Source of the DNA: Acaryochloris marina MBIC11017
Lineage (GTDB): Bacteria > Cyanobacteriota > Cyanobacteriia > Thermosynechococcales > Thermosynechococcaceae
Length of the DNA: 32,000 bases
Direction of reading: 5' to 3'
Assembly (NCBI RefSeq): GCF_000018105.1
Contig: NC_009926.1
Span: forward strand, 342,162 to 374,161
The number at the start of each line of letters is the position of its first letter. The first letter of the stretch is position 1. Shown piece after piece: positions 1-32,000 of this stretch. A program made the position numbers and the translations under genes. The notes under the pieces were generated by a model that was not told the origin of the DNA, ran no database searches, and saw only the letters and a list, made by a program, of their open reading frames with translations.

Positions 1-69
1 TTGCCGGAAATTGACGAGCTAGATGATGTAGACCTTGATGATCTACTGAAAGATTTACAACAAGATTGA
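1..69 (+). CDS. 3' end of an unidentified ORF entering from the left edge (acidic tail LPEIDELDDVDLDDLLKDLQQD)
   Basis: Frame 1 is open from nt 1 to TGA at 67-69. Only 22 codons are visible, so no family can be assigned. Confidence 0.3.
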   Translation: MPEIDELDDVDLDDLLKDLQQD

Positions 70-104
70 GGCTTGGAAATATTAATCGACAAGATTAACC
101 ATAC

Positions 105-596
105 ATGGATCCAAATAACCTAGCCGTCTGGAAAAACTTGGAGACTCGTCTGGGGACTCCTTTCAGAAAAAATATGGTGGATCTTGTGTTGGAAATGGCC
201 CGAGATCGCACCACCGATCCACATAAGATAGCGACTTGGATGGTGACGACCTCTACCTATATCTGCTCTGCTATTTTCGGGACTAACGATCCCATGCCTT
301 TGCTCTTTCTATACGTCCGGGCACTAGATATCCAATACCCAGACACCATGCAGGAGATTTATGAAATATTTTCCGATGAAGGTCTAGTGAAATATGCTCC
401 CTCATCTCTTAAGCGTGGCGACTTCACGAGTATCCTCTGGGCTGCTGGTTCAACCTTTGCCAACGGCGAATTGAAACTGATAGATGACGAGATTCATATC
501 AACCCAAAAGGTTTACAGCGATTGAGATCGATTTGGCAAGCACCCACTAGAAAGTTCAATAACCCTTCAGGCAACGCTGAGTATCCAAGCCAATAG
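105..596 (+). CDS. hypothetical protein, paralog A of a duplicated ~160-aa family
   Basis: 163-codon ORF that aligns end to end with the product of 1850..2332. Shared blocks include MDPN.L..WKNLETRL, DP.KIATWM.TTS, DPMPLL and AAGSTFANGEL. Conservation between the paralogs argues for real coding. Confidence 0.7.
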   Translation: MDPNNLAVWKNLETRLGTPFRKNMVDLVLEMARDRTTDPHKIATWMVTTSTYICSAIFGTNDPMPLLFLYVRALDIQYPDTMQEIYEIFSDEGLVKYAPSSLKRGDFTSILWAAGSTFANGELKLIDDEIHINPKGLQRLRSIWQAPTRKFNNPSGNAEYPSQ

Positions 597-791
597 TAAG
601 GGCGGTGACTAGAGGCGAACAGCATAGACCTCTAAGATCAAATTAACCACCTCTCCGCAAGCGGAAGAGGTATCGAAGATCTTTCACTTCCAAACCGTCG
701 ATTTGGACTGTAAGCCAAGTAATTCGCTGCAAGCAGCGGGGATGTATCCTTTCTAGATTCAACCCTACCCAGTCTCAACTAAACGCGAAGT

Positions 792-1139
792 TCAATCATG
801 CCAACAGCCGCTACCTAGCTTGTAAAGAGTATGGGCAAATATACGTTCATCTCGTTCCTCAAGAATGTTCTCGACCTTAGCTCGATATCGTTGCCACAAA
901 CCATCCAGGTCTCTGGCTGGTCTATCGATCAATACCGTTGGTGTTGTCTGACTTTCTTTGATGTGTGTTGCTACAAATTCTCCTCGCTGTTCACACGTAG
1001 GATATTTAACCAGCAACTGTTCGACCGTGGGCAATCTAACATGCACAACATCGATGTAAAGAAATCCTGCAATCACTATTACAAGCGGAGCAATAACAAT
1101 CAAGAAAGCCCCAATTGCATAATCGCTGAGTTTCTTCAT
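792..1139 (-). CDS. small membrane-anchored hypothetical protein
   Basis: ORF 792..1145. GAGGAGG (reverse complement of 1147-1153) lies 7 nt before the second ATG (1139), so that start is preferred. N-terminal hydrophobic helix AIGAFLIVIAPLVIVIAGFLYI. The antisense ORF 831..1184 is Cys/Trp-rich and looks like a shadow. Confidence 0.5.
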   Translation of the reverse strand: MKKLSDYAIGAFLIVIAPLVIVIAGFLYIDVVHVRLPTVEQLLVKYPTCEQRGEFVATHIKESQTTPTVLIDRPARDLDGLWQRYRAKVENILEERDERIFAHTLYKLGSGCWHD

Positions 1140-1151
1140 ATTCATGCCTCC

Positions 1152-1340
1152 TCAATTACTGGATATCGGCAACCTGATGCTTGACATAGCTTGATTTTGA
1201 GTCTCTCTTAGTTTCTGAACATCAACCCATTCAGCTTCATCAAGATTGCTGATGACATCACTGACCCTTGCCGAGAGAACTTCTTGACCTACTCTCACTG
1301 TATCCAAGACGGCACCCCTTGGCTTATCCTCTATCCTCAA
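1152..1340 (-). CDS. small hypothetical protein (TTG start), possibly translationally coupled to 792..1139
   Basis: 62-codon ORF whose TGA (1152-1154) overlaps the Shine-Dalgarno of the downstream gene. No recognisable family. Confidence 0.3.
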   Translation of the reverse strand: MRIEDKPRGAVLDTVRVGQEVLSARVSDVISNLDEAEWVDVQKLRETQNQAMSSIRLPISSN

Positions 1341-1372
1341 GGTAAATTATCCCTGGACTCAAACAGGGGGGT

Positions 1373-1777
1373 ATGACAATGGGCGCATCAGGAGTTGGCA
1401 GTTTCGATAACGATAATGCAATGGACTGGGTGGCAGAGCTAGAAGGCTACGCTGATGATAGTCCGATTGTTGATGCACTGAATACCGTCATCGATCAAGC
1501 TGACGACTCTCCAGGAACACTGGATTGCTCCATCGCCATTGCAGCGGCAGAGGTGGTTGCTGCACAGTTAGGTCATCCTCATGAAGACTGCCCAGAAGAA
1601 ATTGAGGTATGGGTGGAAGGTCATCCAGCCCCCTCAGCAACGAGGGTTGCCCAGGCTCGACAGGCAATTGAGGTAATTCTGGCTGAGTCAGAACTCAAGG
1701 GGCTTTGGGAGAACTCAGGTGGCTTGGAGGAATGGCAGGGAGCGATGGAGGATCTGCTGTCTAGACTGCCATATTGA
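1373..1777 (+). CDS. DUF4259-like protein
   Basis: 134-codon ORF. The N-terminal GVGSFDNDNAMDWVAELE matches the G.G.FDND.A.D motif I associate with DUF4259. Acidic helical remainder. Confidence 0.6.
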   Translation: MTMGASGVGSFDNDNAMDWVAELEGYADDSPIVDALNTVIDQADDSPGTLDCSIAIAAAEVVAAQLGHPHEDCPEEIEVWVEGHPAPSATRVAQARQAIEVILAESELKGLWENSGGLEEWQGAMEDLLSRLPY

Positions 1778-1849
1778 GTGATGGTTTAAGAAAACTATTC
1801 GGCTAATTTGGGTATCCAAGGATAAAGCAAGTGAAAGCCTTAAGCTCAA

Positions 1850-2332
1850 ATGGATCCGAATACTTTAATCGCCTGGAAAAACTTAGAGACTCGTCTGGAT
1901 GTTCCCTTTAGGAATAATATGATGGCTCTCCTTTTAGAGATGGCACGAGAACGGACAGCCGATCCCCAAAAGATTGCCACCTGGATGTTGACCACATCTG
2001 CTTGTATCTGCAATGCCGTGTTTGGCATCGATGATCCGATGCCTCTGCTCTCTCTCTACATTCGAGTGTTATGTGATCACTATCCTCGCACCATAGAACA
2101 AATTGCGCAGATATATTCTTACGGTAGCTTGAAGCGATATGTCCCTGTTATTGCAGATCGCGATGATTTCATTGGTATCCTCAGTGCGGCTGGTTCAACC
2201 TTTGCGAATGGTGAACTGATACTGATGGATGGTGAAATCGATGTCAGCCAAAAAGGATTGGAGCGATTTCAATTGATCTGGAAAGCACCCGCCGTGAAGC
2301 TTGCGAATCCTGGACCTTCAGTTTTATGGTGA
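1850..2332 (+). CDS. hypothetical protein, paralog B of the 105..596 family
   Basis: 160-codon ORF. The first ~75 nt are also similar to 105..596 at the nucleotide level (atggatcc.aata...ctggaaaaactt.gagactcgtctgg). Confidence 0.7.
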   Translation: MDPNTLIAWKNLETRLDVPFRNNMMALLLEMARERTADPQKIATWMLTTSACICNAVFGIDDPMPLLSLYIRVLCDHYPRTIEQIAQIYSYGSLKRYVPVIADRDDFIGILSAAGSTFANGELILMDGEIDVSQKGLERFQLIWKAPAVKLANPGPSVLW

Positions 2333-2528
2333 TGTCTTAGTGATGAAAATAACAGCTCCTCAAAATAGTCATTCTGGGGAGCTGTTCAAGTGAGGAGGTT
2401 CTCAAGTAACGCTCAGAGAAGTTCGTTGTTGCTGTTAGAGTGCCCGTACCCGCTGTGTATTTCTAGCTCAATTACAATCCTTAAAGAAACCCTGAACTGT
2501 AATATCTGCAACGATTCAGGCCATTTAT

Positions 2529-2696
2529 ATGAACAAAGGCGAATGAGTCGATGTCATCGCTGGGAATATTGGAGTCACCAAGAAGCAGACCGATACCATC
2601 CTCTCAGCAATTACAGAAACCATTATTGAGACAATCAGATCCAGTGAGAAGGTCACTCTTGCAACTTCTTCGACACTCTCATATTCAGCGCACTAA
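2529..2696 (+). pseudogene. HU (histone-like DNA-binding protein) gene fragment with an in-frame stop and 3' truncation
   Basis: ATG 2529 gives MNKGE, then TGA (2544-2546), then in the same frame VDVIAGNIGVTKKQTDTILSAITETIIETIRSSEKVTL. This matches the HU N-terminus (MNKGELVD....GVTKKQ.D..L.A....I.......KVTL.GFG.F) with the conserved Leu codon replaced by TGA. Similarity is lost after ~2661 (the GFG.F..R arm is absent). Confidence 0.65.
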
Positions 2697-3130
2697 ACAA
2701 CTCGGACTGCAGCACCTGACAACAGCCCTAACCAAGATACAAACGCTTGTCCAACCCGGCTGGCCGCTAGTTCACAGCCAGATATCAATATTTCAGCGCT
2801 ATCTGATAAATACTCTCGCCATTGGCGAATCTCATCAGCATACTCCCAAAGATTTTTATCACTTAAATGGGTTGTGCCCAATTCAAGCTGACCAGGTTCA
2901 CCCTTGCAAATCAGATGGAGACAAGACAGTCCCTGATATTGACTTAAGAGTGTTTTAATTTGGATAATCCCATCCGTTTCAATATCGAGAATATGAACCT
3001 CCTTGCCTAATAGAGAACTAGCCCACAAAGATTGGTAATTGTCGATGGTGGCATCAACCACAACAAGATAGGGGATACTTTGGGAAGTGTTAGCCTGAGG
3101 GACCTGCTCGGTGCTTAAACTGAAGGTCAT
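2693..3130 (-). CDS. stand-alone, C-terminally truncated DUF4347 domain protein
   Basis: 145-codon ORF. YLVVVDATIDNYQSLWAS..GKEVHILDIETDGIIQIKTLLSQYQGLSCLHLICKGEPGQLELGTTHLS..NL..YADEIRQW...L...AEILISGCELAAS..GQAFVSWLGLLSGAAV follows the DUF4347 pattern. That domain is normally the N-terminal module of giant cadherin/RTX-type cyanobacterial proteins. Here it ends a few codons after the domain. Confidence 0.7.
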   Translation of the reverse strand: MTFSLSTEQVPQANTSQSIPYLVVVDATIDNYQSLWASSLLGKEVHILDIETDGIIQIKTLLSQYQGLSCLHLICKGEPGQLELGTTHLSDKNLWEYADEIRQWREYLSDSAEILISGCELAASRVGQAFVSWLGLLSGAAVRVV

Positions 3131-3274
3131 GGGGAAATACCTGCTCTACTATTAGCGTCGTCTTCTCAGTTACAGGAGTCACACAAATTCAAGATTAATC
3201 ACACTCTAATTCAACATACTGAGCGTAGACTGGGAAATTGCCTAACTTTTGCCTTAGTCTTAATTTAAATACTG

Positions 3275-3304
3275 CAACAAAAACCCCCTGAAGCTATCAG
3301 GGGG
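3275..3304 (-). terminator. intrinsic terminator (minus strand) with no upstream ORF
   Basis: 8-bp GC-rich stem CCCCCTGA (3284-3291) / TCAGGGGG (3297-3304) with a 5-nt loop. On the minus strand it is followed by TTTTTGTTG (reverse complement of 3275-3283). Confidence 0.5.
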
Positions 3305-3602
3305 TGTACACACAAAAAAGTTAATGAGAATTAGGTTAATAAATCTTGTAAGGGTGAGGCTGATCAGGAAAGATGGTCGATTCTTTAACCTAACTCTTTC
3401 AGTGTGATTCATAGTGGTCTGAGAACATGTTTGCAGAGGTGAGTATTATGTATAACTTCTCACTAAAGTTATTAAGAAGTTTTATCAACAAATAGATTAC
3501 CAAATACCTCTATTCATAACCGGAGAGGAAAGAAAATTAAAGGCTGGTAGACTCAGTAGCAGAGTAAACGATTGTGCTTCGTTCTCGTAACGCGAGTATG
3601 AC

Positions 3603-3640
3603 AACTGACAGGCACCACCACACACTGTCAGTTTTTTCTT
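3603..3640 (+). terminator. intrinsic terminator (plus strand) with no upstream ORF
   Basis: 9-bp stem AACTGACAG (3603-3611) / CTGTCAGTT (3625-3633), followed by a T-run (TTTTTTCTT to 3640). Confidence 0.55.
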
Positions 3641-3771
3641 GTAAACGATACACCCTCAGAATGGCCCAAGAGAGAAAACCCCCTCAAAGTACGGGGGACT
3701 CCAGGGGGTATACCGTTAAGAGTTTCACCTTATAAACAAGGGGGACTCTGAGAAAAGCCCTTTCGGAAGAT

Positions 3772-3805
3772 ACCAATCAAATGTGTGGAAATGTTGGGGG
3801 GACGG
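3772..3805 (+). repeat. G-run box, copy 1 (ACCAATCAAATGTGTGGAAATGTTGGGGGGACGG)
   Basis: One of three copies of a ~33-nt box AYCAATCAA.T.TG.GGAAAT.TTGGGG.A. It is the 3' end of a ~130-nt diverged repeat unit (3671-3805, related to 4667-4794). Confidence 0.6.
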
Positions 3806-3962
3806 AAATATTACTTTGTTCTTCCTTAAAGGTGTCCTTCCACTGTTTCCTTGTTATTAGAATCGGGAACTCTGTCTACACAATAACCGTGTGCTGATTG
3901 ATGAGTCATCTCTACCCTCGCCTCACTCAACCTCAACAAAACTGAACCAGGAGGTTCAACAT

Positions 3963-4286
3963 ATGAGCTATGAAGTTTTTCAGCCTGCTGACCTGATGGA
4001 CGGAATCAGTGCCAACCAATTACGCAGTGAGATTAACGATGCCCTAGCTAATGGTGTGAAAACGATTCTGATAGATCTTAGAGATGTCACCTTTATGAAT
4101 AGTTCCGCCATTGGTTCCTTAGTGGCTACGCTTAAATCAGTGCGAGGAGAAGATGGCACCCTCTCGTTATGCTCACTGAATGATCAGGTTCGTATTATTT
4201 TTGAATTAACCAAAATGGACCATATTTTCGATATTTATGCAGATCGCCAAGAATTTATGCATAAAAATGGTATTTCCTCCAGCTAA
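3963..4286 (+). CDS. STAS-domain protein (anti-sigma-factor antagonist family)
   Basis: ATG 3963 is preceded by AGGAGG. ILIDLRDVTFMNSSAIGSLVATLKSVRGEDGTLSLCSLNDQVRIIFELTKMDHIFDIY follows the SpoIIAA/STAS pattern. The GTG 3891 extension in the ORF track lacks an RBS. Confidence 0.8.
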   Translation: MSYEVFQPADLMDGISANQLRSEINDALANGVKTILIDLRDVTFMNSSAIGSLVATLKSVRGEDGTLSLCSLNDQVRIIFELTKMDHIFDIYADRQEFMHKNGISSS

Positions 4287-4757
4287 CCTCATCCAGGCTC
4301 TCATGAATCAAAGCTTTGTTCTCGGAAAAGATTTCAGCCGCATTGCAGAGGGTGAACTGATCATCTCTCCCCAGGTCGAGGTATTTATCCACTCCATCAT
4401 CTAGTGGAAAAACAAACCTCAAAGGGTCACTCTAAAGCTATTTACAGGTTCACCTTAACGGGAACCTGTATACCGATGGCCTGTACTGCGTTCCAGAAAT
4501 TTAGTAGGCCGGAAGGGAACCCGTAAATAGCAAGAGTGCCAGTCCTCTGACATACCCCCCAAGCATATTAACCAATGCGTAGTTTTAGGGCATTTTTGTC
4601 AGCTTAAGAAGCTCATGTGATTGCCATGAGAGGACTGAAAGGTTCCGAAACCTCATCACCAGCAGCAAGAAACCCCTCAAAGCTCTTCAGGAGATTCAAG
4701 GGGCGACCCTGTATTCATGGACATCAACAAGGTCTTAAGGAATGCTTCCCAGAATCT

Positions 4758-4794
4758 ATCAATCAAATTTGAGGAAATCTTGGGGAACGTACGG
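4758..4794 (+). repeat. G-run box, copy 2 (ATCAATCAAATTTGAGGAAATCTTGGGGAACGTACGG)
   Basis: Aligned by eye to 3772-3805 and 4913-4945. It ends the second ~130-nt unit, which starts with GAAACCCCTCAAAG (compare GAAAACCCCCTCAAAG at 3674). Confidence 0.6.
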
Positions 4795-4809
4795 CTCATC
4801 CTTAGCAGC

Positions 4810-4846
4810 AGAATCCCTCTAAAGACTCGCACTCTAGAGGGATTCT
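4810..4846. repeat. perfect 12-bp inverted repeat (stem-loop)
   Basis: AGAATCCCTCTA (4810-4821) / TAGAGGGATTCT (4835-4846) with a 13-nt loop. No flanking T-run on either strand. Confidence 0.6.
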
Positions 4847-4912
4847 AGTCTCAGCCTCTCTCCTAGAACCGTCAGGCTCCTGGGATATTGGCTGATCTTT
4901 TATTTTTAATCT

Positions 4913-4945
4913 ATCAATCAACTTTGGGGAAATTTGGGGGAAGGG
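4913..4945 (+). repeat. G-run box, copy 3 (ATCAATCAACTTTGGGGAAATTTGGGGGAAGGG)
   Basis: Third copy, 36 nt upstream of ATG 4981. It lacks the 5' part of the longer unit. Confidence 0.6.
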
Positions 4946-4980
4946 AAGACACTAGCCTTAATGCTTGCCATAATCCAGAC

Positions 4981-5187
4981 ATGAAACCCACCCAAGCCTT
5001 CTACAACGGAACTCCCATCGCCCCACCCTCAATCCATCTGACGACAGAACAGAAGATGGATCTGCTGGACTGGCATCCGATTTTCACGGGACGGTGCCCG
5101 AACTGTGAGAGGCCGATCAGGGAAACAACGCCACCGAGGAGTCACTGGGACTGTGCGGAGTGTGGATGGAGGGAGGATTTGGCGTGA
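4981..5187 (+). CDS. small Zn-ribbon protein (CPNC...CAEC)
   Basis: 68-aa ORF from ATG 4981 with two CxxC pairs (CPNCERP...CAECGW). The longer 4888 start reads through the G-run box and is not favoured. Confidence 0.5.
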   Translation: MKPTQAFYNGTPIAPPSIHLTTEQKMDLLDWHPIFTGRCPNCERPIRETTPPRSHWDCAECGWREDLA

Positions 5188-5455
5188 TTAGTTTTCATGC
5201 TTCAACTCCTTCTTTAATCTCCCGACCCTGACAGTAAAGGGGACCGCTGATCTCCAAATCTGGGATGTCCTCGGTGCTCAGCAAAGATATTCGCTATTCA
5301 TCCCGTTTAGATCATTCACTTTAGAGTTCTGCCTCTCTCATGAGCTAAAACGTTTAAAGTCTGGACACTCGCTGAGGGTTGCAATTCTGTACGCACGGTC
5401 AAACTTTTTCAAGTTTCTCCGGCAAAGTCGGGGGGTTACCAATCATTAATTAGAT

Positions 5456-5485
5456 TTGCGTATTTACCCGTTGCGTATTTACCCG
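5456..5485 (+). promoter_or_regulatory. perfect tandem 15-bp direct repeat TTGCGTATTTACCCG x2 upstream of the response-regulator gene
   Basis: 5456-5470 and 5471-5485 are identical. Each copy starts with a -35-like TTGCGT. TATGAT lies at 5492-5497 and the gene starts at 5539. Confidence 0.5.
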
Positions 5486-5538
5486 TAAAGATATGATGAC
5501 CCCATTGAGGTGTTTAATTTACGACCCAAACCCTTCTA

Positions 5539-6816
5539 ATGTCTGACTGTCAAACGTTACTTGATTTTGCCGATCAGTTGATTGAATCCAATACAGGCGC
5601 AGCGCTGAGTCAGATACAACGTTTAGTGCTGATGGAGGCATTAACCCTCCGGGCAAAAGCCAAGACCTATGACCAGGTGGCATCTGAGACAGGTTACTCC
5701 AGTGGCTACATTAAAGCAATAGCCGCTGAACTGTGGAAATTGCTGTCAAAAGTCAGTGGCAAAAAGGTCACCAAAGGTAATGTCCAAACGATGTTGCAAC
5801 AGCAGCTAAAGCATGAGCCATCACTACTGCAGGATGGGCGCTTGGTGGTTGAGACAGGGATGATCCCAAACCGACAGCCAATTATCCCTAAAGCAACGGA
5901 CGTGACGGCGGTGGTGACGGCGGCTAAAGCGACTGAAATTAAGGAGACTAACGGTAACAAGACTGACGTTAATCAAGCCGAAGTTAAGGAGAAGGCGACG
6001 GTTATACCATCCGTTATTCTGGTGGTGGATGACCAGCCTAATATCATGAACCTACTCACCAGCATTATGGAACAGGATGAGTATGAGGTCTGGCAGGCCA
6101 GCAGTGGGGCGGAGGGGTTGCAAATGGCCGCGAAGGTGCTGCCGGATTTGATTTTGCTGGATGTCAACATGCCTGATATGGATGGTTATACCGTCTGCCA
6201 GCAGCTCAAGGCAGACCCACAGACTACCGCCATTCCCATTATTTTTGTCAGCGCCCTGGATGAAAGCTGGGATAAGGTGAAAGGGTTTTCCGTCGGTGGC
6301 AGTGACTACATTACCAAACCCTTTAACACCCTAGAGGTGATTGTTCGCATTGAGGATCAACTGAAAATTCGCCAGATCCAAGACCAAATGCTGAAGGCGG
6401 ATCAAGCGCCAACTGATTCTCCTCAATCGAAGCCATCTTCCGCCAAAGCCGTCATTCTAATGGTGGATGATGAACCCAAGAACTTAGCCCTGCTGACGGA
6501 TGTATTAGAGCAGGAAGGGTATGAAATCTGGCAGGCGGATAGTGGTGCGGAGGCGTTAAGGGTGGCCGGCATGGTGCTACCGGATCTGATTCTGCTGGAT
6601 ATCAATATGCCCGATATGCAAGGCTACGATGTGTGTCAACAACTGAAAGCAAACGCTAAAACCAAACTAATTCCGGTGATTTTTGTCAGCGCCCTGGATG
6701 AAACCTGGGATAAGGTGAAGGCATTTTCTGTGGGAGGCAGTGATTACATTAATAAGCCGATTCAGATCGTTGAATTAATGGCTCGGATGAAGCATCAACT
6801 GCAAATTTGGCACTAA
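5539..6816 (+). CDS. response regulator with an N-terminal HTH-like domain and two tandem receiver domains
   Basis: Two receiver modules: VILVVDDQP...DLILLDVNMPDMDGY...SDYITKP and VILMVDDEP...DLILLDINMPDMQGY...SDYINKP. The N-terminal ~90 aa (LSQIQRLVLMEALTLRAKAKTYDQVASETGYSSGYIKAIAAELWKLLS) resembles an HTH module often seen at N-termini of cyanobacterial signalling proteins. Confidence 0.9.
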   Translation: MSDCQTLLDFADQLIESNTGAALSQIQRLVLMEALTLRAKAKTYDQVASETGYSSGYIKAIAAELWKLLSKVSGKKVTKGNVQTMLQQQLKHEPSLLQDGRLVVETGMIPNRQPIIPKATDVTAVVTAAKATEIKETNGNKTDVNQAEVKEKATVIPSVILVVDDQPNIMNLLTSIMEQDEYEVWQASSGAEGLQMAAKVLPDLILLDVNMPDMDGYTVCQQLKADPQTTAIPIIFVSALDESWDKVKGFSVGGSDYITKPFNTLEVIVRIEDQLKIRQIQDQMLKADQAPTDSPQSKPSSAKAVILMVDDEPKNLALLTDVLEQEGYEIWQADSGAEALRVAGMVLPDLILLDINMPDMQGYDVCQQLKANAKTKLIPVIFVSALDETWDKVKAFSVGGSDYINKPIQIVELMARMKHQLQIWH

Positions 6817-6906
6817 AAATTTAACGAGATGACGATGCAACGCCACTCAGCCAGGGATCTCAAACTGACAAAACCGATGGCAAATTTAGCATGAAGGAAT
6901 CATCAG

Positions 6907-9651
6907 ATGAACCCCAAAACACCTTCGCTTTCCCTCCGTTGGGTTCTCATCATTCCATTCGTTGTGCAAATTTTTGCTGCCGTGGGAGTGGTCGGTTATT
7001 TTTCATACCGTAGCGGGCAGCGAGCGGTAGAAGATGTGGTGAATCAGCTCCAAAATGAGATTAGCGATCGCATTACCGAACGCCTCGATACATATTTACG
7101 CACGCCGAGCCTTGTGGCTGACAATTTGTCACTAGCCATCCAAACTCGAGAACTGGATATCAACCAAATCAATCGAGATTGGGAGCTTTATCTTTGGCGA
7201 CATATTAATCTATACGACAACGTTAAAGGCGTTTATGTTGCCACCGAAGATTTGCAATACAGGCACATCATTTCTCAGGAAGAAGGGCTGGTGATGGAGC
7301 TCTTCTCTTTAGAGGATCAGTTCCTCCGTTATTATTTAGTCGATCCCAAGGGCAGTGTTACCGATGAACTCATAGAAGTTCTGGAAAAAGAGTTCAAGCC
7401 ACGCTCTCGTCCTTGGTACACGGCCCCCAAGCAGGCTGGTAAAGCGACATGGACCCCGATTTTTATTTGGGTTCAAGGGGATACGATGAGCGTCGATTTT
7501 GCAACCCCGGTTTATGGTCCATCGCAACAATTCGAAGGGGTGGTGGGAACCAGCTTTTCATTGTCGAATATCAGTGATTATCTTGCCACACTTAAAATTG
7601 CTGAATCTGGTGAGGCATTTATCCTCGAACGCTCTGGCGCAGTCGTCGCCACCTCCACTGGAGAAAAACCCCATGGGATCGATCTCGACAGTCAAACAGT
7701 TGCGCGATTAAATGCCATAGATAGTCAAAATACTCTGATGCGCCAAACGACTCAATATCTCTTCGATCGCTTTGGCAGCTTAGAGATTATCAACTCCCTC
7801 ACTCAAGATCGCTATAAAATTGAGGGTCGCCAATATTTCTTAAAGGTTGAATCTTATCGTGACAATTTAGGTTTAGATTGGCTGATTGCCATTGTCATCC
7901 CTGAATCGGATTTTATGGCCCAAATCTACGCCAACATTCGCACGACCCTGGCCCTTTGCCTGGGGGCATTGGGCATTGCTACCTTTTTGGGCATCCTTAC
8001 CTCTCGTTGGATTTTGCAGCCGATTTTACGCTTACAAACCGCCTCCAACAGCTTGGCGGCTGGGCAACTGGACCAAGCCATTGAGGTTAAAGGCATCCAT
8101 GAACTCTCTAGTCTCGGCAGCGCTTTCAACAGCATGGCGAGACAATTGCAAGAATCGTTTCAAGCCTTAGAAGACAACAATGCAAAGTTGGATCAACGGG
8201 TGCAACAACGAACCGCCGAGCTGAAAGTCGCAAAAGAAAAAGCCGAAGTGGCGAACCAGGCCAAAAGTCTGTTTATTGCCAATATGAGCCACGAACTGCG
8301 CACCCCCCTCAATGGCATTTTGGGCTATGCCCAGGTGTTGGAGCGATCGCCCACTATCTCCGATAAAGCGCAGCAGCAAGTCCACATCATCCATAAGTGT
8401 GGCACCCATTTGTTGGGCATGATTAACGACATTTTGGACCTGTCTAAGATTGAAGCGGGCAAACTCGACCTGATGCCCAAACCCGTCCATCTGACCTCCT
8501 GCTTACAGGGGGTTGCCGAAGCCTGCCGGGTGCGGGCCGCCCAAAAGGGACTGGAGTTTGTCTATGCCGTTGACCCAGGGTTGCCCGAGGGGGTGGAACT
8601 GGATGAACAACGGCTGCGACAGGTGCTGTTCAACCTGTTGAGCAATGCCATTAAATTCACCCAGCAGGGCACCGTGACCTTGCAGGTGTCGGTCGCTGAG
8701 GTAACCCGATCCGATTATCGGCGACTGCGTTTTGGGGTAACCGATACCGGCGTGGGCATTGCCCCAGCCCATCTGGATCAGCTATTTAATGCCTTTGTGC
8801 AAGTGGGCGATCGCCAAAAGCAAGCTGAAGGCACCGGGCTCGGCCTCGCTATCAGCCGCCGACTTGTGCAATTGATGGGCTCACAGATTGAAGTGCAAAG
8901 CGCAGTGGGACAAGGCAGCCAATTTAGCTTTGAACTCGAAGTGCCATTGGCTACCGAATGGGAGCTATCTCCCAGTACCCTACAGAACCACGCTATTATT
9001 GGCTATGCCGGTGAACGGCGGCGTGTGTTGGTGGTGGATGACCGCTGGGACAACCGCAGTGTTTTGGTCAGTCTCTTGCAGCCCATTGGCTTTGAAATCG
9101 TGGAAGCGGAGGAGGGGCAGAAGGCCCTGGCTGTGCTCCAACAGCAGCCCTTTCATCTCATGATTACTGATTTGGCTATGCCCGTGATGGATGGGTTTGA
9201 GTTGCTCCGGCAGGTACAACAGTTGCCCATACGCCCCCCCAAAATGATTGTGTCTTCGGCCTATGTTTCTAAGCAGGAACAGGAACTGGCGATGGCCGCA
9301 GGGGCAGATGCGCTGCTGCCAAAGCCCGTTGATGCGGCCAAGCTGTTTGAGCTTTTGGCGCGTGAGCTAGGGTTGGAGTGGCAATATGTGGGGAATGAGG
9401 CCCCTCAGGACATTACCTCTGCACCCGCAGCGGCAATTACCCTGCCGTCCCGAGAGCGGTTGCGATCAATGTATGACGCGGCGGATGCGGGGGACTTTCG
9501 CATGGTTCGCCGACAGTTGGAGCAGCTGATGGCGACGAACCCAGAGTATGAGGGGTTTGTAAGGCCGCTGCTAGCGTTGGCGAAGAAGCTGAAGACGGAT
9601 GAGATTAAGGGGATGCTGGCGCAGTATGTCGATGATGAAGCGTCGGGATAA
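6907..9651 (+). CDS. hybrid sensor histidine kinase (TM, extracytoplasmic sensor domain, HAMP, HisKA, HATPase, receiver, C-terminal helical tail)
   Basis: Two TM segments flank a ~300-aa Cache-like region. HAMP is at ILQPILRLQ...FNSMARQL. H-box [17 protein letters not shown] boxes [23 protein letters not shown]. Receiver [11 protein letters not shown]...[11 protein letters not shown]...PKP. Confidence 0.9.
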
Positions 9652-9678
9652 GGGATCTGCGGTACAAGTTGACAAAAT

Positions 9679-9728
9679 CTTACTTTTTCTAACTCCATCA
9701 CTGAAGTAATGGAGTTAGAAAAAGTAAG
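9679..9728. repeat. perfect 20-bp inverted repeat immediately after the kinase stop (possible bidirectional terminator)
   Basis: CTTACTTTTTCTAACTCCAT (9679-9698) / ATGGAGTTAGAAAAAGTAAG (9709-9728) with a 10-nt loop. AT-rich stem, no clean T-run. Confidence 0.6.
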
Positions 9729-10085
9729 GTGGGTCGGCTGTGTAACGCCTCGTAAACAAAACCCGTTAATTTCGCTTCAACTAATTAGGTTTTAAATCCA
9801 TTTTTGATGGGGAAACCAACTGGATAATGCTGATTTGTGATTTGAATCACGTCTAGAAAAAGACTAGATCACAAGAAGAAAGAAAGTCTTTCGAACCTGG
9901 CTTTTTGCATCACTAAATCTAACTTTTTCGGTATTTCGCCTTATTGAAAAGTTGACGATAGTGGGTTCAACAGCACGGGACATTAAATCCCACAGCCAAT
10001 CTCAACAAATCTGAGGTGCCGATCTAAATACTGGTTGGTATCAAGAGCAAGAAGCTCAACTTACCCACAAAAAGGAGCAAGGACA

Positions 10086-12917
10086 ATGACTATTGAAGCA
10101 AGATATGACATCGACCCCGACCTAACTGGAATCTCTCGTATTACTGATGATTCTCCCATTCAGTTCCTATCGAATCGCCTCGATCATTGGAAGGGATTGA
10201 AACATTATCGATTTGACTTAACCGTTCGCAATTCTTACCAGTTTGCTACTGCACCTAATCATGATGGCAAGCACGGTGGTTCGCTAGAACTCACCAGATT
10301 TAATAAGAAGTGGACTAATCAGAAACAGGACTACTATCAGTATAAAACCCTCTTTGGTACTGATTCAAGAGACGTTATTTACGAAACCCAAGACTATAGA
10401 TACTTAGGGGGTTGGGGTGAATACCTTGACGAAACATTGAAACCTGTTTCACAAAACATATACGGTGGTGGCGGTAATGACACCATTATTGCTCATGATT
10501 TGCAAGGTTATAGCGACAGCGTAAAGAGTTATTTAAACGGTGATCCAAGTAGTATTAATCAATTTCATGGTGAAGCTGGAAATGACATTTTGAAAGGTAA
10601 CGCGTTCCAGAACCTCCTGTATGGAGGGACTGGCAACGATACGCTAGATGGTGGCGGAGGCGATGATTTTCTCTCAGGCAATGAAGATAATGACAAACTA
10701 TGGGGTGGAGATGGAGAAGATCAACTCTTTGGCGGAATAGGAAATGACATTCTGGTTGGTGGAGACGGATACGATGAAATAGACGCTGGTGATGGTGATG
10801 ACACGATTTTTCTGGATGTTCCAATTGAGGGTAACAATAAGGGTGACTATGTAATTGGTGGAACAGGTGCTGACACCTTCGTCATTGGTGGCACGACAAT
10901 GACTACTACTACTACCACCACCACCACCCCCTATGACTGGAAGGGGACAGGTTTAGGTGCCACTACTGATGTAATGGGTGCTGTCATTGATGGTACTGGT
11001 TTAGGTGTCGCCTCGAAAGTTACCAAAGGTGTTGTTGGTGCTGTTATTGATATTTTTAAGGGTGCTGAAAGCAAAAATGTTGAAACAACCACAGTGGAAT
11101 CAGTACCTGGCAACATAGCAACAGGAAATTATATCCAAATCACTGATTTTAATCCTAGAGAAGATGTCATTGTTATTCCTATAAGTGCTGAACTGTCTAA
11201 TGTTGGGCGTACTATCACAGATGATAATTTGCGTACGCTAGAACTCTACTACAAAGACAGCGGGCGAGTTTTTGCCGAAATCAAGCTTGAAGAACTCTAT
11301 AAACTTTACAACAACGACGAAGTTGCTCTGAATATCAACAATCGTGATGAGTTGGAGAGCGTTTGGGAATCTGTTCTAGACAGCTCACTCTATCTTGGTA
11401 CATATGATGCCAATGACTCTAGTCCCACCATTAAGTTAGGTACAACAACAGAAAACTTTAAAAATGCTGATGGCAGTCTTACCGAAATCAAAACCACTGT
11501 ATCTGAGCTAGATGCTAACTACATGGTTATTGGCGCTTATGCAGGAGCTAATATTCTTACTTCAGGTAAGGACGATGATCTCTGGGGAACTGACTATAAT
11601 GACGTTCTCGTAGCCTATCCCACAGCTTCCAATAAAGAACCTCAGCATAATGAGATCAATAAGCTATACGGTTTCAACGGGGATGACATTTTAGCTGGTG
11701 GTGCTGGTGCCGATTATTACTTTGGTGGTGACGGTACTGATATTGTGTCTTATGCTGACGATAGATTTGACGATAACGATTCTAATGGCATCACAGTTAA
11801 TCTTGCAGACTCGCTTGAAGGAAATAAAGAAGACTATGCCTACTTAGACCCTGAAAGTGAAAAAGCAATTTTTTCTTGGGCTTGGGATGTTTATGCAGAT
11901 CCTCTGGACCCAGATCAGGCTGACAAGCTATTCAGTATTGAGGGCATTATTGGTTCCAAATGGGATGACAGTATTAAAGGAGATAAGTGGAACAACATAT
12001 TCAATGGTGGTGACGGAAATGACACCCTAGAGGGTGGCGCCGGAAATGATACTCTCATTGGTGGTGAGGGTGAGGATACCCTAGAGGGTGGCGGCGGAAA
12101 TGATACCCTCATTGGTGGTGCTGGTAGCGATACTCTAATCGGCGATGTTGTTGCTGGTAACGATACTCTAATCGTCGATGCTGGTGCAGATACTTTTGTG
12201 TTAGATACCACTGAAGGTGGCATCGACACGATCAGAGGCTTTAGCCTTGCAGAAAATGATGTGCTCTTGATTGACAATAAGAGCCTAGGTACTAGTCATG
12301 CGAAAGCCCGGAACTTGAATGGAATGCTCTCCGCTACGGGCCTTAAGCTTCAGTTAGGCAACGTAGGAATTGCGACTATCGAAAACGTCGATAGCTCTAA
12401 CGTTCATCGAGTGCTGGGTCGTGTCGAATTCACCACTAGCTCACACATCAACACACCACTTGGCCTCGGCGATGATTTGCTGGCAACAGGTGACGGCAAT
12501 GATAGGCTCACGGGAGGATCGGGTGACGACCTTCTCAGTGGTGGTGCTGGAAATGACACTCTGCTAGGCGGCACGCACAAAGACCTTTTACTGGGTGGTC
12601 GTGGGGATGATTTACTCAACGGGGGCAAGGGCATTGACCGTCTCTATGGCGGCAGTGGTGCCGACACCTTCGTCATCAACAACACGGTATCAGGCCTCAA
12701 TAAGAGAGCAGGCATCGATGTTATCCAAGACTTCAGTGTGGATGAATTCGATCACATTCAGATTGATGCTTCTGTCTTCGGTATTGGGATTAACGATCAC
12801 CATTTAGTTCAGCTTGGCAATGACAGTTTCTTACGAGTGAACAACAGAAAAATTGCACAGCTTACCGGTGTGGATGTGAATACTTTCGTCACCGACGAAC
12901 ATGTTGACTTGGTCTAA
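10086..12917 (+). CDS. RTX-type calcium-binding repeat protein (probable secreted protein)
   Basis: AAGGAG at 10072-10077 precedes ATG 10086. Three blocks of GGxGxDxL nonapeptide repeats (e.g. GGTGNDTLDGGGGDDFLSG, GGDGNDTLEGGAGNDTLIGGEGEDTLEGGGGNDTLIGG, GGSGDDLLSGGAGNDTLLGG). A poly-Thr tract (TTMTTTTTTTTTP). Confidence 0.85.
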   Translation: MTIEARYDIDPDLTGISRITDDSPIQFLSNRLDHWKGLKHYRFDLTVRNSYQFATAPNHDGKHGGSLELTRFNKKWTNQKQDYYQYKTLFGTDSRDVIYETQDYRYLGGWGEYLDETLKPVSQNIYGGGGNDTIIAHDLQGYSDSVKSYLNGDPSSINQFHGEAGNDILKGNAFQNLLYGGTGNDTLDGGGGDDFLSGNEDNDKLWGGDGEDQLFGGIGNDILVGGDGYDEIDAGDGDDTIFLDVPIEGNNKGDYVIGGTGADTFVIGGTTMTTTTTTTTTPYDWKGTGLGATTDVMGAVIDGTGLGVASKVTKGVVGAVIDIFKGAESKNVETTTVESVPGNIATGNYIQITDFNPREDVIVIPISAELSNVGRTITDDNLRTLELYYKDSGRVFAEIKLEELYKLYNNDEVALNINNRDELESVWESVLDSSLYLGTYDANDSSPTIKLGTTTENFKNADGSLTEIKTTVSELDANYMVIGAYAGANILTSGKDDDLWGTDYNDVLVAYPTASNKEPQHNEINKLYGFNGDDILAGGAGADYYFGGDGTDIVSYADDRFDDNDSNGITVNLADSLEGNKEDYAYLDPESEKAIFSWAWDVYADPLDPDQADKLFSIEGIIGSKWDDSIKGDKWNNIFNGGDGNDTLEGGAGNDTLIGGEGEDTLEGGGGNDTLIGGAGSDTLIGDVVAGNDTLIVDAGADTFVLDTTEGGIDTIRGFSLAENDVLLIDNKSLGTSHAKARNLNGMLSATGLKLQLGNVGIATIENVDSSNVHRVLGRVEFTTSSHINTPLGLGDDLLATGDGNDRLTGGSGDDLLSGGAGNDTLLGGTHKDLLLGGRGDDLLNGGKGIDRLYGGSGADTFVINNTVSGLNKRAGIDVIQDFSVDEFDHIQIDASVFGIGINDHHLVQLGNDSFLRVNNRKIAQLTGVDVNTFVTDEHVDLV

Positions 12918-13016
12918 TCCCAAGGGAGCGGGTGGGTGTTGACCACCGCATTGGAAACGCAATATACCAGGCAGTACCCACTAATTGTTTGAATGTTCAT
13001 TCCCTAGCAATGACTG

Positions 13017-13055
13017 TATAAAAAGAGCGATCACGGTTGGCCAAACTGTGATCGC
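13017..13055 (-). terminator. intrinsic terminator of the 13066..13926 gene
   Basis: Stem GCGATCAC (13027-13034) / GTGATCGC (13048-13055). On the minus strand it is followed by TCTTTTTATA. It lies 11 nt downstream of the stop codon. Confidence 0.6.
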
Positions 13056-13065
13056 ATTCCCAGTA

Positions 13066-13926
13066 TCACCCCGCGTCTTCCTTCCCGTTATTGCCTCTAC
13101 TGACATTCCAGAAGAAAGTGGCACGTCTCAAGCCAATGACACCCGCTCCACAACAAGCGAGCACTAGCGAACCGTGATGAAGAGCATCATTGGCATCGGG
13201 CTTATGGATAAGAGCTTCAGACAAGATGTAATAGGCGTCGAGTCTTGCTTGAGCATAGGTTTTGGTTGTTGTGACACAGGCCAGCTTGCTTTTTAAGTAG
13301 CAGTATTTATGGTTTATCCAGAATATATTTGGATTGGGAGGCACCTTAGTAACTTTTCCTGACGCCACTTCCTCAATCACAGGCATTTGACATCCTCCAT
13401 TACTTGGGTTCGCAACCAAGGATCCTTTTGGGGTGTTGACGTATCTTTCGTAATTGTCTAATCCGTGAAGCGTCATGGCATGAACTTCAAGGGCCAAACC
13501 AGGCTTATACCGTCGGTGGTTAATACCTGCCATTAATTCAGGGTTTAACAGGCAATCTGCAAGGTCGGTGTAGGTCTCTTCATCTGAGAAAAACAGATGC
13601 TTCCAATTCCAAACGTCGTAAAGATCTATCTCGTCTAGTTCTGTTTCTGGGTCCACATTTGGCTGATGTGTTGCACCATAATACTTCTGCAATAGGTAGC
13701 AAACATGCTCTGAAAATATGGCTTCTTCTAGGTTTGGGAAGTCTTGAATTGCATTACGTCCGTATTCCCATGCGTCCCAATGGATTGAAAGGATATGCAA
13801 AATGGATTCAACTAAATCAAGCTTAGTGCCGGGGAATGTAATGTTTGTTTCTGTTGGCTTATTAATGCGAGGGCCAAAAGTAATCCAGTAAACGGGGTTG
13901 CCCACGGGAGTAACTGCGGTTTTCAT
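13066..13926 (-). CDS. hypothetical protein (286 aa), no family recognised
   Basis: Long ORF with its own terminator. Composition is protein-like, and I cannot place it in a family. Confidence 0.6.
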   Translation of the reverse strand: MKTAVTPVGNPVYWITFGPRINKPTETNITFPGTKLDLVESILHILSIHWDAWEYGRNAIQDFPNLEEAIFSEHVCYLLQKYYGATHQPNVDPETELDEIDLYDVWNWKHLFFSDEETYTDLADCLLNPELMAGINHRRYKPGLALEVHAMTLHGLDNYERYVNTPKGSLVANPSNGGCQMPVIEEVASGKVTKVPPNPNIFWINHKYCYLKSKLACVTTTKTYAQARLDAYYILSEALIHKPDANDALHHGSLVLACCGAGVIGLRRATFFWNVSRGNNGKEDAG

Positions 13927-14034
13927 CGCTATTTCCTCAATTGATTGATAGGTATGAAGTTGAGAATCTGGCTAGGTAATACAGATTCCGCGCGGATACT
14001 GAAAGTAGTGAGAGTTCAATCTTCCGTAGCTTTG

Positions 14035-14244
14035 CTAGTACCGCTGGACAATACCCACCCGTATACTCAAAGCCGTCTCAGACTCAGGTGGTATCAGCGG
14101 ATTGAACTCACTTAACCAGGACGCAACCCGGTCTAGGATCTGATCTGATGGCAGTCCTGTGCATGGGTCTGGGTGCTGACCGTAGTCGGTCTGGTGGTAG
14201 ATCCAGGCTTGCTCGATATAGCCGATAAAGGGGTTAGTCGTCAT
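14035..14244 (-). CDS. small hypothetical protein (69 aa)
   Basis: ORF upstream of and co-oriented with 13066..13926. No family recognised. Confidence 0.4.
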   Translation of the reverse strand: MTTNPFIGYIEQAWIYHQTDYGQHPDPCTGLPSDQILDRVASWLSEFNPLIPPESETALSIRVGIVQRY

Positions 14245-14550
14245 TGGGGATCCTCGTTATAATTAAATGAAAGGATTTATTTACGACCTCCTGGGCTGGG
14301 AAGATCAAGGAGGTCGTTTTATTGTGGTTGGGTGGGAAGTCTGGGAGGTGGTATTGGGGATGCGATCGCGTTTACACACCGATCCACTCAAATATCTTTC
14401 TGCTCATCTGTGATTACATGGGGCAAGAAAGAAATGGAAGTTAGCTGTACTCCAATCCTGCCTGGCTTTTCAGATGAAAATTGCTTCAAGGCTTTTGTCT
14501 CCTCAGCAGCAAGAAAAGCATCTAGGGCTGTTTTGGAAGACAAGGCGAAA

Positions 14551-15909
14551 TAGCTAGGAGAGTGTTTAGATTTTTGTGTAAGCAGCAGTGTATTCAATAG
14601 TTGAATCGTGTTGGGAACAGAATAGCAAAATGGGACAGCGCCGCTTTCCAATTCAGAATTGGTCTGGTCCATCGCTTCGAAATATTCCTCATCGCTAGAA
14701 ACATCAATTTGTAGACAGACTCTTCATTAGGGAAAACCGCTTTGGTCTTAATCACCTTTCTCAGTGAGCGGTTGAGCGACTCAATGGCATTGGTGGTGTA
14801 GATAACCTTACGGATGGCCATTGGGTATTGAAACAACGGGGCAACATTATCCCAATGTCGTATCCAGATTTGGCTAATGCCAGGATACGTCTCGTCCCAT
14901 TTATGGGCAAATGCATCCAACGCAGCCTCAGACTCTTCCAAAGTGGCCGCTTGGTAAATGGGCTTGAGGTCTGCAGCTACGGCTCGACTTTCCTTCCACG
15001 GCACATGGCGAAGGCTATTACGAATAAGATGGACAATACAAACCTGCACCTGGGTCTGAGGGTAGACCGACTCAATCGCTTGAGGAAAACCTTTGAGTCC
15101 ATCACAGCAAGCAATCAAGATATCCTGAGTTCCTCGATTTTTAAGGTCTGTGAGCACCGAAAGCCAGAATTTTGCTCCCTCTCGTTCAGCGGCTCCTATC
15201 CATAATCCCAACAGTTCCTTGTTGCCCTCCACAGTCACTGCCAAAGCGACATAGACAGCTCGCTTGCTGACTTGACCATTGACTTTGATGTTCACATACA
15301 GCGCATCAAGATAGACAATCGGATACACCTCATCCAGCGGCCTTGAACGCCAGTCTTTGACCTCTTCCATGACGCTATTGGTGACGTCACTAATCAGAGC
15401 TTCAGAGATATTGGCCCCATACAGCTCCACCAATTGGGCTCGAATATCACGGGTGGTCATGCCCCGAGCATATAAGGCGATGATTTTCTCATCGAGCCCT
15501 GCGATGCGTCGCTGGCCTTTAGGCACCAGGACAGGCTCAAACTCGCCGCAACGGTCACGAGGAATCGATAGGTCCATCTCTCCTTGTTCAGACTGGACGG
15601 TCTTTTTCGAGTAACCATTGCGACTATTTCTGGGGCCATTAGAATTCTCATCACCTGACTGATCGTTGGAGGATTGCTGCAGGTGATGAGTCAATTCACC
15701 TGCAAGGGCTCGTTCCACTAGGCGTTTGCTGAGTCGTTTAAGCAGTCCTGATTCGCCCAGAATATCTTCCGGTTGAGGGTTCTCTCCGATGAGTTCATCT
15801 AACAGTTCATCGACTCGATTGGGAGCTTTTTTCTTTCTAGACATCGTACGGTCTCCTGATGTGTTTGGATCCTAGACCGCTTACACAAAACTCTGAACAG
15901 TCCCTAGCT
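14551..15909 (-). mobile_element. IS256-family insertion sequence (~1.35 kb)
   Basis: Single transposase ORF bounded by imperfect terminal inverted repeats: GAGAGTGTTTAGATTTTTGTGTAAGC (14558-14583) versus the reverse complement of 15878-15903, GGGACTGTTCAGAGTTTTGTGTAAGC. Both ends are flanked by TAGCTAG (14551-14557 and 15904-15910). Confidence 0.85.
14594..15844 (-). CDS. IS256/Mutator-family transposase
   Basis: 416-aa ORF with the family pattern ...VYPIVYLDALYVNIKVNG...VYVALAVTVEGNKELLGLWIG..EGAKFWLSVLTDLKNRG..DILIACCDGLKGFPQAI..VYP.TQVQVCIVHLIRNSL... Confidence 0.9.
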   Translation of the reverse strand: MSRKKKAPNRVDELLDELIGENPQPEDILGESGLLKRLSKRLVERALAGELTHHLQQSSNDQSGDENSNGPRNSRNGYSKKTVQSEQGEMDLSIPRDRCGEFEPVLVPKGQRRIAGLDEKIIALYARGMTTRDIRAQLVELYGANISEALISDVTNSVMEEVKDWRSRPLDEVYPIVYLDALYVNIKVNGQVSKRAVYVALAVTVEGNKELLGLWIGAAEREGAKFWLSVLTDLKNRGTQDILIACCDGLKGFPQAIESVYPQTQVQVCIVHLIRNSLRHVPWKESRAVAADLKPIYQAATLEESEAALDAFAHKWDETYPGISQIWIRHWDNVAPLFQYPMAIRKVIYTTNAIESLNRSLRKVIKTKAVFPNEESVYKLMFLAMRNISKRWTRPILNWKAALSHFAILFPTRFNY

Positions 15910-16066
15910 AGCCTCATCTTCCAGAGCCATCGTTGCCGTCGTAGGCATGAAATAGACTTGGCCTGTGTCGTAATCTTTGACCTGGTAAATTAGCGCTGCG
16001 ATAAAGTGTTTCATTCTTCAGTTGTCGCTCTAATGATGAGATCAGACTTGGGTCTGGCCTGATGAA

Positions 16067-16384
16067 TTACTCAGGAGCGGAACTTGAGGACTCCTTCACC
16101 CGAGCCTGATCCTGGGTTGCAGCCTGGGTAACTTCGGGGATATCCCAAGAGGTTTTTAAGTACAGGCCGGGGATGTCCTTGAATGCTGTCTGAAGTCGAT
16201 TCATACAATCTCTTGCTCTTTCCTCAGATATAAATGCATTGCATCTTGTGACTTCAAAGGCAAAGACAACTTGAGGGGAAGATTTTTGGAAGGGGAGCCA
16301 ATAATAGCTTCGGGTGCCCAGACCTCCTCCTGTTGGGAGGATGTGATTTGCGCTTGATTGAAAAGTGTGAATCATGAGAATCAC
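16067..16384 (-). CDS. hypothetical protein (105 aa)
   Basis: ORF with GAGGTG 7 nt upstream of its ATG. No family recognised. Confidence 0.5.
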   Translation of the reverse strand: MILMIHTFQSSANHILPTGGGLGTRSYYWLPFQKSSPQVVFAFEVTRCNAFISEERARDCMNRLQTAFKDIPGLYLKTSWDIPEVTQAATQDQARVKESSSSAPE

Positions 16385-16634
16385 CTCAATTGTTCGTCAG
16401 TTGATCAGCGGAATCCTTCAGGTGTTTTGTCCTCAGCACATCCGTCTGAACCATCGGAGGGGCGGTCTGTGCGGAACTGGAATTGAGTACGAGTGTTTTA
16501 CAAAATTGCGCGGGTAATCGCTTCCTGGTCTAGCGGGTTGCACCAGGGCAAAGGGGAAGCTTGGTAATTGTCGTTGGTATTGTTTTGCGATCGCAAAATG
16601 GCATCACCCTCAATCAATGAGTTGGGAAGGGGCA

Positions 16635-16648
16635 AATAATATGCCACC
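16635..16648 (-). promoter_or_regulatory. backbone box copy (AATAATATGCCACC on +)
   Basis: Matches the 14-nt box repeated 13 times. It lies just downstream of the 16674 stop and 250 nt upstream of ATG 16384. Confidence 0.45.
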
Positions 16649-16673
16649 CTCCCTTGAAATAGGCAAGTAGGAA

Positions 16674-17189
16674 TTACAGATCCCCCCGAATCTCTTCAAT
16701 GACACCATCCCGCAGTACCATCTCGACCTGCATCTTGCGAATAAAGTGGTCGCCTTGCTTGACGTAAAAGTAGCTATCTACCTGGCCTTGTTCAACTTCC
16801 TCGCCCAGCTCCAATGTTCCGACCTTCTCCAGTTGCTGCAAGACTTGAGCTTTTTGCTGGAGCAGTTCGTTTTTGCGTTTTTCAGCTTGCACCTGGATGC
16901 CTTGGATCTGGTTCTGGGTTTCGGCAATAGTGCGGCCCTCTCCCCCAGTACTCTGAATGGTGTGCTGGCTCAGTTCACTCACCATCTGCTGGACTTGGGT
17001 ATCGAGCTGAGCTAATTGCTCATCCAACTGATCAACTTGGGACTGGAGAAGTTGCTGTGCCTCGTCTTTCCATATAGGAGTGACGATGGCCTTGATGGTG
17101 ATCGGACGATTGAGTAAGAGCTGATTAGATGATGGAGACTCAACCCAAAGTTCTGGTTTGGGCTGGGTGGGACGGTCTTGAATAAGCAT
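16674..17189 (-). CDS. coiled-coil protein, tentatively YlqD-like
   Basis: AAGGAG RBS. Central Q/E-rich heptad region and a C-terminal beta-like tail (YFYVKQGDHFIRKMQVEMVLRDGVIEEIRGDL) that resembles the YlqD family as I remember it. Confidence 0.55.
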   Translation of the reverse strand: MLIQDRPTQPKPELWVESPSSNQLLLNRPITIKAIVTPIWKDEAQQLLQSQVDQLDEQLAQLDTQVQQMVSELSQHTIQSTGGEGRTIAETQNQIQGIQVQAEKRKNELLQQKAQVLQQLEKVGTLELGEEVEQGQVDSYFYVKQGDHFIRKMQVEMVLRDGVIEEIRGDL

Positions 17190-17210
17190 GATTGCTCTCC
17201 TTAATTAGAT

Positions 17211-17417
17211 GGTTTTGAAGGTGACGGATAATATGCCACCGTTAATTTGCTAGTTGGCGGTGACGGATAATGTGCCACCAGCTTTATTCGCTCCAGTCGG
17301 AGGTGCCAGGTAATGTGCCACCGCTCTGATTTGCTTAGTTGGAAGTGACCGATAATCTGCCACCTTCCGAATTTGGCTGTGCGGTGACGGGTAATATGCC
17401 ACTCTTGTTATTTGCCG
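17211..17417 (-). repeat. array of five 39-43-bp direct repeats (iterons), each containing the backbone box
   Basis: The units start at about 17211, 17251, 17293, 17336 and 17379. The shared core is GGTGAC(G/C)G(A/G)TAAT(A/G/C)TGCCAC(C/T) followed by ..(A/T)TTTG(C/G)C. The box copies start at 17227, 17266, 17309, 17351 and 17390. Confidence 0.85.
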
Positions 17418-17655
17418 ATGATGGGGCGATGGTCCCCCGCAGCCACCAGCCACCAGCCCCAGCGATGAGGGCGACTAGCACGACGAGCCAACCCCAATAG
17501 CTGAAATCGCCAAGCACGGCCATGCGGTAGTCATGTTCTCTTTGTTGTTTGGCTGCTTTGCGGATGGCTTCTTGGTCTGCGAGGATCATGGCCCGTTCAC
17601 GGATGGCGATGGCCTCTTTCGACTGCATCGCCCACACCTGAAATTGGGTGTTCAT
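17335..17655 (-). CDS. small membrane protein (one TM), C-terminal tail reads into the iteron array
   Basis: ATG 17655 follows the upstream stop by 23 nt. The alternative GTG at 17709 overlaps the upstream gene. TM segment FSYWGWLVVLVALIAGAGGWW. The last ~27 codons overlap repeat units, so the true 3' extent is uncertain. Confidence 0.4.
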   Translation of the reverse strand: MNTQFQVWAMQSKEAIAIRERAMILADQEAIRKAAKQQREHDYRMAVLGDFSYWGWLVVLVALIAGAGGWWLRGTIAPSSANNKSGILPVTAQPNSEGGRLSVTSN

Positions 17656-17678
17656 CAGCTCCAACAAGATTTGACGTT

Positions 17679-18314
17679 CTAAACTTCCCGGACCTCGGCC
17701 TCCAAACACTTTCCCGGCACCGTCTCGCCTTCAAGAGCTTCTTGGGCTTCCTCTTTCGCCCATTCTTCGGCAAACATCTTCTTCAAGTCACGACTCAGCT
17801 GCTGCATATGGTACTTATGCGCGGCTTGCACCACCCGCTCTGAAGTCTTCCGGGCATTCTTGACGACTCGGCGGCAGGTTCGCAGTGAGTCAGCTTTTAA
17901 AGCTAACTTCATATCCTCGTCAACCTCCTCCACATCATCAATGGTTACTTCCTCCTCGGGTTCTTCGGTGCCCTGTAATTCAGCTTTGACCGCATCAACG
18001 GGGTCCATGCTTTCCTCAGAAACCCGCTCACAGACCAATGTGAACAGCGGGTGGTACAGGTCATTGCCCGTCTCAATCCCCTCAGCAGTAATGGCCTTGT
18101 GGATAGGCTTAAGGTCAACTTGATGGGTGTCAGCGGTGTAGATGCACCAGGCATGGGTGTAGTTATCAGCCGATTTCTCCTCTCTCAGCTTCACGACACC
18201 TTGCAGAGTTTCCAGGTCATAGCCGTCTTCACTCATTCCGCAGGCTCTCAGTAGATGACCGACTTGCTTGTCATCCATGCCGAGGGTTTGCATTAGATCA
18301 TTCATAATAGTCAT
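17679..18314 (-). CDS. hypothetical acidic protein (211 aa)
   Basis: ATG 18314 (MTIMNDLMQ...) has GGAGA about 10 nt upstream. The 72-codon extension to 18527 in the ORF track reads through three box copies and has junk-like composition. Confidence 0.55.
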   Translation of the reverse strand: MTIMNDLMQTLGMDDKQVGHLLRACGMSEDGYDLETLQGVVKLREEKSADNYTHAWCIYTADTHQVDLKPIHKAITAEGIETGNDLYHPLFTLVCERVSEESMDPVDAVKAELQGTEEPEEEVTIDDVEEVDEDMKLALKADSLRTCRRVVKNARKTSERVVQAAHKYHMQQLSRDLKKMFAEEWAKEEAQEALEGETVPGKCLEAEVREV

Positions 18315-18342
18315 TCGTTTATTTCTCCAAATGTTGAACTGT

Positions 18343-18480
18343 GGGAATGTACCACCGGGGGTTTTGAGAGTGGTGGAGTGAGGGGACATGGAAATATGCC
18401 CCCTCTTCCTGCTGAGGTCAGTCGTCCATAACGAACTCCTCGAATCTCGTCTGTGAATCATCCCAAGGGAATATGCCACC
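18343..18480 (-). promoter_or_regulatory. three backbone-box copies upstream of the 211-aa gene
   Basis: GGGAATGTACCACC (18343-18356), GGAAATATGCCCCC (18390-18403) and GGGAATATGCCACC (18467-18480). They lie between the stop at 18520 and ATG 18314. Confidence 0.5.
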
Positions 18481-18519
18481 AGCATTTTTTCGGTACTGGC
18501 ATGAGCCTTCCTAATCGAA

Positions 18520-18957
18520 TTAGTCATCCTCCTTCAACCCTGCATAGATACTTATTGCAGGGCTATCAGAATCTACCGCCGGGGGTTCCTCTTCTTCTCT
18601 TGGAGGTTCATAAGGCTCAGGGGGCGGCTGTACAGTCTCAGGTTCTACGACCATTGGGGCGGCTGTGGATGGAGCTGGTGAGGGTGGCGTCAATTCAGGA
18701 GAATCCCCATCAGCAGTAACCATAATCAATGCCAGTTCGTAAAACGTCTCAACCTGATCTCTTGAAATCAGGATGGCCTTGCGAACCTCAGCTACGGAAT
18801 TGGTTCGAAGGGCAACAACCACTGGCTTAAAGACGGCATAGAGAATCGTCACGCACTTAGTCGCAAACGTTCCGTAGAAGTGTTGCTTGGATGCTTGCAA
18901 GATTTCCTTATACTCTGCATTAGGGTATACAGCATCTACTTTTAATCGCTCAGGCAT
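18520..18957 (-). CDS. candidate ParR-like partition adaptor (145 aa)
   Basis: The start overlaps the ParM-like stop (TAATG) and has an AAGGAGG RBS. It has a short structured N-terminal half and a Pro/Glu-rich disordered tail (PPSPAPSTAAPMVVEPETVQPPPEPYEPPREEEEPP). The assignment rests on position and architecture only. Confidence 0.4.
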   Translation of the reverse strand: MPERLKVDAVYPNAEYKEILQASKQHFYGTFATKCVTILYAVFKPVVVALRTNSVAEVRKAILISRDQVETFYELALIMVTADGDSPELTPPSPAPSTAAPMVVEPETVQPPPEPYEPPREEEEPPAVDSDSPAISIYAGLKEDD

Positions 18958-20051
18958 TACACAACCTCCTTAACTGGAGCAGGTTGCAGTTGCATCACAG
19001 GGGCTGCATGTTGTCGCCAAATCAGATATAGATCGATAAATCTCTGCTGCTGAGACAACGACAATCGAAGTTGAGCAAATGTTGTCTTGATTTCCCTGCG
19101 AACCGGAGCGAGGATATCAGCCTTGACCTGGCATAAATCAGCCAAATAGTCTCCCCAGAAAAAGGAGCCTCCCCCGCCGACATACACACGCTTAGAATTC
19201 ATGAAGTCGGTATCCGCTGCCAAGTCATCACTCAGGTCAGTCCAAACTAAATCTTTGGCTTCTTTGAGTGCAGCTAGCTTAATCGGCTTCTCCTCTTCAG
19301 TGAGCATTGCCGATAATCCCCCTTCGCCCCAGGCCATCGCCTCCTCATACAGCAGCTTCGCCCCCGTCAATTCATTGCTGAAGGCAAACGGGAAGTTCCG
19401 CAAAATCTCAATGGTGCCGTACCCCGTCCAGGTATAAGCATTCGGCACCACATTCGCCTGCTCATCCTTGAGGTTGATAATCGTCACATCTCTGTGACCA
19501 AACATCAGGATTGAACAGGGGTACACGTTGGCGTAGCTGGCAAATCCTGCACCCTCTGGATGGACCTGGACCCGAACGGGATTACATGAAACTGTGTCAA
19601 TCCCATACTGGAAACTGCGGATATGCTTGAAAATCAGCTCCTCAGTTTCTCGGAAGTAGGGGGCTTCATTTGAAGGCAGCATCAGATCAATCTCAACATC
19701 CAGGGGGCTATCGATTTCGCTGATGTACTGACCCACAATCGACAGCACCTTAGCCACGGCATGGTGCTTTTTGATCCGATTCACCTTGGTCCGACGTACA
19801 GCCCCCTCGGCATACTCACCCACAATCCAATGGGCACCATCAAATGACAGGTGTGACCCTTGCCGATTGTTCACTAAGTTCAAAGATTCGTAATAGCTTG
19901 CCGTGACTTTGCGGATGGCACTCGATTGCAAAATCAAGTCCTCAACACCCACCTTGCCAGGGTGAGTGGTTTGGACAAGAACTTTGTTACCGGATGCCCC
20001 AGTATCGATTCCAAATTTGGCGATAGCGTTCATGGATTTTCGCTTCTCCAT
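18957..20051 (-). CDS. actin-like plasmid segregation ATPase (ParM/Alp family)
   Basis: Actin-fold motifs: phosphate-1 FGIDTGASGNKV, connect VHPEGAG, adenosine VYVGGGGSFFW. The phosphate-2 region is atypical (ILMFGHRDVTI). Start at ATG 20051, or at ATG 20033 with GGAG 12 nt upstream. The 20138 start in the ORF track reads through the iterons. Confidence 0.7.
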   Translation of the reverse strand: MEKRKSMNAIAKFGIDTGASGNKVLVQTTHPGKVGVEDLILQSSAIRKVTASYYESLNLVNNRQGSHLSFDGAHWIVGEYAEGAVRRTKVNRIKKHHAVAKVLSIVGQYISEIDSPLDVEIDLMLPSNEAPYFRETEELIFKHIRSFQYGIDTVSCNPVRVQVHPEGAGFASYANVYPCSILMFGHRDVTIINLKDEQANVVPNAYTWTGYGTIEILRNFPFAFSNELTGAKLLYEEAMAWGEGGLSAMLTEEEKPIKLAALKEAKDLVWTDLSDDLAADTDFMNSKRVYVGGGGSFFWGDYLADLCQVKADILAPVRREIKTTFAQLRLSLSQQQRFIDLYLIWRQHAAPVMQLQPAPVKEVV

Positions 20052-20060
20052 AATCAACGA

Positions 20061-20074
20061 AATAATGTACCGCC
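20061..20074 (-). promoter_or_regulatory. backbone box copy (AATAATGTACCGCC on +) directly upstream of the ParM-like gene
   Basis: 9 nt from ATG 20051 and 27 nt from ATG 20033. Read in the gene direction it is GGCGGTACATTATT, which contains the -10-like TACATT. Confidence 0.5.
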
Positions 20075-20095
20075 ACCCCAAATCACGATTCACAC

Positions 20096-20171
20096 AAATC
20101 CCCCTAAATCCCCACAAATCCCCTTGCAACTCCCCCAAATCCCCCTCGAAATAGGTGAGACTTGGGGGAAT
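20096..20171 (-). repeat. phased AAATCCCC(C) iterons, candidate parC-like centromere/operator
   Basis: Direct copies start at 20096, 20106, 20116 and 20137 (spacing 10, 10 and 21 bp). An inverted copy GGGGGAAT lies at 20164-20171. All are upstream of the ParM-like gene. Confidence 0.55.
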
Positions 20172-20328
20172 CCAGAGAATGACCTGAGAACTTGCAGGAA
20201 AGCTTGGAGTGGTGCTACTTTGAGGGCAGATTCAAGAGGTTTTGGAGGGGTCGCTGAGGCTCCCACACCCATCACCACTCCGAGGCACCGGAACGGAAAT
20301 TTACCCAATCGGACTGACCCTAAATTTT

Positions 20329-20427
20329 CGTAGTACATTCAGAAACATTTTTGTACTATCACGTAGTACTTCCGTAGTTGTTTTGTAACTTCACTTTGTA
20401 GTACACCGTCATATCTTTGTAGTTTTC
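20329..20427. other. candidate oriT region: AT-rich block with repeated (T)TTGTAGTAC / CGTAGTAC motifs
   Basis: CGTAGTACA 20329-20337, TTGTACTA 20351-20358 (inverted), CGTAGTACT 20362-20370, CGTAGTTG 20373-20380, TTGTAGTACA 20396-20405 and TTTGTAGTTTTC 20416-20427. The block lies in the divergent intergenic region immediately upstream of the relaxase gene. Confidence 0.35.
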
Positions 20428-20543
20428 ATGAGAACGATCACTTCTGTGGTCGATGGAATCGCTTTTTAAAAATTTCACAGCAGGTATTCCCATGCTTAAA
20501 ACTTTCCTGAAACATCTGAACGACTAAGCCAGGGGCCGATGTC

Positions 20544-23500
20544 ATGAAGACGATGCGGACCATCTATGGAGAAATGATTGACTATTACGATGAGGATGAA
20601 TCTCTCGTAGATGCTCCAGAGCGCTATTACAGCGAATCCGAGGTTATCACTGACATCGACCGCATGAGTACCGCTGTCTGGGTCGGCTCCAACGCGATTG
20701 TTCAAAAGTTAGGCACCTACGTTAAACGAGAGGACTTCAAAGCCCTCAGTCGAGGGTTTCTACCTGAAGCCTTAAAAAGTGTCGCGGGTGGTGCAGTCCA
20801 ACGGATTCGGGGCAAGAAACCCAACGAGGAAGACAAAGAACGCCATGCCCATGACGTGGTGCTGTCTGCTCCCAAAAGTGTGTCGATGGCCCTGCACTTG
20901 GAAGGGGATAACCGGATCTTTGATGCCCACATGGAGGCAGTCCTCGAAACGTTTGAGTTGCTTGAACGGGAGTATGCCCAGACCCGAATTCAAGTGAATG
21001 GGGTGCGCTCTGTCGTCGATACGGGCAATATGATTGCGGCGTTGATGCCCCATCACACTTCACGAGATGGAGATATGCAGCTCCACACCCATATGCTGAT
21101 CATGAATGGCACACAGGGGCCAGATGGTCGGTGGCGATCCCTCTCTCATGAAAAGCTGGCTCAGGCCAAGTGGATCGGCAGCTTCTATCGTCAGAAGTTA
21201 GCTGAGAAGGTCCAGCGACTGGGCTATCGCATCTACCAAACCAAGGATGCATTTGAGCTAGTGGGCTACGACCGTTCTGATGTCGAAGTCTTCAGCAAGC
21301 GTCATCGGGCCATCGTCAAAGCGGTTCGGGATGAAGGGCTAGAAGTTACTCCTGAGAACAAGAAGCTGAAGGTACTCCCCACTCGCAAGGCTAAGCGGGG
21401 TGTCGGTAAAAAGCTTGAAATCATCCAAGACCATTGGCGTGAAGAAGCCCGCTCTCAAGGGGTGGGCCATCCAGTATTGGCTGAACCTTTGGCCGTCCTA
21501 CCTGACCCAGGTAGAGCCAGGTATGAAGTTGAGAGTGCTATTCGCCATTATGCAGAGTGGTCCTCAATCTTTGAGAAGGATGACATCTATGCCTATGTCT
21601 TCAAGACCCTCAAGCGACAGGGCATGGCTATGGAACAGGTGGATGAGGCCATCAAGCAAAGCAAGGAACTGATCCCCGTTGACCGTGGATTCACCACCGT
21701 CACTGCCGTTGAAGAAGAAGCCCAGATCCATCAGCGCTGGATGGCAGGCCAAGGTCAAGCTCAGCCAATGGTCGCTCATCCTTCACTTGCTGGGATTTCG
21801 GTCAAGCTGAACGAAGACCAGGCCAAGACCATACTCAACACCCTCACTAGCACTGACCATTATCAAATCTGGCAAGGCTTTCCAGGGGTGGGCAAGTCCA
21901 GAACCTTGGGGGTACTCAAGACTTTACTCAATGGATCCGGTTTCACGATTCGGGGGTTCAGCCCTACCATCCCAGCCGCAAAGAAGCTCCAAGATGAGCT
22001 AGGCATCACGACCAACACCGTTGAGCATCTAGTTCTCCATCAAGTTGATGATAGCCCTAACCAAGTCTGGCTGATTGATGAAGCGGGCATGATGAGCCGA
22101 CGACAGATGAAGGTGATTCTGGAAAAGGCAGAGGCAGTCAAGGCACAAGTCATCTTCGTAGGGGATGCGGGCCAGAACTCTTCAATTGAAGCGGGCAATC
22201 CCTTCAAGTTTATGCAGGCCAATGGAGCCACCACTCACCGAATTGAGGAGATTATCAGGCAAAAAGTTGATGTCCAAAAGCAGGCCGTTGAACTGATTGC
22301 CAGAGGTAGAGGAATTGCAGCACTAGAACTCCTTGATGCTAATGGATATGTGATTGAGTCGGGCTGTAAAGCGGAAATGGCTCAAGCCGCAGCAGATCAG
22401 TACCTCGCTCTCCCCCTCAAAGAACAAGAGGAAACCCTGATTATCGCTGGTACCAATGAGGAACGACTCGATACGGAGCAAGCCATTCGTAGAGGGGAGA
22501 AACAAGCAGGACGGCTAGGGGAATCCAGCAAGATTGTTCAGCTCAAGTCCCGCAACTTGAGTATCGAGCAAAAGCGTCGGGTGGATTGGTATCGCAAAGG
22601 GGATTACGTCCGATTACTTCAAACCTCCCATACCGCATCCATCAAGCGAGGAGAACTCTACAAGGTGGAAAAACGCGAAGGGGATGAGCTGGTGGTATCT
22701 TCCTTTGGCGGTCGCCTCTATCGATTCAAACCCGCGAAATACAAACTAAAGGAGGTCTACAGTGCCCATAAATTTGATGTGGCCGTTGGGGACAAGTTGC
22801 GGTGGACGACAACGATCAAAGAAAACAACTGGATTAACGGTCAGCAGCTCACGGTCACCGCCCTTGATGGCTTGAACATGAAAGTCAGAGACCATGAGGG
22901 ACGTTCCCATGATGTGCCCCTCACGCAACCGCTTGCCTTGGAATATGACCGGGTGTGGACTTCCTACCGCTCCCAGAGTGGCAGCAAGAAACGGACGATT
23001 GTCATCACCACCAATGACCGGACCTCCAGCCGGGAGCCGTTCCTCGTCGATATTTCTCGGCAAGAACATGAATTGACTGTCTATACCGAGAGCCTGAACA
23101 AACTCAGGAATCGGGTCGCCAAATCCAATGCCCAAAAAAGTGCTTTAGATCTAATCGAGGGAACCTATGGAAACCAACGAACAACAACAGCAGATCATCA
23201 ACGAGCTTCGAGTCCAGTTAGCCCCACTCACGGACGCGATCACCATCTTGACCAATCAAGTCGAAGAGGTCCAAGCCCAGAACCAACACATCCTAGACGA
23301 GAACAGAGAACTCAAGTCCCAAGTCAGGGAGCGGATCAACACCATTCCAATGGAAGTCAAAGCCGTTCTCAACCTGTTCATCCAGGAATTCAAGGAGGCG
23401 ATGGCATCCAAGAAACCCTCGGATATGAGCGAGTCGATCAAGGAACTCGCCAAGGCAATGGACAACTTAAGGTTGAAAATCGAGGATACCAGCGTCTTGC

Positions 23501-26249
23501 AGTTGACGATGAGCGACAAGGTATTGGAGGCCGCAGAGGAGATCATGCAGATCAAGGACAAGCTCCCCCGACACGCACCACCCAAGACGGTCGCTCAACA
23601 GAATGGGGGGCAACCTCCTCAGACATAGCTAATTGGGTGATGCATTGGTCTGAGGAGAATGAGCTTGCAGCAAGCGGGTTGGAGGATCACTTGCTAGCCC
23701 TTGATAAGGATATAGAGTCACTCACTCAAAGTCTAGAACCATATTCCTTTGAAGGTTTGGAAGAACTGGCTGAGATTGTTGAAAATGCAGATAAACAACA
23801 AGATCTCAGCCAGAACCTCACTTATATTGCCCAAACTATAGATAACTTTAACCAGATAATCACCCAAAGTCTTGATTCTAGACCTTTTATAGGCTTGGAA
23901 GAATTGGCTGAGATTGTTGAAAATGCAGATAAACAACAAGAACTCAGCCAAAACCTTAGTTATATTTCCCGATCTATAGATAACTTTGACTACACTATCG
24001 AGCAATTCCTAAGCCAGCAACGAATCAAGACCATTGCTGATGCCGTAGCAGAATGGCGAACGGGTCAGGAGCTGGCAAATGCCGTCACTGAAATGGTGGA
24101 TGTCCTGACTCAGGGCACTGAAGGGCTAGACCGGGCAATCATCCGACTCCAAGCGGGGATTGAGACCACCCAATCTCTGGATGTCCAATTCCCCGCAATG
24201 GTTGAGTTAGTCGATGCCGTTCAAGATTGGCAAACTGAGGTGGAAGTTTCTGCGGTCATAGGCGAGGTGCAGGAGCTGGTTGAGTCAATCACGGTGCCTC
24301 AATTCCCTGGAATGAATGACCTGGCTCAGGATGTCCATGACCTCAATGAAGAACAAGCCTTAGCTGAGAGTGGCTTGGTTGAGCAGTTAGCTGAGTTGAC
24401 CACTCAGATCAATACCTTAGTTGAACCCCAGCAAGCTCAGTTTGAGGGCATGGCACAGCTAGCTGAGGTGGTTACTGAACTCCAGCAAGGTCAATCCCTC
24501 GCTCAGGTGCAGCCCCAGCTCCAGGCCATCACCCAGCAGATTGAAGCGTTTAACGCCAAGCAACCCACTTATTCTTTTGCCAAGATTAAGGAGCTGGCCG
24601 ATACCGTCAGTGAGTGGAGGGCACATGAATCCATCACTCAACACATTGGCGCACTCAATGATCTGACCGTTCGCGCTCAACGGAGTCTGAAGACCTTCCC
24701 AGCTATGCTGCAATTGGCTAAATCCGTGAAGGCAATGCGCTCTGTGGATGCACTCATGAATGGGCCAGTCGCAGACCAGATCAAGGAAGTCGCCCAACAG
24801 TTAACGGACAAGGGGATGAGTATCACTCCTAAGCCAAAGACCATTGACGATCAGGTGTTCTGGAAGCCGGACTATACCGGGGTAGAACGACCTGACCACA
24901 TTGACGAGAAGCATTGGAATGAATGGGTGGCAAGCTGCGCCCATCCTGATGTGATTGCTGCTCGGCTCCAATCCATTGCTGATGATCAGGTGATTGATCG
25001 GTTGCTCGGAGCCAAGATTGAAGACATCGCCACTCGCAGACGGGATGGGTCGTTCAAGACGGTTCGCAGCCAGTATCACATTGAGCCGATCCGAGCCTTG
25101 ATTAATGATCGGTCGCATCCTGAAGTGTTGAGCTATCAAGAGCTAGCTGAAGGGGGAGGCTGGTGGGCTGATGCTGGAGTGGATCCGCTGTCCTTTGAAG
25201 AACTTGGACCCAATGAGGAACCTACACTGAGTCTGTATGGCACCTTCAAGCCTGATACTCCCCGCATCGACGTAGACAAAACTCGCAGAGCTAGGGCTAA
25301 AGACTCCAATGCCCCAACCAAATATCGCAAGTATGAGAATCCATTGGGAACCAAGCGCGAACTCTTTGAGCGAGACATGGCCTTCCAACCCGTCCCAAAT
25401 CATATCGCTGAGCGGATCTTTGATAAGTATGGTGTTGTGCAAACGGATGAGGAACGGACCAAGGGATTCTGGTACACGGTCTACAAGCATCCTGAGATTC
25501 CCATCTACCGGACTGAAGGAGACAAGAAAGATGCGGCATTAGTCTCTCAAGGAAGAGTCGTCATTGGTGGTCAGGGGGTCAACATCGGCTATCGGGCCAA
25601 GAACCAGCACGATGAAAAGCTCGAAAGACGAGTACTGCATCCTCATCTAGACGTGTTTGCGGTTCCAGGCAGAGAGTTCAGGTATGCCCATGACTGGGAT
25701 TCTGAGCAGTCCACGGTCTGGAACGTGCGCCGTGAAATGGTCAGAGAAGCTGAACTCATTGAAGAAAGAGACTGCAAGACATGGAGAATTCCTTGGGATT
25801 CTGAACAAGGGAAAGGCGTCGATGACCTGATCGCTAATCATGGCCCCATCGCCTTTGAGCGGGCTGACAAGAATGCCTATCCGATGGAGCGGGAAATCAC
25901 GATGCACTATCGGGGCCAGTACACCCAGATTAAGAAGCGATTGAATCGGCACTTTGGATGCGCGGTGCACGATATTCCCATTTACCTAGAAGCGATGAAG
26001 GATGGGGACGAGATGGATGGCATTCGGGTCCTATGGGAGTCTTCCACTGCCCGGTCCTTCCAGCATTACCATGACAAGCAGCACTATATCGAGGGCATCA
26101 TCAAGCTCTCGGATGCCTATCGTAGACTCGTCAGAAAAGACGGTGACCCCAAGGCCATGCAAATCCTCGTCAACAGACTAAAAAGGCCCCGACCCATTAT
26201 CAAGGTCGAGGCCAGAAGTCGGAATATAAAACGAGGCTATGGACGTTAG
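20544..26249 (+). CDS. MOBF-type relaxase / RecD-like helicase fused through a repeat-rich linker to a C-terminal TOPRIM (primase-like, DUF3854-like) domain
   Basis: Relaxase: Tyr pairs IDYY...ERYY and His triad HHTSRDGDMQLHTHMLIMN. Helicase: P-loop GFPGVGKS (21876-21899), Walker B LIDEAGMM (22071-22094) and VGDAGQ. TOPRIM: TEGDKKDAA (from 25512), HDWDSE (25689-25706) and KGVDDL. A single frame is open for 1901 codons. Confidence 0.85.
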   Translation: MKTMRTIYGEMIDYYDEDESLVDAPERYYSESEVITDIDRMSTAVWVGSNAIVQKLGTYVKREDFKALSRGFLPEALKSVAGGAVQRIRGKKPNEEDKERHAHDVVLSAPKSVSMALHLEGDNRIFDAHMEAVLETFELLEREYAQTRIQVNGVRSVVDTGNMIAALMPHHTSRDGDMQLHTHMLIMNGTQGPDGRWRSLSHEKLAQAKWIGSFYRQKLAEKVQRLGYRIYQTKDAFELVGYDRSDVEVFSKRHRAIVKAVRDEGLEVTPENKKLKVLPTRKAKRGVGKKLEIIQDHWREEARSQGVGHPVLAEPLAVLPDPGRARYEVESAIRHYAEWSSIFEKDDIYAYVFKTLKRQGMAMEQVDEAIKQSKELIPVDRGFTTVTAVEEEAQIHQRWMAGQGQAQPMVAHPSLAGISVKLNEDQAKTILNTLTSTDHYQIWQGFPGVGKSRTLGVLKTLLNGSGFTIRGFSPTIPAAKKLQDELGITTNTVEHLVLHQVDDSPNQVWLIDEAGMMSRRQMKVILEKAEAVKAQVIFVGDAGQNSSIEAGNPFKFMQANGATTHRIEEIIRQKVDVQKQAVELIARGRGIAALELLDANGYVIESGCKAEMAQAAADQYLALPLKEQEETLIIAGTNEERLDTEQAIRRGEKQAGRLGESSKIVQLKSRNLSIEQKRRVDWYRKGDYVRLLQTSHTASIKRGELYKVEKREGDELVVSSFGGRLYRFKPAKYKLKEVYSAHKFDVAVGDKLRWTTTIKENNWINGQQLTVTALDGLNMKVRDHEGRSHDVPLTQPLALEYDRVWTSYRSQSGSKKRTIVITTNDRTSSREPFLVDISRQEHELTVYTESLNKLRNRVAKSNAQKSALDLIEGTYGNQRTTTADHQRASSPVSPTHGRDHHLDQSSRRGPSPEPTHPRREQRTQVPSQGADQHHSNGSQSRSQPVHPGIQGGDGIQETLGYERVDQGTRQGNGQLKVENRGYQRLAVDDERQGIGGRRGDHADQGQAPPTRTTQDGRSTEWGATSSDIANWVMHWSEENELAASGLEDHLLALDKDIESLTQSLEPYSFEGLEELAEIVENADKQQDLSQNLTYIAQTIDNFNQIITQSLDSRPFIGLEELAEIVENADKQQELSQNLSYISRSIDNFDYTIEQFLSQQRIKTIADAVAEWRTGQELANAVTEMVDVLTQGTEGLDRAIIRLQAGIETTQSLDVQFPAMVELVDAVQDWQTEVEVSAVIGEVQELVESITVPQFPGMNDLAQDVHDLNEEQALAESGLVEQLAELTTQINTLVEPQQAQFEGMAQLAEVVTELQQGQSLAQVQPQLQAITQQIEAFNAKQPTYSFAKIKELADTVSEWRAHESITQHIGALNDLTVRAQRSLKTFPAMLQLAKSVKAMRSVDALMNGPVADQIKEVAQQLTDKGMSITPKPKTIDDQVFWKPDYTGVERPDHIDEKHWNEWVASCAHPDVIAARLQSIADDQVIDRLLGAKIEDIATRRRDGSFKTVRSQYHIEPIRALINDRSHPEVLSYQELAEGGGWWADAGVDPLSFEELGPNEEPTLSLYGTFKPDTPRIDVDKTRRARAKDSNAPTKYRKYENPLGTKRELFERDMAFQPVPNHIAERIFDKYGVVQTDEERTKGFWYTVYKHPEIPIYRTEGDKKDAALVSQGRVVIGGQGVNIGYRAKNQHDEKLERRVLHPHLDVFAVPGREFRYAHDWDSEQSTVWNVRREMVREAELIEERDCKTWRIPWDSEQGKGVDDLIANHGPIAFERADKNAYPMEREITMHYRGQYTQIKKRLNRHFGCAVHDIPIYLEAMKDGDEMDGIRVLWESSTARSFQHYHDKQHYIEGIIKLSDAYRRLVRKDGDPKAMQILVNRLKRPRPIIKVEARSRNIKRGYGR
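23167..23628 (+). CDS. 153-aa coiled-coil protein encoded in the +1 frame inside the relaxase ORF
   Basis: GAGG at 23157-23160 lies 6 nt before the ATG, and an in-frame TAA lies at 23152-23154. Coding-type codon-position bias is in this frame rather than frame 0. The product is an amphipathic helical sequence. Confidence 0.55.
   Translation: METNEQQQQIINELRVQLAPLTDAITILTNQVEEVQAQNQHILDENRELKSQVRERINTIPMEVKAVLNLFIQEFKEAMASKKPSDMSESIKELAKAMDNLRLKIEDTSVLQLTMSDKVLEAAEEIMQIKDKLPRHAPPKTVAQQNGGQPPQT
23754..24029 (+). repeat. 138-bp (46-codon) tandem duplication inside the relaxase linker
   Basis: 23754-23891 and 23892-24029 are near-identical over the first ~70 nt (gg.ttggaagaa.tggctgagattgttgaaaatgcagataaacaacaaga.ctcagcca.aacct). 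They encode GLEELAEIVENADKQQ.LSQNL.YI...IDNF twice. Further degenerate copies follow. Confidence 0.8.
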
Positions 26250-26467
26250 TCTACACGACGGGAGTTAATCACCGTACCACCACTAGAACTAATCCAATCA
26301 GAACCCGGCATGGGAGGTGGCCCTGGAATAATCTCGGTGAGTCTCATTCCTGATCTATCTTCAATCTCTACGCGACTGCGTTGTTGAGGCTTGGGATCAC
26401 CGGGTAGCCGCTGACTCCAGGGATCATTAAATGAATTGCCGATTGGATCGTTATACATATCTGACAT
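26246..26467 (-). CDS. small Pro/Gly-rich hypothetical protein (73 aa)
   Basis: ATG 26467 (MSDMYNDPIG...) has AAGGAG upstream and a box copy 43 nt upstream. The longer 26611 start overlaps the preceding gene. Confidence 0.45.
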   Translation of the reverse strand: MSDMYNDPIGNSFNDPWSQRLPGDPKPQQRSRVEIEDRSGMRLTEIIPGPPPMPGSDWISSSGGTVINSRRVD

Positions 26468-26510
26468 GGGATTTCTCCTTGATTTGATTAACAACGTGAA
26501 ACTGATTCGA

Positions 26511-26524
26511 GAGAATATGCCACC
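26511..26524 (-). promoter_or_regulatory. backbone box copy (GAGAATATGCCACC on +)
   Basis: 43 nt upstream of ATG 26467, in the 61-nt gap between the 731-aa gene stop (26529) and ATG 26467. Confidence 0.45.
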
Positions 26525-26528
26525 CCCT

Positions 26529-28724
26529 TTATCGGGACATGGAAACTTCTCGTTTGGGCTGTTCTTTCTTCTCCACGGGGGGACGGGCAAGGTTCTTTTT
26601 AATCTTGGCAATGAGCTTGCTAGAATCTAGTCCTTTCTCTCGCCTCCGATGAATCGTATCTTTCTGTTCTTGGGTAAATCCAGCGAACTCATCCTGGACT
26701 TCTGCCGTAGGATGCTTGGACTGGGAAGACGCTACTTGTTGATTCTCAGGCTCAGTGGGCTGTTCTTTATCATTGGGCTTGGGAGCTTCCGCCTCGGTCT
26801 TCTGGCCTTTAGTTTCACTCTGCTGCTGCGCATCCTTGGGGATATCAGCCTCAGCCTTGATATCCTTTCCAGAAAGTCCATATCGATCTGGAATCGCAAT
26901 ACCATTTTGAATCCTAAGAATCGTGCGAGTGCCTACCTTAATCGTCAATGTCCCTTTGAATTTCTCTGGATTCCTCAGTGCCTCTCGAATCATCCGAGAC
27001 TGTTCTAAATTAACGGAACTGCGATTATGATCGATTATCCCGTCATCATTTAGTCGAAATATCTCTTTCTGATTTAAAAACACTCGCATATTGCCAATTT
27101 CAATATTGCGACTTAGCTTCTCAACAATATCCTCGTTGAGCATGCGGAGTGGGTCAAGGTCTTCAGATTCCGAGGCTTTCGCTTTCGGTGCTTCCGCTTC
27201 AGGTGCTTGAGAGGGTTCAGCCCTTTCTGGGTCTGAGGAGTTGCGGACCACAGCCTTCGCTTCCTCCTCACTCATACCCTCGTCTTGACCCTGCATCACG
27301 ACCAGCTCGTCATAGTATTCCTGCAACTGCGGATCTTCGCTGATGTATTCTTGAGTGTCAGCATAGGTTAGCTCTTCGTCCAGGGCTTTAGACAATAACT
27401 CCGCATATTGGTCTTGGCTTGTGGATTCAGTCTGTACCTCTGCCCCCTGCTCAAAGGCATCAAAGTTAGCCTCAGTGGTGACGAGTTTCTGAACGTCTTC
27501 TAGGTCTACCCCATTAACAGCAGCTTGAGCCACGACCTTCTGATCCAGCTCACTCAATAACGTTGGATTCTCACCGAGGCGAGACTGAATATCCTCCCAG
27601 GTCAAATCTGGATTCTTCTCAAATTCACCCAGTAGTTGAGAATATTGCTGTTGGGCATCCGTTGATAGTTCCACCGATGGATTCACGACAGAAGCATTCA
27701 CTTCCAATACTGTTTGAGCTTCAGGCTCCTGGGTCAGCTCCTGATTAACCTCTGGGGTGGGGTTATCTAGTTTGTATTGCGCCTCCACTGACTTTGCTGT
27801 CTCAGCTAGATAAACAGAGGTATCTTGAAGCTTCGCGTCAGCCATCTGAGATACATTTGGTCCCTGGGAGATAATCGCGGTTGCTTCATCCGGGCCTTTC
27901 CCTGCTTTGAGCGCTTGGTAGAAGACTTGCTTGTCATAGTCAGCTCCTAAGTCGGGCTGATTCTGGAGAGTCTCCTGAATGCGCTCATAGGTGAGATTGG
28001 GGTCATTCTGTTGCTCAGATAGGATCTTTACATATTCATCTCGTCGCTCCATATCGCGCTCTGTGGGGATGGAGGCTTGGTTCTGTGCTTCAGCCATTGT
28101 TGCTTGTCTCCTTTGTACGGTTTCCATTGCACTACGAACGTTCTGCTGCACTTGCTCTGGCAGCTTGCTCAAGGTCTCTTCAAACCAATCCTTGGCCCGG
28201 TTGATGTAGTGGTTGGTCATCCTCCACATATGAACCACTGGACGAGCCACCACTGTAGGAATGCCCTGTCTGGCATAGCTAATGGCTAGCTTGCTCGTGT
28301 CCACGATGCCTTTCCCGATCATCGTCGGGGCGGCAAACCCACTCAAGGGCCGTGCCCAGGCATCTGTCTTTGCCAACATGTCTGCGGTTCTCACATTCGC
28401 CCAGGCATTGAAAGCACTCTGCCTCCCCCATCCAGGCTGTATCTGACCCGCTATCTCAGCAAAGTTCTTGGCGATCTGATCCGCTGCAACGCCATGTATC
28501 CCTGAGTGCATCAGATGAGTGGCCTGACCCACTACCCCCGCCACGGCAGGGCCAACGATGGGAGCATGAGTCGCGGCCACCGCAGCAGCAGGAGGCAGGG
28601 CGGCAAACTGGATCAGTTTTTTAGCCACTCGCATAGTGGGAGCAGCCTGGAAAAAGAGTTGTTCTTCTTCCCGTAGTTCCCGATACTTTGCACTGATGAA
28701 ATTCTGAGATTCAAGTTTTTCCAT
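26529..28724 (-). CDS. large uncharacterised protein (731 aa) in the coupling-protein operon
   Basis: GGAGAA RBS. The N-terminal third is Gly/Ala-rich and hydrophobic. The centre has three ~65-aa repeats (QY..LL.....P.LT.E.IQ..L...P.L....D..V). The C-terminal domain is followed by a Lys/Glu/Pro-rich tail. No family recognised. Confidence 0.7.
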   Translation of the reverse strand: MEKLESQNFISAKYRELREEEQLFFQAAPTMRVAKKLIQFAALPPAAAVAATHAPIVGPAVAGVVGQATHLMHSGIHGVAADQIAKNFAEIAGQIQPGWGRQSAFNAWANVRTADMLAKTDAWARPLSGFAAPTMIGKGIVDTSKLAISYARQGIPTVVARPVVHMWRMTNHYINRAKDWFEETLSKLPEQVQQNVRSAMETVQRRQATMAEAQNQASIPTERDMERRDEYVKILSEQQNDPNLTYERIQETLQNQPDLGADYDKQVFYQALKAGKGPDEATAIISQGPNVSQMADAKLQDTSVYLAETAKSVEAQYKLDNPTPEVNQELTQEPEAQTVLEVNASVVNPSVELSTDAQQQYSQLLGEFEKNPDLTWEDIQSRLGENPTLLSELDQKVVAQAAVNGVDLEDVQKLVTTEANFDAFEQGAEVQTESTSQDQYAELLSKALDEELTYADTQEYISEDPQLQEYYDELVVMQGQDEGMSEEEAKAVVRNSSDPERAEPSQAPEAEAPKAKASESEDLDPLRMLNEDIVEKLSRNIEIGNMRVFLNQKEIFRLNDDGIIDHNRSSVNLEQSRMIREALRNPEKFKGTLTIKVGTRTILRIQNGIAIPDRYGLSGKDIKAEADIPKDAQQQSETKGQKTEAEAPKPNDKEQPTEPENQQVASSQSKHPTAEVQDEFAGFTQEQKDTIHRRREKGLDSSKLIAKIKKNLARPPVEKKEQPKREVSMSR

Positions 28725-28764
28725 TGTTCAAGTTCTCCATAGTTAGAGTCCTGATTTGTTCCGA

Positions 28765-28778
28765 GGTAATGTACCGCT
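28765..28778 (-). promoter_or_regulatory. backbone box copy (GGTAATGTACCGCT on +)
   Basis: 40 nt upstream of ATG 28724. It overlaps the stop of the 118-aa gene. Confidence 0.45.
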
Positions 28779-29133
28779 ACCGTCCAAACCCCCGATTTTG
28801 GCCTCGGTTCCGATTCTGGGTGAGCTTGTGGCCGTGGGTTTCCACCGCGACTTTGAGTTGGGCACTCTTCACATACCGCTCCGCCATCTTGGTTGGGTCT
28901 TGCACTTTCTCGGCATAGTCGCTCATCCGTAGCTTGGTCTTAATCACATCCGTGGGGGTGTTATTCCGTATCTCCTTCTTCGCCAGTTCCATTGCCTGTT
29001 CAGCAGTCTCGATCTTGACCGCCACTCGCGGCTTGCGGAGGGCGACGGCATTGATGATGACGCTGTTGGTGGCATTCACGGCCTGCTGGCCGATTTGCAA
29101 CGCTTCTCTAAATTGCTGTTCTTCGCTACTCAT
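28777..29133 (-). CDS. small hypothetical protein (118 aa) with a basic RG-rich tail
   Basis: The ATG overlaps the coupling-protein stop (ATGA). Helical body and the tail NRNRGQNRGFGR. No family recognised. Confidence 0.6.
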   Translation of the reverse strand: MSSEEQQFREALQIGQQAVNATNSVIINAVALRKPRVAVKIETAEQAMELAKKEIRNNTPTDVIKTKLRMSDYAEKVQDPTKMAERYVKSAQLKVAVETHGHKLTQNRNRGQNRGFGR

Positions 29134-30857
29134 GCGGCTTTCTCCTCTTGTTGCTTCAATTTGTGGGATTCAACTTCTTGGGTAGAGGGCAGCAAGGCAT
29201 CCGCAGACACCATGCGGTCGGACATGATTTGTTCTGGAGAATCTAACACCCGCTCTTGGGCTATCCGCACCATCTGCTTATGGACATGGCTGTTGTACAT
29301 CCGCTCACATTCGGTGAACCGCTGCATGTCCGTGCCATTCCGCTTCTTCAAGTTGAAGCGCATCCGAATGGGCCGATCATCCATGCCGGGGTTGGTGCAG
29401 ATAAATTCCCCTTTCTTCAATCGCTTGATATCTGAAGCGGTAATCAGCCGCTTCTTCTTCTCCTGTTCATTGCGGGAGCGGCTGTTGCCCATCTTCCCGT
29501 AGCTGCGAGATTTGGAATGGTAGTGCTTGGTGTACTCCCCCAAGTCCGCACTCAGGTCTTCTCGGACTTTGTAGCTCCCACTCTTGAATATGAATTGGGT
29601 GGAGGTGTTATCAAAGATGGACTCTGAGGTCTCCGACTGATATTTAATCTTGGGTTGGCTATAGCTCTGCATGGACACAAAGGAATAGAACCCATAGCTC
29701 CGATCCAAGGACACCACTTCTTCAAAACTCGGCAGCATCAGTCGGGCGAATTCATCTAGGAACACACCAAAAGGCCGATCCCGTTCCGTATCCTCATTCA
29801 AGTTGCGCTGAATTAAAAGGTGAATGGCAACAGCGACTAATGGGGCCGTAGCTTTCTTGGCTTGTCCATCCAACTCAAAGAAGATGATTTGCTTACCCGG
29901 TAGGTCCAAAGGAATGGTGGATTGGGTGGGTTCGCGCCCATCAATGGACAGACAGGGGATGGTCTGCCGATTGACCATTGGTAAGAGATAGTTGATGCCA
30001 CTCGCTAATATGCCGCCAGCGGTATCTTGGGTGCCCGTCACGCTCATCAGGCCCACGAGCTGTTGCCTCACCCACATGCCTAAATCGCTATCTACCTTGA
30101 ATGCGCCTTCTTGATCGGCCATTTGAATCCGCTCTGCGATACCCGGCAGGCCCATCAAAGCCCATACCATCGGCAAGTCGGAATAGTCGGCCCGCTTCGC
30201 CATCATCAACAGGGCTTGCAGGAAGTACTCCGCATGATTGTCGAAGAAGGGATGCTTGCCTGAAAGATTGACGATCACGTTATCGGACAAGGTTGAGGCG
30301 ATGGACCGCGCTCTCAATGAGTCATCAGCATCTTGCATAAATTTTAGGTAGTCAAAGCCATGACTGTATCGCTTGCCGGGGGCAAAGCAGTAGCACTCAT
30401 ATGGATCTGGTTGCTTGAGGGCAAAGGGGATGAATTTCTTCTTGAGAGTACCCTTCACATCAAAGACAATCAGGGTGTGCTCCTGGCGTATAGCATCTGC
30501 CAAGGCTAGTTCAATCACCGTAGCGGTCTTACCCTTACCAGACCCACCCACGATGGTGACGAGGGGCTGAAGGTCCGGGAGGATCAGGGGGTCATCGCTG
30601 CCCAGGCGAAGGGCAATTTCATCCCGTTTTCGGTCTCTGATTTGCTTGAGTCCCAGCATCTTAGCTCGATGCTGCTCCCGTCTCGTGGCCCACCGGGCAT
30701 CATCGGGTTCGCGTCTCGTCTCATCCTCAAACCACCACAGGGCAATTACGATCAGGGCCAATAAACCCGTCAACCAGGGGAGAGGGCCACTGAAAAGTGG
30801 GGACAGGTCAACCCCTTCAGATTGGGGTTGAGGAGGCTGTTCGGTATGCTGCGACAT
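29130..30857 (-). CDS. type IV coupling protein (VirD4/TraG/TrwB family ATPase)
   Basis: AAGGAGG RBS. N-terminal TM LPWLTGLLALIVIALWWF. Walker A GGSGKGKT. Walker B-like FGVFLDEFARL. Size and layout are typical of T4CPs. Confidence 0.9.
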   Translation of the reverse strand: MSQHTEQPPQPQSEGVDLSPLFSGPLPWLTGLLALIVIALWWFEDETRREPDDARWATRREQHRAKMLGLKQIRDRKRDEIALRLGSDDPLILPDLQPLVTIVGGSGKGKTATVIELALADAIRQEHTLIVFDVKGTLKKKFIPFALKQPDPYECYCFAPGKRYSHGFDYLKFMQDADDSLRARSIASTLSDNVIVNLSGKHPFFDNHAEYFLQALLMMAKRADYSDLPMVWALMGLPGIAERIQMADQEGAFKVDSDLGMWVRQQLVGLMSVTGTQDTAGGILASGINYLLPMVNRQTIPCLSIDGREPTQSTIPLDLPGKQIIFFELDGQAKKATAPLVAVAIHLLIQRNLNEDTERDRPFGVFLDEFARLMLPSFEEVVSLDRSYGFYSFVSMQSYSQPKIKYQSETSESIFDNTSTQFIFKSGSYKVREDLSADLGEYTKHYHSKSRSYGKMGNSRSRNEQEKKKRLITASDIKRLKKGEFICTNPGMDDRPIRMRFNLKKRNGTDMQRFTECERMYNSHVHKQMVRIAQERVLDSPEQIMSDRMVSADALLPSTQEVESHKLKQQEEKAA

Positions 30858-30963
30858 TACTCACCTCCTTTGCTTTCAGCGATGGGAGTGGAGTAACCTA
30901 ACTGCACGAGCAGGGGTACTGCCAAAAATCTGATGTTGGTCATGGCGGTCGAAATTATCTACG

Positions 30964-30977
30964 AGATAACGTACCGC
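30964..30977 (-). promoter_or_regulatory. backbone box copy (GATAACGTACCGCC on +)
   Basis: 106 nt upstream of the coupling-protein ATG (30857). Confidence 0.45.
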
Positions 30978-31030
30978 CAGTTGAATTTTGAGTGGGCAGA
31001 AGCCACACCTCTATGAAAAGATATGCCAGA

Positions 31031-31360
31031 TTAACAACAATTCTTACCAGGGAGACAACAAGAGGCGATATCAGGGTGATTATCACAGCAATCATTCAGA
31101 AGAAAAGAAATCAGTCCACCAAGACATGCGAAGTCCGCTTTGTAGACAATATGTCGTGACTGACGTTCAGACGAAACAAGCCCTGCATTCTCAAGTTTGG
31201 ACAGATGAAATGACATTCGAGAAGAAGTGACCTCAACAGCCTTGCCAATCTCACCAGCAGCGGCACCCGCCTCGCCACACTGTACTAAGTATCGAATTAT
31301 GTCGAGCCGAGTTTCTTGAGATAGGGCGCTTATCGCTTTAAGCGCTTCAACCTGTTTCAT
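31031..31360 (-). CDS. ArsR/SmtB-family metalloregulator with a Cys-rich C-terminus
   Basis: Winged-HTH pattern ETRLDIIRYL...GEIGKAVEVTSSRMSFHLSKLENAGLVSSERQSRHIVY. C-terminal DCCDNHPDIASCCLPGKNCC. Confidence 0.85.
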   Translation of the reverse strand: MKQVEALKAISALSQETRLDIIRYLVQCGEAGAAAGEIGKAVEVTSSRMSFHLSKLENAGLVSSERQSRHIVYKADFACLGGLISFLLNDCCDNHPDIASCCLPGKNCC

Positions 31361-31362
31361 AT

Positions 31363-31386
31363 TTCAATATCTCTTGAAATATTGAA
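31363..31386. promoter_or_regulatory. inverted-repeat operator in the ArsR/GST divergent promoter region
   Basis: TTCAATAT (31363-31370) / ATATTGAA (31379-31386), with a nested TTCAA-N6-TTGAA. A perfect TATAAT lies at 31388-31393, facing the GST-like gene. Confidence 0.5.
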
Positions 31387-31454
31387 CTATAATCAATACG
31401 ATACCTCATCACTCAAATGAATCCTTGTGATGAGTATGATACAGGAGACTATCG

Positions 31455-32000
31455 ATGAAAATCGTCAGCTTCAAGATCTGCCCATTTGTTCAGCGAGTTA
31501 CAGCTTTATTGGAAGCCAAAGGCATTGACTACGACATTGAATATATTGATCTAAGCCATAAACCACAGTGGTTTTTGGATCTTTCTCCCAATGCACAAGT
31601 TCCCATCCTCATTACAGATGACGATGATGTACTTTTTGAATCTGACGCCATTGTGGAATTCCTTGATGAGGTTGTCGGAACACCGCTCTCGTCGGATAAC
31701 GCCGTTAAAAAGGCTCAAGACAGAGCATGGTCTTATTTGGCGACAAAGCACTACTTGGTTCAATGCAGCGCCCAACGAAGTCCAGATGCTAAAACGCTTG
31801 AGGAACGTTCCAAAAAGCTATCTAAAGCTTTTGGCAAAATCAAGGTACAGCTTGGAGAGAGTCGGTATATTAATGGTGATGACTTGAGTATGGTGGATAT
31901 TGCATGGCTACCATTACTTCATCGAGCCGCCATCATTGAACAATACTCTGGCTATGATTTTCTGGAGGAGTTTCCCAAGGTGAAACAGTGGCAACAACAT
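31455..32000 (+). CDS. glutathione S-transferase-like protein (partial, runs off the right edge)
   Basis: AGGAGA at 31443-31448 precedes ATG 31455. The frame is open for 182 codons to the window end. Thioredoxin-like N-domain MKIVSFKICPFVQRVTALLEAKGIDYDIEYIDL..KP.WFLDLSPNAQVPIL......LFESDAIVEFLDE. Confidence 0.8.
   Translation, partial: MKIVSFKICPFVQRVTALLEAKGIDYDIEYIDLSHKPQWFLDLSPNAQVPILITDDDDVLFESDAIVEFLDEVVGTPLSSDNAVKKAQDRAWSYLATKHYLVQCSAQRSPDAKTLEERSKKLSKAFGKIKVQLGESRYINGDDLSMVDIAWLPLLHRAAIIEQYSGYDFLEEFPKVKQWQQH

Follow-up and report, generated by a model that had tools for sequence, protein, structure and literature searches.

A 14-nt box upstream of maintenance and transfer genes in Acaryochloris plasmids, probably the core of a backbone promoter class

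In the Acaryochloris plasmid backbone analysed here, the maintenance and transfer genes are preceded by a real and conserved 14-nt box, which its sequence features suggest to be the core of a dedicated backbone promoter class of Acaryochloris MobF-type megaplasmids (probability roughly 0.65). The window, a stretch of 32,000 nucleotides from Acaryochloris marina MBIC11017 (contig NC_009926.1, positions 342,162 to 374,161), is such a backbone and carries genes for YlqD, ParM-like and ParR-like proteins, a MobF relaxase and a coupling protein (T4CP). Read in the direction of the genes, the box consists of a clamp, GGYGG (box positions 1-5), followed by a -10-like hexamer, YAYATT (box positions 6-11), and its full form is GGYGGYAYATTAYC.

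A pattern search of the window with RRWAATRTRCCRCC returned 5 exact and 14 one-mismatch matches, every one of them on the + strand, against 0.00 and 0.36, respectively, expected from shuffled sequence. The tally of strong copies is 14, all on a single strand, where about 0.4 would be expected by chance. All 13 copies listed in an earlier note on this DNA were found again, although the last starts at 30965 rather than 30964; one copy within the coupling-protein ORF (30004-30017) had been overlooked, and a "weaker copy" placed at 31017 scores just 3.0 bits and is no box. A weight matrix was built from the 13 window copies, and its count of matches within the window is therefore circular. At a threshold of 14 bits the matrix found nothing on the opposite strand of the window and nothing in the first 16.6 kb (1-16.6 kb), in agreement with the note's claims that all copies share one strand and that the accessory half has none. 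An independent test of strand bias, which the note had proposed, was made with the 310-kb relative CP064924. All 13 matches of at least 14 bits in that plasmid lie on the gene strand (3.1 expected), and raising the cut-off to at least 16 bits left 10 matches against about 1 expected. Eleven of the 13 precede a co-oriented gene by no more than about 110 nt, 8 of these in the backbone module, and a further copy at a gene for a VanY-like hydrolase falls just below the 14-bit cut-off.

Seven promoter regions of the window bear the box, as do the orthologous regions in relatives. The box lies 25-110 nt upstream of co-oriented genes, save for an orphan at about 250 nt and the copy inside the T4CP ORF, and the proximal copies in the window and in L001-L003 stand 25-43 nt before the start codon with GGAG-type ribosome-binding sites between. 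The genes served are all on the minus strand, as are the boxes in gene direction. They include ylqD (16674-17189), a 124-aa membrane ORF (17335-17709), a 211-aa gene (17679-18314), the 145-aa ParR-like gene (18520-18957) and the ParM-like gene (18957-20033); beyond the relaxase gene they are the 731-aa gene (26529-28724; product 50% identical to its L001 orthologue), the 118-aa gene (28777-29133) and the T4CP gene (29130-30857). Upstream of ylqD is a tandem array of five boxes (17227-17403) whose proximal copy is 37 nt from the ATG at 17189, and three boxes (18343-18480) precede the 211-aa gene, the proximal one 28 nt from the ATG at 18314. The ParM-like/ParR-like operon has a single box, at 20061-20074, and the gap to the ParM-like gene comes to 27 nt, measured to the ATG at 20033 and containing GGAG, or alternatively to 9 nt. 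The single box of the 731-aa gene (28765-28778), whose first two bases overlap the TAG stop of the 118-aa gene, lies 40 nt upstream of the ATG at 28724, and the box at 26511-26524 begins 5 nt past the stop codon of the 731-aa gene and 43 nt upstream of a 73-aa ORF (26246-26467), which is a putative gene since no homologue of it was found in L001. Between the T4CP box (30965-30978) and the ATG at 30857 are about 107 nt (106 nt in the earlier note), with a 28-codon upstream ORF that starts 21 nt after the box. The orphan (16635-16648) lies about 250 nt before a 105-aa gene (16067-16384). In relatives this box is followed by a second box and a multi-gene operon, which has been deleted from the window except for its last gene, the 105-aa gene. 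The box-like 14-mer at 30004-30017 within the T4CP coding sequence (GGCGGCATATTAGC in gene direction, minus strand, 16.5 bits) is not conserved in L001; it probably matches by chance or is an internal promoter of recent origin.

The box is found at orthologous positions in related plasmids, where it is the sole conserved block of the promoters. When 42 distinct sites from six plasmids are aligned, the conserved columns are those of the box only, with the flanks below about 0.7 bits. The box is kept at the parM and T4CP promoters although the proteins are just 37% identical, some intergenic regions of L001 (54-81 bp) hold little besides the box and a ribosome-binding site, and plasmids co-resident in one cell have the same box in common. 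Strict co-orientation with genes and a position 25-45 nt ahead of start codons would also suit an element acting in RNA, that is, a protein-binding or processing site in a 5' leader transcribed from promoters further upstream. Such an element is very improbable, as neither a conserved promoter nor any other conserved block is found upstream of the box, the arm shows no covariation that would point to compensatory pairing, no Rfam family matches, the conserved letters fit a -10 hexamer, and a variant of the box in plasmid pREC4 has a proper -35 element at 18 nt.

The features of the box are those of an extended -10 promoter. The A at -11 and the T at -7 of the hexamer are invariant in the 13 window copies, and the corresponding columns (box positions 7 and 11) are among the strongest in the 42 aligned sites, at about 1.8 bits. 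The clamp occupies -17 to -13 and so forms a TG/G-rich extension that reaches further than the classical TGn; every window copy has G at -14 and at -13, and 9 of 13 copies have TG at -15/-14. A few bases ahead of the box is an A/T-rich stretch, and a search of the gene strand of the box-bearing intergenic regions for a canonical -35/-10 promoter found none. Co-orientation, short distance to the gene and an intervening ribosome-binding site are likewise as in a promoter. RNA polymerase would then start about 4 nt past the box, which would give leaders of 20-40 nt with the ribosome-binding sites inside them, and recognition of the clamp may fall to region 3 of a sigma factor, alternative or plasmid-borne, or to a small accessory factor. 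By sharing the box, the partition genes, the YlqD operon and the transfer genes would be joined in one regulon. Several features count against the box being a promoter. Sigma-70-type hexamers do not usually have the C at -12 that 9 of 13 window copies show (CATATT). The four Gs of the clamp are as conserved as the hexamer, which goes beyond a normal TGn and would fit a DNA-binding protein just as well, and three to five promoters spaced by about 42 bp are unusual and resemble protein-binding arrays. A sigma-54 promoter (GG-N10-GC, TGGCAC-N5-TTGC) was considered and rejected: some copies hold TGGCAC but have no GC or TTGC at the right spacing, and the GGCGGTAC variants lack TGGCAC. RpoN is not known from cyanobacteria.

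The tandem copies of the box raise the question of whether they belong to a centromere or to replication iterons, as do the 43-bp units of sopC in F or the repeats of parC, with the single copies as secondary sites for the same partition or Rep protein. The ylqD array (17227-17240, 17266-17279, 17309-17322, 17351-17364 and 17390-17403; period 39-43 nt) is built of five units some 42 bp long, in each of which GCAAAT precedes the box, G(T/G)CAC(C/T) follows it and an imperfect inverted repeat, GGTGRC-N9-GYCACC, is present, and the array lies 1.5 kb from the ParM-like/ParR-like operon. A centromere or a set of replication iterons is nevertheless highly unlikely. The array has 1, 3, 4 or 5 copies among relatives, the inverted repeat is lost when its first arm changes, the single copies keep fixed promoter-like distances to genes, no gene for Rep or ParB was found in the window, and inspection of the array by eye gave no evident AT-rich or DnaA-box region. 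Moreover, separate iterons are present. Directly upstream of the parM box are five direct repeats of about 10 nt (20093-20146, minus strand; GGGGATTT in gene direction), which are not boxes and are likely to be parC iterons for the ParR-like 145-aa protein. From plasmid to plasmid the 10-11 bp iterons upstream of parM change together with the N-terminus of the 145-aa proteins, and co-resident plasmids share the box while having plasmid-specific ParR-type iterons beside it. The arrangement resembles parMRC of R1 and pSK41 in that a gene for an actin-like ATPase is followed by one for a small adaptor, short direct iterons abut the operon promoter, and the box at 20061-20074 sits where the promoter embedded in parC would be. 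It is the repeats at 20093-20146 that have the character of a type II (ParMR) parC. The box differs from an iteron in that it occurs once at parM, is identical between plasmids and is found at unrelated operons as well; in addition, the match of the window's ParM falls below the Pfam threshold, and predicted models do not confirm an RHH fold for the ParR-like protein. The three boxes of the 211-aa gene (18343-18356, 18390-18403 and 18467-18480) have orthologous 45-nt tandem units in L010 and L014. If the boxes are promoters, the arrays would be promoter units multiplied by duplication, serving to boost or buffer initiation, and would not be essential; in NIES-2412 the ylqD array is reduced to one copy.

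Conjugative plasmids with operators repeated throughout the backbone are familiar, and the earlier note had favoured a shared operator similar in logic to those of KorA and KorB. In this scenario a plasmid-encoded global repressor would bind GGYGGYAYATTAYC over the -10 region and silence all backbone operons, with cooperative binding at the arrays of ylqD and the 211-aa gene, comparable to KorA/KorB of IncP, ArdK/StbA of IncW and omega of inc18. The likeness to the operators of RK2 (IncP), R388 (IncW) and pSM19035 (omega heptads) is that one short motif recurs at many backbone promoters, for both maintenance and transfer, with several copies at some of them. A clamp conserved as strongly as the hexamer, multiple phased copies at two promoters, and a clamp specific to each plasmid lineage, as would be expected from co-evolution with a plasmid protein, are consistent with a repressor. 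The operators of those plasmids, however, are palindromic or made of short repeats placed end to end, and the plasmid gene for the repressor has been identified, whereas the Acaryochloris box is asymmetric, occurs singly and with no symmetric partner at six promoters, and itself contains a -10 hexamer. In the array, the second arm (GTCACC) does not covary with the first, and its reduction to one copy in NIES-2412 likewise counts against a repressor. Nor was a cognate repressor gene found among the conserved backbone ORFs of the window, in which no HTH, RHH or ParB domain was detected, although novel folds may escape such searches. The small backbone proteins, some of which the note had proposed to test for binding, yielded no HTH or RHH candidate: no DNA-binding domain was recognized in the 73-, 105-, 118-, 124-, 145-, 171- and 211-aa products, and the predicted models of the 211-aa and 145-aa proteins have no fold match to DNA-binding proteins. 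The only HTH protein of the window, of ArsR type (31031-31360), is accessory and absent from related backbones. A promoter class is preferred over an operator because the box is asymmetric, is shared by co-resident plasmids, has no HTH/RHH candidate to bind it and keeps its hexamer between backbone lineages; the operator is an unlikely explanation. What stands of the note's proposal is a regulon-like set of co-oriented backbone promoters whose orthologous positions are kept, and its own alternative, a specialised class of promoter, agrees better with the evidence.

The closest analogue of the box is the "J-Box" of cyanobacterial SigJ. J-Box promoters are SigJ-dependent in Nostoc punctiforme and other cyanobacteria, and the Nostoc J-Box, GGGaAtacT, is a conserved extended -10 element in which the G trio is assigned to sigma domain 3, with a weak AT-rich -35 (PMC6495340). 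Both are cyanobacterial and regulon-defining, and both place a G-rich block directly ahead of a hexamer whose A and T hardly vary, downstream of an AT-rich, weakly conserved region that lacks a canonical -35. The match is one of architecture alone, since the J-Box consensus (GGG-aAtacT) differs from GGYGG-YAYATT, in which GG plus Y abuts the hexamer. J-Boxes also serve motility genes rather than plasmid backbone genes, and tandem arrays have not been described for them. Sigma homologues number 33 in A. marina S15 (PMC11119718), and genes of the sigma-70 family with regions 1.2-4 occur near every related backbone examined. A plasmid-encoded sigma factor with a regulon is known in SigN of Bacillus subtilis pBS32 (PMC6751061); as there, a large plasmid carries sigma-70-family genes of its own, which could transcribe plasmid genes from a distinctive promoter. 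The sigma factors beside the Acaryochloris backbones do not covary with the class of clamp: those of pMB03 (AACMG) and the S15 unnamed8 plasmid (GGCGG) are 93-94% identical, whereas those of GGCGG plasmids are just 53-62% identical to one another.

More distant sister backbones keep a TAnnnT-type hexamer, and each lineage has its own clamp (AACMG, TCTGG or TTGCC). In pMB03 the box is AACMG-TATATT. In pREC4 it is TTGCC-TATGTT, with TTGGCA 18 nt upstream at 3 of 4 copies, a combination that reads as a near-canonical sigma-70 promoter. In pREC3 it is TCTGG-GTAAnGT and occurs on both strands, always directed at the downstream gene, including the relaxase operon. The absence of a box ahead of the relaxase gene, as the note described it, holds for the window but not for the family, as both pREC3 and pREC4 have their lineage's box ahead of the relaxase operon on the opposite strand. 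A more speculative proposal, which we consider quite doubtful, is that each megaplasmid backbone lineage uses a private promoter "dialect" in which a 5-nt extended -10 clamp (GGYGG, AACMG, TCTGG or TTGCC) would be read by one of the numerous plasmid-borne sigma-70 paralogues, which have diverged residues in region 3.0, or by a small factor of a new kind associated with RNA polymerase. Partition and transfer genes would then be transcribed orthogonally and under plasmid control, and the tandem arrays might be factor sinks or copy-number sensors. If lineage-specific factors do read the clamp, plasmids sharing one cell would be insulated at the promoter level. Searches of the literature on transcriptional control of cyanobacterial conjugative or mobilisable plasmids found no study. 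Acaryochloris is exceptionally rich in megaplasmids and sigma factors, and the box, which predicts the promoters of partition and transfer modules, offers a direct handle for mapping a plasmid regulon and for asking whether sigma factors encoded on a plasmid work for that plasmid. It might also supply short, portable and possibly orthogonal promoters for engineering these organisms. Among the lineages, the pREC3 box (CTGGGTAAnGT) is closer to the J-Box than is the box of the window.

We infer from the sequence, with a probability of about two in three, that the 14-nt box preceding the backbone genes of the window is the promoter core of a specialized extended -10 class. Read in the gene direction, the copies conform to GG[T/C]GG[C/T]A[T/C]ATT[A/C][T/C][C/T]. 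When 42 distinct sites, drawn from the window together with five related plasmids, were aligned, information was confined to the 14 box columns, in which G1, G2, G4, G5, A7, A9, T10 and T11 carry 1.4-1.8 bits each; the flanks carry less than ~0.7 bits, with the exception of a weak A/T-rich patch 5-10 nt upstream. Box positions 6-11 (YAYATT) fit a -10 hexamer in which the critical A(-11) and T(-7) are conserved. In positions 3-5 the G at -14 occurs in all 13 window copies, as part of a TG at -15/-14 in 9 of them. The hexamer match, together with this placement of TG and G, therefore marks the box as an extended -10 element whose G-rich extension is unusually long. A simple scan for canonical sigma-70 -35/-10 pairs found none on the gene strand of the box-bearing intergenic regions, which leaves the box as the sole promoter-like element available there; a missing -35 element is expected of extended -10 promoters. 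If transcription began ~7 nt past the hexamer, the leaders, 20-40 nt long, would hold GGAG-type ribosome-binding sites, and a site of this type is found between box and gene in every case. No description of the motif or of its lineage-specific variants was found in the literature searched.

The degenerate pattern RRWAATRTRCCRCC occurs in the window 5 times exactly and 14 times with at most one mismatch, always on the + strand, where shuffled sequences lead one to expect 0.00 and 0.36 occurrences, respectively. This search recovered all 13 copies listed in the earlier note at the positions listed, save that the last begins at 30965 rather than 30964, and the distances to start codons reported there are right to within 1 nt. 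The list was incomplete, since a further strong copy, which is not conserved in a relative, lies at 30004-30017 inside the open reading frame of the coupling protein (T4CP). With just 3.0 bits on the 13-copy matrix, the supposed weaker copy at 31017 is not a box. The absence of boxes from the opposite strand and from the first 16.6 kb was borne out by zero matches of at least 14 bits, a window-wide count that is circular because the matrix was built from the window's own copies. A box-like GGCGGTAGATTCTG at 18567-18580 (11.4 bits) falls within the 145-aa gene, at its 3' end, and is kept in relatives; as it codes for the conserved C-terminal peptide VDSxS, its conservation is probably due to coding. 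Several known elements were considered and rejected. TGGCAC is present in some copies, but without the -12 GC element of a sigma-54 promoter; the spacing and half-sites, judged by inspection, misfit both NtcA sites (GTA-N8-TAC) and the cyanobacterial LexA box; and the Chi-like GCTGGTGG occurs at two copies only, and the boxes were judged strictly intergenic.

Judging from its sequence, the window is a mosaic Acaryochloris plasmid, and five occurrences of HIP1 (GCGATCGC) mark it as cyanobacterial. Positions 1-14369 are 98.7% identical to pREC3 (AP026078.1) of A. marina MBIC10699, an IS256/Mutator transposase gene follows at 14594-15844, and from ~16 kb the backbone shares ~77-85% DNA identity with plasmids of A. 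marina S15 and Acaryochloris 'Moss Beach'. In relatives the 16635-16648 box is followed by an operon, of which the window has kept only the last gene (16067-16384), the rest being deleted. The minus-strand backbone genes comprise ylqD (PF11068), a small membrane ORF, the 211-aa and 145-aa genes, whose families are both confined to Acaryochloris, an actin-like ParM/ALP gene matched below the Pfam threshold, the 731-aa and 118-aa genes, and a TraG/VirD4-type T4CP gene (29130-30857). The plus strand carries the gene for a 1901-aa MobF/TrwC relaxase (20544-26249), whose C terminus contains DUF3854 (residues 1642-1768) besides the TrwC and helicase domains.

The box is conserved in homologous plasmids. 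In four related backbones the core GGYGGYAYATT is found on the gene strand only, at orthologous sites upstream of ylqD, the 211-aa gene, parM, the 731-aa homologue and the T4CP gene. When the complete 309,759-bp plasmid CP064924 was assembled and scanned with a matrix trained solely on the window, 13 matches of at least 14 bits were obtained (3.1 expected), all 13 on the gene strand, and 10 of at least 16 bits (about 1 expected). Eight of the matches lie inside the backbone module and three more are 88-108 nt upstream of other minus-strand genes; the remaining two are intragenic and probably due to chance. In this plasmid AGCGGTACATTCTT lies 25 nt before the start of a gene for a VanY-like peptidoglycan hydrolase, which adjoins a putative mating-pore cluster. 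The box persists where the proteins have diverged: the parM promoters of the window and pMB01 have it in common with ParM proteins that are 37% identical, and T4CP promoters share it despite 37% T4CP identity. This last figure applies to the T4CPs of three related backbones whose adjoining DNA is ~80% identical to that of the window, compared with 47% identity to the T4CP of pMB03, and the disparity between T4CP and backbone DNA indicates that the transfer module was swapped between lineages with the promoter box kept.

In more distant backbones whose gene order is the same, the corresponding places are occupied by a recurring box of a different sequence. In pMB03 it is aaaaaa-AC[A/C]GTATAT[T/C]C, also AACMGTATATTC, preceding ylqD, parM, a 65-aa gene, the 731-aa homologue and the T4CP gene. 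In pREC3 it is aATTCTGGGTA[A/G]nGTT, also aATTCTGGGTAAnGTT, with four copies on one strand, including those of T4CP and parM (969, 3999, 5839 and 14913, +), and a fifth on the other strand before the relaxase operon (14586, -). The pREC4 version, TGCCTATGTT, has four copies (2732 and 14929, +; 12396 and 14041, -), parM and the relaxase gene being among the genes preceded, and three of the four have TTGGCA 18 nt ahead of the hexamer, making a near-canonical sigma-70 promoter. A pREC3-like box, GCGGGTAATGTT, lies upstream of the T4CP gene on an 8-kb Acaryochloris MAG contig, the sole relative returned by T4CP scans of genome collections, which yielded none beyond Acaryochloris. Comparison of these boxes identifies a TAnnnT-type hexamer as the constant part and a 5-nt clamp at -17 to -13 as the variable part. 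It also reveals that orientation tracks the gene and not the DNA strand; the single orientation in the window arises because all its box-bearing genes are on the minus strand. The claim that no box precedes the relaxase gene holds for the window lineage, where the best candidate (GAGGGCAGATTCAA at 20222) scores just 2.5 bits, but fails for pREC3 and pREC4.

At two of the promoters the boxes are arranged in arrays. Five copies lie in tandem upstream of ylqD at 17227-17403 with a period of 39-43 nt; the corresponding arrays have four units in S15 unnamed8 and the DRR194264 contig and three in pMB01 and S15 unnamed10, while NIES-2412 and pMB05 have a single box each. At the 211-aa promoter there are 1-3 units, which in some relatives form clean 45-nt repeats. 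The arrays read as tandem duplications of the promoter unit and may also titrate a factor. Each ylqD unit can be drawn as an inverted repeat (GGTGGC...GTCACC), as might be expected if the box were an operator comparable to those of KorA/KorB, the comparison made in the earlier note, or an RNA hairpin. The repeat is lost, however, where the first arm is GGCGGT, and the arms of GGTGRC-N9-GYCACC do not covary. That the second arm does not track the first argues against a palindromic operator or hairpin; an operator of the KorA/KorB kind we regard as unlikely, and an RNA element, for which no Rfam match was found anywhere in the window, as highly improbable. The interpretation in the earlier note is partly supported, in that the box marks out a backbone regulon and is tied to promoters, but the evidence favors a specialized promoter class over a KorA/KorB-like operator.

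Equally improbable is that the box serves as a centromere or iteron. It lies beside parM (20061-20074), but in every plasmid the parM box is itself immediately preceded by 10-11 bp direct repeats, which differ between plasmids: five copies of GGGGATTT (AAATCCCCnn on the + strand, ~10 nt) at 20093-20146 in the window, with the same type in NIES-2412; seven of GGGAACTYNNY in S15 unnamed8; and CAAACGACCGA in pMB01. The 145-aa family combines a conserved helical core and a conserved acidic C-terminal peptide with an N-terminal segment whose variation parallels that of these repeats, and on sequence grounds the 20093-20146 repeats are likely the parC centromere and the 145-aa protein the ParR adaptor of a type II partition system. 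The box is identical in co-resident plasmids (S15 unnamed8 and unnamed10; pMB01, pMB03 and pMB05), and a box common to plasmids of one cell is not a plasmid-specific partition or incompatibility site.

For an extended -10 promoter with a variable clamp, the clamp reader could possibly be a sigma factor, either a host alternative or plasmid-borne, or a small repressor or activator overlapping the -10 element. Among described elements the nearest analogue is the SigJ J-Box of Nostoc punctiforme (GGGaAtacT), a highly conserved extended -10 element whose G trio was assigned to sigma domain 3 and whose -35 region is AT-rich and weakly conserved (PMC6495340). The pREC3 box resembles the J-Box directly, whereas the window box shares its architecture and differs in sequence. 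A. marina S15 has 33 sigma homologues (PMC11119718). A 268-277-aa sigma-70-family gene (regions 1.2, 2, 3 and 4) lies within ~8-12 kb of every related backbone examined, often within a module of AbrB-like, HU and ~270-aa sigma-70 genes (6887-8734 in locus L009, 21939-23784 in locus L018, 7244-9453 in pMB03 and 26369-27809 in pREC4). In pREC3 the module is ~1.3 kb left of the point matching window position 1, and by synteny it would be expected just left of that position in the window replicon. Region 3.0 of these proteins is diverged (e.g. ERHWNVA, ACHWQTG and HYHWDTV), and no clear covariation with the clamp was seen among the backbone-adjacent sigmas compared: the sigmas of pMB03 and of one GGCGG plasmid share 93-94% identity, and sigmas of GGCGG plasmids are just 53-62% identical to one another. 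Domain, PDB-sequence and fold searches found no DNA-binding domain in the small backbone proteins. No Pfam or NCBIfam family matched the 73-, 105-, 118-, 124-, 145- and 211-aa products, and the PDB sequence search returned only an uncharacterized YlqD structure (4dci) and, for the 118-aa protein, designed helical repeats. Neither the AlphaFold model of the 211-aa protein (pLDDT 74.5) nor the low-confidence model of the 145-aa protein (63.6; two long helices and a disordered tail) had a fold match.

Two further features of the transfer region were observed. A ~90-nt segment at 20190-20290 (ggtgctactttgagggcagattcaagagg...cacccatcaccactccgagg) is nearly unchanged in the relatives examined, including pMB03. 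Several GTAGTAC/TTTGTAGT repeats (20320-20425) come next, still upstream of the relaxase gene; together with the segment they are a candidate oriT with sites for accessory proteins. At 30858-30944 a 28-codon ORF, MTNIRFLAVPLLVQLGYSTPIAESKGGE, starts 21 nt past the T4CP box and terminates in TAATG, overlapping the annotated T4CP start, and may be a coupled leader peptide or a sign that the T4CP start has been mis-set.

What the first reader, a model, noticed from the sequence alone, without database searches (positions are those of the whole stretch)
17211..17417. Five tandem 39-43-bp iterons built around the backbone box: candidate origin, centromere or operator array
Seen: the consecutive units are (1) ggttttgaagGTGACGGATAATATGCCACCgttaATTTGC, (2) tagttggcgGTGACGGATAATGTGCCACCagcttTATTCGC, (3) tccagtcggagGTGCCAGGTAATGTGCCACCgctctgATTTGC, (4) ttagttggaaGTGACCGATAATCTGCCACCttccgaATTTGGC and (5) tgtgcgGTGACGGGTAATATGCCACTcttgttATTTGCC. 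Core-to-core spacing is 39, 43, 42 and 39 bp, roughly four helical turns. The array lies between a small TM-protein ORF and the YlqD-like coiled-coil gene. Nothing else in the window has this density of ordered repeats. Established: arrays of directly repeated ~20-bp sites with helical phasing are the hallmark of iteron-type plasmid origins. They also occur in some partition centromeres and autoregulated operators. Inference: this is the best candidate in the window for oriV or for a second centromere-like site. The flanking uncharacterised genes are candidates for the cognate binding protein.
Basis: partly seen in the sequence, partly recalled or inferred. Interest (0 to 1): 0.7.

Follow-up and report, generated by a model that had tools for sequence, protein, structure and literature searches.

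The report
Tandem promoter-like boxes before plasmid ylqD
The five 39-43-bp repeats are real, but they are most likely stacked copies of a promoter/operator-like box that this cyanobacterial plasmid family places in front of its transfer and maintenance genes, not its replication origin or centromere.

Summary
The array exists as described: five head-to-tail units at 17213-17416, with cores 39/43/42/39 bp apart, far beyond chance.

The window is Acaryochloris marina MBIC11017 plasmid pREB1. The array lies on the gene strand immediately upstream of ylqD.

Its core, GGYGGYAYATT(AY) on the gene strand, is not confined to the array. It recurs singly or in small arrays 22-46 nt upstream of the start codons of other transfer and maintenance genes. 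It is always in gene orientation and reads as an extended -10 promoter element.

Related plasmids carry 5, 4, 3, 1 or 0 units at the same site. Co-resident plasmids of one strain share the same box.

By contrast, 8-11-bp repeats directly upstream of the ParM-like gene differ between plasmids. They track the N-terminus of the adjacent ParR-like protein, which makes them the centromere candidate. A relative also carries an annotated CyRepA1-family replication gene about 33 kb from its array.

Best reading (about 0.55): a reiterated promoter/operator module controlling ylqD. oriV and centromere are disfavoured.

Two features remain unexplained: the inverted-repeat character of the units and the recurrent spacing of about 42 bp.

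The parts
17213..17417 (-). Array of five 39-43-bp units, read on the gene (minus) strand. Each unit is [GCAAAT]-N4-6-[GGTGGCAYATTAY]-[CCGTCACC]-N7-9.
   Evidence: (D5)
17220..17240 (-). Unit 1 core GGTGGCATATTATCCGTCACC. The hexamer CATATT ends 40 nt upstream of the ylqD ATG, and a GGAG Shine-Dalgarno lies between. This is the proposed ylqD promoter proper.
   Evidence: The proximal box starts 51-54 nt from the ATG in all nine box-bearing loci.
17259..17279 (-). Unit 2 core GGTGGCACATTATCCGTCACC
17302..17322 (-). Unit 3 core GGTGGCACATTACCTGGCACC. This unit-specific variant is kept in L074, L071 and L078.
17344..17364 (-). Unit 4 core GGTGGCAGATTATCGGTCACT, with an extended dyad GGAAG...CTTCC. 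It lies inside the 3' end of the TM-protein ORF.
17383..17403 (-). Unit 5 core AGTGGCATATTACCCGTCACC. It lies inside the 3' end of the TM-protein ORF.
16674..17189 (-). ylqD (171 aa, PF11068), the gene directly downstream of the array.
   Evidence: E 3.8e-40; PDB 4dci, E 1.9e-24
17335..17709 (-). Small TM-protein ORF (start uncertain). Its tail is encoded by units 5 and 4.
16636..16648 (-). Single box GGTGGCATATTAT, 25 nt after the ylqD stop. It is the 5' arm of the hairpin GGGAGGGTGGCA-N7-TGCCCCTTCCC. In relatives a second box follows 42-44 bp later, then the next gene.
18344..18480 (-). Second, smaller box array (boxes at 18468-18480, 18393-18403 and 18344-18356) upstream of the 211-aa gene (17679-18314).
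   Evidence: L071 and L077 have three units at exactly 45-bp spacing.
20062..20074 (-). Single box GGCGGTACATTAT, 28 nt upstream of the ATG (20033) of the ParM-like gene.
20093..20146 (-). Five 10-bp repeats (GGGGATTT on the gene strand) abutting the parM box. This is the parC-type centromere/operator candidate and is not part of the array.
18957..20033 (-). ParM-like actin-family gene.
   Evidence: ALP_N 5.9e-05, below Pfam's cut-off; FcmB 7e-07, far below cut-off; PDB 9rmi CorM 1.3e-04
18520..18957 (-). 145-aa ParR-like adaptor candidate. Residues 4-12 co-vary with the 8-11-bp repeat type, and the acidic C-terminal SIYAGxxEDD is conserved.
   Evidence: The fold is not established.
26512..26524 (-). 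Single box, 44 nt upstream of an unlisted 73-aa ORF (26247-26467).
28766..28778 (-). Single box, 25 nt upstream of the 731-aa gene's ATG (28724).
30966..30978 (-). Single box, 22 nt upstream of a small ORF preceding the T4CP gene (29130-30857).

Best explanation
The array is five tandem copies of a ~41-bp cis-regulatory module whose core is the plasmid family's 'backbone box', GGYGGYAYATT(AY) on the gene strand. The box reads as an extended -10 promoter element: T/C-G-G followed by a YAYATT hexamer with A at position 2 and T at position 6, and no -35. Unit 1 would be the ylqD promoter, giving a leader of about 30 nt that carries the GGAG ribosome-binding site. Units 2-5 are reiterations made and removed by unequal recombination between cores. 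They would act as extra start sites and/or extra binding sites for whatever recognises the box. That could be RNA polymerase with a host or plasmid-encoded group-2-like sigma factor, or a repressor that covers the -10. The array would therefore set, and perhaps buffer, ylqD transcription as part of a regulon that also includes the parM-like, 211-aa, post-ylqD, T4CP and 731-aa genes. It is not the replication origin and not the ParMR centromere. Shown: the array itself; the distribution, orientation and distance-to-ATG of the boxes; copy-number variation; sharing between co-resident plasmids; and plasmid-specific repeats at parM. Inferred: promoter/operator activity and the identity of the binding factor.
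For: (1) In the window, 13 of 13 matches to GGYGGYAYATTAY (up to 1 mismatch) are on the minus strand, against 0.34 expected. Apart from array units 2-5, one box inside the T4CP coding region (30005-30017) and the distal 18468-18480 box, they lie 22-44 nt upstream of a start codon, mostly with a GGAG-type ribosome-binding site between. (2) In the complete 298-kb relative NZ_CP064925.1, all 7 exact 11-mers are in gene orientation. Six lie in the 86-103 kb transfer/maintenance backbone. None lies near the CyRepA1-family rep gene, ParAB or the cargo regions. (3) In all nine box-bearing loci the ylqD-proximal box starts 51-54 nt from the ATG. Loci without GGYGG (L005, L080, L081) still have TATATT at that position. 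(4) Window units have TGG+CAYATT; the S15 and Moss Beach plasmids have CGG+TATATT. The better hexamer occurs where the TG is lost. (5) Copy number is 5, 5, 5, 4, 4, 4, 3, 3, 3, 1, 1 and then 0 in five loci, with deletions that join cores. This suits a dispensable, dosage-type element. (6) Co-resident plasmids share the box: L074 and L077 in assembly GCA_000238775.3, and L001 and L003 in strain S15. The pREB1 array and that of a locus encoding the pREB3-type YlqD are 84-98% alike while their parMR regions are about 45% alike. (7) These plasmids encode several RpoD-like ~270-aa sigma factors.
Against: No transcription start data exist for this region. The consensus -35/-10 scan finds no promoter in the array, although extended -10 promoters need no -35 (established knowledge). 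Units 39-43 bp apart cannot all hold RNA polymerase at once. In distant comparisons the box is not clearly better conserved than the spacers: window vs L001 is box 0.75, spacer 0.64; vs L002 it is box 0.64, spacer 0.80. Selection on the distal units is therefore not demonstrated. A plain promoter explains neither the co-varying inverted-repeat arms nor the recurrent ~42-bp spacing at three different genes.
Confidence: 0.55

Rival explanations
1. Strand-specific nucleic-acid hairpins. Each unit folds on the gene strand, with a GGYGGY stem, an AT-rich loop and a complementary 3' arm. It would work as RNA (a leader or intercistronic stem-loop bound by a protein, or protecting the downstream cistron). 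Alternatively it would work as single-stranded DNA on the transferred strand, for example as priming signals for the TOPRIM/DUF3854 domain fused to the relaxase, in the manner of RSF1010 ssiA/ssiB with MobA-RepB'.
For: For 40 non-identical boxes, each site's own left and right halves fold to a sum of -344 kcal/mol. Permuted halves average -279 (sd 14), and 0 of 5000 permutations do as well. The arms differ between sites but stay complementary: GGTGGC/GTCACC, GGAGGTA/TACCTCC, GGATGGCA/TGCCAT, GGGGGCAT/ATGTCCCC, GGGAGGGTGGCA/TGCCCCTTCCC. Mismatches are G.T on the gene strand. The sense strand folds at a mean of -8.6 against -6.8 for the antisense, and is better in 27 of 40. All boxes lie on one strand on both sides of the candidate oriT. 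The relaxase carries DUF3854, a domain related to primase Toprim (PMC10079941).
Against: Within the ylqD units alone the permutation test is weak (p about 0.09), and it is absent for the five window units. As ssDNA the five units fold at only -0.7 to -5 kcal/mol, with z of +0.6 to -2.8. The whole array as RNA folds no better than shuffles, with z of -1.1 sense and -0.4 antisense. Rfam gives nothing. The boxes of parM, the 731-aa gene and 26512 have no dyad. A hairpin signal does not explain the fixed distance to start codons. Related sequences inflate permutation tests.
Confidence: 0.15
2. A protein-binding scaffold in the style of F sopC (43-bp tandem units, each with an inverted-repeat site). 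This would be a centromere-like or regulator-titrating array bound by a box-specific plasmid protein. It would act in plasmid positioning or global repression rather than as a promoter.
For: The unit length and internal imperfect inverted repeat resemble sopC (own knowledge of F sopC). Mean spacing of 42.0 bp, or four helical turns, recurs at three independent arrays. Dispersed single sites plus one dense cluster is the layout of KorB/OB on RK2, StbA on R388 and omega on pSM19035 (own knowledge). Units within an array are homogenised.
Against: Co-resident plasmids share the same box, which would cause partition incompatibility (established knowledge). Syntenic plasmids manage with 1 or 0 units. 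No ParA/ParB or other DNA-binding gene lies next to the array. The ParMR module has its own plasmid-specific repeats. No box-binding protein could be identified: the 211-aa protein has no structural match.
Confidence: 0.12
3. Selectively neutral expansion. Only the ylqD-proximal unit is functional, and units 2-5 are slippage or unequal-crossover copies of the promoter region with no role of their own.
For: Copy number ranges from 0 to 5 among close relatives, with clean unit-sized deletions. The distal units overlap the dispensable-looking tail of the upstream ORF. The box is not better conserved than the spacer in distant comparisons.
Against: Unit-specific variants (units 3 and 4) are kept across window, L074, L071 and L078. 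Arrays arose at three different genes with the same spacing. Every distal unit retains the A2/T6 hexamer and the GG(T)GG.
Confidence: 0.15
4. Iteron-type replication origin. A Rep protein would bind the five units and open adjacent DNA.
For: Five direct repeats with roughly helical phasing. The relaxase carries a DUF3854/Toprim-related domain of the kind found in cyanobacterial CyRepA initiators (PMC10079941).
Against: No rep gene, AT-rich stretch or DnaA-type boxes adjoin the array. It is wedged between a coding tail at about 52% GC and the ylqD ribosome-binding site. There is no skew switch at 17.3 kb. The relative NZ_CP064925.1 has an annotated CyRepA1-family rep gene at 65-68.5 kb, 33 kb from its array and without boxes nearby. 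The array is absent from syntenic plasmids. The same units occur on co-resident plasmids. Units are twice the length of classical iterons.
Confidence: 0.03

Closest known systems
Global-regulon boxes of conjugative plasmid backbones (RK2 KorA/KorB operators; R388 StbA and ArdK direct repeats; pSM19035 omega heptad arrays)
   Same: One short motif is reused at the promoters of many transfer and maintenance operons. It occurs singly at some and in tandem clusters at others, and is confined to the backbone.
   Different: The box is not a palindrome or a short contiguous heptad/9-mer array. Units are about 41 bp apart. No binding protein is known. The motif itself looks like a -10 element rather than a site beside one.
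Extended -10 (TGn) sigma-70-family promoters
   Same: TGG + CAYATT (or CGG + TATATT), with invariant A2 and T6. No -35. The distance to the start codon fits a leader of 15-35 nt.
   Different: Two further G's upstream (GGYGG) and the downstream CCGTCACC are conserved. The motif is restricted to one plasmid regulon and is multiplied in tandem. None of these is a feature of ordinary promoters. No start-site data exist.
F plasmid sopC (twelve 43-bp tandem repeats, each with a SopB-binding inverted repeat)
   Same: Unit length of 39-43 bp, head-to-tail arrangement, and an imperfect inverted repeat inside each unit.
   Different: No sopA/sopB-type genes are adjacent. The array is shared by co-resident plasmids, dispensable in relatives, and its box recurs at promoters.
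R1/pSK41-type parC with ParM and ParR
   Same: A ParM-like gene and a following small adaptor-like gene lie in the same cluster.
   Different: The parC-like element is a different sequence, the 10-bp repeats at 20093-20146 that abut the parM promoter box. It is plasmid-specific, whereas the 41-bp array lies 2.7 kb downstream and is not plasmid-specific.
Iteron origins (P1, F, RK2, pPS10)
   Same: Several direct repeats in phase.
   Different: Those have 17-22-bp iterons next to their rep gene and an AT-rich DUE, and they act as incompatibility determinants. None of this holds here.
Frpo/ssi single-strand promoters and RSF1010 ssiA/ssiB
   Same: Strand-specific hairpin-forming sequences near oriT in front of early genes (PMC11541004). 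A relaxase-primase-type fusion is present.
   Different: Frpo are long hairpins that rebuild duplex -35 and -10 elements. Here the stems are 5-12 bp with the -10-like sequence in the loop, and the ssDNA stability of the window units is marginal.

Membership tests
Iteron-type plasmid origin (oriV) | Tandem direct repeats, classically 17-22 bp, in helical phase | tested here: inconclusive
   Five direct repeats spaced 39-43 bp. The phasing is approximate and the units are twice the classical length.
Iteron-type plasmid origin (oriV) | Adjacent gene for the iteron-binding initiator | tested here: not met
   The neighbours are a TM-protein ORF and ylqD. In NZ_CP064925.1 the annotated CyRepA1-family rep gene is 33 kb from the array.
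Iteron-type plasmid origin (oriV) | Adjacent AT-rich unwinding element or DnaA boxes; strand-skew switch | tested here: not met
   The sequence on both sides is coding or a ribosome-binding site. GC is 0.52 in the 17-18 kb bin and the skew follows gene orientation only.
Iteron-type plasmid origin (oriV) | Replicon-specific repeats (incompatibility determinant) | tested here: not met
   The same box occurs in arrays on plasmids of one strain: L074 and L077, and L001 and L003.
Iteron-type plasmid origin (oriV) | Supports autonomous replication | not testable with these tools
   Needs cloning or AR-seq.
Type II (ParMRC) centromere parC | Repeats at or overlapping the parM-parR promoter | tested here: not met
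   The array lies 2.7 kb downstream of parM, behind three other genes. The 10-bp repeats at 20093-20146 do meet this feature.
Type II (ParMRC) centromere parC | Repeat sequence co-varies with the adaptor's DNA-reading region and differs between compatible plasmids | tested here: not met
   The array box is constant while the ParR-like N-terminus varies. The 8-11-bp repeats at parM do co-vary with it.
Type Ia centromere of the sopC kind | Tandem ~43-bp units, each with an inverted-repeat ParB/SopB site, next to parA-parB | tested here: not met
   The unit architecture is similar, but no ParA/ParB genes are in the window. In the relative, ParA/ParB lie about 50 kb from the array.
Sigma-70-family extended -10 promoter | -10 hexamer with A at position 2 and T at position 6, preceded by TG at -15/-14 | tested here: met
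   All five units read (G/A)GTGG + CA(T/C/G)ATT. Relatives read CGG + TATATT.
Sigma-70-family extended -10 promoter | Position and orientation appropriate to a downstream gene | tested here: met
   Unit 1's hexamer ends 40 nt before the ylqD ATG. Single boxes lie 22-46 nt before other start codons, all in gene orientation.
Sigma-70-family extended -10 promoter | Transcription starts 5-9 nt downstream | not testable with these tools
   No start-site map for pREB1 was found in the literature held.
Frpo-type single-strand promoter | Long hairpin on the transferred strand that rebuilds duplex -35 and -10 elements | tested here: not met
   Stems are 5-12 bp, the -10-like sequence lies in the loop, and there is no -35. 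The definition is taken from PMC11541004.
Known RNA families (Rfam 15) | Match to a covariance model | tested here: not met
   Only two chance-level hits (E 0.23 and 0.85) outside the array.

The most novel reading that the evidence does not exclude
The backbone box with its co-varying 3' arm is a dedicated, strand-specific establishment signal of Acaryochloris MobF plasmids. It would be a hairpin-embedded -10 element or priming site, read on the transferred strand or by a plasmid-encoded sigma factor or by the relaxase-fused TOPRIM domain. Tandem arrays spaced about 42 bp apart would amplify the signal in front of selected early genes such as ylqD.
Probability: 0.15. Interest if true: 0.7.

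Novelty: new variant of a known kind. Interest (0 to 1): 0.4.

Why it matters
Almost nothing is known about how the large plasmids of cyanobacteria control their transfer and maintenance genes. Acaryochloris keeps up to nine such plasmids in one cell.

This work defines one shared cis-element for that backbone regulon. It separates that element from the plasmid-specific ParMR centromere repeats that probably let the plasmids coexist. It also gives a directly testable set of sites for start-site mapping, reporter series and pull-down.

If the boxes prove to be promoters, they are compact parts for cyanobacterial engineering. If the hairpin reading is right, they would be a new kind of establishment signal.

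Tried and rejected
- **Rfam** scan of 15.8-20.6 kb at permissive threshold: two chance-level hits only, neither in the array.
- **GC/AT skew:** it follows gene orientation, with no switch at 17.3 kb.
- **Consensus -35/-10 and terminator scan:** nothing in the array.
- **Whole-array folding** as RNA on either strand: no better than shuffles.
- **PLSDB search with the array:** only the three syntenic Acaryochloris plasmids match; the rest are chance.
- **Metagenome scan** for GACGGATAATRTRCCRCC: 64 single chance hits and no arrays.
- **Genome-collection scan** with YlqD peptides: one locus only.
- **ParR-like protein:** no Pfam hit or PDB profile hit. The AlphaFold model has low confidence (pLDDT 64) and shows two long helices, so the ribbon-helix-helix fold I expected is not shown.
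- **211-aa protein:** the N-domain model is confident, but no Foldseek match in the PDB reaches E 0.001, so there is no lead to a DNA-binding role.
- **Literature:** no paper links Acaryochloris plasmids with iterons or gives start sites for pREB1.
- **Ideas considered and dropped:**
  - Sigma-54 promoter: spacing and GG/GC do not fit, and cyanobacteria lack RpoN (own knowledge).
  - NtcA or LexA boxes: no GTA-N8-TAC or comparable palindrome.
  - CRISPR: the period is wrong and there are no unique spacers.
  - Intrinsic terminators: no U-tract.
  - A coding peptide repeat: the frame is kept only between units 5 and 4.
Full report
**Observation**

The array is present exactly as described. Tandem Repeats Finder gives 17215-17402, period 39-43, 4.6 copies. 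The repeat finder gives five copies starting at 17213, 17252, 17295, 17337 and 17376. The 21-bp cores sit at 17220, 17259, 17302, 17344 and 17383, so the spacings are 39, 43, 42 and 39 bp. Shuffled sequence gives none.

Two details need correcting.
- The small membrane-protein ORF (17335-17709, minus strand) reads through units 5 and 4 and stops inside the array.
- The window holds other ordered non-coding repeats. Five 10-bp repeats lie at 20093-20146, and a smaller array of the same box lies at 18344-18480.

**Replicon and context**

The YlqD protein encoded next to the array is 100% identical to one on a 374,161-bp contig named Acaryochloris marina. From my own knowledge that is the size of pREB1 of strain MBIC11017.

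All genes around the array are on the minus strand. In order they are:
- a ParM-like actin-family gene, 18957-20033 (ALP_N 5.9e-05; PDB CorM 1.3e-04);
- a 145-aa gene;
- a 211-aa gene whose true start is 18314;
- the TM-protein ORF;
- the array;
- ylqD, 16674-17189 (PF11068, 3.8e-40);
- an IS256/Mutator transposase.

Divergent from the ParM-like gene is a 1901-aa MobF relaxase with a C-terminal DUF3854 domain. Further on lie a 731-aa gene and a type IV coupling protein.

**The box is a dispersed, oriented, gene-proximal motif**

Read on the gene strand, the core begins GGYGGYAYATTAY. With up to one mismatch this 13-mer occurs 13 times in the window, all on the minus strand, against 0.34 expected.

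Besides the five array units, it lies:
- 28 nt upstream of the ParM-like ATG;
- 29 nt upstream of the 211-aa gene, with two more copies 47 and 124 bp further up;
- 25 nt upstream of the 731-aa gene;
- 22 nt upstream of a small ORF preceding the coupling-protein gene;
- 44 nt upstream of an unlisted 73-aa ORF (26247-26467);
- 25 nt after the ylqD stop, where relatives have the next gene.

One further copy (30005-30017) lies inside the coupling-protein coding region.

In the complete 298-kb relative NZ_CP064925.1, all seven exact 11-mers are in gene orientation. Six lie within the 86-103 kb transfer/maintenance backbone. None lies in the cargo, near the CyRepA1-family rep gene, or near ParA/ParB.

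**Comparison of syntenic loci**

Sixteen loci with a plasmid-type ylqD were read. The number of units upstream of ylqD is shown below.

| Units | Loci |
|---|---|
| 5 | window, L074, L071 |
| 4 | L078, L001, L083 (L083 degenerate) |
| 3 | L077, L002, L003 |
| 1 | L079; L004 (separated from ylqD by an insertion with inverted ends) |
| 0 | L005, L080, L081, L006, L082 |

The alignment shows unit-sized deletions that join cores. Unit-specific variants (units 3 and 4) are kept among window, L074, L071 and L078.

The proximal box always starts 51-54 nt from the ATG. The three loci that lack GGYGG (L005, L080, L081) still have TATATT at that position.

The high identity of the array between the window and L074 reflects a near-identical block that extends to mobF. 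It is not local constraint. In distant comparisons the box is not clearly better conserved than the spacers.

**Where the centromere and origin more probably are**

*Centromere.* Immediately upstream of the ParM-like gene's box, every plasmid has its own short repeat:
- GGGGATTT x5 in window and L074, with variants in L079 and L083;
- GGGAACT x7 in L001;
- GGTGGTAA x2-3 in L077 and L082;
- AACGACCGAC in L002;
- CGACCCC in L003;
- TGTGAYTGGG, 3+3 copies, in L081;
- TGCGRRTT x5 in L005.

The repeat type tracks residues 4-12 of the 145-aa protein:
- RLKVDAVY with GGGGATTT;
- IFRIDTRW with GGTGGTAA;
- RFRMDTVW with GGGAACT;
- YFQVNTHW, RFIINTGW and RFIVNTEW with the remaining three.

That protein's acidic C-terminus is conserved. 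This is the layout of ParMRC systems, whose occurrence on cyanobacterial plasmids is described in bioRxiv 10.1101/2025.06.27.661541.

*Co-residence.* The 41-bp array box, by contrast, is the same on plasmids that live together.
- L074 and L077 come from one assembly.
- L001 and L003 come from strain S15.
- The pREB1 array and the array of a locus encoding the pREB3-type YlqD are 84-98% alike, while their parMR regions are about 45% alike.

Iterons and centromeres are incompatibility determinants (established knowledge). Sharing therefore argues against both roles.

*Origin.* A relative carries an annotated CyRepA1-family replication gene 33 kb from its array. For that family the rep-gene region suffices for replication (PMC10079941). 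Next to the array there is no rep gene, no AT-rich element and no skew switch.

**What the box looks like**

The window units read (G/A)GTGG followed by CATATT, CACATT or CAGATT. That is TG at -15/-14 plus a hexamer with the invariant A2 and T6 of a -10 element. The S15 and Moss Beach plasmids read CGG plus TATATT.

There is no -35, as is usual for extended -10 promoters (established knowledge). A start about 7 nt downstream would fall in the conserved CCGTCACC. That gives ylqD a leader of about 30 nt carrying its GGAG.

The plasmids encode several ~270-aa RpoD-like sigma factors. This is only a lead to what might read the box.

**The inverted-repeat feature**

In the arrays, and at boxes that lie behind another gene, the box is the 5' half of an imperfect inverted repeat. 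The 3' half follows the local variant of the 5' half. Mismatches are G.T on the gene strand.

- Over 40 non-identical sites, no permutation of halves out of 5000 folds as well as the native pairs. Sense folds better than antisense in 27 of 40.
- The signal is weak within the ylqD units alone (p about 0.09).
- The five window units are marginal as ssDNA (-0.7 to -5 kcal/mol).
- The whole array folds no better than shuffles.
- The parM, 731-aa and 26512 boxes have no dyad.

I regard the dyad as real but unexplained.

The spacing is also unexplained. Arrays at three different genes, with unrelated inter-box sequence, all keep 38-47 bp (mean 42.0, sd 2.4, n = 32).

**Mechanism and rivals**

| Reading | Estimate | Main points |
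|---|---|---|
| Reiterated promoter/operator module for ylqD, part of a backbone regulon defined by the box | 0.55 | Fits the distribution, orientation and distance to start codons; lacks start-site data |
| Strand-specific RNA or ssDNA hairpin signals | 0.15 | Supported by the co-varying arms and the relaxase-TOPRIM fusion; weakened by low stability and by boxes without a dyad |
| Neutral expansion of the promoter region | 0.15 | Fits the variable copy number; weakened by retained unit variants and recurrent spacing |
| sopC-like protein scaffold, or a sink for the regulator | 0.12 | Spacing and layout fit; sharing between co-resident plasmids and dispensability do not |
| Iteron origin | 0.03 | Disfavoured by every feature that could be tested |

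**Comparison with known systems**

In layout the closest analogues are the global-regulon operators of conjugative plasmids (RK2 KorA/KorB, R388 StbA, pSM19035 omega). In sequence logic the closest are extended -10 promoters. In unit architecture it resembles F sopC.

It fails the testable defining features of iteron origins and of ParMRC or sopC-type centromeres. It meets the sequence and position criteria of an extended -10 promoter. It does not match Frpo as defined in PMC11541004.

**Verdict**

This is a genuine, conserved, copy-number-variable regulatory repeat that had not been described in the literature I could search. It is a new variant of a known kind.

Interest is moderate. It defines a plasmid regulon motif and separates it from the real centromere. 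Its mechanism rests on inference, and two features (the dyad and the spacing) hint at something more than a promoter.

Noticed in passing
window 20093-20146 (and L001 8600-8690, L002 6295-6335, L077, L081, L005 upstream of their parM-like genes): Plasmid-specific 8-11-bp tandem repeats abut the promoter box of the ParM-like gene. The repeat type co-varies with residues 4-12 of the 145-aa protein encoded after parM. This is a ParMRC-type centromere and adaptor set that differs between co-resident plasmids.
   Followed up: yes
window ~20150-20540: The non-coding block between the ParM-like gene and mobF stays 86-100% identical across relatives even where parMR is about 45% identical. It contains the inverted repeat TAGTACA-N14-TGTACTA and several GTAGT(A/T) motifs. 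It is a candidate oriT.
   Followed up: partly
window 18344-18480; L071 1599-1700; L077 3328-3430: A second array of the same box lies upstream of the 211-aa gene. It has 2-3 units in the window and three units at exactly 45 bp in L071 and L077. Its units form strong inverted repeats (GGGGGCAT...ATGTCCCC).
   Followed up: partly
window 17679-18527: The 282-aa ORF is over-extended. The conserved gene starts at ATG 18314 (211 aa), preceded by a box and a GGAG. Its N-terminal domain is confidently modelled as all-helical but has no match in the PDB.
   Followed up: yes
window 26247-26467 (minus): An unlisted 73-aa ORF with a Shine-Dalgarno sequence lies 44 nt downstream of box 26512-26524. It is hidden inside a longer TTG-started ORF and overlaps the end of the relaxase gene region.
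   Followed up: partly
window 14560-15902: An IS256/Mutator-family transposase (14594-15844) is flanked by 24-nt inverted repeats (14560-14583 and 15879-15902). The genes that follow ylqD in related plasmids are missing here, so the IS marks a rearrangement point.
   Followed up: partly
L004 (pMB05) 4573-6076: A two-gene insertion (DUF6431 protein plus a hypothetical protein) bounded by the inverted repeats cagatagatcagaaaatggtgtct sits exactly between the single box and ylqD.
   Followed up: partly
window 17500-16700 versus L071; window 21000-17200 versus L074: The similarity is mosaic. The pREB3-type locus shares the TM-gene 3' end, array and ylqD at 84-98% but parMR at about 45%. The CCMEE 5410 locus L074 is 92-100% identical up to the array and then drops inside ylqD. 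This indicates recombination between plasmid backbones.
   Followed up: partly
NZ_CP064925.1 (L084-L089): This relative carries a CyRepA1-family rep gene (64988-68563) and ParA/ParB (151.3-153.0 kb). It also has a second mobF with a 'ParM/StbA family' gene (180-191 kb) and an ArdC-like gene. Orphan methyltransferases lie downstream of the ylqD cluster. There are six sigma-70-family genes, several of them next to HU and AbrB genes.
   Followed up: partly
window 23703-23978: A 138-bp tandem duplication (78% identity) lies inside the relaxase gene.
   Followed up: no
window 9679-9728: A near-perfect 24-nt inverted repeat with a 2-nt gap lies just after the hybrid histidine-kinase gene. It is probably a terminator-type hairpin.
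   Followed up: no
window 17335-17420 (minus frame of the TM-protein ORF): Units 5 and 4 are 39 bp apart and in frame. The ORF therefore ends in a repeated peptide, NNKSGILPVTAQP / NSEGGRLSVTSN. This is probably an incidental read-through of the array.
   Followed up: no

Follow-up and report, generated by a model that had tools for sequence, protein, structure and literature searches.

Can one stretch of a plasmid relaxase gene be read in two frames, with both readings maintained? The question is raised by mobF, a gene in the window, by which we mean the whole 32,000-nucleotide stretch of DNA analysed here, from a plasmid of Acaryochloris marina MBIC11017. MobF is 100% identical to a plasmid protein of that strain (P0003), whose annotated start is later. 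The original prediction had described a complete ORF in the +1 frame of this gene and had offered three readings: an overprinted gene on a relaxase linker, a three-gene operon whose first stop codon was lost, and compensating frameshifts or sequencing errors. The positions that it gave for the long ORF, the +1 ORF, the stops, the GAGG and the ATG all agree with the sequence. The relevant features are the following.

20544..26249, plus strand: host gene mobF, frame 0, 1901 codons, encoding relaxase, helicase, linker, helical repeats and DUF3854 (from the ORF list, its translation and Pfam)
20577..21452, plus strand: TrwC relaxase domain, aa 12-303 (Pfam PF08751, E 4.6e-63)
21804..22358, plus strand: AAA_30 helicase domain, aa 421-605 (Pfam PF13604, E 2.9e-50)
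23146..23154, plus strand: two +1-frame stops just upstream of the nested start, TAG 23146-23148 and TAA 23152-23154
23157..23160, plus strand: GAGG resembling a Shine-Dalgarno sequence, 6 nt upstream of the nested start, inside frame-0 codons ...L-I-E-G...
23166..23639, plus strand: frame-0 linker over the same DNA, 158 aa rich in G/Q/R/S/T/D/P/H and strongly hydrophilic (GRAVY -1.51)
23167..23628, plus strand: nested +1-frame ORF wholly inside mobF, 153 codons from ATG 23167 plus TAG (23626-23628)
23640..23642, plus strand: frame-0 ATG, Met1033 of MobF, 11 nt after the +1 TAG
23643..25466, plus strand: helical-repeat arm (aa about 1033-1640) that connects the nested-gene linker to DUF3854, seen in the frame-0 translation, e.g., as the duplicated ...GLEELAEIVENADKQQ.LSQNL...
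25467..25847, plus strand: DUF3854 domain (Toprim-like), aa 1642-1768 (Pfam PF12965, E 3.1e-41)

Because TrwC (PF08751) and AAA_30 are both present, the host relaxase is of the MOBF type, which is also the type returned by MOB-suite. A T4CP gene is located nearby at 29130-30857. The helicase module extends to about aa 875, whereas AAA_30 itself ends at aa 605. DUF3854 is Toprim-related by description and occurs in CyRepA1 and CyRepA2, which are Rep proteins of cyanobacterial plasmids (PMC10079941); a PDB search with the C-terminal DUF3854 part of MobF returned no relatives. In its TrwC, AAA_30 and C-terminal DUF3854 domains the host resembles the MobF of pCC7120gamma, but it differs from this and other shorter members of the family (e.g., that of pAQ6) in being longer and in carrying the nested ORF on its linker. 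The shorter MobF-DUF3854 proteins (1249-1499 aa; pCC7120gamma, pAQ6 and another Acaryochloris clade) have a short linker with no detectable nested ORF, which counts against the reading that we favour, namely that bases 23167-23628 are very probably read in two frames, both of them maintained, as a genuine case of overprinting.

The main support for this reading comes from the way in which the two frames have diverged. We calculated dN/dS by the Nei-Gojobori method (NG86) for both frames over the same alignment columns, in nine Acaryochloris loci and then in an independent set of ten loci from other cyanobacteria. Across the Acaryochloris loci, values were 0.11-0.56 in the +1 frame versus 0.9-7 in frame 0, and across the other cyanobacteria they were 0.10-0.52 versus 0.8-9.9; standard dN/dS is biased in overlapping genes, so that these figures carry no meaning in absolute terms, but the two frames differ strongly. 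The phase of the substitutions agrees. Outside positions 23200-23650, variable columns fall mostly at frame-0 position 3 (e.g., 22 of 30, versus 6 and 3 at the others), whereas inside this interval they fall mostly at frame-0 position 1, which is the wobble position of the +1 frame (e.g., 16 versus 5 and 3), and ordinary frame-0 wobble variation returns after about 23650. Two checks proposed with the original prediction, namely in which frame the changes in homologous loci are synonymous and whether frame 0 has a stop near 23160 there, thus have their answers: dN/dS and substitution phase both single out the +1 frame, and frame 0 is free of stops throughout. At the amino-acid level, the +1 product is kept down to 14-37% identity while the DNA diverges, with retention of the helical pattern and of the motifs TxP..VK..LN.FI, QKSDKM, LEDSS and AAEEI. 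On these comparisons, the predicted +1 protein is under purifying selection.

A different kind of selection acts on frame 0 in this stretch. We held the +1 protein fixed and redrew its synonymous codons according to the codon usage of the window (5000 draws), which at this locus yields about 12 expected frame-0 stops against none observed, with frame 0 open in 0 of the 5000 draws. When 15 loci were resampled, 6-13.5 frame-0 stops were expected per locus and none was observed in any (P(open) <= 0.0008); frame 0 being open in every locus despite this expectation, its openness is actively selected and not accidental. The avoidance is visible codon by codon: a T at the +1 third position before AA, AG or GA codons occurs 0 times in 51 at this locus and 0 of 46-55 times in each of the nine Acaryochloris loci. 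The shortage of T-ending codons reported in the original prediction (10 of the first 152 +1 codons, about 7%, versus 27.6% in the other genes of the window) is confirmed by our count. However, +1 third-position T is also scarce where no frame-0 stop would arise (8-16% versus 27.6%), and selection for frame-0 openness alone does not explain the depletion at these sites. By codon log-likelihood, the +1 frame is favoured over about 23100-23400; the signal is ambiguous up to about 23520 and later favours frame 0. Taken at the level of codons and substitutions, the frame-0 linker is selected to stay open and not for its sequence, and its hydrophilic character is probably under selection as well.

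The start of the nested ORF is similarly conserved. In 16 of the 18 loci in which the open stretch was inspected, the +1 frame opens 2-7 codons ahead of the ATG, the exceptions being L010 and L019, where it is open 23 and 22 codons before it, respectively. All 18 loci with inspected upstream sequence carry a Shine-Dalgarno-like GAGG, GGAG, AGGA or GGA within about 11 nt upstream of the conserved ATG. The start region is unstructured, its fold being weaker than that of 193 of 200 shuffled sequences (z = +1.66), and no conserved RNA structure was found there (only 4 pairs, -2.95 kcal/mol). A search for an internal promoter or terminator found neither, and an Rfam search of the region returned no match. 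An intron or RNA element was considered and set aside on the lack of an Rfam match, and an intron is further disfavoured because frame-0 openness is selected. We also considered whether ribosomes slip into the +1 frame at the A6 run (23134-23139) and so make a truncated relaxase, and rejected this because the run is not conserved. From the start context, we infer that translation of the small protein starts internally and independently.

The predicted nested product is an all-helical protein of 17.4 kDa with a pI of 5.0 and a disordered P/Q/G tail. Its AF2 model (mean pLDDT 69) places helices at residues 2-57, 62-81, 84-107 and 117-132; its predicted N-terminus is Met-Glu-Thr-Asn, and its predicted sequence contains the peptides INTIPMEVK, AVLNLFIQEFK, ELAKAMDNLR and VLEAAEEIMQIK. 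In Foldseek, no PDB entry matched the model at E below 0.8, a PDB sequence-profile search returned designed coiled coils only, and 16 family members scanned with Pfam and NCBIfam gave inconsistent coiled-coil noise and no consistent Mob match. The minus strand carries an ORF of its own at 23256-23585 (109 aa), the kind of shadow ORF expected opposite such a stop-poor region.

Every locus in which we found a homolog of the small gene (25 of 25, from several cyanobacterial groups) carries it as an intact ORF in the +1 frame of a relaxase ORF. The eight other Acaryochloris mobF loci (L001-L008) share the intact ORF and the same start context, including L006, where the amino-acid identity is only 26-32%. 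Four loci at 37-56% identity (L009-L012) and an IS-disrupted relaxase homolog (L016) were picked by relaxase similarity alone, and in all of these a homologous +1 ORF directly follows the helicase. The loci recovered by searching with the small protein are likewise all nested in the +1 frame of a long ORF and include MAGs of Chroococcidiopsidaceae, Chlorogloea CCALA 695 and metagenome contigs; in the contig scans, the Acaryochloris alignment recovered nothing, the 16-sequence alignment was too divergent for a pattern search, and a narrower alignment recovered loci. Two Nostoc plasmids also nest the small ORF, and in the Nostoc relatives the nested module lies downstream of DUF3854 rather than upstream; on one Nostoc plasmid (L031), mobF and a DUF3854 protein are annotated as separate genes, with the small ORF in the +1 frame inside the DUF3854 gene. 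The assemblies behind the 25 loci are independent, comprising complete plasmids of four strains, one draft genome, MAGs and metagenomes. One metagenome fragment (P0078) joins frame 0 to the +1 product and could hint at a fusion form.

Outside this arrangement, the family was not encountered. Searches of 5.8 billion clusters and of 1.84 billion representatives turned up the small gene nowhere on its own, a profile search of the latter yielding 13 small matches, and the exact nested products do not occur in a set of about 15 billion proteins. The family HMM matched no in-frame copy in about 70 relaxase homologs; an in-frame coiled coil in distant homologs was considered and dropped, BLAST giving only weak matches (E 0.001-0.1) and the family HMM none. 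The nested gene is annotated in no database and, across the loci compared, is ancient and always nested. The reading of an overprinted gene on the relaxase linker is thereby upheld on four points, namely purifying selection on the +1 frame, a frame 0 kept open, a conserved Shine-Dalgarno and ATG context, and nesting in 25 of 25 loci.

Could the two frames instead be joined by programmed frameshifting? Ribosomes on mobF would then slip to +1 near 23155-23170, and the product would be a relaxase-helicase/coiled-coil fusion ending at TAG 23626, with a mass of some 118 kDa (relaxase-helicase of about 875 aa, then the 153-aa segment), rather than a free 153-aa protein. Shine-Dalgarno-like elements are able to stimulate frameshifting, and one lies immediately upstream; the window also has the A6 run, and P0078 goes from the helicase end into the +1 product. 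However, the +1 stops at 23146 and 23152 separate the A-run from the ORF, so that a slip at the run would terminate immediately; the run is replaced by CAAGAAA in the other four aligned loci; and the +1 frame opens so shortly before the conserved ATG in most loci that few codons are left for slippage, in which no slippery motif is shared across the loci compared. The P0078 junction lies mid-ORF and not at the ORF start, which fits an indel or sequencing error, and we consider frameshifting very unlikely. A constraint on the nucleic acid itself, be it an RNA fold or a DNA site of the ssi or oriT-like kind, would conserve the +1 frame and leave the open frame as a side effect. Cis-acting DNA sites are frequent in relaxase genes and their surroundings. 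Nevertheless, variable sites recur with a period of three bases in phase with the +1 frame, helices and motifs are kept at amino-acid identities at which the DNA has diverged, and there is neither an Rfam match nor a conserved fold, all of which makes this explanation extremely improbable.

If the locus were an operon of relaxase-helicase, small coiled-coil and DUF3854 genes that had lost its first stop, the read-through would be accidental and the products separate, the third starting from ATG 23640. The spacing is cistron-like (a stop, a Shine-Dalgarno sequence and an ATG, then a stop, 11 nt and an ATG), codon usage is more typical in the +1 frame, and L031 has mobF and the DUF3854 protein annotated apart. 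Against this, frame 0 is open in every locus where several stops would be expected, no stand-alone small gene appears in either collection searched, and the small ORF is still in the +1 frame within the DUF3854 gene of the split Nostoc locus. Moreover, the DUF3854-bearing relaxase homologs at 30-56% identity are, among the matches listed, single TrwC+AAA_30+DUF3854 polypeptides, as are the relatives at 37-56% identity; the lost-stop operon of the original prediction is not supported, and we consider it very unlikely. The putative third start fares no better: Met at 23640 is kept in seven of the nine Acaryochloris loci, being missing in L005 and L006, and no frame-0 Met just after the +1 stop is present in these two or in L009, L010, L011 and L012. 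The suggestion of a separate, RepB'-like C-terminal Toprim-like product from this codon is not supported by these six loci, and by this comparison ATG 23640 is an ordinary internal Met and no conserved restart codon. Termination-reinitiation at this ATG was also rejected on the missing Met. The locus might also be an artefact, in which indel pairs introduced by sequencing or assembly, or a frameshift compensated recently, displaced a normally in-frame coiled coil. Two compensating indels would give a shift out of frame and back again about 460 nt later, and the CCMEE 5410 entry P0002 does show a local frame mix. Yet 25 loci, assembled independently and from different organisms, share the two-frame layout, no relaxase homolog yields an in-frame copy to the family HMM, and selection on the +1 frame extends over dS > 1; this part of the original prediction is rejected, and the chance of an artefact is next to negligible.

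In the most probable mechanism of dual coding, ribosomes starting at the mobF ATG (20544) would pass through 23167-23628 in frame 0 and produce a hydrophilic, low-complexity tether connecting the TrwC/AAA_30 half of MobF to its helical-repeat and DUF3854 half. Other ribosomes would start internally on the same mRNA strand, at GAGG (23157-23160) and ATG 23167, in the +1 frame, yielding a separate acidic helical protein of 153 aa whose amino-acid sequence selection preserves. Nesting would ensure that the small protein is inherited and expressed together with its cognate relaxase.

Known systems offer partial parallels. MobA of RSF1010 is a MOBQ relaxase, and the overlap in its gene is located in the inter-domain region. 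In this plasmid (R1162, IncQ), mobB lies wholly inside the mobA/repB relaxase gene in a different frame, and the host protein has a relaxase at its N-terminus and a primase-type domain at its C-terminus (PMC2200642). The small ORF of mobF is likewise out of frame in a relaxase gene, between AAA_30 and the Toprim-related DUF3854. In contrast to RSF1010, the Acaryochloris host is a MOBF relaxase with TrwC and a helicase rather than a MOBQ enzyme, Nostoc relatives have the nested module after the Toprim-like domain, and the C-terminal domain of MobF has no conserved internal in-frame start, so that mobF has no equivalent of RepB'. ColE1-type plasmids carry mobB/mbeB and mobD/mbeD wholly within mobA/mbeA in another frame, with MbeB counted among the relaxosome components (PMC5935869). 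As with mbeB and mbeD, the accessory ORF of mobF sits entirely within the relaxase ORF; however, the ColE1-type plasmids are small enterobacterial mobilizable plasmids with another relaxase family and no detected homology, whereas in cyanobacteria the plasmids measure 180-390 kb and the overlap falls on a disordered tether in a protein about 1900 aa long. In Pfam and NCBIfam scans, the nested product shows no detectable similarity to any known Mob family. The nesting is convergent with that of mobB in mobA (RSF1010, ColE1) and evolved independently.

In classic overprinting, one frame is structured and selected while the other is hydrophilic and of low complexity, and the codon choice of one is constrained by the other. 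The mobF overlap follows viral overprinted genes in pairing a structured, selected +1 protein with a hydrophilic, low-complexity frame 0, but it differs from these in lying on a bacterial plasmid, in spanning 462 nt and in being conserved across several cyanobacterial groups. One preprint reports a link of overlapping genes with intrinsic disorder (bioRxiv 10.1101/229690).

The parallels with MobB of RSF1010 and MbeB/MobB of ColE1-type plasmids lead us to suggest tentatively that the small protein may act with its own relaxase, as a subunit of the relaxosome or as a relaxase-associated accessory subunit, a role to which we give somewhat less than an even chance. A more far-reaching proposal, which we consider unlikely, is that the family is ancient and exists only as an overprint, never alone or in frame, and travels within the MobF proteins of large cyanobacterial plasmids as a module (disordered tether, nested gene and helical-repeat arm) that is permuted relative to the Toprim-like domain in Nostoc. 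The product might then bind the adjacent helical arm of the relaxase that encodes it and, as a cognate subunit for specificity or assembly, might keep apart the transfer and replication machineries of the many paralogous plasmids that share an Acaryochloris cell.

Whether bacteria have long overlapping genes on one strand is disputed, and standard gene callers do not permit them. With its clean evolutionary signature in 25 loci, this 462-nt overlap provides a bacterial test case for overlap detection methods and for the proposal that disordered linkers tolerate overprinting. Either product could be knocked out separately by point mutations that are silent in the other frame. To our knowledge, the conjugation machinery of large cyanobacterial plasmids has barely been studied, and the nested gene adds to their relaxase locus a conserved, never-annotated and likely missing component of conjugation.

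The mobF relaxase gene of this Acaryochloris marina MBIC11017 plasmid encloses, one base out of phase, an ORF that, judged from its sequence, is a real, conserved and unannotated gene with a putative role as a relaxase partner. The product of the 1901-codon frame 0 is 100% identical to the protein entry P0003 (A. marina MBIC11017 plasmid, 374,161 bp), and its DUF3854 domain is Toprim-related by description and is shared with CyRepA1 and CyRepA2, two replication proteins of cyanobacterial plasmids (PMC10079941).

10035-12917, + strand: RTX calcium-binding repeat protein
14594-15844, - strand: Mutator-family transposase
18957-20138, - strand: ParM/ALP-like partition protein
19926-20333, + strand: 135-codon ORF with a TTG start, upstream of mobF
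20544-26249, + strand: mobF ORF, 1901 codons
aa 12-303 of the mobF product: TrwC relaxase domain
aa 421-605 of the mobF product: AAA_30 helicase domain
aa 1642-1768 of the mobF product: DUF3854 domain
TAG 23146 and TAA 23152, + strand: +1-frame stops closing the frame just upstream of the nested ATG
23157-23160, + strand: GAGG, six bases ahead of the nested ATG
ATG 23167 to TAG 23626-23628, + strand: nested ORF, 153 codons, one base out of phase inside mobF
23640, + strand: frame-0 ATG
29130-30857, - strand: TraG/TrwB-type coupling protein (type IV coupling protein)

In the other Acaryochloris loci L001-L008, the annotation places small hypothetical genes (61-140 aa) with no Pfam match immediately ahead of mobF; their equivalent in the window is the 135-codon TTG-start ORF (19926-20333, +), and this small gene is a candidate for a conventional relaxosome accessory protein.

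The composition described in the original prediction is confirmed, with T-ending codons at ~7% in the +1 frame versus 27.6% in the window's other genes. A codon log-likelihood trained on the window's other long ORFs prefers the +1 frame at ~23100-23400 and frame 0 to either side of that interval. In frame 0, the motif that ends the helicase (...SNAQ.N..ELIGE...) contains the GGAG/GAGG ahead of the nested ATG. The initiation region is free of stable structure (z = +1.66), and the SD-ATG unit within it is conserved. We infer that translation starts independently at 23167.

The +1 ORF is kept, with the same start context and an open frame 0, in 8/8 further Acaryochloris mobF loci (five on complete plasmids of three strains, one in a draft genome and two in public-read assemblies), and this holds even in L006 (pREC2, strain MBIC10699), where its product is just 26-32% identical. 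Across the nine Acaryochloris loci, dN/dS is 0.11-0.56 in the +1 frame versus 0.9-7 in frame 0 over the same columns; across ten loci of other cyanobacteria, the corresponding ranges are 0.10-0.52 and 0.8-9.9. When the nucleotide sequences of eight loci are aligned, the variable columns lie at the third frame-0 codon position as far as ~23110, move to frame-0 position 1, the +1 wobble position, over ~23200-23650, and return to position 3 past ~23650. Together, the dN/dS contrast and the switch in substitution phase indicate that, within the overlap, selection on amino-acid sequence acts on the +1 frame.

Frame 0 is also kept open. When each +1 protein was fixed and its synonymous codons were redrawn according to codon usage in the window or gene concerned (5000 draws), 6-13.5 frame-0 stops were expected per locus and none was observed in 15/15 loci tested; no more than 4/5000 draws left frame 0 open at any locus, and for most loci none did (0/5000). 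Such a stop requires T at the +1 third position followed by a codon starting AA, AG or GA, a combination used at 0 of 46-55 opportunities per locus in the nine Acaryochloris loci. T at this position is lowered at harmless sites too (8-16%), and frame 0 may also avoid T-initial codons (Phe, Leu, Ser, Tyr, Cys, Trp), keeping the tether hydrophilic. The frame-0 product over the overlap (158 aa; G/Q/R/S/T/D/P/H-rich; GRAVY -1.51) has no visible conservation among distant loci. At the level of sequence comparison, the two frames are shown to be maintained, each by a different kind of selection. Just past the overlap (23700-24000), the frame-0 protein carries a near-exact duplication (...GLEELAEIVENADKQQDLSQNLTYI... 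/ ...GLEELAEIVENADKQQELSQNLSYI...), the start of a helical-repeat arm of ~600 aa whose length differs among paralogs.

The +1 product (17.4 kDa, pI 5.0) is modeled by AlphaFold2 as four helices (2-57, 62-81, 84-107, 117-132) with a disordered tail (mean pLDDT 69), and has no family, solved-structure or fold match above coiled-coil noise. Its conserved motifs include R-E-R-[IL]-N-T-[IL]-P-x-x-V-K-x-x-L-N-x-F-I, QK[SP]xxM, LEDSS and AAEEI. The N-terminal coiled coil is variable, with lineage-specific tandem repeat expansions at four loci:

L023, 740-1327
L025, 324-812
L005, 4124-4573
L007, 3285-3782

The units are NNQQQ in Acaryochloris and of the type NLT[RQ]S[IM]E[EK][LV]KAQNTEALQENA in two metagenome loci; every expansion has to remain stop-free in both frames.

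Directly after the helicase module, a homologous +1 ORF is present in every relaxase homolog picked solely by relaxase similarity, namely four cyanobacterial loci from metagenomes (37-56% identity) and one copy interrupted by an IS. In the interrupted copy (L016 6001-12006, metagenome contig Ga0573903_015), an IS1-type insertion separates the helicase part (1180 aa) from the DUF3854 part (449 aa), and the nested ORF survives at 8585-8962. A search of two collections for the nested protein added nine loci, among them Chlorogloea sp. CCALA 695 and MAGs of Chroococcidiopsidaceae, and in each of these a long ORF encloses the copy in its +1 frame. The family HMM found no in-frame copy among ~70 relaxase homologs, and nothing in relaxases without DUF3854 (L014, L015, L033) or in shorter MobF-DUF3854 proteins (1249-1499 aa), including those of pCC7120gamma, pAQ6 and the other Acaryochloris clade. 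Two Nostoc plasmid loci hold homologs in the +1 frame of the host:

L029 6647-6997, Nostoc sp. UHCC 0926 pn2, HMM E 1e-10
L031 6727-7092, Nostoc sp. UHCC 0302, HMM E 8e-8

In both, third-position T is ~7% in the nested ORF versus 28% in the host gene, and 0 frame-0 stops are observed versus ~10 expected. Their homolog lies past DUF3854 rather than between helicase and DUF3854; therefore, the order of the Toprim-like domain and the module (tether, nested gene, helical arm) seems permuted.

Four annotated Acaryochloris plasmid records examined for this mobF clade have no feature for the nested ORF, and a collection of ~15 billion proteins contains no exact match to the +1 products from six loci. 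Among 5.8 billion clusters, a word-indexed search returned 3 matches; among 1.84 billion representatives, a full HMMER profile search returned 13, all small. Three of the small matches come from contigs 574-1203 bp long, which truncate the long ORF. In the 263-aa metagenome protein P0078, the C-terminus of the helicase, read in frame 0 (...LELIGEHYDNQQ...), is joined to the +1 product (...MRKQMDTIPLTVKQ...) by a one-base shift in mid-overlap; this protein may represent a natural fusion variant, a pseudogene or a sequencing error. The sole NCBI-named relative, P0002 (91 aa, 'hypothetical protein', Acaryochloris sp. CCMEE 5410), has a METNE start, followed by a stretch resembling frame 0 (…SVPHGRDHHPDQS…) and lastly by the +1 product, and is a frame-mixed fragment that probably arose from indels in a draft assembly.

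The original prediction had left open an overprinted gene, an operon whose first stop was lost, and compensating frameshifts or sequencing errors. Error as the source of the two-frame layout is excluded by its recurrence in independent assemblies. Descent from separate genes is contradicted, since the openness of frame 0 is selected and a stand-alone copy was never found in either the 5.8 billion clusters or the 1.84 billion representatives. Nor did a separate C-terminal product from ATG 23640 hold up, as this Met is present in just 7/9 Acaryochloris loci. A fusion made by ribosomes shifting from frame 0 into the +1 frame is unlikely, given the +1 stops ahead of the nested ATG and the absence of a conserved slippery motif, and a nucleic-acid constraint in place of a protein is excluded by codon-phased variation, by conservation at the amino-acid level and by the lack of an Rfam match or conserved fold. 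The overprinted gene is the reading that the +1-frame dN/dS, the substitution phase, the openness of frame 0 and the nesting of the homolog in 25/25 loci holding one uphold.

The +1 product may act as a partner of its own relaxase, given the analogy with mobB of RSF1010, which lies inside mobA/repB (PMC2200642), and with mobB and mobD of ColE1-like plasmids, which lie inside mobA (PMC5935869), and given its strict physical linkage to the tether and helical-arm module. The nested arrangement is the same as in these IncQ and ColE1 mobilization genes, whereas the cyanobacterial host relaxases are MOBF. The nested gene is a new, convergent instance of the IncQ/ColE1-type arrangement, in cyanobacterial MOBF relaxases.

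Follow-up and report, generated by a model that had tools for sequence, protein, structure and literature searches.

The question raised by this locus is why a conjugative relaxase should end in a primase-like domain, and whether a protein of this kind also starts plasmid replication. The gene lies in a 32,000-nucleotide stretch of Acaryochloris marina MBIC11017 DNA (the window), which is probably a slice of a plasmid larger than 100 kb. A preliminary description had assigned a MOBF relaxase, a RecD-like helicase, a long repeat linker and a TOPRIM-type C-terminal region to one ORF, had regarded the combination as unusual, and had proposed that the product supplies priming or replication-initiation activity as well as nicking. 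We found this interpretation to be partly supported. The relaxase-helicase-DUF3854 fusion is real: the ORF is one unbroken frame of 1901 codons (1901 aa), and a plasmid of A. marina S15 encodes a full-length ortholog of 1937 aa with identical architecture. The features of the ORF and its surroundings are given in Table 1.

Table 1 Features of the fusion gene and its neighbourhood (positions within the window).
Feature	Position	Strand	Basis
ParM/actin-like partition ATPase, divergent from relaxase gene	18957..20033	-	Pfam ALP_N
Candidate oriT, conserved intergenic region upstream of relaxase gene	20210..20509	.	Conservation, repeats
MOBF relaxase + SF1B helicase + linker + DUF3854/DnaG-like module	20544..26249	+	Single ORF
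TrwC/MobF HUH relaxase domain, aa 12-303	20577..21452	+	Pfam, NCBIfam, PDB, motifs
TraI/RecD-like SF1B helicase, aa ~400-870	21741..23153	+	Pfam, TIGR02760, PDB
Low-complexity G/Q/R/S/T-rich segment, aa 877-1030	23172..23633	+	Composition
All-helical degenerate repeat linker, aa 1031-1440	23634..24863	+	Repeats, AF2 model
C-terminal DnaG-like module, aa 1441-1880	24864..26183	+	AF2, Foldseek, BLASTP to Slr7037
Pfam DUF3854, TOPRIM core, aa 1642-1768	25467..25847	+	Pfam, E 3.1e-41
Candidate type IV secretion signal: basic tail, final 30 aa	26157..26246	+	Composition
731-aa protein between relaxase and T4CP genes	26529..28724	-	No convincing family match
Type IV coupling protein (T4CP; TraG/TrwB/VirD4 family)	29130..30857	-	Pfam TraG-D_C, TrwB_AAD_bind, T4SS-DNA_transf

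Judged by its sequence, the N-terminal part of the protein is of the MOBF (TrwC/TraI) type, with a relaxase domain, Tyr pairs, a His triad and an SF1B helicase all present. The relaxase domain matched Pfam TrwC (E 4.6e-63, 213.9 bits against a cut-off of 25) and NCBIfam MobF (NF041492; E 1.4e-71, 241.5 bits, cut-off 100). It contains YY pairs at aa 14-15 and 28-29, as well as the three-His metal motif HHTSRDGDMQLHTHMLIMN (aa 170-188, nt 21051-21107), within which the pattern HxxxxxxxxxxHxH is found. Among solved structures, aa 1-900 were best matched by F TraI (E 1.9e-42) and R388 TrwC (E 1e-34). The helicase region was matched in the PDB by TraI (5n8o) and RecD2 (3e1s), and in Pfam by AAA_30 (aa 421-605, E 2.9e-50), AAA_19 and TraI_hel_assoc_N, with the Walker A (GFPGVGKS, aa 445-452, nt 21876-21899) and Walker B (DEAG, aa 512-515, within nt 22071-22091) motifs in place. 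The TraI profile TIGR02760 aligned over aa 27-880. The F-type TraI equivalog cut-offs were nevertheless missed (318.7 bits versus 929.85 for TIGR02760, 224.6 bits versus 2212 for PRK13709), and the product reads as a MOBF relative, with orthology to F TraI rejected. All relaxase, helicase and TOPRIM motifs quoted in the preliminary description were located in the ORF as described, and its domain assignments (MOBF relaxase, RecD-like/TraI helicase, DUF3854 with TOPRIM hallmarks) were upheld by Pfam, NCBIfam and motif analysis.

A linker of 570 aa follows, consisting of a probably disordered stretch and then degenerate helical repeats. The first segment (aa 877-1030) returned no match in a Pfam search. 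The approximately 7 repeats (aa 1069-1430) open with F-x-[GAK]-[LMI]-x-x-L-A at a spacing of 38-50 aa. The two best copies are encoded by nt 23748-24011, and DNA identity between the first two copies is 82%; Tandem Repeats Finder called no linker repeats at the DNA level. The AF2 model of the repeat linker is all helix but of low confidence (pLDDT 43), and provided no fold usable for structural searches. The distance separating helicase and DUF3854 ranges from 181 to 1256 aa among homologs.

The module beyond the linker matched Pfam DUF3854 (PF12965) with 140.7 bits (cut-off 23) over profile positions 1-128 of 130. Its TOPRIM hallmarks are TEG (aa 1657-1659), HDWDSE (aa 1716-1721) and GKGVDDL (aa 1756-1762), with the acidic residues E1658 (nt 25515-25517), D1717 and D1719 (nt 25692-25700), and D1760 and D1761 (nt 25821-25826). 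In alignments that include CyRepA proteins, E1658 and the following G are invariant, while the DxD and KG-DD motifs are at least 90% conserved. Upstream of the Pfam domain, the module holds two further conserved motifs, HW-EW (aa 1457-1461) and KYENP (aa 1596-1600). The latter belongs to the KYRKYENPLG segment (aa 1593-1602) that had been associated with DUF3854; the motif is indeed invariant across the family, CyRepA included, although it lies N-terminal to the Pfam envelope of DUF3854, by ~40 aa.

Of the Pfam models proposed for verification of the fusion, TrwC, AAA_30 and DUF3854 were matched, whereas Toprim was not: the module matched none of the Toprim, Toprim_2, Toprim_3, Toprim_4, DnaG and DUF3991 models at E up to 10. 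Searches of PHROGs, NCBIfam and PDB sequences likewise matched no named primase family, only DUF3854. PDB sequence-profile matches to coiled-coil proteins and FtsY were rejected as spurious, as they arose from linker and CyRepA-helicase columns. When aligned by hhalign to an approximate sequence of the E. coli DnaG catalytic region, only the motif-VI segment (GKGVDDL with GEDPDTL) was paired, at 5% probability, and this alignment was discarded as evidence.

The AF2 model of the module (pLDDT 87.9, pTM 0.85) best matches DnaG-type primase catalytic domains. The top Foldseek match in the PDB is the RNA-polymerase domain of M. tuberculosis DnaG, with a probability of 0.97-0.99 but an E of 1e-2 and a TM of 0.34-0.46. 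Phage DnaG/twinkle TOPRIM primases are the best viral matches (E down to 5e-7, probability 1.0), with structural alignments of 320-450 columns that extend well beyond the TOPRIM core. These matches favour the fold of the RNA-polymerase domain without amounting to a strong global superposition. RepB', which had been suggested as a comparator, proved the wrong one, as the predicted fold is TOPRIM/DnaG-like and the RepB' type differs. Compared with bacterial DnaG and phage T7 gp4/twinkle, the module has a similar predicted fold and retains the TOPRIM Glu and DxD, but it lacks both CHC2 and a DnaB-interaction domain, and HMM-level sequence similarity to DnaG is undetectable.

A TOPRIM fold need not signify priming. 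Nucleases, topoisomerases and RecR have such folds too, and RecR and gyrase are among the weak PDB structural matches of the module. Instead of priming, the module might act as a nuclease or strand-transferase that depends on metal, bind DNA, recruit the host replisome, or accompany the DNA as an effector of anti-defence or establishment. The lack of a match to primase sequence families would fit such a function, as would the absence of a zinc finger (no zf-CHC2 match, and no clustered Cys in the module sequence); the module has no other obvious template-recognition element either. Furthermore, one relative (P0099) carries a canonical DUF3991-Toprim_2 primase module besides DUF3854, and the two may not be redundant. 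A similar point comes from CyRepA2, which has DUF3854 and is thought to drive rolling-circle replication that needs no primer, a situation its authors call a puzzle (PMC10079941). Conservation of the acidic ligands is compatible with priming and non-priming functions alike. What speaks against a non-priming role is that the best structural matches span the whole DnaG RNA-polymerase domain and are nearly all primases, and that the KYENP-type motif upstream of the TOPRIM core presumably resembles DnaG motif III. On balance, we consider it unlikely that the TOPRIM domain serves a purpose different from priming.

The link to CyRepA plasmid initiators, which the preliminary description had drawn, was borne out. 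Residues 1456-1806 align with residues 6-304 of Slr7037/CyRepA1 at 28% identity (BLASTP, E 5e-37), and the conserved motifs are all common to both. CyRepA1 has been validated as a replication protein (PMC10079941, PMC10899382), so a module of this type works in the initiation of DNA synthesis somewhere. DUF3854 is shared by CyRepA1 (Slr7037, pSYSA), CyRepA2 (pCC5.2 ORF B) and the present protein, but in different settings. CyRepA proteins, which have no relaxase, carry the module at the N-terminus, ahead of a DEXDc/UL9-like helicase. The present protein has it at the C-terminus, after a relaxase and an SF1B helicase of unrelated type, and is without the helicase half of CyRepA. Indeed, neither PF02399 nor a DEXDc helicase was matched after the module, where only ~130 helical residues follow. 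In architecture, proteins of the CyRepA type make up a class of their own with lower scores, and it is for CyRepA only that replication activity has been demonstrated.

Far from being unusual, the fusion is common on cyanobacterial plasmids. Relaxase, helicase and DUF3854 occur in one chain in at least 31 cluster representatives (50% identity clusters), and many PLSDB plasmids of Acaryochloris, Picosynechococcus, Nostoc, Tolypothrix and others carry it. In a large cyanobacterial clade of MOBF proteins this architecture is the norm, and it is kept across orders of cyanobacteria; within the searches done, the DUF3854 family itself is found mainly in cyanobacterial plasmids. The usual RefSeq label is just "MobF family relaxase", and no prior description of a relaxase-DUF3854 fusion was found in the literature searched. 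Surveying homologs for fused or split forms, we found the fusion retained, with those apparently split or stand-alone relatives that were checked being artefacts (frameshifted genes in long-read assemblies of 3x and 12x coverage) or disruption by an IS1 insertion.

This bears on whether the gene is a decaying or accidental one, either an annotation or assembly chimera or a protein with a functionless relic domain. The fragmentation of several database relatives could suggest as much, as could the quick evolution of the linker and the last ~130 aa, the fast-evolving parts in comparison with one ortholog. Low-coverage assemblies or IS insertion explain the fragmented cases, the 5.7-kb frame is intact in a locus whose ortholog has the same full architecture, and the fusion has been maintained across cyanobacterial orders. 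In the same comparison with one close ortholog, identity is 87-93% in the domains versus 68% in the low-complexity segment, and DUF3854 is the best-conserved segment of all (93%). Its catalytic residues are invariant or at least 90% conserved in the family alignments. Decay is already contradicted by these observations, and we give it next to no credence.

The locus is a transfer module comprising ParM, relaxase and T4CP genes. The ParM gene likely starts at the ATG at 20033 and has 10-bp iterons directly upstream (20076-20150); its divergent arrangement with the relaxase gene recurs in pAQ6, pCC7120gamma and A. marina S15. The coupling protein gene, 2.9 kb downstream of the relaxase gene, is syntenic with the T4CP gene beside the fusion in pCC7120gamma and A. 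marina S15, and pCC7120gamma shows the same synteny of ParM, relaxase, T4CP and VirB10. Related plasmids have unannotated genes at the position of the 731-aa protein gene, with weak similarity (26% over 117 aa) to the one in pCC7120gamma. The intergenic region upstream of the relaxase gene is 90% identical to that of locus L001, a value above those of the flanking genes. It contains (C/T)GTAGT(A) repeats at 20329-20423 and the 14-mer CACCCATCACCACT at 20266-20279, also present upstream of the relaxase in the distant locus L006, although one such match per window is not unlikely by chance. We infer from these features that the region is a candidate for oriT.

Taken together, we think it moderately probable that the product is a trifunctional conjugative DNA-processing protein with its own primase, belonging to a cyanobacterial conjugative or mobilisable plasmid module. 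The MOBF HUH relaxase would nick oriT, probably in the upstream intergenic region, and remain covalently attached to the 5' end, while the SF1B helicase would unwind the transferred strand and a type IV secretion system would receive the relaxase-DNA adduct from the neighbouring coupling protein. The long, length-variable flexible/helical linker would tether the DnaG-like TOPRIM module (DUF3854 plus an N-terminal subdomain). This module would make primers on the single strand for complementary-strand synthesis in the recipient, following translocation, and possibly also for replacement synthesis in the donor, independently of host priming. The C-terminal tail is a candidate secretion signal for such translocation: it has a net charge of +9 over the last 30 aa and the terminus KRGYGR. 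The fusion clade has more basic tails than CyRepA (Mann-Whitney p = 7e-5), with G at position -4 in 18/51 cases versus 5/53. Besides the missing matches to named primase families, the PDB structural E of only 1e-2, the absent CHC2 domain and the second primase module of P0099, further observations count against this conjugative reading. A relaxase-helicase that is 38% identical (P0178) has no DUF3854, so the module is dispensable for relaxase function, and several fusion plasmids are without any recognisable T4SS.

Known conjugation systems offer partial parallels. R388 TrwC and F TraI have the same HUH relaxase with paired Tyr and His triad, followed by an SF1B helicase, and in these systems, as here, a coupling protein gene is nearby. 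They lack a primase-type domain, whereas the present protein adds the linker and a ~440-aa DnaG-like/DUF3854 module; the partners also differ, the divergent neighbour here being ParM-like, with no TrwA/TraY-like gene recognised. Fusions of relaxases to a helicase or a primase have been noted in reviews (PMC3297438). The logic of RSF1010/R1162 MobA-RepB', in which the relaxase covalently bound to the transferred strand bears its own primase, may be the same. That protein is a MOBQ relaxase without a helicase domain and with a non-TOPRIM primase fold, in contrast to the MOBF class and predicted DnaG/TOPRIM-like fold found here, and the likeness would be one of function only, analogous but between unrelated relaxase classes and primase folds. 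TOPRIM-type primase modules are known from conjugative elements as RP4 TraC1 and ColIb/R64 SogL, which are delivered to the recipient and prime replication after transfer (PMC5512222). In MOBQ4 relaxases a SogL-like C-terminus provides such a module in fusion with the relaxase (PMC6856555). DUF3854 is a family separate from the TraC1/SogL-type Toprim, with no sequence match to Toprim_2, Toprim_3, Toprim_4 or DUF3991.

In RSF1010 the primase takes part in vegetative replication too, and an internal start additionally yields it as a separate protein. An equivalent role had been proposed for the present ORF product, or for a C-terminal product starting at ATG 23640. This start is without support, as there is neither a + strand promoter-like site in the ORF nor a Shine-Dalgarno sequence; its Met is kept in the one close ortholog compared. 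In the broader form of this proposal, the ORF product or a C-terminal product is the vegetative replication initiator and no separate Rep is needed, either because the relaxase nicks an ori doubling as oriT, with unwinding by the helicase and priming of the displaced strand by the TOPRIM module, or because DUF3854 acts as in CyRepA. Relaxase-driven replication has a precedent in ICEBs1 and the SXT/R391 elements, and homology of the module to the N-terminal module of a validated Rep, CyRepA1, points in the same direction. The CyRepA helicase half is, however, absent from the fusion. The window has no Pfam-recognisable Rep gene, as the preliminary description had observed; this much stands, but a missing Rep means little in a 32-kb slice, and separate Reps co-occur with the fusion elsewhere. 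Reps of the CyRepX type, which contain no Pfam domain (PMC10899382), would be missed by a Pfam search of the window.

The distribution of the fusion among plasmids provides arguments on both sides. Consistent with an initiator, there is exactly one mobF per large plasmid in two A. marina strains (PMC9324425), the fused copy is the only DUF3854 of pCC7120gamma, pAQ6 and others, and the four plasmids closest to the locus are absent from the best 30 of 32 matches to the pMB08 CyRepA1 helicase. A 34-kb plasmid of Nostoc UHCC 0870 carries the fusion with ParM, ParAB, toxin-antitoxin and restriction-modification genes, and no T4SS or recognisable Rep. The fusion gene is the sole gene common to three small Nostocales plasmids that lack a recognisable T4SS. 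This argument is weakened by replicon candidates on two of the three, a D5_N/DUF5906 primase-helicase-type protein on L020 and DnaB on L005. As such separate candidates differ among plasmids, the fusion seems to ride different replicons, like a mobile MOB module. Six Acaryochloris plasmids, including pMB08, encode the fusion alongside a separate CyRepA1 gene. In addition, in three small plasmids with complete sequences the extremes of cumulative GC skew lie away from the gene and place no origin at it, with an amplitude only ~2 SD above block shuffles. The case for a replication role is therefore weak, and we regard it as rather improbable that this ORF supplies the initiator. We are equally doubtful that in some cyanobacterial plasmids, Acaryochloris megaplasmids among them, the fusion is the initiator and a single upstream nick site acts as both oriT and oriV; there, leading-strand synthesis would be started by the relaxase, with unwinding by the helicase and priming of the displaced strand by the tethered primase.

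If the initiator proposal were true, plasmids of hundreds of kilobases would have a replicon based on a relaxase. This would account for the many large cyanobacterial plasmids without an identified Rep, and partly fill this gap in known replication systems. Returning to the conjugative reading that we favour, relaxase-helicase and relaxase-primase fusions are textbook, but the literature searched does not discuss a relaxase with both whose primase-type module comes from CyRepA, a family of plasmid initiators in cyanobacteria. If the module primes, cyanobacterial conjugative plasmids would deliver a priming enzyme covalently on the incoming strand, which would bear on their host range and on the design of better conjugative and shuttle vectors for cyanobacteria. 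Priming would also provide the first functional handle on DUF3854, including in the CyRepA Reps.

The open reading frame at 20544..26249 (+ strand) is a single unbroken frame of 1901 codons. Pfam HMM searches gave significant matches for all three domains called in the preliminary description (relaxase, helicase and DUF3854), and each motif it quoted was found where it had been placed. The KYRKYENPLG segment, which had been tied to DUF3854, is a hallmark of the family and is kept in CyRepA proteins, but at aa 1593-1602 it lies just beyond the Pfam DUF3854 envelope. NCBIfam assigns the N-terminus to the MobF family relaxases with a score over the curated cut-off, and matches aa 27-880 to the first half of the TraI model with a score well under the F-TraI equivalog cut-off. 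The top sequence matches of aa 1-900 among solved structures are F TraI and R388 TrwC. The protein belongs to the MOBF relaxases and to the DUF3854 family; it is neither an F-TraI equivalog nor of the RSF1010 MobA type.

Features of the fusion protein, with segment identities taken from a single pair, the window protein and its ortholog on an A. marina S15 plasmid
Feature	Position	Strand	Evidence	Identity to S15 ortholog
TrwC relaxase	aa 12-303	+	Pfam, E 4.6e-63	
AAA_30	aa 421-605	+	Pfam, E 2.9e-50; accompanied by TraI_hel_assoc_N and AAA_19	
DUF3854	aa 1642-1768	+	Pfam, E 3.1e-41	
C-terminal tail	26157-26246	+	Basic-tail comparison, 51 homologs	
Segment: DUF3854				93%
Segment: relaxase				90%
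Segment: helicase				87%
Segment: helical repeats				77%
Segment: disordered stretch				68%
Segment: last 130 aa				44%

The structural comparison with DnaG proposed in the preliminary description placed the predicted fold of the C-terminal module closest to the DnaG RNA-polymerase domain and to viral primases of the DnaG/twinkle type. An AlphaFold2 model of aa 1441-1901, built from 24 homologs, was confident (pLDDT 87.9, pTM 0.85). When the model was compared with the PDB using Foldseek, the top three matches were all to the M. tuberculosis DnaG domain, with a probability of 0.97-0.99 yet an E of only ~1e-2 (TM 0.34/0.46). Among predicted viral structures nearly all of the best matches were TOPRIM primases, with E as low as 5e-7, probability 1.0 and 320-450 columns aligned, so that this match reaches past the TOPRIM core. 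In alignments that include the CyRepA proteins, neither the TOPRIM glutamate E1658 (in TEG) nor the G-x-KK after it varies, and DxD (D1717, D1719) and KG-DD (D1760, D1761) are conserved to 90% or more. Because of the fold match and the conserved catalytic residues, we describe the module as DnaG-like TOPRIM by its predicted structure. Searches of Pfam, PHROGs, NCBIfam and PDB sequences linked it to no named primase family at the sequence level, and no zinc-binding domain was found in it; hhalign of the module profile against E. coli DnaG (an approximate DnaG sequence) gave no significant match.

The kinship with CyRepA named in the preliminary description proved sound: aa 1456-1806 align motif for motif with residues 6-304 of Slr7037, the CyRepA1 of pSYSA (28% identity, E 5e-37), and by sequence similarity the module is a DUF3854 member and a homolog of CyRepA's N-terminal half. 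As the CyRepA helicase half is absent, the window protein is not itself a CyRepA protein or a member of the CyRepA1 Rep family. For both CyRepA1 and CyRepA2 a role in plasmid replication has been validated by experiment; a Toprim kinship of their DUF3854 domain has only been suggested (PMC10079941, PMC6066503, PMC10899382).

On balance, and with modest confidence, we favour a trifunctional conjugative DNA-processing protein, in which relaxase, helicase and a DnaG-like primase-type module would act from one chain and the tethered module would prime complementary-strand synthesis on the transferred strand. Relaxase-primase fusions as such are already known and the present protein is a variant of them; RSF1010 MobA-RepB' and the transferred Toprim primases TraC1 and SogL follow the same logic, but the fusion is assembled from different parts (PMC3297438, PMC5512222, PMC6856555).

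A metagenomic homolog of 2426 aa (P0099) carries TrwC, AAA_30 and DUF3854 plus DUF3991 and Toprim_2, all in one chain. DUF3991 with Toprim_2 is the canonical conjugative primase module, so DUF3854 may not be redundant with the classical Toprim primase. This co-occurrence speaks for a TOPRIM function of the module other than priming, a reading that we consider unlikely.

The preliminary description presented the fusion as something not met before; it recurs many times in databases. The module was found by tblastn in 199 PLSDB plasmids, every genus that the output names being cyanobacterial, and many of these plasmids have the match inside a gene labelled 'MobF family relaxase'. Examples of the fusion come from Acaryochloris, Picosynechococcus PCC 7002 pAQ6, Nostoc PCC 7120 gamma, Tolypothrix and Aulosira. 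With HMMER, 1.84 billion cluster representatives were searched exhaustively; this gave 966 matches, and the relaxase, helicase and DUF3854 segments were mapped on the best 150. Among these, 31 representatives hold all three on one chain and ~20 more hold helicase and DUF3854 on chains cut off by the end of a contig; the lower-scoring section is made up of CyRepA-type proteins, which are ~1000-1100 aa long and have DUF3854 close to the N-terminus. The architecture is thus already abundant in databases, labelled merely as relaxase, and is not a one-off; that it is a relic or artefact is scarcely credible. A literature search found no paper joining relaxases with DUF3854.

Surveyed across homologs, the fusion is usually kept. 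Three apparently unfused relatives were rejected: P0005 and P0166 are frameshifted genes from 12x and 3x long-read assemblies, and P0169 owes its split to an IS1 insertion. A relaxase-helicase with 38% identity (P0178) is genuinely without the DUF3854 module. On an 804-kb JGI contig (L017, 8001-14006) a homologous fusion gene is interrupted by an IS1-family insertion that sets the helicase and DUF3854 parts apart; this contig also has a gene for a protelomerase of the ResT/TelK type, a hint of a linear replicon.

The linker consists of a G/Q/R/S-rich stretch (aa 877-1030), which is probably disordered, and ~7 degenerate helical repeats of 38-50 aa each (aa 1069-1430), modelled as all helix at low confidence (pLDDT 43). 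Across homologs, between 181 and 1256 aa separate the helicase from DUF3854, which indicates that the linker acts as a tether that can lengthen freely.

Basic C-terminal tails are a known trait of VirB/D4-type secretion signals. The last 30 aa are more basic in the fusion clade than in CyRepA proteins (p = 7e-5), the mean net charge over 30 aa being +2.2 in 32 full-length fusions versus -0.5. Glycine at position -4 occurs in 18/51 fusion-clade tails and 5/53 CyRepA proteins, and many of the tails end in [RK]-G-x-x-[RL]. The basic tail may serve as a signal for secretion or for recognition by the coupling protein and lends slight support to translocation.

The closest DNA relatives of the locus are Acaryochloris plasmids of 187-394 kb (80-85% identity). 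A ParM-like partition gene is divergent from the fusion gene, and 3' of the latter, on the opposite strand, lie a 731-aa protein, a small ORF and a TraG/TrwB-type coupling protein; the same gene order is seen in related plasmids, and in pCC7120gamma VirB10-type genes follow on from it. With the A. marina S15 plasmid the intergenic region 20210-20509 shares 90% identity, more than the flanking genes do. It contains five (C/T)GTAGT(A) repeats and the 14-mer CACCCATCACCACT, which recurs 5' of the relaxase gene in a distant relative (L006, 4218-4231), and is on these features a reasonable candidate oriT.

Several further features of the locus were observed. Directly upstream of the ParM-like gene, which probably starts at ATG 20033 (minus strand) and not at TTG 20138, five to six 10-bp iterons of the CCCC-N-AAAT type (20076-20150) look like a parC-type centromere. 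The operon 3' of this gene (16674-18957, minus strand) encodes hypothetical proteins of 145, 282 and 124 aa and a YlqD-family protein, whose gene is also present in the S15 plasmid and in locus L016. The 731-aa ORF (26529-28724, minus strand), between the relaxase and coupling protein genes, has a marginal FF-domain match and no convincing family; its position is occupied by unannotated genes in related plasmids, that of pCC7120gamma being weakly similar (26% over 117 aa). Just 5' of mobF, the S15 plasmid (unnamed10; L001, 4120-4536) has a 138-aa ORF that partly duplicates the relaxase N-terminus (33% identical to window aa ~29-141); of this ORF the window keeps only an 11-codon remnant (MLKTFLKHLND, 20493-20528). 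The left half of the window (1-15844) is cargo: DUF4259, a STAS protein, a 960-aa RTX-repeat protein, a response regulator with two receiver domains and a Cache/HAMP hybrid histidine kinase, with an IS256-family (Transposase_mut) gene at its edge (14594-15844).

As the preliminary description had it, no Pfam-recognisable replication gene lies within the 32-kb window; the argument drawn from this, that the fusion itself may supply replication initiation, is weak. The window is a slice of a far larger replicon, CyRepX-type Reps carry no Pfam signature (PMC10899382), and pMB08 (89.7 kb) and five further Acaryochloris plasmids carry, in addition to a MobF-DUF3854 fusion, a distinct 'CyRepA1 family' gene. 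These points also count against the window protein being a vegetative initiator, possibly besides being a transfer enzyme, which we regard as quite unlikely and currently as the minority, though more exciting, reading. In its favour, mobF is present exactly once on each large plasmid of two A. marina strains (PMC9324425), and the four closest relatives of the locus are missing among the best 30 of 32 matches listed in a CyRepA1-helicase search. Three complete Nostocales plasmids of 34-46 kb without a recognisable T4SS have the MobF-helicase-DUF3854 gene alone in common (60-82% identity), and a 34-kb Nostoc plasmid with the fusion has neither a T4SS nor a recognisable Rep. Two of the three small plasmids, however, have replicon candidates of their own, a D5_N/DUF5906 primase-helicase-like protein (L020) and a DnaB gene (L005), so the pattern fits a mobile MOB module hopping among replicons. 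No sign was found of the C-terminal product proposed to start at the internal ATG 23640, and GC skew was of no help in deciding the replication question.

The observation of the fusion is correct, and it opens experiments on DUF3854 and on cyanobacterial conjugation.
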